Shown here in pieces: positions 1 through 64,000 of a DNA stretch of 64,000 nt (the first letter of the stretch is position 1; each line of letters opens with the position of its first letter). The DNA lies in contig OZ024740.1 of assembly GCA_964016885.1 (NCBI GenBank), forward strand, positions 416,268,001-416,332,000. Reading direction: 5' to 3'. A model generated the notes under the pieces. The model had not been told where the DNA came from. It saw only the letters and a program-made list of their open reading frames with translations, and searched no databases. A program made the translations under genes and the position numbers. Source of the stretch: Eledone cirrhosa. Lineage: Eukaryota.

Positions 1-1770
1 CCAGTCAAATATTGGGGTCAGTTGAATCAACTTTTCCTTCCTAAATAACTAGGGTTGTGTCTAAATTAGAAATCATTATCACTGTACACCCTTCATCCAT
101 CTCTCTCTCACCTGTACCAGCATCCTTCACTGTTAACTCTATTTCTTCCATTGCTGCTATACCACTTACCTCTTCTATTTTTTGGTATTGCCACATTACT
201 CACCTCTGCTGATGTCAACCACTACCCACTCTCATCTCTGCTACTGTCCACACATACACACCCTATCCACTCTCCCACCCACCCACACTCTCACCTCTGC
301 TGCTGTCCACCCCTACCCCCACTCTCACCCCTAGTCACCCATCCTCACCTTCACTCCTACTCCTACCTACCCACCTCCAGTCTTACCTCCACCCTGTCCT
401 CCCACCACACTCTCCCCCTGTCCAAGAGTTGAAATTAATGCATGTAAGATTCCACAGCTCTAGCATCACTCCTTCATAGTCAGCTTATGAACTCTTCAGC
501 GGACCCTCATAAATTGTCTTCCTTAGCCCCCACACCCCTTCTATTCGCACCTTGTGGCCCCTCTAATGTTGGTGTCATTACAAAATGCTCCCCAGCTGTA
601 AAACTAATGCCCAACCAAAAAAGGTAGAAAACTCTTCAGCCAATTCAAGGATATAGTCTCTTTAGTCCTGGTGTTATAATAAAATATACCCAGTATGTCA
701 AGTGGTTATCATTAAGGAGGGCATCCAACTGTAGGACCCATGCCCAAAATGTAACTTATTGAGATATAGTTACCTAACCTGTTGATGTGGACAATAGCTT
801 CAATTAAGTATTGATTTGGTCTGTAACAACCTGTCCAGCCCATGCTAGCATGGAAAAATTGATGTAAGATGGTGACATACAAACACACATACACAAATGC
901 ATACAAACAAAATGCATGCAAACACACAAAAACAAACATACACAAGCGCAAATGCATACACACACACATGCACATACATGCACGTTTGCATGATAGTAGT
1001 TTTGAGAAATTTGTATTTTTATTAAACAGAAAGCAAATTATTTAAATATTTTTCAATGTTTGGAATGACAAAAAAAAAAAAAATACTGAAACAAATAAAC
1101 TAGAAAACATTAGTATTCAATTATTATTTAGCAATTTATAATCTGATTTATTAGATATTTTAAATTTTGCAAATTTCCTTTCTGTTCATTGTATTTTTTT
1201 CATAAATGAGGATTTCCTTTATTATTAAATTGAAAATGAATAATCAAAAAATCCTAAAAAAATCTCCTCCTCTTGAAAACAAGAACAAAAAACAGTCAAC
1301 AAAAGCATGCTTGTTTCAGATGGCTTCAAGTAAAACAACCTCACCCCTCCTCAAAAGTAGAAAAAATATGCATCCCTCCTTCCTGAGACAGCAATACAGT
1401 GAGGAATTGTTAAAATGTGTTGCTTCTTGTAGTCATCAAAAGGGATGGTGAGGGATATAGTTGCTAGAGATTATATTGGTAGATGTGTAGTTGTGCTAAA
1501 ACCTCACCACTACTCAGTTTAGCTGTTCTAATGGCGTCATTTCCCCTCTCAAGTACTACAAAGTTGCAATGAATCCTAGTTTGAAGTGTCTTTAATTAAG
1601 AGTTAAGTTCATAGTGTTTTTTGTATATCCACTTAGCCTTAGTTATTGTCTTAGTCATATTCTATTGAAGGTTAGTAACTTTATTAGACTACATAGTTTT
1701 ATGTTGCTTTTAACTTTTCACTGTTTTTTTTTTTTTCTACTTTTAGAAAAATATATCTATCATGTCTGTG

Positions 1771-1817
<47 letters not shown>

Positions 1818-1986
1818 AGCAAGACACGGTTAACTGATCTAGCTTGTCTCACAATTCATCTAACCCATGTTAGCATGGAAAAATGGACATTAAATGGTAA
1901 TGATTATTATGATGATGACATATATATATATATTTAAAGAATGAATAATAACAGGTAGACATCATAAAAAGGTAATTTATTCCATG

Positions 1987-2098
1987 TGCTTACAAATGTT
2001 TCCACGGTGGTTATACAGCCTAGTTATGCTATGTGCAAATTTATAACTATTTGCAAAACTCAATTATCAAATGCTGTTACCACTGTTTCCTCAGAGCA
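1987..2098 (-). ncRNA. Type I hammerhead-ribozyme-like motif (degenerate), Penelope/retrozyme-type relic
   Basis: Minus strand reads TGCT-CTGAGGA-[AACAGTGGT..ACCACCGTG long stem II]-GAAAC-ATTT-GTA-AGCA, followed by AATAAA. Core motifs and stem I are intact; the base of stem II is mismatched. Confidence 0.55.
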
Positions 2099-2324
2099 GA
2101 ATGGTTAAAATGTAAATACCCTTAAGGAAAGTTATTGGGGAAGATAGAGTAGAAAAGGAAGAGAGAAAGAAGGGGAGAGAGAGATAAGCAGGGGTTGGAG
2201 AAATGGGAGAGAGTGGTTTGTAGAATACAGATATCTTAATCAAAATGTTGTGGTAGGGGTTTTATATATATATAATTTGTGTTAAATATTTCCGAAAAAG
2301 CAAGGTTTACTTTCTCATAGATTC

Positions 2325-2391
2325 CTCTGTCTGATGAGCGAAGTAGACATATGTTAATATTTCTAGGGTCCTGAAACCTTTGGTAATGGAG
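2325..2391 (+). ncRNA. Type I hammerhead-ribozyme-like motif (degenerate)
   Basis: CTCTGT-CTGATGA-[stem II with TAGACATAT/ATATTTCTA]-GAAAC-C-TTT-G-GTA-ATGGAG. Stem I is 6 bp with two G:U; stem III is ACC/GGT. Confidence 0.55.
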
Positions 2392-2694
2392 TAATATATT
2401 GTGTTGTTCACTTACTAAACATATATATATGTATACGTGGGTAGAAATCCATAGCTGAAACATCAAGGAAAACAGTGCTCAATCTGTTGCAAGAGAGCTT
2501 ATTTAGTATAAACAAAGTTTCATACACTTAATGTATGTACTACCATTGGTTTTGCCTCCTCCAATGTGGCCATAACTGGACCCGTGTATGAAACTGTTAT
2601 ACTATATATATATATATATGACAAGGTCAGCCAACCGAACAACCCGTCTAACCCATGATAGCATGGAAGAATGGACGTAAAATGGTGATGATGA

Positions 2695-2740
<46 letters not shown>

Positions 2741-4483
2741 GTGAGAAGTGAGAAATTTGGTAAAGCACTCAGTCCAAAGGACGAGTTCGGATTAGAGTTA
2801 ACTCCACACAAGTTGGAAATCCTTTTTAGGTGAAACACATGTTCTCAAGTATGGTTTGGTAATTGTTGCGGAATTATCTCTCTCTCTCTACAATCATCAT
2901 CATACACATATGTTCCATGCTTGCATAGTTAATGGGTTGTCACATTCTGAGGTCACACAGACAAATCAGTTTACTCTGTCTCATAGATTCCATTTGGCAT
3001 GGTTTCTATGGCTGGATGCCTTTCCTAAAGCCAACCACTTTACAATGTATACCAGGTTCATTTTCTTGTGGCATAACCATTACCACATAAAAGGGTGGAG
3101 TGGGTGTTTTCACATAGCAGGATGGATTGGGTGCTTTTTTTCATGGTACCAACACTACCATTTTATAGTGTGGGCATTTTATCATGATACCAGCACTACC
3201 ACATTTCAAAACTAGGGTGCTTGTATTCTTGGTTAGCCTGGTCGGGATTTTGTATGTGGGGATAAGAATGAGGTGATTGCTACATGTTTATATGTGGTTG
3301 GCATTATGAAGGGCATCCAGCTGTAGAAATCATTTGATATGACTTGTCTCACAATGGGACAACTCATGTAACCCATGCTAGCCTGGAAAAAATGGATGTT
3401 AGACGATTATGATGATTATATATATATATAATCAACCCATGCCAGAATGGAAAATTCAATGTAAAATGATGAAAATTGTGTAGTTAATTCAAAGCATTGT
3501 GAGATATGTTGTAAAAGGCTGATAATGTGGTAGAAAAATACGAAGAGCAAATGATGGTAAATGAAACAAAACAAAATAAAGTAATGTTTTACTCAGTGTA
3601 TTTTAGCATATTTCAGGGCTATATCCTCTTTTCAGATGCGAAGTTGAAACAGACTAGCGACAGGCATACCAGCATGGTGGGATTCCAAAGAGTTCTCACT
3701 TAATGTGGCTACCATACTTCTCTTACTAAACACTAAAATGCCAAGGATAGGTGCTTCTTGTCGTGACACCAGCATGACCACTTTACAGTTAAAATCTTCC
3801 AACATAATTTTATATAAGAACCTTGCATTAAGATACTATTTTAGTAACAGAATAATTAATAATTTTGATAAATCTCCCAAAATTCTTTAATTAATTAATT
3901 GAAATAGAGTATATTTCATTAGAAATGTGGTCATGAAAGGGTTAAGAAATTTAATGTAAAGCAAAAACAAAATGAATGTGTGTGTGTGTGTATGTGTGCA
4001 TCTGAGGAGAAGAGAGGTTGCACATGCTTATCTAGATTTATCTTTTTTTAGGATAGATATTTGGTAACATTTGTTTTTATAGTTAATCTTTTGAAAGCAT
4101 ATCATACATATATTTGATAACCAAAACTGTTTAAGAACTGAGAGATGTATATTTATGGTCATATTTTAAGTGTTATGTACTTATATTGTTTTGTCTGTGA
4201 GTTGTTTTACAGTAGAATACAGTTTTACATGACAACTGTCTATTTGATGTTTTGTTCTAATTTGAAAGAGTTGCATCTTGCTGATGTATGAGAAAGTGCA
4301 GCTTGGTGCAGTTTAGTGCAGCTTAGTACTGTATGCAAATACTATGTAGAATTGATGACTATTTCATTAGATTGAAGTGTTGAAACTGAATTTATCATCA
4401 TCATCACCACTATCATCATAATCATCACCATCACTACCATTTAATGTCCATTTTTCCACGCTAGCATGGGTTCTTCCGAAATA

Positions 4484-5740
4484 TAATGTCATCCCATAAG
4501 TAATGTCTTTTTTTTTTGACACTGTACTCTTTAAAACATGTTCCAGTATGTCTAAACAAATATTTTTTTCACAGTTGTATAAATACTGTGGAGAAAGAAA
4601 AGCTCCAATCAGCTAATTTCTGGCTTGCAGACACAAGTTTTAATTTGTTGCTTTAATAATCCTTCCAGATAATGGAAGCCACAGAAGAGCACATAAGACA
4701 CACCATGCTTTGAGTTAAAAAAGGGCAATGGTGCTACGTATACTGTAAAACATGTGCAAAAAGTGGATGGTGAAAGGTTTTTTGAATGTTCATAAGTCCC
4801 AACGATGTTTCAATAAATTTCAACAAGGGGAGTTTGACTTGGTAGCCATTACTCTGGGTACCCTGTCTCTTTTAATAATACAATGAAAGCTGCTATTGAA
4901 ACCAAATCCCCATGCAACTGTTAAAGAGTTAGAAGAGGTTAATTCAGTGGCATCAACCATCCATCTCTATTTACAGGAATGTGAAATGATGTATGAGCTT
5001 GGCAAGTAGATTTTACATGAACTGAGTGAAAACAAAGACAACGCCACAGCATCTGCACTGCTCTTCATTCTTGAGAGCGTAAGTGTCCATTTTTAAAATG
5101 TCTTGTAACTTGTGATGAAAAGTGGATACTCTATAAGAATGTTAAATGCAGATGGCTGTGGGTTCAATCAGGACAACAAGCAAAATCTTATCTGAAACAA
5201 GATCTTCATCCTCAGAATGTTTTGTGAAGTGTTTGGTGGGATATGACAAGTGTAAAACACATTGAAACCTCACCCTGCCACAAAATCAGACAATCTCAAG
5301 TATACTGTAAATAAACCAACTAATTGAATAGAAAATTGAAAAAAAGAATGTACTCTAGTCAATCGAAAGGGTGCCATTTCCCATCACGACACCCAACCTC
5401 ATAATGCATGGATTACATGTTCCACAAAGAACCTGTCTGGAAAAGGCTTCCACATCCTCCATATTCTCCTGACCTTGCTCCTTCAGATTATCATTTATTC
5501 TGATATTTGCAACATTTTATTAATGAAAGACACTGCAATTCTTTAGAGGCATTTGAAATGGACCTACATGGCTTTTCTCCTCAAAACCATCTGATTTCTA
5601 TAGGAATGGCATAAGAAACCCTTTACGGGGTAGGAAGAATGTTATTGACTATATACTTGGTGAAATTAGTGTGTAACTTGTGGTTTTTTATCTCTTCAAA
5701 ACCTAAAACCAAAACTGATATTACTTACGGGATGACATGA
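4484..5740 (+). mobile_element. Mariner (Tc1/mariner) transposon relic with decayed transposase
   Basis: TIRs ATGTCATCCCATAAGTAATGTC / GATATTACTTACGGGATGACAT with flanking TA. Broken frames encode MEATEEHIRH, LVTCDEKWILYKN, HHD and HPPYSPDLAPSDYHLF. Confidence 0.9.
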
Positions 5741-5804
5741 TACTTTAGCGTATTTTCCGAATATCTCAGTAATCCAATAAAGTTAGCAGATATTTTAAGT
5801 AAAT

Positions 5805-6135
5805 TCATCATCATTTCATTTTACATCCGCTTTTTCCCTGCTTGCAAGGGTGGGATGGGAACTGATTCTGGCTTGATTTCTACAGCTGGATGCCCTTCCT
5901 AACACCAACCTCATTTACAGTGAGTGCTGGGTGCTTTTTTGCCGTGGCACCTCCACGACCACTTTGCAGTGGAATGATAGGGACCCCAATCCCTATCATC
6001 TCATTTCTACAGCTGAGTAAACTGGAGCAATGTGAAATAAAGTGTCTTGCTCAAGGAAACAACACATCACCCGGTCTGAGAATTGAACTCACAACCTTTC
6101 GATTGCAAGGCCAATGCTCTAACCACTAAGCCATG
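5805..6135 (-). mobile_element. tRNA-derived SINE with RTE-type 3' tail (family A)
   Basis: Reverse complement of the 33658 copy: A box TGGCTTAGTGG, B box GAGTTCAATTC, CTTGAGCAAGACACTTTA core, repeat unit, AAGGGCATCCAGCTGTAG tail and (GAT)n end. Confidence 0.85.
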
Positions 6136-6750
6136 TAAAGCAATTTTTATTTGGATGCCTTATCCAACTGGTTACTTCATACATGTAAGAAATCTTACTC
6201 TGTTTTGAGAGATCTTAACCTTTATATGCTACTTGTTTTGAGGGAACTAGAAATGATGTTTTTTTTTGTTTGTTTTTTGTTTACATTCACAAAAGCATTC
6301 TAAATGTCTCAGAGATTTAGACATTTGTGAAAGTAATCTCATCTTGTATTCATGCACACACACACAAAGAGAAAAAATACAACCAACAGATAGGTAATCT
6401 AATGTCTTGGTGCAAAAAATAAATGTGCTTATCCCAAGATACAGTTGTTTATCTTCAAATGTGATAAATCTTCCATGAAATCAGATATTTTTTTATTTTT
6501 ATTCATGCATTTTCAAAAGACTGGATAATTTTTTTCTTTATAGCTCGGTAAACCAAGTCAAATAGAATAACATGTCCTGTCTTTATATATTAACTTCTAA
6601 CCTCTGAGCTCATAATGCAAGACTGTATTCAATATGCAGTTTTACATATACAATAGTGTATATGTAAAATATGTGTTCTGTTAGATGTGAATAGAAAATA
6701 TTGGTGCTAAGAATTCTAAAAATAAATAAATGAATAAAAGTAGTCTTTCA

Positions 6751-6910
6751 GATAATGGTTTCTGATTTAGGCACAAGGCCAACAATTTTTGGGGAGGGGA
6801 AAGTCGATTAAATCAACCCCAGTATATTACTGGTATTTTATTTTATCAACCCCATAAGGATGAAAGGTAAAACTAACCTCTGCAGGATTTGAACTCAGAA
6901 CATAAAAGGC
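6751..6910 (-). mobile_element. tRNA-derived SINE fragment (family B, (ATT)n tail)
   Basis: Homologous to the 36342-36605 copy (GAGTTCAAATCC...TTTCATCCTT..GATAAAATAAAGTACCAG...GGCCTTGTGCC). Confidence 0.75.
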
Positions 6911-7267
6911 TGTAACTATGTGCCACAATGCATGCATGGAATCATAACTCTTATCAGTCAGACAATTCTATCCAACAGGTCTGAAGTCCAGTCTGACACT
7001 TTGAGGAATACACAATTCTTTCTGTTGCCACAGAATTGTTTAGTATTTTATTATTGCACTGGGATAATTGTTGGCCTTGTGCCAAAAGTAGAAACAATTA
7101 TTATTATTGTTCACTTCAGTTCAACAGTTTATTGTGCTTCATTGTGTTGAAATAGAAATTTGTAAATTACTGATCCTTGTTCAATTCCCTATTTAAGGAA
7201 ATAAACAAGTCACTACATTAATATTATTGATTTATTATTTCTGTTTTTTTTTTTTTTTATATTGTAG

Positions 7268-7401
7268 ATCCAGAATGGGCATCATGTACATTAGGTATTT
7301 TCCTTTGTCAAGACTGTGCTGGAATACATCGCAGTCTTTCAACTGGTGTCAGTCGAATAAAGTCTATACATTTGGACAGATGGGAATCTGAACAGCTTCA
7401 G
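7268..7401 (+). CDS. ADAP1: ADAP1/centaurin-alpha-like coding exon (ArfGAP zinc finger, second CxxC and catalytic Arg); first visible exon, the preceding exon is outside the window
   Basis: Poly-T tract + TAG acceptor and CAG|GTGAAT donor. Translates (D)PEWASCTLGIFLCQDCAGIHRSLSTGVSRIKSIHLDRWESEQLQ, the ArfGAP WAS..CxxCxGIHR..SRVKSxxLD motif. Confidence 0.93.
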
Positions 7402-7424
7402 GTGAATATTTTGAAATTATACAT

Positions 7425-8108
7425 TTAACCATATTTCTAATGAAATACACTCTATTTTAATTAATGAATGAATAATTTTGAAGTATTTACAAAAATACCA
7501 AGGTAGTAACTTTATGTAAGGTCTTATATAAAATTATGCTGGAATATTTTAATTTAAGCTGGAAACCTTTAAAATGGGTGGCTTTATTTCATAGAACCAG
7601 AGCAGGTTTTGGCTGGGTTGGTAACTAAATGGTTTATCTTTTCATGACCACATTTCTAATCAAATATACTCTATTCCAATTAATTAATGAAGAATTTTGA
7701 AGGATTTACTAAAATTATTCATTATTTCATTACAAAGATAGTAACTTAATGTAGGGTTCTTATATAAAACTATGCTGGGAGAATTTAATCTAAATTGAAA
7801 ACCTTTAAAATGGGTGGCTTTATTTCATAGAACCAGAGCAGGTTTTGGCTGGGTTGGTAACTAAATGGTTTATCCTTTCATGACCACATTTCTAATCAAA
7901 TATACTCTATTCCAATTAATTAATGAAGAATTTTGAAGGATTTACTAAAATTATTCATTATTTCATTACAAAGATAGTAACTTAATGTAGGGTTCTTATA
8001 TAAAATTATGCTGGGAGAATTTAATCTAAATTGAAAACCTTTAAAATGGGTGGCTTTATTTCATAGAACCAGAGCAGGTTTTGGCTGGGCTGGCAACAAA
8101 AGGGTTAA
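7425..8108. mobile_element. Three tandem ~236-bp copies of a TTAA/CCCTTT-ended (piggyBac-like) MITE
   Basis: AAAATGGGTGGC recurs at 7571, 7807 and 8043; the array ends GGCAACAAAAGGGTTAA. Dispersed relatives at ~3790-3944 (reverse) and ~41585-41819. Confidence 0.75.
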
Positions 8109-8561
8109 AACAAGAATGATTTTATTAATTGCACTAATGCCAAAGGCAGAATCTTGTAATTTTTATGTCTTAGCTAGAGAAGGAAGGTCAGTATCCATGA
8201 CCTTTGTAGATATTTTACAACTTGTGAGAGAAAAGGAAGGAAGAAACAACACTTCCACATAGATGCTGTAGGAGGCAGCATATCACACTATCAAGTTATT
8301 CTTAAATTGAAAATCTGCTTGGAATACTTGCAACAGAGTGAACTCTGTTAAAGGCACCCTAGGGCCAGGTGAAGATATCAAAGAGAGTGAAGTGGTGGTG
8401 GTGGTGATGGTGAGAATAGTTACTAAAACGAAATGGTAGGGGCGGTTGGATATAAACAGACCAGGTCATATCTGCTGAATGATTGCTACCCAGGGGATGT
8501 GTTAGATTGTGGTGGTGGTAGTGGGGCGGGGATATATAGATATAGGAGGACACACACACAC

Positions 8562-8743
8562 ATCATCATCATCATTTTTCCATGCTGACATGGGTTGGAC
8601 AAGTCATCACAGATCTAGTCATATCTTGCAATTTTCGTTTTTGGCATGGCTTCTATAGCTGGATTCCCTTCTTAATGCCAACCATTTTACAGTGTGTACT
8701 GGGTGCATTTTATGATGGCACCAGCACTACCATTTTACAGAGT
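8562..8743 (-). mobile_element. Short RTE-tail-derived retroposon, interrupted by RTE copy 1
   Basis: On +: (CAT)n, CCATGCTGACATGGGTTGGAC, CTATAGCTGGATTCCCTTC, then 48-bp-type units. The last unit resumes at 14263. Confidence 0.7.
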
Positions 8744-9128
8744 ATCATCATCATCATCATCATCTACGTTTAACGTCCGTGTTTCATGCTTGCATGGGTT
8801 TGGACGGGGGTAGTCCCACTTGAGGCAAGAGTGATTGTCTTGCTCGCATAGGACTGTCTGGCAGGTTTTCTACAGTTGGATGCCCTTCCTAACACCAACC
8901 ACATTTACAGTGTGGGTCTGGGAGGTTTTTACCGTGTTGCCTACACGGCCACATTACAGCGTGGACTGTGTGTTTTTTTGTCGTGACACCTACACGATCT
9001 CATTTGTTTCGGCCTGGATGGCGCGGCACCAACATAACTTTACATAGAACGGGGTGGTGTGGATGGGGTGGGGGTGGTGGGACGGGGTGTATTTTGTTAG
9101 AGATGCCTACTGGCTGGAGTAGGTTTTA

Positions 9129-12100
9129 CTATATATTTAGGTAAGGCGGGTCTTCTGTTACTGAGTACCGCCAAAGGTCTTGGTCCAGTGACATTGTCTT
9201 GGAGAGGTGTAAGTGTGTGATGTCGGAGTTTATCAGCTCGTCCCAGGTTTTTCTAGGTCTGCCTATTCCGTGACTACCGTCTATCTTTATTGCCCTGCAC
9301 TTTGTTATACAGCTATCGACTTTCATGCGCATCACGTGCCCATACCAACGTAGCCTTCTCTCGAGTAAACAACATCTGATCCCTCTTATCTCTAATTTTT
9401 TCCTTAGTTCGTTTATGCTTTGCCGTTCACGTATATTACTGTTACACATCCAGCGGAGCATGCAAGCTTCGTTCCTCTCTAGTCTGCGTATACCCTCTGC
9501 ACACAATGCCCAGGTCTCACTGCCATGCAACATTGCTGTTCGTATGCAGGCATCGTACAACCTGCCTTTCATTTTTAGGGAGAACCCTTTAGCAGCTAAT
9601 AGTGGTATAAGCTCTCTGAACTTTTTCCAACCAGTTCTGACTCTAGCTACAGTACTTTCAGAGCACCGTCCCCCACTGCTGATTTTATCGCCCAGGTAAC
9701 GGAAGCTGTCCACTATTTCTATAGAACCCTCTGCGCAATTGAAAGAGCTAGTATTTTTGGGGCACTTGCTGCTACTTATTGCACCAGAACACCGGCCACA
9801 TGTAAAATCTATGTTCTTAGTTAGCTTACCTGTGATCCCACTACATCTTTTATGCACCCATACTTTGCATTTAGGACATAAAATGGAGTTTCTACCTACG
9901 CCTTTCCTACACACCGAGCACGACCATTTCCCAGAAGGGACTGCTGCCTTGTTTTCTTTCCTACAAACTAGAACTTTGGTCTTAGCCAGGTTAATTTTAA
10001 GTCCTTTTGACTCTAGGCTGTGCTTCCATGTTTGGAATTTCTTCTCTAGCTCGGCCATTGATTCCGCTATGAGTGTCAGGTTGTCTGCGTATAGGAGTTC
10101 CCATGGGCAGCCTGTCTTGAACTCCTCTGTTATAGCCTGAAGGGCAATAATAAATAGTAGGGGGCTGAGAACAGAGCCCTGATGGACGCCAACTTTTACG
10201 CTAAACTCTTCACTATATTCGTTGTTAATTCTAACCTTGCTGACTGTTTCTTTATACATGGCTTGTATAGCCCTCACAAGCCATTCGTCAACGCCTAGTT
10301 TTCTAAGAGCCCACCAGATAATGGAGCGGGGGACTCTGTCGAAGGCTTTCTCCAAGTCGACAAAAGCTAAGTAGAGGGGTTTACCTTTAGCTAGGTACTT
10401 CTGTAGTTGTCGTACTATGAAAAGAGCGTCTGTGGTACTTTTGCCTGACACAAACCCAAACTGCATTTCATCTAGGTCAATTCTCTCTCTGATTAGTTGC
10501 GCTATTACTTTTTCCGTGACCTTCATGACCTGGTCGATTAATTTAATGCCTCTATAGTTACTCCTATCTAGGGCGTCTCCTTTACCCTTATAACAGTTAA
10601 CGATGATGCTGCTATGCCAGTCCTTCGGAACAACCCCATTCTGTACGACTTGGTTAACTATGCGGGTGACCATGGTGTGTCCCACCGTGCCAGATGCCTT
10701 CAGCATCTCAGCAACTATTTCCGAAGGCCCAGCCGCCTTACCCGTCTTCATATCCTTGATTGCCTTACTTATTATACTCCCCTCGACTAACACTGCTGGT
10801 CCCTCTATTGGGTCGATATGGGGGAGACTGTCTTTCTCCCATTTATTCTCCTCATTTAGTAGCCTTTCATAGTGACACTTCCAAGCTACCTTCTTATCAG
10901 TGTCGGTGATGGCAAGTATGCCATCATCGTTAAGTACACACTTCTCCCCGACAATATCACGGTTTTCCTTGACACATTGCCTAGCAATCCTGAACACCTC
11001 ACGTTTTTGGTCATCGCGTTGTAGAACATGCTTGAACTTTCTTTCCTCAGCTTCCCTTCTTGCTAAGTACACTTCTCTCCTAGCTTCCCTCCTGGCCACT
11101 TGATAGTCTACTCTACTTCCCCCATCCCGCCATACTTTCCAAGCCTGCTTTTTGGCCTTAATTGACCCCTCCACCTTACTGTTCCACCACCATGTTACTC
11201 TCCTCCTGCCTACAGGCCTGCTCCAGCCACAGACTTCGTCTGTCGCCAACAGCAGGTTTGCTTTCAGAAATTCCCACTGTCCCTCTATATTGTCCGACTC
11301 TAAATGTTCTTCCTTACTGTCGAAAGCATCAAGTAATATGCTTTGAAATTTATTTCTGGCTGTTGGGTCCTTTAGCTTCCATATTTTTCTCCTGAGGATA
11401 GTCCTCTTCTGCTGTCGAGTACGTCTCGTCCTGACTATGAGGTCGCTAATTATCAGTCTATGTTGGGAGGTGCATTCTTCATGGGGGAGGGATTTAGTGT
11501 TTACAACAGACACTCTGTCACGTCTTCTGGTAAGGATATAATCTACCTGGCTTGTGTGTTCCCCGGATCTATAGGTGATCAGGTGATTGTCACGTTTTTT
11601 GAAGTTAGTGTTACAGATAGTTAGGTTATTTGCATCACAGAATTCCAGGATTCTGGAGCCTTCCTCATTTCTAGTACCAAACCCATAGCCTCCATGGATT
11701 TCGTCGTAGCCGTCACAATGTTGTCCAACGTGACCATTTAGGTCGCCTGCAATAATTATATAGTCACTGTCAGATATTTGGGAGGTAGTTAGCAACAGTG
11801 TCTCATAGAATCTGTCTTTTATAGTGCCGGGCAGTCCGGATTGGGGTGCGTACGCAGATATTACTGTCACCGTAGTTCTATTGAGGACAAGTCGTATTTT
11901 AATTATTCTGTCGTTCACTCTATTTACGTCTATTATCTTATCTGCCCACTTTTCTGCTACCATGATTCCTACTCCACCCAGCCCATCGTCATTTCCCACC
12001 CAGAAAAGCTTATAACATCGTTTTTTTACCCTCAATGAATCTAGCAGACCCACCCCATCCACCTGGTCTCTTGAATACAACAAACATCGACCTCCTTACG

Positions 12101-12304
12101 TTCAAGCATTTCTACAACCTCGTTAGCGTGACCCTTTAGGGTGCCTACATTTATGGTACCAACTCTGAAGTTTTGGATTGCGTTTGGAGGGTGGGGGCGG
12201 TGGGGGGCGGGGGGAGATGGGGTTATGTTAGCCATCCGCGGCCGAAACAAAGAGGAGTGCTCGCATTCTCGTCCACGAGGTGAATTTGACTTTAACTTTG
12301 GCAT
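9129..12304 (-). pseudogene. RTE ORF (AP endonuclease - reverse transcriptase with inserted PHD finger), disabled
   Basis: APE motifs GTINVGTL, CIQETRW, SAYAPQ, AGDLNGHVG, QVDYIL and SQHR; RT motifs FVDLEKAFDRV and GVHQGSVLSPLLF; RLRWYGHVMR..GRPRKTW tail. Frameshifts near 12020-12060 and YADD changed to YADN at ~10080. Confidence 0.93.
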
Positions 12305-12587
12305 TTTCGCTCTGAGCGTCCAGATTTTTCTCTCCCTTCCACTCTCCAGGATTCCGCAGTCCGTCCATCCATCCATCCATCCATCATATATCGAAGGCAA
12401 CCGGGCAAGCGATAGTATAGGCCTCTGGCTTATGATTGGTCCGCGTAATAATAATAATGGTGATGCGTGGGGGGGGGGGGGGTCTCTGGCTTATAATAAT
12501 AATGGCGATGCGTGGGGGGGGGGGCTCTGGCTTATGATTGGTCCACGTATTAAGAATGGTGGTGTGTGGGAGGGGTGTGGGGTAGCT

Positions 12588-14264
12588 AGCTGGAAGGTTA
12601 TGAATGTTTAACAAGCGATTAACAAAAAGCAAAACTGCAAGATTTGTTCTGTTCAATACGACAAAAACAACCGTATTTAAACCTTAAATAACAAAAAATA
12701 CAGATTTCGGATTTTGCGAGATTGGATGTTTGGACTATGTACGAAATTGAAGCGTGGAGTAGATAGAAAAATGTGTACGTTACGATTACATGGGTACACC
12801 GTAGTAGGAATAATTGAAGCAGCAATGGATTGGCGAAAAGTGAATAAACATAAAGGGGAATTTATCTTATATATATATATATATGTGTAGCTAAGAGAGA
12901 GAGAGAGGGGAAGGGGAAGAGAGAGAGAGGGGGAGAGAGAGAGAGTGGCTAACCGCTGCCCCTCGTGTGAAGTAGATGGAGGGTGAAGGGTGTAGAAGCG
13001 GGATTTTTGACTTTCGAAGTAGCATAATATATATATTTAAAGGAATTTATAAGAAGTAGAATGGGAAGGATTTTGTTTTTTGTTTGAGAATACGATAGAA
13101 TTAAGACTGGGAAGGATTTTGTTTTTTGTTTGAGAATACGATAGAATTAAGGAATTGGAGAATACGATAGAATTAAGGAATTGAGGAGCTGGAAGGTTAT
13201 GAATGTTTAACAAGCGATTAACAAAAAGCAAAACTGCAAGATTTGTTCTGTTCAATACGACAAAAACAACCGTATTTAAACCTTAAATAACAAAAAATAC
13301 AGATTTCGGATTTTGCGAGATTGGATGTTTGGACTATGTACGAAATTGAAGCGTGGAGTAGATAGAAAAATGTGTACGTTACGATTACATGGGTACACCG
13401 TAGTAGGAATAATTGAAGCAGCAATGGATTGGCGAAAAGTGAATAAACATAAAGGGGAATTTATCTTATATATATATATATATGTGTAGCTAAGAGAGAG
13501 AGAGAGGGGAAGGGGAAGAGAGAGAGAGGGGAAGGGGGAGAGAGAGAGTGGCTGACCGCTGCCCCTCGTGTGAAGTAGATGGAGGGTGAAGGGTGTAGAA
13601 GCGGGATTTTTGACTTTCGAAGTAGCATAATATATATATTTAAAGGAATTTATAAGAAGTAGAATGGGAAGGATTTTGTTTTTTGTTTGAGAATACGATA
13701 GAATTAAGGAATTGGAGGATACAATAGAATTAAGACTGGGAAGGATTTTGTTTTTTGTTTGAGAATACGATAAAATTAAGGAATTGGAGAATACGATAGA
13801 ATTAAGGAATTGAGGAGCTGGAAGGTTATGAATGTTTAACAAGCGATTAACAAAAAGCAAAACTGCAAGATTTGTTCTGTTCAATACGACAAAAACAACC
13901 GTATTTAAACCTTAAATAACAAAAAATACAGATTTCGGATTTTGCGAGATTGGATGTTTGGACTATGTACGAAATTGAAGCGTGGAGTAGATAGAAAAAT
14001 GTGTACGTTACGATTACATGGGTACACCGTAGTAGGAATAATTGAAGCAGCAATGGATTGGCGAAAAGTGAATAAACATAAAGGGGAATTTATCTTATAT
14101 ATATATATATATATGTGTAGCTGAGAGAGAGAGAGAGGGGAAGGGGAAGAGAGAGAGGGGGAAGGGGGAGAGAGAGAGTGGCTGACCGCTGCCCCTCGTG
14201 TGAAGTAGATGGAGGGTGAAGGGTGTAGAAGCGGGATTTTTGACTTTCGAAGTAGCATAATATA
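12588..14264 (-). repeat. Three tandem 599-629-bp monomers at the 5' end of RTE copy 1
   Basis: AGCTGGAAGGTTATGAATG at 12588, 13187 and 13816. Each unit contains (TA)n and (GA)n; the first two also carry GAATACGATAGAATTAAG sub-repeats. The third unit is incomplete. Confidence 0.92.
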
Positions 14265-15799
14265 TTGGGTGCATTCTATCATGGTGCTAGCACTAGTGTA
14301 TAATTTGCCTTGGAGGTTGTGAGACTGAGTGGTGTACTCATAACTTGATGTTACCTCTACATGTGACCAGAACTGGGTGGGAGGTGGATAGAAGAGAGTA
14401 TGACAGATGAGAAGAGGAGTAGGCAAAGACTGTTGGAGAGATTAATAGGGCAAAGAGAGTGAGCATTTGATGAAAGAGATAATAGTATTTGTTCAACCTT
14501 TAAATTAAGGGATTTAGGAGTTCTAAGAACTAAAGATTTTGCAGCAAAACCAACAGACAGGAGACCCAGGGGAATATGAATGTAGTGAAGTTGATGGTGA
14601 GTTGTGTAGTGATATATGGAAGGAGTTGGTTGTTCATTTGAGTGTGGCAGAGGTTATAGTAGTAAAGTTGTTGGCTTGCTGGCTGATTAAGAAGGTAAAA
14701 TTTGTCCCATATATAAGTGCTGTGTGAGATGCCAATGAATGAACAAATTAAACATAATCACTACTAAAATATATTTAAGTTAATAGTCTGCTACGAGGTA
14801 TCATGGACAATGTAATGGAAACAAGGATTAAGTTGTTGTGATATATGTGTGTGTACAATGATTAAAAAGGTGGTATTTACTGTTTTTGTAATGAGATGAT
14901 AATCATTTGTCTGGCAGTGAGAGAGACTCATAGGGGTCTGTGTGGTATAGTAGTTACATTTTGATTGGTTAAAATCATTTCTGCGACTCTTTGTGATGTC
15001 ATTCTCTTCTGAGACATGAGAGTGGAATGGCTTTAAAAAAATCTTATCTCCTTTAACCCAAGTTGGCCAGTTTCTCCAGACTTCTGGCACCAACCTAAGA
15101 TAAAGAAAAGCAGCTCTGCCTATTGTTTTGAGGTCAGTGTGTGTGGAGAGATTTCACTACATTATCACCAACCACTTTACAGTGTACTGAGTGTGTTTGT
15201 GTAGATCACCAACACTAGAAAGGTTGTTGTGACTTGACACAACTAAAGGTATGTTATTGTAAATAACTTTACTAAGTTTTTACAATATTTTGTTTGATAT
15301 CAGCTATAAGGTAGAACAGTTGGGCTATTTATAGTCTCTTTATTTTTTAAGGATAGTATGTAGGTCAAGTAATTTGATGAACAAAGGACAAGCAAGTTTC
15401 TATACAGTGGTTTATAAAAAGTCCTGTTTTAATCTAATGGTTGTACTCATTTGTAATATAAGGAGTCTTGTGAACTGGTCAGACCGGCTGTTTAATAGAA
15501 AGATGAAAAAAAAAAAAGATTGTGAGAGTTCACTCAAGTGAAAAACAGTAAGATATAGTTGGGTTGTTATTGATTTTTATGGAATGAAAATAAAATGAAT
15601 TGACTTTTGGTATATATTCAAATAACTTTTCTATCTTTTCACAAAAGACTGGATTTTCTTCTAAATACATTTATTGCAATACTGGTGAGGGCATGTGTCC
15701 CTAATCTGATAATCTTCTATGATTATAAATGAAGATCATTGGCAATTGATCAGACGGAGGATTTTGTTTTTATTTTGATTGGGAGCAAAATAAGAAAAT

Positions 15800-16045
15800 G
15801 GTTGACCAAGATATTCTCATGGAATGACTGAAATTAATGCATGCAATATTTCACAGCTCTAGCATCACACCTTTATAGGCTGACCAAGATACTCTCATGG
15901 AATGACCGAATGAGGTTTATTTTTCAACATAGTCCCTTGAAAGAAATAATGCTGTTATTAATGAGAAGAGTTGAATCAATGCATGTAAGATTTCACAGCT
16001 TTAGCATCAATCCTTCATAGCCTTTGAACTTTTCCATCAACATGA
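15800..16045. mobile_element. Non-autonomous mariner-like element fragment
   Basis: GACCAAGATACTCTCATGGAATGAC and TTTCACAGCTCTAGCATC blocks shared with 42140-42557; the latter block also occurs at ~430-510. Confidence 0.6.
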
Positions 16046-16494
16046 TTTGAATGTTAAAGAATCAAACCAATAAAGATTTATATTTTGGAGAGTAACATCT
16101 AATATGATACAATAGAGGTTGGGAAGTGCTGGGTGATGTAAAGAGGAGGCAGGTGTAGTATAGTGTTGGTCTTGGTTGTACTTAATAGCTTGAAATAGGG
16201 TATGATAAAGAGCCCATTTCTAGTAAATATTGCTCTTGTTGTTGTTGTTCTCCTTCTCCTCCTTCTTCTCCTCCTCCTTGTTGATGTTGATGTCGATGTT
16301 GTTGAGAAGAAGAAATGTTTAAATTGGGCCTGGTGTTGGCCCATGAAAAATAGGTTTTCTTCTTTACCTATTTATTCCTGAGAGGGTCGTGGGGGCAGAG
16401 TCCTCAAACACTCCTTCCGTGTTCTGTCAGAAACAACCATCTCAAACTGATCCAGCTGGATCCCCAAGCAAGACCAGCTGAGCTCATGGATGTC

Positions 16495-17665
16495 ATCATC
16501 ATCATCCCCACTGTTTAACATCCATTTTTTTCCACGCTATTTTTCTACATTAGGCGAGTTGCCCCCTTTGTAAGATAAGTTGGATCAGATGACTGAGTCT
16601 TGTTCATATACAGAACTTTCTGGCTTAGTTTCTACAGCTGGATGCCCTTCCTAACACCAACCATATTTACAGTGTACTTTTTATTGTGGCACCAAAACAA
16701 CCAACTGACAGGTTGGACAGGGTGCTTTCTACCATGGCACCAAAATGACCACTTTACAGTGTGGACTGGGTATTTTTTTATTGTCACCAAAATGACCACT
16801 TTACAGTGTGGACTAGGTACTTTTTTATTGTCACCAAAATGACCACTTTACAGTGTGGACTGGGTACTTTTTATTGTCACCAAAATGACCACTTTACAGT
16901 GTGGACTGGGTACTTTTTATAGTCACCAAAATGACCACTTTACAGTGTGGACTGGGTACTTTTTATTGTCACCAAAATGACCACTTTACAGTGTGGACTG
17001 GGTACTTTTTATAGTCACCAAAATGACCACTTTACAGTGTGGACTGGGTACTTTTTATTGTCACCAAAATGACCACTTTACAGTGTGGACTGGGTACTTT
17101 TTATAGTCACCAAAATGACCACTTTACAGTGTGGACTGGGTACTTTTTATTGTCACTAAAATGACCACTTTACAGTGTGGACTGGGTACTTTTTATAGTC
17201 ACCAAAATGACCACTTTACAGTGTGGACTGGGTACTTTTTATTGTCACCAAAATGACCACTTTACAGTGTGGACTGGGTACTTTTTATAGTCACCAAAAT
17301 GACCACTTTACAGTGTGGACTGGGTACTTTTTATTGTCACCAAAATGACCACTTTACAGTGTGGACTGGGTACTTTTTTATTGTCACCAAAATGACCACT
17401 TTACAGTGTGGACTGGGTACTTTTTTATTGTCACCAAAATGACCACTTTACAGTGTGGACTGGGTACTTTTTTATTGTCACAAAAATGACCACTTTACAG
17501 TGTGGACTGGGTACTTTTTTATTGTCACCAAAATGACCACTTTACAGTGTGGACTGGGTACTTTTTTATTGTCACCAAAATGACCACTTTACAGTGTGGA
17601 CTGGGTACTTTTTTATTGTCACCAAAATGACCACTTTACAGTGTGGACTGAGCATTTTTTTGTCA
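16495..17665 (-). repeat. RTE-tail element whose internal unit expanded into a ~20-copy 46-47-bp minisatellite (16741-17650)
   Basis: (CAT)n start and CTACAGCTGGATGCCCTTCCTAACACCAACC, then the unit CAAAATGACCACTTTACAGTGTGGACTGGGTAC(T5-6)AT(T/A)GTCAC. Confidence 0.92.
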
Positions 17666-18010
17666 TGTAGTCACTAAAATGATATAACAAGCAATGTGAT
17701 GAACACCATCATATCCATCACCTTCATCATACTTCCCTAATAACATCTGTGTTGGTGAGAAGTGTCATTGAAATGTTAACATGTTCTGACCTACTCCTCA
17801 CACAGCTGCTTCAGATTAACTTTTTAATAGTTCTTTTAGGTATCTTTATTGCCTTCTTTCACTTCTTTCACTTCAAATTGTTTTTAATCAACAACTTAAG
17901 TCTTGCTGATACATTTCAAAGATAACATATTTGTGTTTGTGTATTTAACTGAAACAAGTTTCTTTTATATTTTACTGTAACATTTTATTGAACTGTAAAA
18001 AAACAGTTTA

Positions 18011-18266
18011 AAAAATATATAATGTGTGAGGTGATATATGCAAGAAGGCTAAACAATGCAAAATAGACGCTAAGATGATGGCAAAGAAAAAGTTACCTGG
18101 TAATGTTTGTTTTTGTTGTTGTTTTCTTTTGTCCTAAGAAATAAAAAAACAAAAACAAAACAACAAATATTACCAGGTAACTAACTTTTCTGTTGCCTTC
18201 ATCTTAACGTCTATTTTGTATTGTTTTAGCCTTCTTACATATATTACTTTCCACATTATATATTTT
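18011..18266. repeat. Long imperfect inverted repeat (foldback, ~125-bp arms)
   Basis: AAAATATATAATGTG...AGAAGGCTAAACAATGCAAAATAGACGCTAAGATGA...GTTACCTGGTAAT pairs with ATTACCAGGTAAC...TCATCTTAACGTCTATTTTGTATTGTTTTAGCCTTCT...CACATTATATATTTT. Confidence 0.85.
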
Positions 18267-18659
18267 ATACAATGTTTAAAGCAAACTACAACATTTTATT
18301 AACTTTAAAAATGCTCACTGCAAGTTTCTACTGGACTTCTGATCTGATGACCTTAGTTTCAAACAATGTTAAAATATTTCTGTTGTGTCATTAGGTAAGG
18401 CAATTACTGTCTGATTGACAACAGGTTTCATTTTTCATAGCTAAGTCATCATCATCATCATCATAGTTTTTACAGTCACTTTTCCATACTAGAAGGGTTT
18501 GAATGAGACTTTTTGAGGAAGTTTTTTATGGTCTCTCTTTGTCTATGAACTCCTACTTTGTTTCTAAGTGTAGTCTATACTGGTGACTTTGGCCAACCTA
18601 CTAAACTACAGGACATATGTAGGACAGCTTGCTTTAAAAAGTGTTATTAAAATGCAGAG

Positions 18660-18818
18660 ACAGGCTTCCTCACAGTTTTCATTTAGCAAATTTACTCACA
18701 AGGCATTGCTCAGTCTGAGGTTATAATAGAAGACACAGACTAAAGGTGCCACACTGTGGAATTGAACCCAAAACCACATAGCTGCAAGGCCAAATCTTTA
18801 ACCATACAGCCATGCCTG
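18660..18818 (-). mobile_element. tRNA-derived SINE fragment
   Basis: Minus strand CAGGCATGGCTGTATGGTTAAAG (A-box-like) and GGGTTCAATTCC (B box). Confidence 0.65.
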
Positions 18819-19299
18819 TACCTGTAGTATAGGCTAAGTGATAATATTAAAAAGCGTTACATTATTGTTATTATTTAGCCCCAGGTCAGCTCTGATTGAA
18901 CAGACATATGATTACCATGTTTCAACCAGAGCCATCCCATCTTTTATTAAAACAGTCTATTTTAAACTGTTTTATCCAATGTATCCTACATTTTTATGTA
19001 ATATAGGATATGATTTAAGTGATATTTGGTTGTTATTTACAGGTTGAATAATAGCATAGAAGCTCCTTTCTTAACTGCAAAATATGTACACAATATTTAG
19101 TGAAACTGTAAAATATTCAATAGCTTGAAAAAAAGGTGCTCCACCATGGCCATGGCCTAATAACTGAAACAAGTAAAAGAATAGAAAAATGTTAAGATAA
19201 ATTAGCAGCTAATATTTTAATGTTAACTCTGAAAATGTTTTTGGCATATTTCTATTCATTCTATCATTATGATATTGGCACAATTCTTCTGGGTGGTTG

Positions 19300-21500
19300 G
19301 TAACAGCACTGCAGTGGATGGTGTAGACATACTGTTGGCAAATAAATGGATAGATTGCATAATTGAGGTAGTTGAAGCATGTGACAGAATAATTAAGTTT
19401 AAACGGTCATAGACAACATGTTAGCAACAGCAATCTCTGAATATAGTTTCCAATAGAACAGCATTTTCAATGTTAGAAGCGTATTCTGAATGGAATGCTA
19501 ACTACTTTATCAAACTTGCTTGAGGCACAGTCCTCATAGCCAAGTTCTTTTCAGAGGATTTAGATATTAATTGATTTTGAGTTGAAGCTATTCTGCCAAT
19601 TCAGCTTGCATTTCAATATATGCACCTTAGTAAGGACCTACAGCTGAGCAAATGAGTCATTTCTGTGAGGTCCACTTTGTAAACTACCTCAATAGCAAAT
19701 GACGGTGACTTTATCACAGCTGCCGACTATAATAGACATGTTAGCCAACATCATGATGTCTATTTTGATGTAGGAAGTCATTGATATAGTACAGGAATGA
19801 AAAAGGATCAAAGATCTTTCTGTTTTGTGATGCAAATAGCCTAACCATTTGCAACACTAATGTCAGGAAAGTAACCAGCTACATGACCACCTACCATAGA
19901 GGGGAACAGACAACTTGCTGTGAGCCAGAAGCCAGATCTGTGGTTGAAGCAGATTTCCAGGTAGACAGAAAGTGACATGGCAGTGGAATTGTACAGTAGA
20001 TAGTCATACAGTCTAAGGGGTATTCCTTGAAAGAATGAAAGAAAGAGAGGAGCAAAGAACTATATTAGTTAACTAAAGATAGATATAAGTGGTACATGTA
20101 TGAAGGAAAGAAGCTAAGAATAAAATGGTTTGTCAATGTTCTGCATTGTTCTAGATTACATAAGTGTTAATATGAAGTCATTGTTAGTGAAATGTGGGAT
20201 TATGTAACTGCACCCCAGTTTGAGAGAAGTGATTCAGTGAAATTTTATCATATTTGCAGGAATCAGTGGAGCAATACAATTAGCTCTTTCTTCCTCTGGT
20301 GGGAGTTATATCTGTTTTATGGCAGTAATTAAAACGATTACTGAGGCATCAAATTAATGAAACAAACTCTGGATGTTAAAGAGCAACTAATTAGGAAAAG
20401 AATCAGATTAAATGACATATATTCCTATTTCACGGAGACAAGAAAGCAGCAATGACTTTTTAGTGAGTCAACTGCAAGAGAAGTTATTATTGAATAGCAA
20501 GATAACCACACTGGTTATGTTCCCTGCCATGATGAATTTTCATGGAAACTGCTTCTGTGGTTGCCAGATGTAAGGCACTGAATAGGGTATCCAAACATAA
20601 CCATCAGGACTTGGTTGATGAGGGACACTGGCCCCACTGGGTGGGATCTTCTTGCTGTGATGAGAGATCAAAAGTTCTGGGACAGGAACTTTGTGCATGC
20701 TTCACCGTTGATGGAAGGATGTCTTTATAAGAAGAGGAGTATTCTGTAGTCTGGTGGTCCCTAATCAATCTGGGTTATGACTTTGCCTTCAACTTAGTTC
20801 CTTCAGCCACAAACCCCGATACTGTGGCCTGCAATGCAGAGGACAGGAAGACAAGCAAATAGTGGCGCTTGTCCAGCTGCTTCCTTTTTGCACCGGTCAC
20901 CATCGAGAAAAGAAAGATTAATTGTTTCTACTTTAGGCACAAGGCCAGCAATTACCAGTGCATTACTGGTACTTTATTTTATCGACCCCGTAAGGATGAA
21001 AGGCAAAGTCAACCTCGGCGGGATTTGAACTCAGATGGTAAAGGGACGTAACTATGCGAGAAAAGAAAGATTAATGGCTTGTAAAAGCTATGCAAACCAT
21101 GACAGTAGAGTGTAGAATCAAAAGGTTTAAAAGTAAATCTTGTGAAGACCAAAGTCTTAGCAAAAAAGAATACAGTCTTACGACCTACTAGGACGTGATT
21201 TTGCTAGGTATGTAGAAAAGGTGTAGGTAGGAATTTTATATTCCCTACCTGATGTAGTGGTAAGAAACTCTCAGAAGGTCTTCAGAGAAGAAACTCTCAG
21301 GAGAGCTGGACAGCAGGTCTTCAGAGAAGAAACCCCACTCAAGCGAGTGTTTCGGCCCTTAACTTCTAGGCCGAAACAAGGAAGTAATTTTGTTAGGTAT
21401 GTAGAAAAAGTGCAGGTAGGAATTTTATATTCAGTACCTGGTGTGAATTAAAGGTGCACAAGAGATGCAATAGGATCACAATTAGACTGACAAAGAAGGA
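19300..21500 (+). pseudogene. Old, fragmented RTE LINE of the same PHD-containing lineage, interrupted by other sequence
   Basis: Collinear peptide remnants DGVDILLANKWIDCIIEVVEACDRIIK, ADYNRHVSQH, CDANSLTICNTN, QLIRKRIRL, ESKGLKVNLVKTKVL, VCRKGVGRN and VHKRC match copy 1 in order. Confidence 0.75.
20920..21055 (-). mobile_element. SINE family B fragment
   Basis: GTTTCTACTTTAGGCACAAGGCC...GGATGAAAGGCAAAGTCAACCTCGGCGGGATTTGAACTC. Confidence 0.75.
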
Positions 21501-22089
21501 TTCCAAGTGGAAATAATTTGTGAACAATGGAGACTGAAGAAGAAATGGGGAAATCTGATCTCAGAAGGTGGAGATGATAAAAGGCTGCAACAAATACCAA
21601 GATGTTGTGTTGGAGAATACTCATCTAACCCATGCAAACATAGAAAAGCAGACATAAAAAGATGATCGTTTAACACTATCAACCCAATTTTGTATACTTA
21701 TAAAACATTTGTTCAATAGATAAACCTGCAGTGAGTTGTAACTCTCCATTGCACCTATTTAACAATAGCTACACTGAGCCACAAAAGTTAGCTGTAATAA
21801 GACAAACATTCAATGTACCATATATATTTGTATATAAGTTTCAATGGTAGACAAACTACACCTCCGTTTTACATACATTTACAATGAACCATACATTTTA
21901 AATAGAAGTTTTGTAAGACTGGTTGCCTGCTGGTTTTTCATGTTGAAACAAGTGTACGGTTAAAAGTGAAAAAATGTTGAGGCTTGTGAAACAAAATCGA
22001 CCAAATGCTAATCCACAATTTAATCAATATTTTAGTTGTTTTAGAAATGTTAGGGCCAAATTGGTGTTATTGCTTTTGATCAAATACAT

Positions 22090-22305
22090 GGAAGCGTGTG
22101 GCCTAGTGGTAAGGGTGTTGGACTTATGATCATAATGTTGTGGGTTCAATTCCTGGCTTGTGTTGTGTTCTTGAGCAAAATGCTTCATTTCACATTCCTC
22201 CAATATACTTAGCTGAAAATGAGTACCAGCAATAGCTGGGGGTTTAAGCCTGCGATGGACTGGCCTGTCAGGTCTCCTGGCTTGAGGCAGACTTTAAACT
22301 TAGAC
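22090..22305 (+). mobile_element. tRNA-derived SINE (family C), internally deleted
   Basis: TGGCCTAGTGG A box, GGTTCAATTCC B box, CTTGAGCAA core and CCTGCGATGGACTGGC block; homologous to 56484-56790. Confidence 0.8.
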
Positions 22306-23777
22306 ATTCCACTGTGACTATCACGTCTTTTCAGGCATAATTAATCTCTTACTATAATATTGAACATGTCTTTCCTTTTATTACAAATTTAAGAGGCATC
22401 TTTTGAGGGAGGTTTGGCTGTTGTTTCTAGCAGATTGATTGACCATATAGGTGTTTCTTGGTGTGGGATTATTGATTCAGTAAGGATTTATATTTGCATG
22501 AACTGGTGGAGTGAGTAGCTTTATAATTGGTTGTTTCTTCTATTGATGTGACACCTGTTTTCTAGCTAATCTTATAACAGTAACTAAAGTTGTTTATACA
22601 ATAACTCAATAGTTATGGTAGGGGGTAGGGTCAGAATTCCAGAATGTACAATCTCTAGTTTATTCTACACTAATAATTCCTTATGTACTACCTTTCTTTA
22701 TTTGACACCTTAATATCAATAACCTCACCACATAACTATGTAGAATAACTCAGGAAAATAAGTCACACAACACTTCAAGACAATATGGCTCCTGGACTAC
22801 ATCCTTGTTCACTGCTTGCAGAGCAGAGTTGGCTGCCTGCAGATGTGAGCCCTGCAAAGTGGAGTGCCAATGTCTTCTCCATCCTGTCAACTGGGGCCAA
22901 CATATTAGGGCAGGAGTAGTGTGGCAGTCATTACAAACTTAAATGTTCAATCAACAATTAGAACTATGTGTGTCTCATTTAACAAAAGGTTCTTATGACA
23001 AACATGAAACATTTCAAGAGGAGTTAAAATAAATTCAATGACATTGAGAAATGTTTCACTAATAATTCTTCTAAACTAAACTTCACCCTTTTGGGATCAA
23101 CCTACCTGGGACCACCTCTATTTTTTTTTCTCTCTGCCTGAAACTGGTAGGTGGGAAAAAGTTATCCTAAAATGGGAGGTCTTCTTCACATGCTTGCAAC
23201 AAAGTGAGCCCTAAAGGCTGTCAAGGGTCAGGTGTTAAACCACCCAAATAGGGTCACAGAAGAGTTTAAACCCCAAAAGCAAAGAGCCAGAACAAATATT
23301 ATAAGGTATTTGTTTTCATCTTTTAACAATACTGTTAGTCCACTCTCCTGGTCTGGTACTTTATCAAACCTGAGGAGATGAATACAAAGTTGATTTTAGT
23401 AAGATTTGAACTCAAAGTACAATGAGCTGGAACACATACAGTAAGGTATTTCATCCCTCATTCTAACGACTTTGCTAATTAGCCTCCTATGATATAAACT
23501 GCTTGTTTTAAAATGTTCATATTTAAATTAAGGCCTCTTGTGTAATTGTATCACAATAAACTTTTACTTAGTCATGTTTGAAGCCCCAACACCACCAGAG
23601 TCCACCCCTCCTTGCCCCATTCTTCTGTAGCTTCAGAGCCCTTGACTTCCCCTTACTTTTCCATTTTTAAATATTTGTAGTGTAACACCAACTGCAAAAA
23701 TTAGTTATTTTACAAAATAGAATGCAGTTCTTGATTATTTCTCAAATTTTATAGAAACTCAGTGTATTTCATTAGAA

Positions 23778-26700
23778 ATCATCATCATCATCATCGTTTA
23801 ACGTCCGTGTTCCATGCTTGCATGGGTTTGGACGGGGGTTTTCCCACTTGAGGCAAGAGTGATTATCTTGCTCGCATAGGACTATCTGGCGGGTTTTCTA
23901 CAGCTGGATGCCCTTCCTAACACCAACCACATTTACAGTGTGGGGCTGGGAGGTTTTTACTGTGTTGCCTACACGGCCACATTACAGCGTGAACTGTGTT
24001 TTTTTGACGTGACACCTACACGATCTCATTTGTTTCGGCCTGGATGTTGTGGCACCAACATAACTTTACATTGAAAGGGGCGGTGTGGATGGGGTGGGGG
24101 TGGTGGGACGGGGGTGTATTTTGTTAGAGATGCCTACTGACTGTAGTAGGTTTTACTTTGTATTTAGGTAAGGCGGGTCTTCTCTATTACTGAGTACCGC
24201 CAAAGGTCTCGGTCCAGTGACATTGTCTTGGTGAGGTGTAAGTGTGTGAGGTCGGAATTTATCAGCTCGGCCCAGGTTTTTCTGGGTCTGCCTATTCCGT
24301 GGCTACCGTCTATCTTTATTGCCCTGCACTTTGTTATACAGCTATCGTCCTTCATGCGCATCACGTGACCATACCAACGTAGCCTTCTCTCGAGTAAACA
24401 ACATCTGATCCCTCTTATTTCTAATTTTTTCCTTAGTTCGTTTATGCTTTGCCGTTCACGTATATTACTATTACACATCCAGCGGAGCATGCAAGCTTCG
24501 TTTCTCTCTAGTCTGCGTATATCCTCTGCACACAATGCCCAGGTCTCACTGCCATGCAACATTGCTGTTCGTATGCAGGCATTGTACAACCTGCCTTACA
24601 TTTTTAAGGGAAAACCCTTTAGCGGCTAATAGTGGTATAAGCTCTCTGAACTTTTTCCATCCAGTTCTGACTCTAGCTACTGTACTTTCAGAGCACCCTC
24701 CCCCACTGCTGATTTTGTCACCCAGGTAACGGAAGCTGTCCACTATTTCTATATAACCCTCTGCGCAGTTGAAAGAGCTAGTATTTTTTGGGCACTTGCT
24801 GCTACTTATTGCACCAGAGCACCGGCCACATGTAAAATCTATGTTCTTAGTTAGCTTACCTGTGATCCCACTACATCTTTTATGCACCCATACTTTGCAT
24901 TTGGGACACAAAATGGAGTTTCCACCTACGCCTTTCCTACACACTGAGCATGGCCACTTCCCGGAAGGGACCGCCGCCTTATTTTCTTTCTTACAAACTA
25001 GAACTTTAGTCTTAGCCAGGTTAATTTTAAGGCCTTTTGATTCTAGGCCGTGCTTCCATGTTTGGAATTTCTTCTCTAGCTCGGCCATTGATTCAGCTAT
25101 GAGTGTTAGGTCATCTGCGTATAGGAGTTCCCATGGGCAACCGGTCTTGAACTCCTCTGTTATAGCCTGAAGGGCAATAATAAATAGTAGGGGGCTGAGA
25201 ACAGAGCCCTGATGGACGCCAACTTTTACGCTGAACTCTTCACTATATTCGTTGTTAATTCTAACCTTGCTGACTGTTTCTTTATACATGGCTTGTATAG
25301 CTCTCACAAGCCATTCGTCAACACCTAGTTTTCTAAGAGCCCACCAGATAATGGAACGGAGGACTCTGTCGAAGGCTTTCTCCAAGTCGACAAAAGCTAA
25401 GTATAGGGGTTTACTTTTAGCTAGGTACTTCTACTGTAGTTGTCGTACAATGAAAAGAGCGTCTGTGGTACTTTTGCCTGACACAAACCCGAACTGCATT
25501 TCATCTAGATCAATTCTCTCTCTGATTATTTGCGCTATTACTTTTTCCGTGACCTTCATGACCTGGTCGATTAATTTAATGCCTCTATAGTTACTCCTAT
25601 CTAGGGCATCTCCTTTACCCTTATAACAGTTAACGATGATGCTGCTACGCCAGTCCTTCGGAACAACCCCATTCTGTACGACTTGGTTGACTATCTGGGT
25701 GACCATGGTGTGTCCCACCGTACCGGATGCCTTCAGCATCTCGGCAACTATTTCCGAAGGCCCAGCCGCCTTACCCATCTTCATATCTTTGATTGCCTTA
25801 CTTATTATACTACCCTCGACTAACACTGCTGGTCCCTCTATTGGGTCGATGTGGGGGGAGACTGTCTTTCTCCCATTTATTCTCCTCATTTAGTAGCCTT
25901 TCATAGTGACACTTCCAAGCTACCTTCTTATCAGTGTCGGTGATGGCAAGTACGCCGTCATCATTAAGAACACACTTCTCCCCGACAATATCACAGTTTT
26001 CCTTGACACATTGCCTAGCAATCCTGAACACCTCACGTTTTTGGTCCTCGTGTTGTAGAACATGCTTGAACTTTCTTTCCTCTGCTTCCCTTCTTGCGAA
26101 GTACACTTGTCTCCTAGCTTCCCTCCTGGCCACTTGATAGTCTTCTCTGCTTCCCCCATCCCGCCATACTTTCCAAGCCTGCTTTTTGGCCTTAATTGAC
26201 CCCTCCACCTTACTGTTCCACCACCATGTTACTCTCCTCCTGCCTACAGGCCTGCTCCAGCCACAGACTTCGTCTGCCGCCATCAGCAGGTTTGCTTTCA
26301 GGAATTCCCACTGCTCCTCTATATTGTACGACTCTAATTGCTCTTCCTTATTGTCAAAAGCATCAAGTAGTATACTTTTGAATTTATTTCTGGCTGTGGG
26401 GTCCTTTAGCTTCCATATTTTTCTCCTGAGGATAGTCCTCTTCTGTTGTCTAGTACGTCTCGTCCTGACTATTAGGTCGCTAATTATCAGTCTATGTTGG
26501 GAGGTGCATTCTTCATGGGGGAGGGATTTAGTGTTTACAACAGACACTCTGTCACGTCTTCTGGTAAGGATATAGTCTACCTGGCTTGTGTGTTCCCCCA
26601 ATCTATAGGTGATCAGGTGATTGTCACGTTTTTTGAAGTTAGTGTTACAGATAGTTAGGTTATTTGCGTAACAGAATTCCAGGATTCTGGAGCCTTCCTC

Positions 26701-27810
26701 ATTTCTAGTACCAAACCCATAGCCTCCATGGATTTCGTCGTAGCCGTCACAATGTTATCCAACGTGACCATTTAGGTCGCCTGCAATAATTATATAGTCA
26801 CTGTCAGTTATTTGGGAGGTAGTGAGCATCAGTGTCTCATAGAATCTGTCTTTTATAGTGCCGGGCAGTCCGGATTGGGGTGCGTACGCAGATATTACTG
26901 TCACCGTCGTTCTACTGAGGACAAGTCTTATTTTAATTATTCTGTCGTTCACTCTATTTACGTCTATTATCTTATCTGCCCACTTTTCTGCTACCATGAT
27001 TCCTATGCCACCCAGCCTATTGTCATTTCCCACCCAGAAAAGCTTATAGCATCGTTTTTTACCCACAATGAATCTAGCAGACCCACCCCTCCACCTGGTC
27101 TCTTGAATACAACAAACATCGACCTCCTTACGTTCAAGCATTTCTACAACCTCGTTAGAGCAACCCTTTAAGGTGCCTACATTCATGGTACCAACTCTGA
27201 AGTTTTGGATTGCGTTTGGAGGGTGGGAGCGGTGGGGAGCGGGGGGAGATGGGGTTATGTTAGCCATCCGCGGCCGAAACAAAGAGGAATGCTCGCATTC
27301 TCGTCCACGAGGTGAATTTGTCTTTGGCATTGTCGCTGAGCGTCCAGATTTTTCTCTCTTCAACTCTCCGGAATTCCGTAGTCCTTCCATCCGACATATC
27401 GAAGGCGACCAGGTAAGCGATAGTATAGGCCTCTGGTTTATGATTGGTCCACGTAATAATAATGGTGGTGCGTGGGGGCGGGAGGGAGGGGTGTTGAGTT
27501 GTTAGCGAGAAGAATAGGTTTAAGTAAGATCCTCGTATTTAACAAGCGATAACAAAAATACAAGATTTGTTTAGTAAAATACGACAAAAACTTCGTATTT
27601 AACAAGCAATAACAAAAAATACAAGATTTGTTTTGGAAAATACGAGAAAATACACAGAATACAGGAGGATTTGTTTTGGAAATAGGATAGAATAGCTAGT
27701 AGTGAAGCAAGAATTGGAATCTGAGGATAGAAAATGCTATCGAATTGTCGCGGATTGGAAGGACTATGAAATTAAGCGGATGTTAGAAAGGCAAGAAAAA
27801 TGTGTACATT
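23778..27810 (-). mobile_element. RTE-clade LINE copy 2
   Basis: (GAT)n tail, 3' UTR and ORF nearly identical to copy 1. The 5' region aligns to part of a single monomer. Confidence 0.92.
24164..27330 (-). pseudogene. RTE ORF copy 2 (APE-RT-PHD), split by frameshifts and stops but with intact YADD
   Basis: ORF pieces 26755-27390, 25810-26601, 25431-25889, 24546-25385 and 24164-24589 tile the copy-1 protein; in-frame stops occur at HVG* and QLQ*KY. Confidence 0.93.
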
Positions 27811-28050
27811 ATAAGCAGAAAAGGGTTAAGCTCTTCCCCTTTCTTCAGAAGAGTGTGGGGGGGAGGGGGGCATTAATATCTACTTCAAGAGAACCAATAT
27901 TCGGCAGTAATGGTCTACCATTTGAATAATTAACTTTGGAATAAAAAACAAACAAACAACAACTGTTTTCCTGTTAATTTCAAAGTGATTTACGGGAAAC
28001 CAATAAACCAGTTATCAATAATGTAAAAAAATTTTTATTTTATTTTTCAG

Positions 28051-28142
28051 AAGATGAAAAAAATTGGTAATGTAAAAGCAAAACAAATTTATGAAAAATA
28101 TGTTCCACCCTTTTACAAAAAACCTGAAGTAACAGATCCTGG
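28051..28142 (+). CDS. ADAP1: ADAP1-like coding exon (ArfGAP C-terminal half)
   Basis: ttttcag acceptor, GG|GTAGGT donor, 92 bp, phase continuous with the previous exon. Translates KMKKIGNVKAKQIYEKYVPPFYKKPEVTDP(G) (GNxxA..YE motif). Confidence 0.92.
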
Positions 28143-28254
28143 GTAGGTATTAATTACATTTGTGTTATATTGTAACAAATAATAAACATAATTCTAAATA
28201 ATATACTTCTAAAGATTTTATATTCTTTTCCTACTATATAGTATATATTATTTG

Positions 28255-28630
28255 TTCTTCTTCGCCCACTTATTCCTGAGTGGGTCATGGGGGCAAAGTC
28301 CTCAAACACCCTCCAACGGGTCCTGTCAGAAGCAACTGATCTGGCTGGATCCCCAAGCAAGACCAGCCAAGCACATGGATGTTATCTAACCATCTTGCTC
28401 AGGTCTACCCCTCTGTCTTTTGCCGGTTGGTTTTTGCCTGTAAAATCTGTCCACCAATTCTTTCCTCAGACATTCTAACCACATGCCCATAGTATCAGAG
28501 CTGTGATCTCTCAATTCAAAGAAGTAGCGGCTCTACCTGGAGTGACCCTCTGATCTCCGAGCTACATGCTTCATCAAGTAACGTTACTCCAAAGACTCTT
28601 CGGAAGAATCCCATTTCGGCCCCTTTTATT
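28255..28630 (-). mobile_element. 5'-truncated second RTE family (Expander/Rex3-like, (GAA)n tail)
   Basis: Encodes AEMGFFRRVFGVTLLD...EIRGSLQVEPLLL, a typical RTE C-terminus. Related fragments at ~16355-16492 and 35785-36045; approximate flanking duplication GTATATAT(TA)TTTGTT. Confidence 0.75.
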
Positions 28631-28806
28631 CGTATATATTTGTTGAATTTTAAAATTAAAACATCCTCATCAGCATTGTTTTCCATCTCTTCTTCTATGC
28701 TTGCATCAGTTAGTTGTAACAAATTGGATGTTTTAATATGATTCGCTAGTTGTATTGACCCTTCCCCCTCCCTAAAAAAGTAAATGAAAAGTAGGTTTAT
28801 TGATTA

Positions 28807-29700
28807 CTAGCAGTAAAGCCCGGCGTTGCTCGGGGTCGCTCAGTAGCTGTGTTAAAGTTACAATGTTAAGTTTCTTTTTTGGCTTAAAAACTGTAATGTC
28901 TACTGTGCAGACTTGCATGTGGTGTTTTTGATTAATATTCCCTCAACCAACAATATGCCTTATGAAGTTAAGAAAACATAACGATAACCCGAATGTTATA
29001 ACAAAAGAGGATGCTGGGGATAGAAACTGCACTGGTTATTTATTAACAAAGATCGAAAATGTAAACACTGCAACGCAGAGAAAAACATTAGCGTAACCAA
29101 ATTATCAGTTATGTCTGTCTGCACGCCTATATCACCTCTCTGCACGACTGTCTGTCTGCACGCCTATATCACCTCTCTGCACAACTGTCTGTCTGCACGC
29201 CTATATCACCTCTCTGCACGACTGTCTGCACGCGTATATCACCTCTCTGCACGACTGTCTGTCTGCACGCCTAACGACGAAATATTTGCTTGTTTTACGT
29301 AGTCTTTAAATAGACTTGTTTTCAAGTAAAAATATTGTTTTAAAATGCTTTTAAATGGAAATGAAGCAAAACGGAAGCTTAGTGTTCGAACTGATGAATT
29401 TTGCAGGTCAATATTTTGCTGGCTCGACAACTGTTAAAGCCAGCGTAATTTTTTACGTAAGACGCTCAATGTAAACAGAACAAAGGGAAATAACTGATAA
29501 CTTACGCTCAAAAATCGATACATTATATTCGATTTCGTCACATAGGGTGGGTGAATTTGAAATTTTTTTTTTCCGATGTCTTCGCTAGGGCTCAATGTAC
29601 AAGTCTAGCAATTTCGGTGCAATTCCGTGAGAGATTCTAAGAGGAGATGTGTGCCAAAAATCGATAGACAGACAGACAACCACAGTTTTATATATATAGA
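28807..29700 (-). mobile_element. Non-autonomous Helitron with internal ~36-bp minisatellite (29113-29270)
   Basis: Minus strand begins A|TCTATATATAT and ends with the CCCGAGCAACGCCGGG hairpin then CTAG|T; no TSD. Confidence 0.82.
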
Positions 29701-30153
29701 TGAATTTAAGCTATTGATATGTTTTTTTCTAATTCCTTCTATGCCTGCGTCCTGTGTTTATGATAATTGGGAGGACATGACTTACATTATTATTGATAAA
29801 TCCCATGCGAGGTTAACTTTGCCTTTCATCCTTATGGGGTCGATAAAATAAAGCACCAGTAATGCACTGGGGTAATTGCTGGCCTTGTGCCAAAAGTAGA
29901 AACAATTATTCATACAATGATGATGATGATAATGACTCTATTTTTGAAGAAGCGTTGCTAATGTAGTGCTCATCTTTAGCTGATAATTTCATTTTGCACA
30001 ACCTTAAAATATATTTTTTTTCAGAGCAGCACTGGAGTTCAGCTGCTATCTGAGCAACTGGGCAACTTTTGTCAGACATGCTCACCATCTGAGGATGAGA
30101 CAAGAAAAGGTGCCTTAAATATTGCCTACTCCAGCCACTCCCTAACCATTATT

Positions 30154-30336
30154 GTTTCTACTTTTGGTACAAGGCCAACAATTATCCCAGTACATTACTG
30201 GTACTTTATTTTATATCAACTCCATTAGGATGAAAGGCAAAGTTAACCTCGGCGAGATTTGAACTCAGATCATAAAGGGACGCAATTCTATTCTTCAAAG
30301 CATGGCGTCCGACCCTCTACTGATACTGCCAATCCA
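30154..30336 (-). mobile_element. SINE family B with TSD
   Basis: Flanked by CTAACCATTATT at 30142-30153 and 30337-30348; head homologous to the 36342 copy. Confidence 0.82.
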
Positions 30337-30379
30337 CTAACCATTATTACATAGCTGGCAGGACCATAAGTGATTGAAA

Positions 30380-30650
30380 AATGATAAACGCAAACTAGAT
30401 TGTTACTCTGACTCTTGTAGACTGCAGACACTGCTGGATGAAGACAATACACAGAGAAAAGACCAACCCTGGTAGGACAAGAACTTGACATTGCAACCAT
30501 AAGTGAAATCCAGCATCCAGCTTTCAGAAGTTGGGAATTATTTTAAAAAGCTGTCAAGCTACACCTTCTCATAGAGTAGTTAAGGAAATATAGACTGGTA
30601 TAGGATTCATATTGGTTTTCCAGCAAAGACATTCCTTGTTTAGAGGGTAT
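30380..30650 (+). pseudogene. Decayed BovB-like RTE endonuclease N-terminus
   Basis: Remnants QTLLDEDN, LVGQEL-DIATISE and YTFS*S resemble the RTE-BovB NVRTLLD..LVAREL..DIAALSET..YTFFWSG pattern. Confidence 0.5.
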
Positions 30651-30764
30651 TAAAGCCTCTCAAATACAACAGCAAAAATGGTCTTCTACTACAGGTCTGT
30701 GTGGAATATGAACTACTATCAATAGAGTATAACACCTCTCTACTCTAGCTACTTTGAATAGTAG

Positions 30765-31297
30765 AGGATGGTGTCATACCTAATGACTGGCATGGCTGTA
30801 TCATCGTTAAAGACTACAAGAACATCAAGTTGATGAACCTGGTCATGGAAGTTATTGAAAGTGTTATAGCACAACTGATTAGGGACAGTGCACACATTTT
30901 TAGAGCAAGGGAATGCAATAAGTAGATAAAAAGCACCCAGTCCACCTTGTAAAGTGGTTGTGCTGGTGACACAACAAAAAGCACCCAGTTCACCCTGTAA
31001 AGTGGTCACGTTAGTGACAACAAAAAGCACCCAGTCTACTCTGTAAAATGGTCATGTTGGTGATATGACAAAAACCACTTAGTTCAACCTGTCAGTTGGT
31101 TGTTTTGGTGCCACAATAAAAAGCACCCGGTTGACACTGTAAATGTGGTTGGTGTTAGCAAGGGCATCCAGCTGTAGAAACTAAGCCAGAAACAGTTCTG
31201 TATGAGCAAGACACAGTCAACTGATCTAACTTGTCTCACAATGGGACAATACGTCTAACCCATGTTAGCATGGAAAAATGGACGTTAAATGGTGGTG
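30765..31297 (+). mobile_element. RTE RT fragment followed by ~4-5 repeat units and the RTE tail
   Basis: DGVIPNDWHGCIIV and YKNIKLMNLVMEVIESVIAQLIR (cf. copy 1), then AAAAGCACCCAG..CTGTAAAGTGG units, AAGGGCATCCAGCTGTAG and a GGACGTTAAATGGTGGTG end. Confidence 0.7.
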
Positions 31298-31435
31298 AAC
31301 ACCTATTTACTTTATAGTAGAATTTGAACTCTGAAATATAGTGTCCTAAATATATATTGAAAAATATTTCAATCAGCACTCTATTAATTCTATATATAAC
31401 TTTAATATATTAGTAAACATCCAGCCACTTGTGAA

Positions 31436-31690
31436 ATGGTTCTGCTGCCACACACTCTACAGTACATTTATAGTGAGTCTGGCTTAATTTGCAAGTCAGC
31501 TGGTGGACTGACCAGACATGTTAAAATGCATGAAGACTCACCCCAGTTGGTATTGCCAGGAGACAGACAGTTCAAGTGTCACATCTGTGAACATACCTGC
31601 AAAAACAAAAGTGGGTCTGTAAAGTCCCCTGCGTGCACATGATCATGCAATGTTCAATGAAAGGATGGCACTCTTCTGACAAGAAGTAGC
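31436..31690 (+). pseudogene. Decayed C2H2 zinc-finger fragment, probably an RTE C-terminus
   Basis: GLICKSAGGLTRHVKMH and FKCHICEHTCKNKSG with a frameshift; no splice sites used; lies downstream of the BovB-like fragment on the same strand. Confidence 0.45.
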
Positions 31691-31901
31691 AGTCAGTAAA
31701 TATCTGTTTTTCAAAACAAGTCAAAAGTGAATATAATGATGTATTTGTGGTTTAAATGACGCATCACTTCTATTGTTTCTTTCAACACATGATCTCTGAT
31801 AAAATCTCTTACCAAACATGTCTGATTCTGAAAGATTTGTTTCGATATTGTATATTTTACTTGTGGTGGACATTGGGAAACAATAGTGACTTATTCATAA
31901 A

Positions 31902-32303
31902 CTACTCTCGGCTCCCAAATAATAGTGGTGGGGATGTGGAGGAGTTAGAGTAAGCGGGGGTGTTGGAAAATTGGTAATTTTTCTAGGTTGTCTCCATTGA
32001 TTTAAAAAAAAACCCCAGAATTAGTCGTTTAGTTTACATAGTGAGACTCCAACGAATCCTATTTATTTTATAAAGTGTGGAATTTCTAGTAATGTACTTT
32101 TTTTTGTCATGTTTAATGTTTGTTAATTTATAAAGAAAATTAATTGTTGCAAGAATGCTACCACTTAAAATAAAATTTCACTGGAGATATATTAGTAAAA
32201 TTTAATAAGCGGGGGTTGGAATAAGAGCTGGAGGTTGTGTGGAAAAAAATCTGAAAAATTAATAAGCAGGGGTGGGGGTTTGATTATTCGAAACCCGAGA
32301 GTA
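31902..32303. mobile_element. TA-flanked MITE (pogo/Tigger-like)
   Basis: Ends TACTCTCGG..AATAAT / ATTATTCGAAACCCGAGAGTA; a second related copy at ~38710-39057. Confidence 0.7.
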
Positions 32304-32437
32304 AGTCCATTATGCAGTTTTGACACCACCCAGCTATTTCTCCTCTATTAATGTTTTTAGGAAAAATTTGAACAAACTCTTTGTTCTTTCTAAATTTGTC
32401 ATTATGACATCATCTTTTTTTAATTTTTTTATTTCAG

Positions 32438-32633
32438 AGTACTGAAGACAGAGTGGATTTATGCTAAATACAAACGATTTGAATTTGAGGACCCTAACCT
32501 ACAAAATGAATATTTGAAAGAAACAAAAGAAGGAATCTTGATGAAAAGAGGCAAAGAAAATCAAAAGTTTAAGCCAAGAAGATTTTTGCTTTCTCGATCT
32601 GAAAATATGTTGAAATATTTTAATAAAGAAAAT
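32438..32633 (+). CDS. ADAP1: ADAP1-like coding exon (end of ArfGAP, start of PH1)
   Basis: atttcag acceptor, AAT|GTGAGT donor. Translates VLKTEWIYAKYKRFEF...KEGILMKRGKENQKFKPRRFLLSRSENMLKYFNKEN (WIxAKY and the PH beta1-beta2 basic motif). Confidence 0.93.
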
Positions 32634-32659
32634 GTGAGTACATATATATTTATTGTATA

Positions 32660-33173
32660 CTAGCTGAGGTACCCGGTAATACCCGGGAGCAGGGGTATTC
32701 CCTGTTCCCATTAAAATGTCCAATGCCCCTCAGACCAAAAATGAAATCAAAATATAGGACATTATCAAAAGCGAAGACAAATTCATTTACGAAACAATAA
32801 TAGAAACAAATATTGTTGATTGCATTGGTCAGGCGCAAAATGTTTGTCAGAGAAGTTATGTTGCTATAAGAGAAAAAATAGAACCCCCATTAGGGTGTCT
32901 TAATATTTAAATTTGCTAAAATTTTGTGAATAGGCATTATATCTTGTCAATTACCTATGGTTTAAATTTCATATAAATCGAAGGGAAAAAACTTTCAGTG
33001 GGGGCTTTCAGAGGGGGTTTGACCCCCCCCCCCTCGGGAACCCATTGATTAAAATGAAATAAGTAAGAAATCAAATGGACATGAGCCCCACACAAGTCAA
33101 GTTTCATCAAGATCGGTTTGGTAGTTTTAGGTTCACAAACAAACAGACAGAAATTGCCAGTTATACATATAGA
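32660..33173 (-). mobile_element. Non-autonomous Helitron
   Basis: CTAG terminus with CCCGGTAATACCCGGG hairpin; the other end (GACAGAAATTGCC..TATAGA) is shared with 33969-34904. Confidence 0.75.
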
Positions 33174-33205
33174 GTTGACAACATAACCTCAATAATGTAA
33201 ATATA

Positions 33206-33284
33206 CAATGTGTCCCCCAAAAATGTATACACACTTCTACAGCATTCTAATCAAAGTGTATATACATTCTTTTGGAACACCCTG
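33206..33284. mobile_element. ~80-bp Tc1/mariner-type MITE
   Basis: TA-flanked inverted ends CAATGTGTCCCCCAAAAATGTATACACACTT / AAGTGTATATACATTCTTTTGGAACACCCTG. Confidence 0.7.
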
Positions 33285-33518
33285 TATATGTTTTGTGTAT
33301 TTGACAATATAACCACAACGTTTTAAAATAATCTTTTTACTTTCATGGGTTATAGACCATTCAACTTTCTACATTAGTTGCTATAATAGACAGAACAATG
33401 ATAACCATTATATAACCTTCAATTTATTTAGGCTATAGTTGAATGATATAAAAAATACTTGCTGTAAAATTTGTACTAGTTACACTCACACACATCTCAC
33501 TTTCTCTTCTTTCTCCCC

Positions 33519-33521
<3 letters not shown>

Positions 33522-33602
<81 letters not shown>
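33522..33602. repeat. (CT)n microsatellite
   Basis: About 40 uninterrupted CT units. Confidence 0.95.
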
Positions 33603-33606
<4 letters not shown>

Positions 33607-33657
33607 CTCCTTCCCTTCTTACTTCTCCCCCCTCGCTCTCACTCTTTATATATATAT

Positions 33658-33965
33658 GGAGGCACATGGCTTAGTGGTTAGAGCATTGGCCTAGCAATCG
33701 AAAGGTTGTGAGTTCAATTCTCAGACCGGGTGATGTGTTGTTTCCTTGAGCAAGGCACTTTATTTCACATTGCTCCAGTTTACTCAGCTGTAGAAATGAG
33801 GTCGTGGAGGTGCCACGGCAAAAAAGCACCCAGCACTCACTGTAAATGAGGTTGGTGTTAGGAAGGGCATCCAGCTGTAGAAATCAAGCCAGAATCAGTT
33901 CCCGTCCCACCCTTGCAAGCAGGGAAAAGTGGACGTAAATGAAATGATGATGATGAAATGATGAT
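33658..33965 (+). mobile_element. tRNA-derived SINE with RTE-type tail (family A)
   Basis: GGAGGCACATGGCTTAGTGG (A box), GAGTTCAATTC (B box), core, one 48-bp-type unit, GGAAGGGCATCCAGCTGTAGAAA and (GAT)n. Confidence 0.88.
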
Positions 33966-33968
33966 ATA

Positions 33969-34904
33969 CTAGCCAAATTACCCGCACCTTGTTGCGTTTC
34001 ACACATTTTTTTTCTGTAAGAAAATGATTGATCTTAAATCAGTGATATCATTTATCAAGAAAAACTCTGCATTTCAATATTACTCAATGTAAAATATAAT
34101 GCATGAAAAATTGGAAAACATTATTTTTTGTAATATATCAAATCAAAATTACATTATTAAATCTTATTCTTATTTTGTTTCTTGTAAATAATTTTTTCAA
34201 AATATCAGTTCAAAACTTTTGTGAATCGGCATCATATCTTGTCATTTACCTATAGTTTAAATTGCATATAAATCGAAGGGAAAAAATTTTCAACGGGGGT
34301 TTGTGCCTCCGGGGAACCCTTATAGGGGGTTTAACCCCCATTAGGGTGTCTTAATATTATTAAAATTTGCTGAAATGTTGTCATTTACCTATGGTTTAAA
34401 TTTCATATAAATCGAAATGAAAATATTTTCAGCGGGGGTTTTCTGCCCCCGGGAACCCTTTGATTAAAATGAAATATACTTATCCAAGTACCCTGGGCAA
34501 TGTAGATTCAGAATATATATGGTTATGGGAGTCTATCTCCAAAACCATAGGAGGAGTTCGTGAAATCTTGTTCCATTTATTGGCCAAAAATTTCACTATA
34601 GGGGGTTTAACCCCCATTAGGGTGTTCTAATATTATTGAAATTTGCTGAAATTTTGTGAATAGCATCATATCTTGTCATTTACCTATGGTTTAAATTTCA
34701 TATAAATCAAAGGGAACAAATTTTCAGTGGGGGGGTTGAGCCCCCGGGGAACCCTTTGATTAAAATGAAATATACTTAAGAAATCAAATGGGCATGAGCC
34801 CCATACACGTGTCAAGTTTCATCAAGATCGGTTTGGTACTTTTTGAGTTTTAGGTTCACAAACAAACAAACAAACAGACAGAAATTGCCATTTATGTATA
34901 TAGA
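33969..34904 (-). mobile_element. Non-autonomous Helitron with internal duplications
   Basis: CTAG at 33969 and TATAGA|T at 34904; repeated TCATTTACCTATGGTTTAAATTTCATATAAATC blocks homologous to the 32660 element. Confidence 0.72.
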
Positions 34905-35734
34905 TATATATAAAAATAGAATATATCAATTAAGAAACAGCTTGTATTTTGTATAGATATATATACAGAACAAATAATATGTAAGTAAAAATACATATTT
35001 CAAGATGATATAATCCCCTTCAATTCCAAATCTGTTTCTAGAAACCAAAAAAAAAAGAGGAAAGTAAATCTTTGATCACAGTAATTAGTATCAATCACCA
35101 ATTATCGATTTTGGTAATAAGCATCCTAAGACTTTGATTTCTTTCATCAGTATTTCATCAGCTATTTCTGGACAGAAATATTTCAGTCTAGAAATAGCTG
35201 TCAAAACGGCCTGAGCTCTGCCGTCAGGGTTCTGACACTTTCCCTATTAGCCACTCTACTACCCAAAGTATCGAGTACTCTGGTCTGTTATGGGACCACC
35301 TGGTTCCTTACCACACTTCCTTCGTTATATATATATCACACTGTATTAAAATACTAGACATCTGTCCAAAGAAGAATCTTTGAAAATGTTCTCCACATGG
35401 TGTTGAAATAACATCTAATGGAAGCGCAGATATGATAGGACAAGCCTATTTCTACTCTTAATTTGTCTTAGTTTGAGTTGTCTAAATGGGACTTGCTTGG
35501 AGCTCTTTCTAGCATTCCATAAGGCCAATACATATTTCTGTGGCCTGCTTGGATTACTTAATCTTTGTAATTTATACCTGATGGTCACCAAAAGTCTTAT
35601 GTCATGATCTGATGACATAAGCAGGCCATAGAAATACATATTGTGATTTTTGCAACATTAAAGGAATATTTAAATCCAGCCTTCTGTTTTCTTTGAAGTA
35701 TATATATATATTCACAATTATTCCTCCAATAGTC

Positions 35735-36310
35735 CATATTGGTCACTAGGCATGGATCAATATTTCCCCATGACAATGCCAGGTTCGTTCTTCTTCACTC
35801 ACTTATTACTGAGAAGGTTGTAGGGGCAGAATCCTTAAACACTCCTTCCAGCGGGTCCTGTCAGAAGCAAACATCTCCATTTGTCTGGCTGGATCCCCAT
35901 GTGAAACCAACGATCTTGCTCAGATGGGTCTCCTGCTGGTTGGTTTTGGCCGTAAAATCTGTCAGTGATTCTTTCCTGAGACATTCTAACCACATACCCA
36001 TAGTATCAGAGCTGTGATCTCTCATTTCGTCTGATGGTATTTGTGATGCCAGGTACCACACTTCTTAATTGTTAGTGTCTAAGCATAGTGAGTGAAAATA
36101 GGAATTCTTGCAGTATCCTCCATATTCACCTACAGATTATCACTTTTTCAAGCAGTTTAGCCTTTATATCTGTAATGGAAAATTCAATAACAGGGAAGCC
36201 ATAATTAGTGCATTTACTAAATTTGTAACTGCTAAACCTGAGGAATTTTATAGAAATGGTATATTGCCATTAGAGGGTTGTTTGAGAAATAGATCCTACT
36301 TTGGTTAAAC
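35735..36310 (+). pseudogene. Mariner transposase C-terminal fragment interrupted by a truncated RTE (35785-36045)
   Basis: HDNAR precedes and YPPYSPTDYHFFK follows the insert; ATGCCAGGT is duplicated at 35776-35784 and 36046-36054. Confidence 0.75.
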
Positions 36311-36341
36311 ATGATTTTTTCAATTCATTATTTGTATCCCT

Positions 36342-36605
36342 AGGGCGGTAGATTGGCAGTATCGGGAGAGGGTCGGACACCATGCTAGGGTGGTGGATTG
36401 GCAGTATCGGGAGAGGGTCGGACACCATGCTTTGCAGCAAAGTTCAAATCTAAGTTCATTTGATCTGAGTTCAAATCCCGCCGAGGTTAACTTTGCTTTT
36501 CATCCTTAAGGGGTTGATAAAATAAAGTACCAGTCACGCACTGGGGTCAATTTAATCGACTTTCCCCTCCCCCAAAATTGCTGGCCCTGTGCCTCTATAA
36601 GAAAC
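36342..36605 (+). mobile_element. SINE family B, full length with duplicated head and 16-bp TSD
   Basis: CATTATTTGTATCCCT at 36326-36341 and 36606-36621; GATTGGCAGTATCGGGAGAGGGTCGGACACCATGCT occurs twice; B box GAGTTCAAATCC. Confidence 0.88.
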
Positions 36606-36689
36606 CATTATTTGTATCCCTGTTTATTGTACGGTAAAGAAAGAAAAAATGTCATGTGTAACAATCTAAGACATATATAAGATATAATA

Positions 36690-36764
<75 letters not shown>

Positions 36765-36836
36765 TGTATGCTGGATGCCCATAGATAAAGGGCCACGGAA
36801 AACCATGCACAATCTATTGCAAGAAAGCTTATTTAG

Positions 36837-37012
36837 TATATTTGAAATTTCATACACTTAACATGTATACAGGACCTTAGGTTTCAGGGTCCAGATATGG
36901 CCACCACTATATAGTGGAGGCGCTGTTTCAAACTATACAGTGTTGGCCATAACTGGACCCCCGAAACCTATGATTGTGCATTCATGTTATGTGCATGGAA
37001 TTTTAAATATAT
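36837..37012. mobile_element. Palindromic MITE-like foldback
   Basis: TATATTTGAAATTTCATACACTTAACATG..GGTCCAGATATGGCCA pairs with TGGCCATAACTGGACC..CATGTTATGTGCATGGAATTTTAAATATA; related fragment at ~2515-2600. Confidence 0.72.
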
Positions 37013-37341
37013 TTTGTGTGTGTATGTAAGAAAAAAAAAAAAAAAAAAAAAAAAATTAAGTGTTTTACAAACTTTGTATAAAATTACATTTCTTAGAATA
37101 TTAATGAAAAATGTTCAAATGTTACTGAAGTAACAAAATTTACTTTCCATCTCCACATATAAAGAAAACTTCTAATCAATAAATTTAATGGTCTATAAAA
37201 TAATCTCAAGTATGATTTTTACCTTGAAAATAAATCTGTGATCAATGAATGTTCAAAGTTTCAGTTGGTATTGAATATCTTTTGAGCAGCTCATCATTCT
37301 TTCTTTCTTTCTTTTTTATTCTATTTCTTATTTCCTATCTT

Positions 37342-37489
37342 ATGTTCTGAGTTCAAACCATGCTGAGGTTAGCTTTGTCTTTCATCCTTATGGGGGTCAA
37401 TAAAATAAAGTACCAGTCATACACTGATGTCGATTTAATCAACTTTCCCCTCTCCAAAATTGTTGGCCTTGTGTCTAAATCAGAAACCA
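37342..37489 (+). mobile_element. 5'-truncated SINE family B with TSD
   Basis: TTATTTCCTATCTT duplicated at 37328-37341 and 37490-37503; ends ~55 bp upstream of the 37558 exon. Confidence 0.8.
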
Positions 37490-37557
37490 TTATTTCCTAT
37501 CTTTTGTAATTTTTGTCAGTTTTTTTCTTTCCACTATATATAGCATTTTTTCTACAG

Positions 37558-37704
37558 GCGAGCCGACCTAAAGCTGAAATTAATTTGGATAGTTTGAATG
37601 CTGTGTTTGTGCCTGAAAAGATTGGACAATTAAATGGTCTTCAAATTACATATACCGACCGTGGATCAACTCGATGTATTTATGTCTACCACCAAGACAG
37701 CAAG
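37558..37704 (+). CDS. ADAP1: ADAP1-like coding exon (PH1)
   Basis: ctacag acceptor, AAG|GTATTA donor, 147 bp, phase 0. Translates ASRPKAEINLDSLNAVFVPEKIGQLNGLQITYTDRGSTRCIYVYHQDSK. Confidence 0.92.
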
Positions 37705-37830
37705 GTATTAGATTATTCTTAACAAATCTCAAGGAATGTTTCGCTGTTATTTCTAATTATTTTTAATACAGTAAAATCTTCCTCCATATATCATTATAAA
37801 AACAGGAAGAACACATTCAACATTATTATT

Positions 37831-38183
37831 CTAGATCCGTTGTGGGCAAACTGCCACCTGTGAACCACATACGGCCCATTTGGCTTTTTAAATGGTACGG
37901 CTAATTTCAAAATTGCCTTGAAACATTTTAGTAGTGAAGCCCACTTTATGATGAACCACATTCTATGTGGCTCACCTTATGATGAGCCACATTCTATGTG
38001 GCTCACCTTATGATGAGCCACATTCTATGTGGCTCACCTTATGATGAGCCACATTCTATGTGACTCACCTTATGATGAGCCACATCCTATGTGGCCCACC
38101 TTATGATGAGCCACATCCTATGTGGCCCACCTTATGATCAGTCACATCTTATGTGGCCCACTGCTAAAAAAAGGAAGTTCTAG
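37831..38183. mobile_element. hAT/Charlie-like MITE with ~7 tandem copies of a 31-bp palindromic unit
   Basis: Left end GTGGGCAAACT..CCACATACGGCCC resembles Charlie-type ends, CTAG at both flanks; unit ATGATGAGCCACATTCTATGTGGCTCACCTT (37948-38160). Confidence 0.65.
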
Positions 38184-39244
38184 ATACTCTATTCCTGAAG
38201 GCAATATGGTTTGGTCAGAATGTTTTGATCACAGGTCTACTTAATCAGAGATAACTTGTGCTCAACAACAAATTTTAGAAATAGGTGAACTCAGTTGTTG
38301 ACCAGAGTTTCTCCTAAAGATAATGGTTGTTTCTTCTCACTATGAATGTAATTTTAATTAATGAAACTCTGGGTTCACTACATGAAGTACATTAGTACTC
38401 AACTTATTGTTTTTCATGCAACAAACATCCTTGAATATCCCCCCCCCCCCCCCGAGTCATTCTTATAATTTCGCTCACACAATTCATATATAAGTTTCTA
38501 TTACTCTGATATCTACAGTAATTATTAAACTATACTTCACTGATAAGGTTTAATAAGATTAAATTATGTCCAGTGTTGTTACTATACTCCCAAAGTTGAA
38601 AATTCCTACTGTATTGTTTTTAATTCCAGGGTTGTCTCCCCTGCATTTCTCGAATTTAGTCACTCATTAGAATAATGATTTGCTTTTTCTTATATAGGTG
38701 TAATTTTTTTTTTTTTAGTGGGGGTTGGAATAAGCGGAGTGTGTGTGTGGGGGGGGGGGGGTAATTTTTCTATATTATCTCCATTGATTTAAAAAAAACA
38801 ACATAATTAGTCGTTTATTGAGACCCCCAACTCATCCTATTTATTTTATACCATATGAGATTTTTTGTAATATTCTGGGTTTTTTTTTTTTGCCATGTAT
38901 AATGTTTTTTAATGAATAAAGAAAGTTAATTATTATAGGAATTCTATCACTTAAAATAAAATTTCGCCAGAGGTGGAATAAATGATCAGGGATGGGGTGG
39001 AAAAAATCTGGAAAATTTATAAATGGGGAGTAGAGGATTATTCGAGACCCCAGAGTACATTATGTTAACTACTACTTTTACTCATTGTTGAGTGTTAAAT
39101 TATTTGGCAATGGTCATAATACAATTCTTATTATAGAATATGGTGAGCTGTTGATCCTAGTCTTAGACTTCATCAATTGGTCAGTCACGCTCCTAAAACC
39201 TAGAGAGAGACAGGAGGAAGGTGATGAAGAAAGGATTTTGTTAA

Positions 39245-39463
39245 CCCTTTAGCATTTAAACCGGTCATATCCAGCCAGAATTTTCTCACCTCTTTCTGTT
39301 CAAACTGGTCGTAACTGGCCGCTCATACCAATGTTAAGGTATTGTTCTCAAAATAAATAATATCAAAATCTCATAGATTCGATATTGTGTGAGATTTATG
39401 TGAGATAAAGCATTTACCATGAAAATACAACAATATATATTGAGTAATGTGAATGCTAAAGGG
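39245..39463. mobile_element. piggyBac-like MITE
   Basis: TTAA|CCCTTTAGCATT ... AATGCTAAAGGG|TTAA: 12-bp TIR with TTAA TSD. Confidence 0.85.
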
Positions 39464-39754
39464 TTAACTCAACATTTTCTGTGTATTTTATGATCAGAAT
39501 ACATCAGTAGCTCTTATTCTCATATAGACATTGCTGAAGATTATAGCAGTCTGGTTTAAAAACTATCACACTTTCACTTCTAATTAAATTAGGAAGGAAT
39601 AATCCTTTTATTGCATCTTTTGAAGAATTAGTTTTCCATTTATGTATTCGAATATTTTGTATAAAAACTATGCACCGCTTTCACCTCCATCACCTTTCCA
39701 TACACCCCATCCACGCCCCTAGATCTACCTCCCTAATCTACATGCATCTCACCC

Positions 39755-40645
39755 CCACCGTAAAGTGGTCATGTAGGTGTCACAACAAAAAGCGCCCAGT
39801 CCACAGTGTAAAGTGGTCATCTATGTGCCACCACAAAATGCACCCAGTCCACTCTGTAAAGTGGTCATCTGTGTGCCACCACAAAAAGCACCCAGTCCAC
39901 ACTGTAAAGTGGTCATGTAGGTGCAATGATAAAAAGCACCCAGCCCACACTGTAAATGGTCATCTATGTGCCACCACAAAATGCACCCAGCCCACACTGT
40001 AAATGGTCATCTATGTGCCACCACAAAAAGCACCCAGCCCACACTGTAAAGTGGTCATCTATGTGCCACCACAAAAAGCACCCAGCCCACACTGTAAAGT
40101 GGTCATCTATGTGCCACCACAAAAAGCACCCAGCCCACACTGTAAAGTGGTCATCTATGTGCCACCACAAAAAGCACCCAGCCCACACTGTAAAGTGGTC
40201 ATCTATGTGCCACCACAAAAAGCACCCAGCCCACACTGTAAAGTGGTCATCTATGTGCCACCACAAAAAGCACCCAGCCCACACTGTAAAGTGGTCATCT
40301 ATGTGCCACCACAAAAAGCACCCAGCCCACACTGTAAAGTGGTCATCTATGTGCCACCACAAAAAGCACCCAGCCCACACTGTAAAGTGGTCATCTATGT
40401 GCCACCACAAAAAGCACCCAGCCCACACTGTAAAGTGGTCATGTAGGTGCTATAAGAAAAAGCACCCAGGCCACACTGTAAATGTCATTGGCATTAGGAA
40501 TGGCATCCAGCTGTAGAAACCAAACCAAAATCAGTTCTCTATGAGGAAGACATGGTCACCTAACCTGGCTTGAATCACGACAGGACAACTCGTCTAACCC
40601 ATGCTAGCATGGAAAATGGACATTAAACGATGATGATGATGATGA
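39755..40645 (+). repeat. RTE-tail element with ~15 x 48-bp minisatellite
   Basis: Unit AAAAAGCACCCAGCCCACACTGTAAAGTGGTCATCTATGTGCCACCAC, then GGCATCCAGCTGTAGAAAC and (GAT)n. Confidence 0.92.
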
Positions 40646-41242
40646 TAATAAATCTCATTGTGATCTCATCAGGATCAGTGTGATTTAGCAGTTGTGGTTT
40701 CATATAATGTCACTTCACTGCTGGGTTTAACTTAAATGTTGAAGAAATGTGTGGAGACTTTTGATCTTTGATTTTTTTAAAACAAAAATTGGCAGAAGTT
40801 AAAAGGCTATAAGAATGATTTATTTGACACACCTCACCTGCCCTTCACAGGCCCTGCCTATGAAAGCCAAACACTGACCTCTCACAATGCCGTGACATGA
40901 CATAAAGCCTAAAGCCCACCCTATATGCTGGTCTGGCACCACAACATCAAAAGCACCTAGTCCATCCTGTGACACAAGAAAAAGCACTCAGTCCACCTGT
41001 AAAGTGGTTGTTTCAGTGTCATGATAAAAAGTACCCAATGGTTGGTGTTAGGAAAGGCATCCAGCTGTAGAAACAAAGCTAAAATACAAATATATATGAG
41101 CAAAACATAGTCTCCGGATGTCACTTGTCTCATAACGTGACAACCTGTCTGACCATGCTAGCATGGAAAATGGATGTTAAACAATGATGATGAAATGTAT
41201 TAAAGACAGATATAGTTTGTTATATTGCACTTGAATCAGTAA

Positions 41243-41536
41243 CTGGCACTCAGTTGGTCCGATCAACGGAACAGCCTGCTTGTGAAATTGTGTAAGTGGC
41301 TGAGCATTCCACAAACGTACATACCCTTAACATAGTTCTCAGGGAAATTCAGTGTAACACAGAATGTGACGAGGCAGGCCCTTTGAATTACAGATATAAC
41401 TCATTTTTACCAGTTGAGTTAACTAGAGCAATGTGAAATAAAGTGTCTTGTTCAAGGACACAATGCACTGCTGGGAATTGAACTCATGACCATACGGTTG
41501 TGAGCCAAATACCCTAACCACAAAGCCATACGTCTT
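41243..41536 (-). mobile_element. tRNA-derived SINE (family D) with 15-bp TSD
   Basis: CACTTGAATCAGTAA at 41228-41242 and 41537-41551; shares head and core with family A but has a different 3' body. Confidence 0.85.
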
Positions 41537-42139
41537 CACTTGAATCAGTAATGTGCTTATTATTCCACATCTGTTAAATTACCATCATTTTTTTATGACC
41601 GCATTTCTAATTAAATACTCTCTATTTTAATTGATTGATGAAGAATTTTGAGGGATTTACTGAAATGATTAATTATTTCATTACTAAGAAAGTAACATAA
41701 TGTAAGGTTCTTATAAAATTATGTTCGAAGATTTTAATTTAAATTGGAAACTTAAAATGGGTTGATTTATTTCATAGAACCAGAGCTTGTTTTGACTGGG
41801 CTAGTAACCAAATGGTTAAAATGATATATTTATTATTGAACATTACAGATGACTTAGAAACTGTAACATTTAAATAATTAAAAGAAAGTTTATTATTACA
41901 GCTGGATTCCCTTTTACTAAACATAGCATTTTCAACCTATTTTTAATAGGTTTATATTAAAGTTAGCAGAACAAGCCTACTTTGGTATATAACACTAAGA
42001 TTGTCAAAACATTCAAACTCCTGATTATGGTCAATATTTCTACACCTTTGTCTCACAATGTTATTTCAAAGATAATTTACATTTTATTTAAATTCAGTTT
42101 ATTTATATTGTATCTGAAATATGAGTTAATAATAATAAT

Positions 42140-42557
42140 GATAAGTTGACTGAAAAGTTCATAGGCTGACCAAGATACTCTCATGTAATGACTAAATGAG
42201 GTTTATTTTTCAACTTAGTCCCTAGAAAGAAAAATTGCAGTTGTTAATAAGATTTGAAATTAATACATACAAGATTTCACAGCTCTAGCATCTATCCTTT
42301 ATAGGCTGACCAAGATACTCTCATGAAATGACCAAATGAGGTTTATTTTTCAACATAGTCCCTGGAAAGAAACAATGCAATTATTAATAAGAAGAGTTGA
42401 AATTAATACATGACAAGCTCTCCAGTGTACTTGGTAGAAGGTGAGACCATACATAAGCAAGACAACAGATCCCTGGCTTGTTAGGGAGATCAGTAGCCAC
42501 CTCTTCAGTCTTAGCATAGTCATAGTCAGCCTATGAACAAATCAGCCAGACCTCGTA
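42140..42557. mobile_element. Non-autonomous mariner-like element
   Basis: Inverted ends GTTCATAGGCTGAC / GTCAGCCTATGAAC..CCTCGTA; internal ~140-bp duplication. Confidence 0.65.
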
Positions 42558-42796
42558 TATCATCATCATTTAACATCCATTTCCAACGCTAGCATGGGTT
42601 AGACGGGTTGTCCCATTTGAGGTAAGTTGGGTCAGGTGACTGTATCCTGCTCATAGAGGACTGTTTCTGGTTAGGCTGAATGTCCTTTTTAACGTCAACC
42701 ATATTTACAGTGCGTGCTGTGTGCTTTTTGTCTTGACACTATATAACCATTTTACAGTGTGGGCTGGGTGCTCTTTGACGTGACTTCTACACGACC

Positions 42797-42833
<37 letters not shown>

Positions 42834-42835
<2 letters not shown>

Positions 42836-43019
42836 TCATCATCATCATTTTACGTCCGCTTTTCCCTGCTTGCAAGGGTGGGACAGCAGCTCTCTACTTG
42901 TCTCCGTCCTATATAGATATATATATATATTTATATATATATAGGACGGTGACAAGTGGGGAGCTGCTGTCCCACCTTTGCAAGCAGGGAAAAGCGGACG
43001 TAAAATGATGATGATGACG
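42834..43019. repeat. Near-perfect palindrome of two RTE/SINE tail fragments around a (TA)n spacer
   Basis: 76-bp arms 42834-42909 and 42944-43019 with 4 differences; (TA)n outside and inside. Confidence 0.92.
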
Positions 43020-43264
43020 ATATATATATATCATCATCATCATCATCATCGTCGTCATTACCGTTTTATGTCCGTTCTTCCACGCTTGCATGGGTTAGAC
43101 GGGTTGTCCTGTTGTGGGCAGTGTCCAGTCGGATGACCTTGTCTTGCTCATACGAGAACTGATTCTGGCTTGATTTCTACAGCTGGATGCCCTTCCTAAC
43201 ACCAGCCTCATTTACAGTGAATGCTGTTCTATGTTTATCCTATTTTCAATGTTTTATTTTTCAG

Positions 43265-43348
43265 GAAATTGTTGATTGGTATCAATCAATAAGAGCATTA
43301 AAATTAGAACGACGTAAGATTGCCTTTCCTGACAAGAACGTATCCGAG
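43265..43348 (+). CDS. ADAP1: ADAP1-like coding exon (PH1 C-terminal helix)
   Basis: ttttcag acceptor, GAG|GTAACA donor, 84 bp. Translates EIVDWYQSIRALKLERRKIAFPDKNVSE (conserved PH Trp helix). Confidence 0.92.
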
Positions 43349-43661
43349 GTAACAAGATAGTTATCCTTATTGTTTTAATATTTTTTCTTTATTTTTTTTT
43401 ATGCTGGCATGGTTTGTTGAGTTTTCTTGATAGAGAATATATTTAATTTGGAGATGGCCTGTGAATTTGGTTTTATCTCCGAATCAAATATGTTCTCTGT
43501 TTGTGTTTGCTGTAATTCCTTTTATTGATTAACTAATTATGCAATCTGAACCTGATGATGTTGCCAGTGTCTTACGTAACCAGGTCATTGAAATTCATTG
43601 CAATAACAGTAGAAGAGATAGAAAATAGGAACAGCATGACTACAAAGTAGGGTTATATTAT

Positions 43662-46600
43662 CATCATCATCATCACCATTTTACATCCATTCTTTCAGGC
43701 TAGCAAGGGTTGGACGGGTTGTCCTGTTGTGTGACCTAGTCTTGATGATACGGGAACTAATTTTCTACAGCTGGATGCTTTTTTTCTGTGGCACCTACAT
43801 GGCCACTTTACATTGAGGGCTGAGTGCTTGTTTGTCGTGACACCTCCATGGCCACTTTACAGTGAGGGCTGAGTGCTTGTTTGTCGTGACACCTACATGG
43901 CCACTTTACAGTGAGGGCTGAGTGCTTGTTTGTCGTGACACCTACATGGCCACTTTACAGTGAGGGCTGAGTGCTTGTTTGTCGTGACACCTACATGGCC
44001 ACTTTACAGTGGGGCTGAGTGCTTGTTTGTCGTGACACCTACATGGCCACTTTACAGTGAGGGCTGAGTGCTTGTTTGTCGTGACACCTACATGGCCACT
44101 TTACAGTGAGGGCTGAGTGCTTGTTTGTCGTGACACCTACATGGCCACTTTACAGTGAGGGCTGAGTGCTTGTTTGTCGTGACACCTCCACGACCACTTT
44201 ACAGTGAGGGCTGAGTGTTTGTATGTCGTGACACCTCCACGACCACTTTACAGTGAGGGCTGAGTGCTTGTTTGTCGTGACACCTCCACGGCCACTTTAC
44301 AGTGAGGGCTGAGTGCTTGTTTGTCGTGGCACCTCCACGACCACTTTACAGTGAGGGCTGAGTGCTTGTTTGTCGTGACACCTCCATGGCCACTTTACAG
44401 TGAGGGCTGAGTGCTTGTTTGTCGTGGCACCTCCACGACCACTTTACAGTGAGGGCTGAGTGCTTGTTTGTCGTGACACCTCCATGGCCCCTTTACAGTG
44501 AGGGCTGAGTGCTTGTTTGTCGTGACACCTCCATGGCCACTTTACAGTGAAGGCTGAGTGCTTGTTTCTCGTGGCACCTACATGGCCACTTTACAGTGAG
44601 GGCTGAGTGCTGTTTGTCGTGACAACTATATGTCCACTTTACATTGAGGGCTGAGTGCTTGTTTGTCGTGACACCTACATGGCCACTTTACAGTGAAGGC
44701 TGAGTGCTTGTTTGTCGTGACACCTCCACTACCACTTTACAGTGAGGGCTGAGTGCTTGTTTGTCGTGACACCTACATGGCCACTTTACAGTGAGGGCTG
44801 AGTGCTTGTTTGTCGTGACACCTCCATGGCCACTTTACAGTGAGGGCTGAGTGCTTGTTTGTCGTGACACCTACATGGCCACTTTACAGTGAGGGCTGAG
44901 TGCTTGTTTGTCGTGACTCCTACATGGCCACTTTACAGTGAGGGCTGAGATTGTTTGTCATGACACCTACATGACCACTTTACAGTGAGGGCTGAGTGCT
45001 TGTTTGTCGTGACACCTCCATGGCCACTTTACCGTGAGGGCTGAGTGCTTGTTTGTCGTGGCACCTCCACGACCACTTTACAGTGAGGGCTGAGTGCTTG
45101 TTTGTCGTTACACCTCCATGGCCACTTTACAGTGAAGGCTGAGTGCTTGTTTCTCGTGGCACCTACATGGCCACTTTACAGTGAGGGCTGAGTGCTTGTT
45201 TGTCGTGACTCCTACATGGCCACTTTACAGTGAGGGCTGAGTGCTTATTTGTCGTGACACCTACATGGCCACTTTACAGTGAGGGCTGAGTGCTTGTTTG
45301 TCGTGACACCTCCACTACCACTTTACAGTGAGGGCTGAGTGCTTGTTTGTCGTGACACCTACATGGCCACTTTACAGTGAGGGCTGAGTGCTTGTTTGTC
45401 GTGACACCTACATGGCCACTTTACAGTGAGGGCTGAGTGCTTGTTTGTCGTGACACCTACATGGCCACTTTACAGTGGAGCTAAGTGCTTGTTTGTCGTG
45501 ACACCTACATGGCCACTTTACGGTGGAGCTGAGTGCTTGTTTGTCGTGACACCTACATGGCCACTTTACAGTGAGGGCTGAGTGCTTGTTTGTCGTGACA
45601 CCTACATGGCCACTTTACACTGAGGGCTGGGTGCTTGTTTGTCATGACACCTACATGGCCACTTTACAGTGAGGGCTGAGTGCTTGTTTGTCAAGACACA
45701 TCCACGACCACTTTACAGTGAGGGCTGAGTGCTTGTTTGTCGTGACACCTCCATGGCCACTTTACAGTGAGGGCTGAGTGCTTGTTTGTTGTGACCCCTC
45801 CATGGCCACTTTACAGTGAGGGCTGAGTGCTTGTTTGTCGTGACATCTCCACGACCACTTTTCAGTGAGGGCTGAGTGCTTGTTTGTCGTGACACCTCCA
45901 TGGCCACTTTACAGTGAGGGCTGAGGGCTTGTTTGTTGTGACACCTCCATGGCCACTTTACAGTGAGGGCTGAGTGCTTGTTTGTCGTGACACCTACATG
46001 GCCACTTTACAGTGAGGGCTGAGTGCTTGTTTGTCGTGACACCTACATGGCCACTTTACGGTGAGGGCTGACTGCTTGTTTGTCGTGACACCTACATGGC
46101 CACTTTACAGTGAGGGCTGGGTGCTTGTTTGTCGTGACACCTACATGGCCACTTTACAGTGAGGGCTGAGTGCTTGTTTGTCGTGACACCTACATGGCCA
46201 CTTTACGGTGAGGGCTGAGTGCTTGTTTGTCGTGACACCTCCATGGCCACTTTACAGTGAGGGCTGAGTGCTTGTTTGTCGTGACACCTACATGGCCACT
46301 TTACAGTGAGGGCTGAGTGCTTGGTTGTCCTGACACCTCCATGGCCACTTTACAGTGAGGGCTGAGTGCTTGTTTGTCGTGACACCTCCATGGCCACTTT
46401 ACAGTGAGGGCTGAGTGCTTGTTTGTCGTGACACCTACATGGCCACTTTACGGTGAGGGCTGAGTGCTTGTTTGTCGTGACACCTACATGGCCACTTTAC
46501 GGTGAGGGATGAGTGCTTGTTTGTCGTGACACCTCCACTACCACTTTACAGTGAGGGCTGAGTGCTTGTTTGTCGTGACACCTACATGGCCACTTTACAG

Positions 46601-49600
46601 TGAGGGCTGAGTGTTTGTTTGTCGTGACTCCTACATGGCCACTTTACAGTGAGGGCTGAGTGCTTGTTTGTCGTGACACCTCCACTACCACTGTACAGTG
46701 AGGGCTGAGTGCTTGTTTGTCGTGGCACCTCCACGACCACTTTACAGTGAGGGCTGAGTGCTTGTTTGTCGTGACACCTCCATGGCCACTTTACAGTGAG
46801 GGCTGAGTGCTTGTTTCTCGTGCCACCTACATGGCCACTTTACAGTGAGGGCTGAGTGCTTGTTTGTCGTGACAACGACATGTCCACTTTACATTGAGGG
46901 CTGAGTGCTTGTTTGTCGTGACACCTCCACTACCACTTTACAGTGAGGGCTGAGTGCTTGTTTGTCGTGACTCCTACATGGCCACTTTACAGTGAGGGCT
47001 GAGTGCTTGTTTGTCGTGACACCTACATGGCCACTGTACACTGAGGGCTGGGTGCTTGTTTGTCATGACACCTACATGGCCACTTTACAGTGACGGCTGA
47101 GTGCTTGTTTGTCAAGACACATCCACGACCACTTTACAGTGAGGGCTGAGTGCTTGTTTGTCGTGACACCTCCATGGCCACTTTACAGTGAGGGCTGAGT
47201 GCTTGTTTGTCGTGACACCTCCATGGCCACTTTACAGTGAGGGCTGAGTGCTTGTTTGTCGTGACATCTCCACGACCACTTTACAGTGAGGGCTGAGTGC
47301 TTGTTTGTCGTGACAACGACATGGCCACTTTACAGTGAGGGCTGAGTGCTTGTTTGTCGTGACACCTCCACTACCACTTTACAGTGAGGGCTGAGTGCTT
47401 GTTTGTCGTGACTCCTACATGGCCACTTTACAGTGAGGGCTGAGTGCTTGTTTGTCGTGACACCTACATGGCCACTTTACAGTGAGGGCTGAGTGCTTGT
47501 TTGTCATGACACCTACATGACCACTTTACAGTGAGGGCTGAGTGCTTGTTTGTCGTGGCACCTCCACGACCACTTTACAGTGAGGGCTGAGTGCTTGTTT
47601 GTCGTTACACCTCCATGGCCACTTTACAGTGAAGGCTGAGTGCTTGTTTCTCGTGGCACCTACATGGCCACTTTACAGTGAGGGCTGAGTGCTTGTTTGT
47701 CGTTACACCTCCATGGCCACTTTACAGTGAAGGCTGAGTGCTTGTTTCTCGTGGCACCTACATGGCCACTTTACAGTGAGGGCTGAGTGCTTGTTTGTCG
47801 TGACTCCTACATGGCCACTTTACAGTGAGGGCTGAGTGCTTATTTGTCGTGACACCTACATGGCCACTTTACAGTGAGGGCTGAGTGCTTGTTTGTCGTG
47901 ACACCTCCACTACCACTTTACAGTGAGGGCTGAGTGCTTGTTTGTCGTGACACCTACATGGCCACTTTACAGTGAGGGCTGAGTGCTTGTTTGTCGTGAC
48001 ACCTACATGGCCACTTTACAGTGAGGGCTGAGTGCTTGTTTGTCGTGACACCTACATGGCCACTTTACGGTGGAGCTGAGTGCTTGTTTGTCGTGACACC
48101 TACATGGCCACTTTACGGTGGAGCTGAGTGCTTGATTGTCGTGACACCTACATGGCCACTTTACAGTGAGGGCTGAGTGCTTGTTTGTCGTGACACCTAC
48201 ATGGCCACTTTACACTGAGGGCTGGGTGCTTGTTTGTCATGACACCTACATGGCCACTTTACAGTGAGGGCTGAGTGCTTGTTTGTCAAGACACATCCAC
48301 GACCACTTTACAGTGAGGGCTGAGTGCTTGTTTGTCGTGACACCTCCATGGCCACTTTACAGTGAGGGCTGAGTGCTTGTTTGTTGTGACCCCTCCATGG
48401 CCACTTTACAGTGAGGGCTGAGTGCTTGTTTGTCGTGACATCTCCACGACCACTTTTCAGTGAGGGCTGAGTGCTTGTTTGTCGTGACACCTCCATGGCC
48501 ACTTTACAGTGAGGGCTGAGGGCTTGTTTGTTGTGACACCTCCATGGCCACTTTACAGTGAGGGCTGAGTGCTTGTTTGTCGTGACACCTACATGGCCAC
48601 TTTACAGTGAGGGCTGAGTGCTTGTTTGTCGTGACACCTACATGGCCACTTTACGGTGAGGGCTGACTGCTTGTTTGTCGTGACACCTACATGGCCACTT
48701 TACAGTGAGGGCTGGGTGCTTGTTTGTCGTGACACCTACATGGCCACTTTACAGTGAGGGCTGAGTGCTTGTTTGTCGTGACACCTACATGGCCACTTTA
48801 CGGTGAGGGCTGAGTGCTTGTTTGTCGTGACACCTCCATGGCCACTTTACAGTGAGGGCTGAGTGCTTGTTTGTCGTGACACCTACATGGCCACTTTACA
48901 GTGAGGGCTGAGTGCTTGGTTGTCCTGACACCTCCATGGCCACTTTACAGTGAGGGCTGAGTGCTTGTTTGTCGTGACACCTCCATGGCCACTTTACAGT
49001 GAGGGCTGAGTGCTTGTTTGTCGTGACACCTACATGGCCACTTTACGGTGAGGGCTGAGTGCTTGTTTGTCGTGACACCTACATGGCCACTTTACGGTGA
49101 GGGATGAGTGCTTGTTTGTCGTGACACCTCCACTACCACTTTACAGTGAGGGCTGAGTGCTTGTTTGTCGTGACACCTACATGGCCACTTTACAGTGAGG
49201 GCTGAGTGTTTGTTTGTCGTGACTCCTACATGGCCACTTTACAGTGAGGGCTGAGTGCTTGTTTGTCGTGACACCTCCACTACCACTGTACAGTGAGGGC
49301 TGAGTGCTTGTTTGTCGTGGCACCTCCACGACCACTTTACAGTGAGGGCTGAGTGCTTGTTTGTCGTGACACCTCCATGGCCACTTTACAGTGAGGGCTG
49401 AGTGCTTGTTTGTCGTGACACCTCCATGGCCACTTTACAGTGAAGGCTGAGTGCTTGTTTCTCGTGCCACCTACATGGCCACTTTACAGTGAGGGCTGAG
49501 TGCTTGTTTGTCGTGACAACGACATGTCCACTTTACATTGAGGGCTGAGTGCTTGTTTGTCGTGACACCTACATGGCCACTTTACAGTGAGGGCTGAGTG

Positions 49601-52600
49601 CTTGTTTGTCGTGACACCTCCACTACCACTTTACAGTGAGGGCTGAGTGCTTGTTTGTCGTGACTCCTACATGGCCACTTTACAGTGAGGGCTGAGTGCT
49701 TGTTTATCGTGACACCTACATGGCCACTTTACACTGAGGGCTGGGTGCTTGTTTGTCATGACACCTACATGGCCACTTTACAGTGACGGCTGAGTGCTTG
49801 TTTGTCAAGACACATCCACGACCACTTTACAGTGAGGGCTGAGTGCTTGTTTGTCGTGACACCTCCATGGCCACTTTACAGTGAGGGCTGAGTGCTTGTT
49901 TGTTGTGACACCTCCATGGCCACTTTACAGTGAGGGCTGAGTGCTTGTTTGTCGTGACATCTCCACGACCACTTTACAGTGAGGGCTGAGTGCTTGTTTG
50001 TCGTGACACCTACATGTCCAATTTACATTGAGGGCTGAGTGCTAGTTTGTCGTGACACCTACATGGCCACTTTACAGTGAGGGCTGAGTGCTTGTTTGTC
50101 GTGACACCTCCACTACCACTTTACAGTGAGGGCTGAGTGCTTGTTTGTCGTGACTCCTACATGGCCACTTTACAGTGAGGGCTGAGTGCTTGTTTGTCGT
50201 GACACCTACATGGCCACTTTACAGTGAGGGCTGAGTGCTTGTTTGTCGTGACTCCTACATGGCCACTTTACAGTGAGGGCTGAGATTGTTTGTCATGACA
50301 CCTACATGACCACTTTACAGTGAGGGCTGAGTGCTTGTTTGTCGTGGCACCTCCACGACCACTTTACAGTGAGGGCTGAGTGCTTGTTTGTCGTGGCACC
50401 TCCATGGCCACTTTACAGTGAGGGCTGAGTGCTTGTTTGTCGTTACACCTCCATGGCCACTTTACAGTGAAGGCTGAGTGCTTGTTTCTCGTGGCACCTA
50501 CATGGCCACTTTACAGTGAGGGCTGAGTGCTTGTTTGTCGTGACTCCTACATGGCCACTTTACAGTGAGGGCTGAGTGCTTATTTGTCGTGACACCTCCA
50601 TGGCCACTTTACAGTGAGGGCTGAGTGCTTATTTGTCGTGACACCTCCATGGCCACTTTACAGTGAGGGCTGAGTGCTTATTTGTCGTGACACCTCCACT
50701 ACCACTTTACAGTGAGGGCTGAGTGCTTGTTTGTCGTGACACCTACATGGCCACTTTACAGTGAGGGCTGAGTGCTTGTTTGTCGTGACACCTACATGGC
50801 CACTTTACAGTGAGGGCTGAGTGCTTGTTTGTCGTGACACCTACATGGCCACTTTACAGTGGAGCTGAGTGCTTGTTTGTCGTGACACCTCCATGGCCAC
50901 TTTACAGTGAGGGCTGAGTGCTTGTTTGTTGTGACACCTCCATGGCCACTTTACAGTGAGGGCTGAGTGCTTGTTTGTTGTGACATCTCCACGACCACTT
51001 TACAGTGAGGGCTGAGTGCTTGTTTGTCGTGACACCTACATGGCCACTTTACGGTGAGGGCTGAGTGCTTGTTTGTCGTGACACCTCCATGGCCACTTTA
51101 CGGTGAGGGCTGAGTGCTTGTTTGTCGTGACAACTACATGGCCACTTTACAGTGAGGGCTGAGTGCTTGTTTGTCGTGACACCTCCATGGCCACTTTACA
51201 GTGAGGGCTGAGTGCTTGTTTGTCGTGACACCTACATGGCCACTTTACAGTGAGGGCTGAGTGCTTGTTTGTCGTGACACCTCCATGGCCACTTTACAGT
51301 GAGGGCTGAGTGCTTGTTTGTCGTGACACCTATATGGCCACTTTACGGTGAGGGCTGAGTGCTTGTTTGTCGTGACACCTACATGGCCACTTTACGGTGA
51401 GGGATGAGTGCTTGTTTGTCGTGACACCTCCACTACCACTTTACAGTGAGGGCTGAGTGCTTGTTTGTCGTGACACCTACATGGCCACTTTACAGTGAGG
51501 GCTGAGTGCTTGTTTGTCGTGACACCTCCATGGCCACTTTACAGTGAGGGCTGAGTGCTTGTTTGTCATGACACCTACATGGCCACTTTACGGTGAGGGC
51601 TGAGTGCTTGTTTGTCGTGACAACGACATGTCCACTTTACAGTGAGGGCTGGGTGCTTGTTTGTCGTGACACCTACATGGCAACTTTACAGTGAGGGCTG
51701 AGTGCTTGTTTGTCGTGACACCTCCATGGCCACTTTACAGTGAGGGCTGAGTGCTTGTTTGTCGTGACACCTCCACGACCACTTTACAGTGAGGGCTGAG
51801 TGCTTGTTTGTCGTGGCACCTCCATGGCCACTTTACAGTGAGGGCTGAGTGCTTGTTTGTCGTTACACCTCCATGGCCACTTTACAGTGAAGGCTGAGTG
51901 CTTGTTTCTCGTGACACCTCCACTACCACTTTACAGTGAGGGCTGAGTGCTTGTTTGTCGTGACACCTACATGGCCACTTTACAGTGAGGGCTGAGTGCT
52001 TGTTTGTTGTGACACCTACATGGCCACTTTACAGTGAGGGCTGAGTGCTTGTTTGTCGTGACACCTACATGGCCACTTTACAGTGGAGCTGAGTGCTTGT
52101 TTGTCGTGACACCTACATGGCCACTTTACAGTGGAGCTGAGTGCTTGTTTGTCGTGACACCTACATGGCCACTTTACAGTGAGGGCTGAGTGCTTGTTTG
52201 TCATGACACCTACATGGCCACTTTACAGTGAGGGCTGAGTGCTTGTTTGTCAAGACACCTCCATGGCCACTTTACAGTGAGGGCTGAGTGCTTGTTTGTC
52301 ATGACACCTCCATGGCCACTTTACAGTGAGGGCTGAGTGCTTGTTTGTCGTGACACCTACATGGCCACTTTACAGTGAGGGCTGAGTGCTTGTTTGTCGT
52401 GACACCTCCATGGCCACTTTACACTGAGGGCTGGGTGCTTGTTTGTCATGACACCTACATGGCCACTTTACAGTGAGGGCTGAGTGCTTGTTTGTCAAGA
52501 CACATCCACGACCACTTTACAGTGAGGGCTGAGTGCTTGTTTGTCGTGACACCTCCATGGCCACTTTACAGTGAGGGCTGAGTGCTTGTTTGTTGTGACA

Positions 52601-55430
52601 CCTCCATGGCCACTTTACAGTGAGGGCTGAGTGCTTGTTTGTCGTGACATCTCCACGACCACTTTACAGTGAGGGCTGAGTGCTTGTTTGTCGTGACACC
52701 TACATGGCCACTTTACAGTGAGGGCTGAGTGCTTGTTTGTCGTGACACCTACATGGCCACTTTACGGTGAGGGCTGAGTGCTTGTTTGTCGTGACACCTA
52801 CATGGCCACTTTACAGTGAGGGCTGAGTGCTTGTTTGTCGTGACACCTACATGGCCACTTTACGGTGAGGGCTGAGTGCTTGTTTGTCGTGACACCTACA
52901 TGGCCACTTTACAGTGAGGGCTGAGTGCTTGTTTGTCGTGACACCTACATGGCCACTTTACAGTGAGGGCTGAGTGCTTGTTTGTCGTGACACCTACATG
53001 GCCACTTTACGGTGAGGGCTGAGTGCTTGTTTGTCGTGACACCTACATGGCCACTTTACACTGAGGGCTGGGTGCTTGTTTGTCGTGACACCTACATGGC
53101 CACTTTACAGTGAGGGCTGAGTGCTTGTTTGTCGTGACACCTACATGGCCACTTTACGGTGAGGGCTGAGTGCTTGTTTGTCGTGACACCTACATGGCCA
53201 CTTTACACTGAGGGCTGGGTGCTTGTTTGTCGTGACACCTACATGGCCACTTTACGGTGAGGGCTGAGGGCTTGTTTGTTGTGACACCTCCATGGCCACT
53301 TTACAGTGAGGGCTGAGTGCTTGTTTGTCGTGACACCTACATGGCCACTTTACAGTGAGGGCTGAGTGCTTGTTTGTCGTGACACCTACATGGCCACTTT
53401 ACGGTGAGGGCTGAGTGCTTGTTTGTCGTGACACCTACATGGCCACTTTACACTGAGGGCTGGGTGCTTGTTTGTTGTGACACCTACATGGCCACTTTAC
53501 AGTGAGGGCTGAGTGCTTGTTTGTCGTGACACCTACATGGCCACTTTACACTGAGGGCTGGGTGCTTGTTTGTTGTGACACCTACATGGCCACTTTACAG
53601 TGAGGGCCGAGTGCTTGTTTGTCGTGACACCTACATGGCCACTTTACAGTGAGGGCTGAGTGCTTGTTTGTCGTGACACCTACATGGCCACTTTACAGTG
53701 AGGGCTGAGTGCTTGTTTGTCGTGACACCTACATGGCCACTTTACAGTGAGGGCTGAGTGCTTGTTTGTCGTGACACCTACATGGCCACTTTACACTGAG
53801 GGCTGGGTGCTTGTTTGTTGTGACACCTACATGGCCACTTTACAGTGAGGGCCGAGTGCTTGTTTGTCGTGACACCTACATGGCCACTTTACAGTGAGGG
53901 CTGAGTGCTTGTTTGTCGTGACACCTACATGGCCACTTTACAGTGAGGGCTGAGTGCTTGTTTGTCGTGACACCTCCACGACCACTTTACAGTGAGGGCT
54001 GAGTGCTTGTTTGTCGTGACACCTCCACGACCACTTTACAGTGAGGGCTGAGTGATTGTTTGTCATGACACCTACATGGCCACTTTACAGTGAGGGCTGA
54101 GTGCTTGTTTGTCGTGACACCTCCATGGCCACTTTACAGTGAGGGCTGAGTGCTTTTTTGTCGTGGCACCTTCACGACCACTTTACAGTGAGGGCTGAGT
54201 GATTGTTTGTCGTGACACCTACATGGCCACTTTACAGTGAGGGCTGAGTGCTTGTTTGTCGTGACACCTCCATGGCCACTTTACAGTGAGGGCTGAGTGC
54301 TTGTTTGTCGTGACACCTACATGTCCACTTTACATTGAGGGCTGAGTGCTTCTTTGTCGTGACACCTCCATGGCCCCTTTACACTGAGGGCTGAGTGCTT
54401 GTTTGTCGTGACACCTACATGTCCACTATACAGTGAGGGCTGAGTGCTTCTTTGTCGTGACACCTCCATGGCCACTTTACAGTGAGGGCTGAGTGCTAGT
54501 TTGTCGTGACACCTACATGGCCACTTTACACTGAGGGCTGAGTGCTTGTTTGTCGTGACACCTCCACTACCACTTTACAGTGAGGGCTGAGTGCTTGTTT
54601 GTCGTGAAACCTCCATGGCCACTTTACAGTGAGGGCTGAGTGATTGTTTGTCGTGATTCCTACATGGCCACTTTACAGAGAGGGCTGAGTGCTTGTTTGT
54701 CGTGTCACCTACATGACCACTTTACAGTGAGTGCTGAGTGCTTGTTTGTCGTGACACCTCCATGGCCACTTTACAGCGAGGGCTGAGTGCTTGTTTGTCG
54801 TGACACCTACATGGCCACTTTACACTGAGGGCTGGGTGCTTGTTTGTCGTGACACCTACATGGCCACTTTACAGTGAGGGCTGAGTGCTTGTTTGTCGTG
54901 ACACCTACATGGCCACTTTACAGTGAGGGCTGAGTGCTTGTTTGTCGTGACACCTACATGGCCACTTTACTGTGAGGGCTGAGTGCTTGTTTGTCGTGAC
55001 ACCTACATGGCCACTTTACAGTGAGGGCTGAGTGCTTGTTTGTCGTGACACCTACATGGCCACTTTACAGTGAGGGCTGAGTGCTTGTTTGTCGTGGCAC
55101 CTACATGGCCACTTTACAGTGAGGGCTGAGTGCTTGTTTGTCGTGACACATCCACGACCACTTTACAGTGAGGGCTGAGTGCTTGTTTGTCGTGACACCT
55201 ACATGGCCACTTTACAGTGAGGGCTGAGTGCTTGTTTGTCGTGACACCTCCACGACCACTTTACAGTGAGGGCTGAGTGCTTGTTTGTCGTGGCACCTAC
55301 ATGGCCACTTTACAGTGAGGGCTGAGTGCTTGTTTGTCGTGGCACCTACATGGCCACTTTACAGTGAGGGCTGAGTGCTTGTTTGTCGTGACACCTCCAT
55401 GGCCACCTTACAGTGAGGGCTGAGGGCTTT
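43662..55430 (-). repeat. ~11.6-kb intronic satellite of ~237 x 49-bp units grown from an RTE-tail element
   Basis: (CAT)n + CTACAGCTGGATGC leader at 43662-43780, then the unit GGCCACTTTACAGTGAGGGCTGAGTGCTTGTTTGTCGTGACACCT(A/C)CAT from ~43790 to ~55428. Confidence 0.97.
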
Positions 55431-55882
55431 CATTGTTTAACATCCAATTTCCATGCTAGTCAAGTTGGGTCAGGTGACCGTGTCTCGCTCATGTAGGACT
55501 GTTTCTGGCTAGGTTTCTACAGCTGGATGCTCTTTCTAATGCCAACCACATTTACAGTGTGGGCTGGATGCTTTTTGTCATAACACCAAATGTGTATATA
55601 TACGTATATACATACATATATGTATAAATATAACCACGATTTGTAGTCATGCTGTTTCTTTTATCTATCTTTCTTTCTGTTATTGCAATGGATTTTGGTC
55701 CTCTCAATTAGCTAGCAGCCTACCACTTCTTCCCTGGTTCATCTTTCATCCCCTCCCCCCTTTCATTTTTATATTATCCCTATTGTGTCTTATTCCCTAA
55801 AACCAACACTAAACACTTTCCCCAATTATTCTTTCCACAGAACAACAATTATTTCATTTCTTTATTTATTCTACATTTGTAG

Positions 55883-56014
55883 TTGTGTGATGACTTAACA
55901 AGAAGTTTCAGTAAAGAAGGTTGGCTCAGTAAAAAAGGACCAAGAGATGAACCATTTCGGAAGCGGTGGTTTACATTTGATCGTAGAAAGTTGATGTATT
56001 TTGAAGAACCTTTG
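55883..56014 (+). CDS. ADAP1: ADAP1-like coding exon (PH2 N-terminal)
   Basis: tttgtag acceptor, TTG|GTGAGT donor. Translates LCDDLTRSFSKEGWLSKKGPRDEPFRKRWFTFDRRKLMYFEEPL (KEGW.xK.GP...FxKRWF phosphoinositide-binding signature). Confidence 0.93.
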
Positions 56015-56222
56015 GTGAGTAATTAATTTAATTTGTTACTTATATAATAAATTCCTGTCATTAAACTGAATGTTTTCCATACATGTGGTCTAATTAAACA
56101 AAATAGTGGAATCATGAGCTGCAGTTGAATAGAAATTCTAATGTCTTGGAGTAAGACATTTAAATTAATATGCTTTAACTTAAGTTTACTTAGGTGGGGA
56201 ATAAGTTTTGATGGAAATTACC

Positions 56223-56424
56223 TACCATATATACTTGAATAAGCCGAGGAATGTGTGATAAAAAGATCAATGGTAGAAAAGGGTTGGCTTATATTTGGGG
56301 TCAATATTTTGATGATTTTCACCAACTTCAGATTCCATGTAAATAAAGGTTGGATTTTTGCCTCTTTCTCAGACAGTGGGGTTAGCTTATATTTTTATCG
56401 GCTAATATTTGAGTATATTCGGTA
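56223..56424. mobile_element. pogo/Tigger-like MITE
   Basis: Inverted ends TACCATATATACTTGAATAAGCCGA / TCGGCTAATATTTGAGTATATTCGGTA. Confidence 0.7.
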
Positions 56425-56483
56425 TTGTGATACATATTAGATCCCAGAGGAAAATTTGTCTCATCAACTTACTATTTTTTTGT

Positions 56484-56790
56484 GGAGGTAAATAGCCTAG
56501 TGGTAAGGGTGTTGACCTTACGATCATAATGCTGTGGATTTGGTTCCTGGGCTGGGTTGTGTGTTGTGTTCTTGAGCAAAACACGTCATTTCATATTGCC
56601 CCAATATACTCAGCTGTAAATGAGTACCATCAATAGCTGGAGGTTTAACCCTGCGATGAATTGCTGTCCTGTCCAGAGGGAAGTCTTGTACTTTTAGTCA
56701 CTTCACACCACAGAAACTGGGATAAGCTCTGGCCCAATGAGCCTCCTGGTTTGAGACAGATTTTAGACTAGACTTAAACTTTAGACTTAT
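56484..56790 (+). mobile_element. tRNA-derived SINE (family C)
   Basis: TAGCCTAGTGG A box, core, CCCTGCGATG..CCTGTCCAGAGGG..GAAACTGGGATAAGCTC body and (AGACTT)-like tail. Confidence 0.8.
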
Positions 56791-56937
56791 TATTTCAGAT
56801 ACTATTACGAATTGGTTTTTAAGGATTTGACAAAAAAAAGTTTGACAAAATTTGCAGTTATATATTTTAAGAATACATAATCATGTAGCATTAAAAAAGA
56901 ATTATGTAAAAGAATTCTCTTTGAAATTGTTTTTCAG

Positions 56938-57157
56938 AATGCATTTGCTAAAGGAGAAATATTCATTGGTCATAAGGACTATTCTATTGTGGAAGGAATT
57001 CCTTCTGATGGTCGGACTGCACCTGGTTATGGCTTTACCCTTCACACACCTGAAAGAGATTTTTATTTGAGTGCTGAATCTAAAGCTGAAATGGAAGAGT
57101 GGATACATGAGTTGACTAAAGTTACCATGACACCATTAACACCTCAAGATAATAAAA
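56938..57157 (+). CDS. ADAP1: ADAP1-like coding exon (PH2 C-terminal)
   Basis: ttttcag acceptor, A|GTAACA donor (phase 1). Translates NAFAKGEIFIGHKDYSIVEGIPSDGRTAPGYGFTLHTPERDFYLSAESKAEMEEWIHELTKVTMTPLTPQDNK. Confidence 0.92.
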
Positions 57158-57239
57158 GTAACATTTTAAAATTTGTAATTTTATTATAATATCTTGTTTT
57201 CTGCATGTTGTGCTAAATGAAGATACATATTATAGCTTT

Positions 57240-57400
57240 GTATATCTTCAGTTTGGTATTGGTGCCAACCATTACCTATGGTCATGAATTTTGGGTAATG
57301 ACTGAAAGAATATGATCGCGAATACAAGTGGGCAAAATGTGGTTCCTTTGAAGGGTCTTTGGAGTAATGTTACTGTTAAAGGGATGACACATGCTGTGAC
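57240..57400 (+). pseudogene. RTE (Expander-like) fragment
   Basis: Translates LVPTITYGHEFWVMTERI*SRIQ, the PTLTYGHELWVMTERxRSRIQ motif. Confidence 0.65.
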
Positions 57401-57699
57401 AACTACTCAAATGGCAACCTGGTGTGTTCGGCTACCAGCCCAGGCTCTGCTGCTCACCAAGCTGAAGAGGGCAAACTGTCTAAGTATTGTCTGCTCTCGG
57501 ATAGGTTTGTGGTTGAGCTTGTAGCAGTGGAAACTTCTGGCATTCTTATAACTTTTTTATGGTTTATATTTTTCAAATTCTTTGAAAATAATAAAAAATA
57601 AAATAATGAAATTGATTGTGTACAGTGCTCAGCACTCTTTAAAGGTGCATGTATAGTACATAGAATAATGTACAAATGTCACAAAAGTGAATAGTGTAT

Positions 57700-58098
57700 G
57701 AGCTATGATATACACAGGCGCACGCAAGCGTCTGTGTATGGAGGGGGAATATCAGGTGTAGTGTTGGCGAATTTCTGGAAGCATGAAAGTTTTGAAGGAT
57801 GCAGTGTCTTGACAGCTAATAACTGATGTGGGTAGTTTGTTCCAAGCTTCAGCAGCTCTGAGCGTAAAAGAATGTTTCCGGAAGTCATGGAAGCTGTACT
57901 ATTTTCTGACTTTGTAAGCATGTCCACAAGTGTTAGACACATGGAATTCAAAAAGGTGCTCAATGTTGTTGTTGGCAAGATGGTTAATAATCTTGTGGGT
58001 GTCTACCTAGGTCAGTTGTCAGACATTTAATGTATCCATGCCAAGGGAAGCAAGGCATTCTGAGTACAGTAGACGCCTGATGGAGGGTATTCGTTTGG
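57700..58098 (-). pseudogene. CR1/L2-group LINE 3' fragment
   Basis: Minus frame gives SNTCGHAYKVRK..HDFRKHSFTLRAAEAWNKLP (TRGH..K...RKxFFxxR...WNxLP motif). Confidence 0.7.
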
Positions 58099-58159
58099 AT
58101 AGATAAACCTGTTAAATTTGATTAACTAATTATGTTTACTATATTTTTTCTTTCCTTAG

Positions 58160-58218
58160 TTGCTGCCTCAATGGTCAACAAAAGGCCTACAACTATTTAC
58201 CAAATGATGAAAAGATGA
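58160..58218 (+). CDS. ADAP1: ADAP1-like terminal coding exon
   Basis: Pyrimidine tract + ccttag acceptor, phase compatible with the previous exon. Translates (I)AASMVNKRPTTIYQMMKR then TGA. Short and weakly conserved, hence lower confidence. Confidence 0.7.
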
Positions 58219-58325
58219 AATTGAAATGTCTAGGAAATGCCAAACATTTTCCTGTACCAAATCTTCAAAACAACTTGCCTTGCTATTGATTTTTGAGAAG
58301 ACTGACTAAATTACTGCTGCTGCTA

Positions 58326-58369
<44 letters not shown>

Positions 58370-61200
58370 TTACTACTACTACTTCTATTCCAAAATATTG
58401 ATCATCTTTGTTGTTGTCGTCACTGTCATCGTATTGTACCAGAAATATCAGAGCGTAGTTTTGGAGAAATGATACTTCTTATTCATCTTGGTATCACTTA
58501 GATTAAATATAGAGCCTTATTGTTAACCATTTCAGGCACCTATAAGGGCTCATCTGATTATAAAATCAAAATAAAACAAAAAGACTACAACAGCAACAAG
58601 ACCAAAATGATAATAAATATTTGATGCATTCTTCAAAACATATTCCTTCCTTGTAACTGAAGATATTTGATATCATATGGAATGTTGAGTCAAAATCTAG
58701 GCAATCATATACAGATATATTTATACTTAATTTCTGTTGTCAATCTCTCAGTTGTTCAAATTTGTATTGTTTCTGGTTGGTTTTCTTGGTGATCTAAGAA
58801 TTATTGGTTCTGTTTCTGAAGAAGTCATTGTTATGCCTCCCCACCCCCCTTGGTAGTTATTTGGGTTGTCTCCTCTTCAAACTTTAGCAATAAAAGTAAA
58901 GATTATTTTATAATTAATGACATTTACAGTGCGCTCTTGATTGACTTTTTGTTAGTAAGTTTAGGAACTGGTAAGTTTCTAATAAGGCTGACTGAAGACT
59001 GTTGCTTATTGTTGCTCTAGTCAGAGCCAAAGTGAGAGTTGTTGGAAGGTATCATCTTGTGATATTTTTAATTTGGACTATTTACATTCCTAATTTTTTT
59101 CTTTTTTAATGAAATGTTTTACTATTGTAGCAACTGTAAATCTTTATTTTTTAAACAGAAGTGTATTTTATTTACATGTTTCAACAAGCCTTTTAAAATG
59201 TCAACTTTTTCATTATTCATTAGTAATCTTTGTTCATTTTGTATATATTGTTCATCTAAAAACACTGAGGAAATAGCCATTTGTTTGATGGACGTGAACA
59301 GTGAAATAACTATAGGTTGTTATAACTTGCCCTATTAGACCTCTTTCATATACTAAGCCTTACATTGCAAGAGTTGTGAACCAGTATGAAACAAATTATA
59401 TATCTCTACAGATATATTTAATTTGTATACTGTTTAATTTTGGATGCTATGTTGTGACTATGGTCTGAAGAGTTAGTGAGTAGCCATGGTTTATATTGAA
59501 TGTTGTTTGGTAAAGATACAACTAAAATTCTTCTTGAATATTCTATGAGTAAAGCTTGATTGGCAGTTTTGTATAATGTAAAGTATTTAGAATATATTTT
59601 CTTAAACTGGAATCAATTATTTTTTTTAATAGGACAGTTTCTGAAAACAAAAGAAATATCGTCAAATATTGGATATTATATAATTTTTGTTGTATATTAA
59701 TATCAAATTAATCCAATTAGATATAATAAATAATTACAAAAAGAGAAGTGAAATCCTTTTTGTATCTGAATGCCTTCTATGTAAATTGGTATCTTCAAAT
59801 CTATTGAGTTGAAATAAAGTAAGGAAGACAGTTTGGTAAGTTACAATATATTAAAGTAACATTACATATACAGTCAATGTTGTGATTACTTATTTACAAT
59901 TGACCAATTTACTCTTCTTTATTCTATTACTATATTGACAGACAATCAGATTGAGAAAAATGTCGTAAATATTTCTGACTTCACAAACGTTAAACGTTAA
60001 AAACTGTCGAAATAAACCTTAACAACGGTGGTTTTTAAGCCAAGATTAATATGAATCTAAATGCCACTGAAAACACCATAGATTTATTCTTTCATTTAGA
60101 TAATGACGCTTTTATGAAAAAAGAATTGACATATATCTTTTTGAATCAAAACTTAAGATTTTCTCTATTTAATCCCGAGTGTAAATTTCTATTGAAAGGA
60201 AGTATTTCATATCCATCACCTTATATACTGATATACTAATTATAATATATAAGTATATACAAATATAATGGCTAAGAATAAAAGAATCCCTTTCAAAATT
60301 TAAACATGATTTTAATGAATTAGATTAATTTATTTTTGAGAAAATGTCTGTTAATAAGTTGATAAACTTTCACAAATATTAACCTCCTTCTCCACCTTTT
60401 ACCAATGTGAGCACCACATGGTTGAAATTGACAGCTGATTTATTTATATTAAAACATTAAAAACTAATATTGTTCTTGTTAATGGAATACTATTTTAGTG
60501 CTTGGTTATCTAATAGATATTTTGTTTTAATGTAGACTGTGGATTATATTTAGGTAAAACACCAAGAAATGGCTTATGGAAGATAGTTTTCATTTCATTT
60601 GTCCAATTTACAAGTGGTTTAATATATAAATAAATTACTATAGCAAATTTGTTTGTATTTTTAAAGTTTCATGGTTCATCTGTATCCGCTCAGTTATCAG
60701 AAAATATTTGAAATTTTTTTTTTTAATTTCAATTTAGTTTTTATTTTCATAAAATATTTTGATAACTAAAAATGAAATACTTCAATGCTCTTTTTAACTG
60801 TAAGGTTAAAATGAAAATTCAGTAAAAAGATTAAAACTCCATGTTTCTTTTACATACGTTATCAAAAAAAAGCAAATTATTTGCTGAATATTTTATGATC
60901 TTACCTAATTCTTAGATAGATCTATTTGATAAAAAATCACCTTAATTTGGTCTATTATTTAATCCTATCAAAGGATTTCAGATTTTTTTAAAAATTGATA
61001 TTTTGATTTTTATATGGCAAACTCAAAAGTATTATTTTTTTTTTAATATATTTCCTTTCATTCCAGAAATTAACCATTATGTATTAACTTGCAAACTATT
61101 GACTAAATAAAATCTTATTCTGAACATTCTTATTTGTTATTATTAAGTTTGTTTTAATTTAAAATAATATTTTCTTTTATCAAGATCGTAAAGTGCACTA
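58219..61200 (+). other. Probable long 3' UTR of the ADAP1-like gene (end approximate)
   Basis: ~3 kb AT-rich stretch after the stop with none of the recognisable SINE/LINE copies that fill the introns. (CTA)n at ~58325-58383 and several AATAAA (e.g. 61106-61111); repeats resume at ~61200-61450. Confidence 0.5.
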
Positions 61201-61662
61201 CATACAGGCATGGGTTGGATGAATATATAAATATAGGGTATTTTTCCTAATATTTGATTTTGTCAGTCAAATAACTTCTCTCCACATTGATTTAACATTT
61301 GTTATTGCTTGTGATTCACTTTCTCTCCTTACATCCAGCATTTCTCTATCACCCATGGACCTATGTTATTTCCAGTTTTTACTACTCTGTCTTGCTTCTC
61401 TTGATCATTCTACTGCTCAGATCTTTTCTTTCCTCTCAATATTATAGTATCCTTATGGGGTCGATAAAATAAAGTACCAGTAATGAACTGGGTAATTGCT
61501 GGCCTTGTGCCTAAAGTAGAAACAATTATATCATAAGACTTCGCCGTATGCTATAACATATTACTTATATAAATGTTTATATATTTGCATCGTTATATAA
61601 TGTTTATATTTCCGTCAATAATTTTCTTTTTCGTTTTCATAACATTTCGCCGTAATGCAGTT

Positions 61663-61993
61663 TCATCATCATCATCATTTTACGTCCGCTTTTCCCTGCT
61701 TGCAAGGGCGGGACAGGAACTGGTTCTGGCTTGATTTCTACAGCTGGATGCCCTTCCTAACACCAACCACATTTACAGTGGGTGCTTTATTGCCGTGGCA
61801 CCTCCACGACCACTTCGCAGTGGAATGATATGGACCCCAGTCCCTATCATCTCATTTCTACAGCTGAGTAAACTGGAGCAATGTGAAATAAAGTGTCTTG
61901 CTCAAGGAAACAACACATCACCCAGTCTGAGAATTGAGCTCACAACCTTTCGATTGCAAGACCAATGCTCTAACCACTAAGCCATGTGCCTCC
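61663..61993 (-). mobile_element. tRNA-derived SINE family A
   Basis: Nearly identical to 5805-6135 and reverse complement of 33658-33965. Confidence 0.88.
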
Positions 61994-62104
61994 AGTTTAT
62001 ATATAATATTGTCTTTTTTAAATGTATCCTGGATAACTTTACTGAAAAGTCTCTTTTCAATTTCTGTGTATATTGTCAATTACGATTTTATTTGATGTAT
62101 CATA

Positions 62105-63765
62105 TTTACATATAATATCAATATACACATTACACATGTATCATATCTACATGTATATATACTTGCGTATAATATCAATATACACACTACACATGTATCA
62201 TATCTACATGTATATATACTTGCGTATAATATCAATATACACATTACACATGTATCATATCTACATGTATATATACTTGCGTATAATATCAATATACACA
62301 TTACACATGTATCATATCTACATGTATATATATTTACATCTAATATCAATATACACACTACACATGCTAGCAGAAAACCTACATGTATATATACTTACAT
62401 CTAATATCAATATACACACTACACATGCTAGCAGAAAACCTACATGTATATATACTTACATATAATATCAATATACACATTACACATGCTAGCAGAAAAC
62501 CTACATGTATATATACTTACATCTAATATCAATATACACACTACACATGCTAGCAGAAAACCTACATGTATATATACTTACATATAATATCAATATACAC
62601 ACTACACATGCTAGCAGAAAACCTACATGTATATATACTTACATATAATATCAATATACACATTACACATGCTAGCAGAGAACCTACATGTATATATACT
62701 TACATCTAATATCAATATACACACTACACATGCTAGCAGAAAACCTACATGTATATATACTTACATGTAATATCAATATACACACTACACGTGCTAGCAG
62801 AAAACCTACATGTATATATACTTACATATAATATCAATATACACACTACACATGCTAGCAGAAAACCTACATGTATATATATTTACATCTAATATCAATA
62901 TACACATTACACATGCTAGCAGAAAACCTACATGTATATATACTTACATCTAATATCAATATACACATTACACATGCTAGCAGAAAACCTACATGTATAT
63001 ATACTTACATCTAATATCAATATACACACTACACATGCTAGCAGAAAACCTACATGTATATATACTTACATCTAATATCAATATACACACTACACATGCT
63101 AGCAGAAAACCTACATGTATATATACTTATATCTAATATCAATATACACATTACACATGCTAGCAGAAAACCTACATGTATATATACTTACATCTAATAT
63201 CAATATACACATTACACATGCTAGCAGAAAACCTACATGTATATATACTTACATATAATATCAATATACACACTACACATGCTAGCAGAAAACCTACATG
63301 TATATATACTTACATCTAATATCAATATACACATTACACATGCTAGCAGAAAACCTACATGTATATATACTTACATATAATATCAATATACACACTACAC
63401 ATGCTAGCAGAAAACCTACATGTATATATACTTACATCTAATATCAATATACACACTACACATGCTAGCAGAAAACCTACATGTATATATACTTACATCT
63501 AATATCAATATACACACTACACATGCTAGCCGAAAACCTACATGTATATATACTTACATATAATATCAATATACATATTACACATGCTAGCAGAAAACCT
63601 ACATGTATATATACTTACATATAATATCAATATACACATTACACATGCTAGCAGAAAACCTACATGTATATATACTTACATATAATATCAATATACACAC
63701 TACACATGCTAGCAGAAAACCTACATGTATATATACTTACATCTAATATCAATATACACACTATA
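62105..63765. repeat. AT-rich minisatellite: ~4 x 57 bp then ~23 x 61 bp
   Basis: Unit AATATCAATATACACA(C/T)TACACATG[TATCATAT or CTAGCAGAAAAC]CTACATGTATATATACTT... Confidence 0.93.
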
Positions 63766-63767
63766 CG

Positions 63768-64000
63768 TCATCATCATCATCATCGTTTAACGTCCGTGTT
63801 CCATGCTTGCATGGGTTTGGACAGAGGGTTTTCCCACTTGAGGCAAGAGTGGTTATCTTGCTCGCATAGGACTATCTGGCGGGTTTTCTACAGCTGGATG
63901 CCCTTCCTAACACCAACCACATTTACAGTGTGGGGCTGGGAGGTTTTTACCGTGTTGCCTACACGGCCACATTACAGCGTGAACTGTGTGTTTTTTTTTA
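63768..64000 (-). mobile_element. 3' end of a third RTE LINE copy (runs off the window)
   Basis: Nearly identical to 23778-24005, including (CAT)n and GTTTAACGTCCGTGTTCCATGCTTGCATGGG. Confidence 0.88.

Follow-up and report, generated by a model that had tools for sequence, protein, structure and literature searches.

Satellite DNA that starts in the untranslated region (UTR) of a retroelement is already known in principle, which limits the surprise of the case described here. In legumes, tandem repeats in the 3' UTR of Ogre, an LTR retrotransposon of the Tat lineage, expand into satellites (PMC7004042), and PisTR-A is an Ogre-type case (PMC9659126), as described in the available portions of these two papers. 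According to those portions, Ogre carries short tandem units that are dispersed with the element and occasionally form long arrays in favoured chromosome regions; the locus studied here is alike in that the monomer lies in the element's 3' UTR and in that arrays span a range of lengths with element sequence at their borders. Unlike Ogre, however, the carrier here is a non-LTR LINE together with a SINE, with a single endonuclease-reverse transcriptase (RT) open reading frame (ORF), the seed is just one or two units, one unit family accounts for all arrays, and long arrays tend to lie at contig ends and on small contigs, whereas those of Ogre are placed at primary constrictions. The system works like Ogre but is not a member of it. 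SVA, a SINE-like element, consists of a head, a variable tandem array (VNTR) and a LINE-mobilised tail. The expanded elements here have the same layout of head, tandem array and LINE-mobilised tail, but the standard SINE carries one unit and the expanded copies arise independently.

The 3' regions of other non-LTR elements have also given rise to satellites, namely 18HT from HeT-A in Drosophila, the cetacean common satellite from L1 and chicken HinfI from CR1, and a mouse VNTR family derives from the SINE B1 (all from the accessible part of PMC9659126). In that account, as here, a LINE 3' region or a SINE supplies the monomer, with many independent expansions for B1; unlike those cases, one genome here spans one unit to the 100-kb scale, with the tail attached and with both LINE and SINE as carriers. 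RTE elements make microsatellite families (PMC2887409), and the excerpt at hand describes RTE 3' ends that, as here, seed genome-wide tandem repeats; those microsatellites are short terminal repeats, whereas the present repeat is a 46-50-bp internal piece of the UTR upstream of the tail. Octopus genomes contain abundant tRNA-CORE SINEs (OR1) and RTE-BovB and RTE-2_OV LINEs (PMC4824008, PMC8967140, PMC9115989, each in part). The elements here resemble this OR1/RTE pair as it is partially described there, a matter of likeness only and not of alignment, and share with CORE-SINEs of the OR1/OR2 type a 3' tail held in common with the partner LINE. In these partial descriptions RTE-2_OV has a microsatellite in its UTR as well as a C2H2 finger, and neither a minisatellite unit nor satellite arrays are mentioned.

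We found no description in the literature of satellite series from this LINE/SINE unit. What sets the system apart from Ogre is the carrier, a non-LTR LINE/SINE pair; the series, which extends from a single copy up to thousands of copies in one block, often with the tail attached, likely reflects satellites that grow where each insertion has landed. The start and growth of satellites are usually inferred from end states, whereas the seeds here can be dated by their tails and lengths run from one to thousands of units. Which positions permit growth, how fast it proceeds and whether arrays trade units are all testable here.

The elements and arrays of the window

The window, by which we mean the whole 64,000-nucleotide stretch of Eledone cirrhosa DNA that was analysed, contains a near-whole LINE at 8745-12480(-), with an approximate 5' limit, whose ORF (9129-12095(-), 988 aa) combines an AP-type endonuclease (PF14529), RT (PF00078) and PHD in a single frame. 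Its 3' UTR comprises a G-rich tract (9041-9095), two units (8899-8998), a 20-bp block (8870-8889) and a (GAT)n end (8745-8764), in agreement with an earlier sequence-only reading that had placed two diverged units in this UTR. Short-repeat tails of this kind are also seen in relatives of the LINE, which we classify as probably RTE-type from its single endonuclease-RT ORF and short-repeat tail, its homologues bearing no clade names. A second copy at 23778-27480(-), 94.4% identical over 3740 bp, has a broken ORF and two units, and a third LINE 3' end (63768-64000(-)) is truncated by the window edge. Two units were present in 10/10 LINE ends, all of them found via the UTR and all unexpanded, and the unit was absent from the 3' region of 31/31 distant LINE relatives, indicating that it was gained in the present lineage. 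Allowing three mismatches or fewer, we counted 16 occurrences of the 20-bp block in the window; it never appeared in 20 base-shuffles of the sequence outside the arrays.

SINEs of one family are also present. A young SINE at 5806-6177(-), with copies that are 98-99% identical, carries one unit, a second motif and a LINE-type tail; other members lie at 33640-33960(+), with one unit, and at 61664-61995(-), with the first unit shortened. The earlier reading had counted one or two units per SINE; in the standard SINE a single unit is complete, and the apparent second is a further copy of a 12-bp motif. Block, unit and tail are common to SINE and LINE (81.7% over 104 bp). The SINE head may be of the tRNA/CORE type that it resembles. 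Rfam and ARAGORN gave no match to a known RNA family or tRNA in the window, a usual outcome for decayed heads. One unit was present in 82 of 90 whole SINEs, and the six expanded ones had 3, 5, 12, 12, 22 and 25; these six had no diagnostic change in common, their nearest relatives were one-unit SINEs, and they formed no clade. All 30 SINEs found via the head alone were unexpanded.

The focal array (43776-55429(-)) comprises 238 units, which are 49 bp long except for a few of 47-48 bp (TRF: period 49, 238.1 copies, 93% matches). It abuts an RTE-type 3' end at 43660-43778(-), in which the (GAT)n tail and further tail sequence are accompanied by 14 bases from the start of the block (43765-43778); the rest of the block is deleted, and the deletion joins block to unit. 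This tail scored 84.6 bits on the tail profile, with 26 bp to the first motif. At the far end, a second tail with block and one unit (55430-55590(-)) is fused directly to the array at 55430 in the same orientation. The array contains 83 distinct units, its consensus is private, and 236/237 units had their nearest neighbour within it. Its units are 3.9% from the modal unit, and its tail is 10% from the nearest relative, an upper bound given the comparison set of 204 tails. Elsewhere in the window, tail and block are joined to about 21 units of 46-47 bp with their own variant at 16490-17665(-) (TRF 16674-17665, 46 bp x21.3), to about five diverged units at 30928-31290(+) (TRF 30928-31156, 48 bp x4.8), and to 15 units of 48 bp plus a G-rich UTR remnant at 39700-40650(+) (TRF 39752-40482, 48 bp x15.3). 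The TRF calls recovered the large array of 49-bp units and the smaller ones that had been reported, and BLAST with the LINE 3' UTR connected all of them.

Range, anchoring and position across the genome

Genome-wide, the unit occurs from a single copy up to a 53.5-kb array and probably also one of at least 183 kb, with seeds roughly on the order of 100,000 (from 22 blocks in 400 kb). Giant arrays lie in C1:2.27-2.49 Mb and C26:23.58-23.64 Mb. Of the resolved arrays, the two largest each start with a complete tail and block. Among the 84 arrays whose 3' end is visible, a set that leaves out L321, C3:374.0 Mb and C3:370.40 Mb, whose 3' ends were beyond reach, 59 were anchored to a tail and 25 were tail-less; in random stretches, 5/6 arrays with a visible end were anchored. 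Tail-less arrays made up 5/33 of those with at most 15 units versus 20/47 of larger ones (p 0.014) and came mostly from the least diverged unit pool. Arrays sit between tail and body in whole SINEs and also in LINE 3' UTRs, always in the element's orientation, as in L076 (109 copies of LINE unit 2, with UTR on either side) and L091 (82 units within the UTR of a LINE whose ORF end is present). These arrays, together with the two giants that keep their tails, support the proposal that the tail of LINE and SINE acts as a mobile seed. The stronger claim, that the unit always adjoins block and tail, holds within the window, with the focal block cut to 14 bases, but not across the genome; anchoring is not universal, and orientation is fixed in arrays inside SINEs and LINE UTRs.

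Long arrays are concentrated close to the ends of contigs and on the smallest of the chromosome-scale contigs. Using the focal unit as query, we found 21/35 loci on C25-C27, which make up 2.5% of the genome, compared to 0/40 matches for a SINE-head control query; loci from a second query were spread across many contigs, so the C25-C27 excess is limited to some variants. In random stretches, arrays of at least 10 units were found in 0/40 interior, 2/14 distal and 2/23 small-contig samples (p 0.049).

Probable growth of arrays and exchange of units

We conclude with some confidence that the focal array derives by expansion from the 3'-UTR unit of an inserted RTE-type LINE/SINE element and likely grew by duplication and exchange at the DNA level after insertion, with units likely passing between loci. 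An exact block of 25 units (17 distinct unit types) occurs twice within it, at 45562-46786 and 48157-49381 (no strand applies), at an offset of 2595 bp or 53 units, whereas the longest run in 30 shuffles was 5; the exact duplication could be an assembly error, although the duplicated stretch extends, with differences, on both sides. Contigs compared for length variation between individuals stopped short of the array end. Ordered duplications elsewhere comprised 20 units in L086, 13 in L075, 9 in L083 and 8 in L091. One insertion that was copied along with its flanks (upstream 91-97% identical) has 5, 10, 11 and 23 motifs in L303, L314, L318 and L291, and its fifth paralog is the 53.5-kb array at C26:23586410-23639937, with >1,000 units; the pace of growth in this set is thus 5 versus >1,000 units within ~5-9% flank divergence. 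A second paralog pair, beside duplicated exons, had 10 versus 156 motifs, and the tail was more diverged than the units in 15/22 arrays. The 25-unit duplication and the five paralogs uphold the earlier suggestion of growth in place at each locus. What this model did not predict is that the youngest SINE arrays (L073, L085, L086, L087 and L090) have a unit diversity of 3-6%, above their tail age of 1-3%, and few ordered duplications, which argues against simple growth in place.

The mechanism that we propose starts from the LINE lineage and SINEs that carry one or two units (46-50 bp) beside an old conserved block and (GAT)n, and that are found spread genome-wide. A first extra unit would arise by slippage between the 9-12-bp motif copies bracketing the unit, during either replication or reverse transcription. 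Once several units are present, unequal exchange or repair synthesis would duplicate blocks and homogenise private variants, as the patterns in the focal array and one paralog set suggest, and arrays could attain tens to hundreds of kb. Long arrays would then lose the tail or seed tail-less tracts and trade units with other arrays, a pattern seen among the loci that most likely reflects ectopic repair or gene conversion. Of the two routes that the sequence-only reading had offered, exchange after insertion fits, while RT slippage could account for no more than the first few units.

We judged locus-specificity by nearest-neighbour counts of units. Of 1755 units, 641 were tied and 177 were nearest to a unit at another locus. 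About 18 loci draw on a common unit pool, many loci have an identical consensus, unit types A and B occur at 14 and 12 loci, respectively, and the SINE array L170 has four 48-bp shared-pool units amid SINE-type units. That each array has its own variant is therefore true of the window but not of the genome, and units from different loci do in part intermingle, which had been named as a sign of a captured satellite. As most arrays retain element sequence on the expected side, this intermingling points to exchange between arrays rather than to an older satellite that was captured. Copying of whole arrays from one locus to another was rejected, as ordered runs common to different loci reached 5 units versus 4 in shuffles.

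A different source of mixing, which we consider unlikely, is that the LINE RT switches at the shared motif from one transcript to another, be it of LINE, SINE or array, and so not only seeds the satellite but keeps remixing it and re-planting it without a tail; if true, this would be a satellite family evolving via RNA and a borrowed enzyme. It is quite unlikely that arrays are mainly made at insertion, by an RT that, on reaching the shared motif, slips back or switches among the RNAs of LINE, SINE and array. Many units would then be written at once, and a start within a unit would at times leave the tail uncopied. Such events would account for the mosaic arrays L170 and L069, for two tail-less arrays at LINE junctions that resemble template switches (L072, which replaces ~18 bases of the LINE ORF end, and L089, which comes after an inverted LINE piece), for the SINE 5' end that follows arrays L164 and L065, for the start of 11/23 tail-less arrays within the final 13 positions of the 48-position unit (p 0.03), and for the unexpected diversity of young SINE arrays. 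They leave unexplained how one insertion gave 5 and >1,000 units, the multi-kb duplications that preserve unit order along with private changes, and the arrays of 50-180 kb, and a pause site lacks folding support.

Inheritance of the SVA kind, in which long mixed arrays are present from the outset in a small number of master LINEs or SINEs and many loci inherit the same pool, would fit the sharing of types A and B, the identical consensus at many loci and the 82 units beside an ORF end in L091. We hold it to be very unlikely, given the between-locus runs no longer than 5 units, the one-unit state of 82/90 whole SINEs, the lack of a clade among expanded ones and the private consensus of the focal array. 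Another alternative is that the LINE UTR acquired the unit from an older satellite, of which the tail-less arrays are the original form. It would match the 25/84 arrays that lack a tail and the absence of the unit from the 31 distant relatives but is highly improbable, as the two largest resolved arrays have tail and block intact at their start, most tail-less arrays fall in the pool with the least divergence and 5/6 visible-end arrays in random stretches are anchored.

Hairpin, insertion sites and host gene

Target-site duplications of at least 7 bases were found in 0/24 tail-less but also in only 1/45 anchored arrays, and control SINEs sit in (TA)n (8/27 non-simple, 11% by shuffle), which leaves the comparison uninformative. 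A hairpin within the unit had been singled out as its best-conserved part, and its sequence is indeed the best kept (0.97 versus 0.84-0.89 across 81 TRF consensus units), partly through search bias toward it. As a functional structure, it was rejected: three units folded worse than shuffles (RNA z +2.6, DNA z +1.45), the LINE UTR gave z -1.07, and the stem was broken in the modal units of 27/86 arrays and also in LINE and SINE units, with no compensatory change.

The focal array is located in an intron of an ArfGAP/PH gene, with an ArfGAP-domain exon at 7270-7401(+) (Pfam PF01412, E 2e-17) and a PH-domain exon just downstream of the array at 55883-56014(+) (Pfam PF00169, E 2.6e-6). No host function for the array is implied, and in annotation such intronic arrays would be filed under anonymous tandem repeats.

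A repeat unit carried by a LINE and its SINE

The 46-50-bp unit lies in the 3' UTR of an RTE-type LINE (~8745-12480, minus strand; a single 988-aa frame with endonuclease, reverse transcriptase [RT] and PHD finger) and in its SINE. Following the LINE ORF are a G-rich tract, two diverged units, a conserved 20-bp block and a (GAT)n tail. Two units were present in 10/10 LINE ends found by UTR search and one unit in 30/30 SINEs retrieved by their head alone, one of these being rearranged 5' to the unit and another having a damaged block. The unit and block form a module that is part of the retroelement.

Distant LINE relatives from metagenomes also have the block, with a similar tail end, and conservation of the block (8870-8889) and tail end in the fetched relatives L201-L279 (~45% protein identity) suggests a cis-element of long standing in this group of LINEs. 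Since these relatives keep the block but a 46-50-bp tandem was seen in 0/31 of their 3' regions (short-read contigs, with many 3' regions short), the block appears old and the unit gained in the lineage. Block followed by unit also occurs in contigs from two runs that carry the labels of other organisms, so the module is not confined to Eledone cirrhosa.

Within the LINE ORF (9129-12095, minus strand), the PHD finger spans residues 726-769, after the RT core, and is common to many homologues among the 120 matches listed. The G-rich tract beside the units (9041-9095) has many GG/GGG runs on the plus (cDNA) strand and could form a quadruplex. Upstream of the LINE 5' end, a ~600-bp stretch is duplicated (12900-14450), with internal repeats of 26, 46 and 72 bp.

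Anchoring and size of the arrays

We searched the 3.0-Gb assembly with units alone, using two queries and scoring ~40 candidates for each, which yields samples biased to long, query-like arrays. The 3' side was visible in 80 arrays: 51 had tail and block, 4 the tail only and 25 neither. With later addition of two resolved giant arrays and of loci L063 and L076 (missed by the motif scan and found by TRF), 59/84 arrays were anchored, leaving out three whose 3' ends were not reached; the rows are partly dependent, as five anchored arrays are paralogs of one insertion and two tail-less arrays paralogs of another. By chance, a correctly oriented tail would lie no more than 230 bp away in 0.6-2% of cases. 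Anchoring is thus frequent but not universal; the sequence-only reading had the unit always adjacent to block and tail. In evenly spaced stretches (630 kb), arrays occurred at 5/64 blocks, and 5/5 arrays found were anchored; distal stretches (140 kb) held two long arrays, one without a tail and the other with its 3' end not reached.

Between tail and head, whole SINEs carried 1 (82 copies), 3, 5, 12, 12, 22 or 25 units, and at L076 the second LINE unit is repeated 109 times, with UTR flanking both sides. The array at C26:23586410-23639937 was read through at 53.5 kb. On contig C1, an array starts at 2483108 and runs to 2300001 or lower, at least 183 kb if unbroken, as judged from two read stretches and six probes; on the same basis, that at C3:373.90-374.01 Mb spans at least 110 kb if unbroken. 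A whole tail and block stand at the start of the C1 and C26 giants. That the LINE-SINE-minisatellite-satellite series is real is well supported.

In the window, TRF recovered the three smaller arrays of the earlier reading and resolved the focal array (43776-55429) as 238.1 copies of a 49-bp period with 93% matches. Its block is half deleted, a second tail lies directly at its far end (55430), and its modal unit matches the second LINE unit at 39/49 positions and the SINE unit at 40/49. The window has 16 occurrences of the block, compared with 0 in each of 20 shuffles. The focal array sits within an intron of a gene whose exons encode ArfGAP and PH domains and which we take to be ADAP/centaurin-alpha-like. 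Nearby, at 42830-43050, two short inverted SINE tail ends stand face to face across (TA)n, and a third tail comes next. Unrelated tandem arrays occur at 62095-63763 (61 bp x 27.6, directly adjoining a third LINE tail) and 7496-8106 (236 bp x 2.6; both TRF).

Growth of arrays and probable exchange of units

Arrays likely grow after insertion. In the focal array, 25 ordered units are exactly copied (45562-46786 = 48157-49381) as part of a larger, imperfect 53-unit duplication, while the longest ordered run in its shuffles was 5. Ordered block duplications were also found in L086, L075, L083 and L091, and none in L062, L077, L087 or L090. A single insertion that was copied along with its flanks has 5, 10, 11 and 23 motifs in its copies, plus the 53.5-kb array; the flanks examined at L314 held decayed element fragments only. 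Tail divergence exceeded unit divergence in 15/22 arrays (10% versus 3.9% in the focal array), the 7 exceptions including the youngest SINE arrays. No diagnostic change was common to the six expanded SINEs.

The 12-bp motif CACT-TTAC-AGTG is the best-kept sequence of the unit, as previously noted, but its reading as a conserved mini-hairpin did not hold: the stem is broken in 27/86 arrays (including arrays of 56, 90 and >1,000 units), no compensatory change was seen across the 86, and the focal array folds worse than shuffles. The motif likely acts instead as a direct repeat bracketing the single SINE unit, which would permit the first duplication. A perfect-match last motif was present in 5/6 expanded and 17/84 unexpanded SINEs, and may be cause or result of expansion.

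Units differed on average by 3.75 within and 8.40 between arrays. The suggestion that each array has its own variant was borne out for the window's three large arrays; genome-wide, however, of 1755 units 937 had their nearest match in the same array, 641 were tied and 177 were closer to another array. A pool of 48-bp variants is common to ~18 loci by reading of unit comparisons, with type A present at 14 loci and type B at 12; of the ~18, 15 are on contigs C25-C27 and 13 have no tail. Ordered runs common to different loci did not exceed shuffles. Because L170, a locus of the evenly spaced sample, has four units of the pool set among those of SINE type and L069 switches unit type midway, units appear to move between families. 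Such transfer fits RT template jumps, and junctions in L072, L089, L164 and L065 resemble template switches; it also fits ectopic conversion. Truncated elements in L164 (3430-3480), L065, L146 and L156 finish with the final 25-40 bases of a SINE 5' end or have a repeat of it, as putative signs of template jumps at 5' junctions. Larger arrays more often lack a tail (p 0.014), which fits deletion in unstable arrays.

Known systems and genomic setting

The principle is known, as 3'-UTR repeats of the Ogre retroelement expand into satellites (PMC7004042), LINE- or SINE-derived satellites have been tabulated (PMC9659126, Table 1) and RTE ends seed microsatellites (PMC2887409). The continuum itself, thought possibly undescribed, had no published description in the literature searched, which excluded Repbase, Dfam and older octopus SINE papers. 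The parts consulted of five octopus repeat papers (PMC13282606, where the word "satellite" has 0 occurrences, PMC8967140, PMC9115989, PMC4824008 and PMC5786205) do not mention such arrays, though supplementary repeat libraries may hold the unit. The series is valuable as a natural experiment.

Of 35 loci found with the focal unit, 21 lie on C25-C27, an enrichment of long arrays for this variant, and random stretches that were distal or on small contigs showed a weak enrichment as well (p 0.049); the second query spread wider, with several matches 3-10 Mb from contig ends. By analogy with human subtelomeric minisatellites, whose position is linked to recombination, this enrichment may reflect recombination.

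The genome is prone to tandem growth in general: other families make up 25/106 TRF rows of 42-53 bp at the fetched loci. A 45-bp unit unrelated to the UTR unit and resembling part of a SINE head recurs at three loci (2 copies at window 36340-36431, 50 at L062 7014-9265, 7 at L331 3165-3474) and is possibly a second element-derived minisatellite family. L070 (1-1635) and L324 (4827-5060), on two contigs, have one 48-bp tandem family in common, also unrelated to the LINE/SINE unit. The tail-less arrays L335 and L086 (C27:17.31-17.33 Mb; 156 and 10 units) begin at a CAT-rich tract just past duplicated cysteine-rich, presumably EGF-like, exons.
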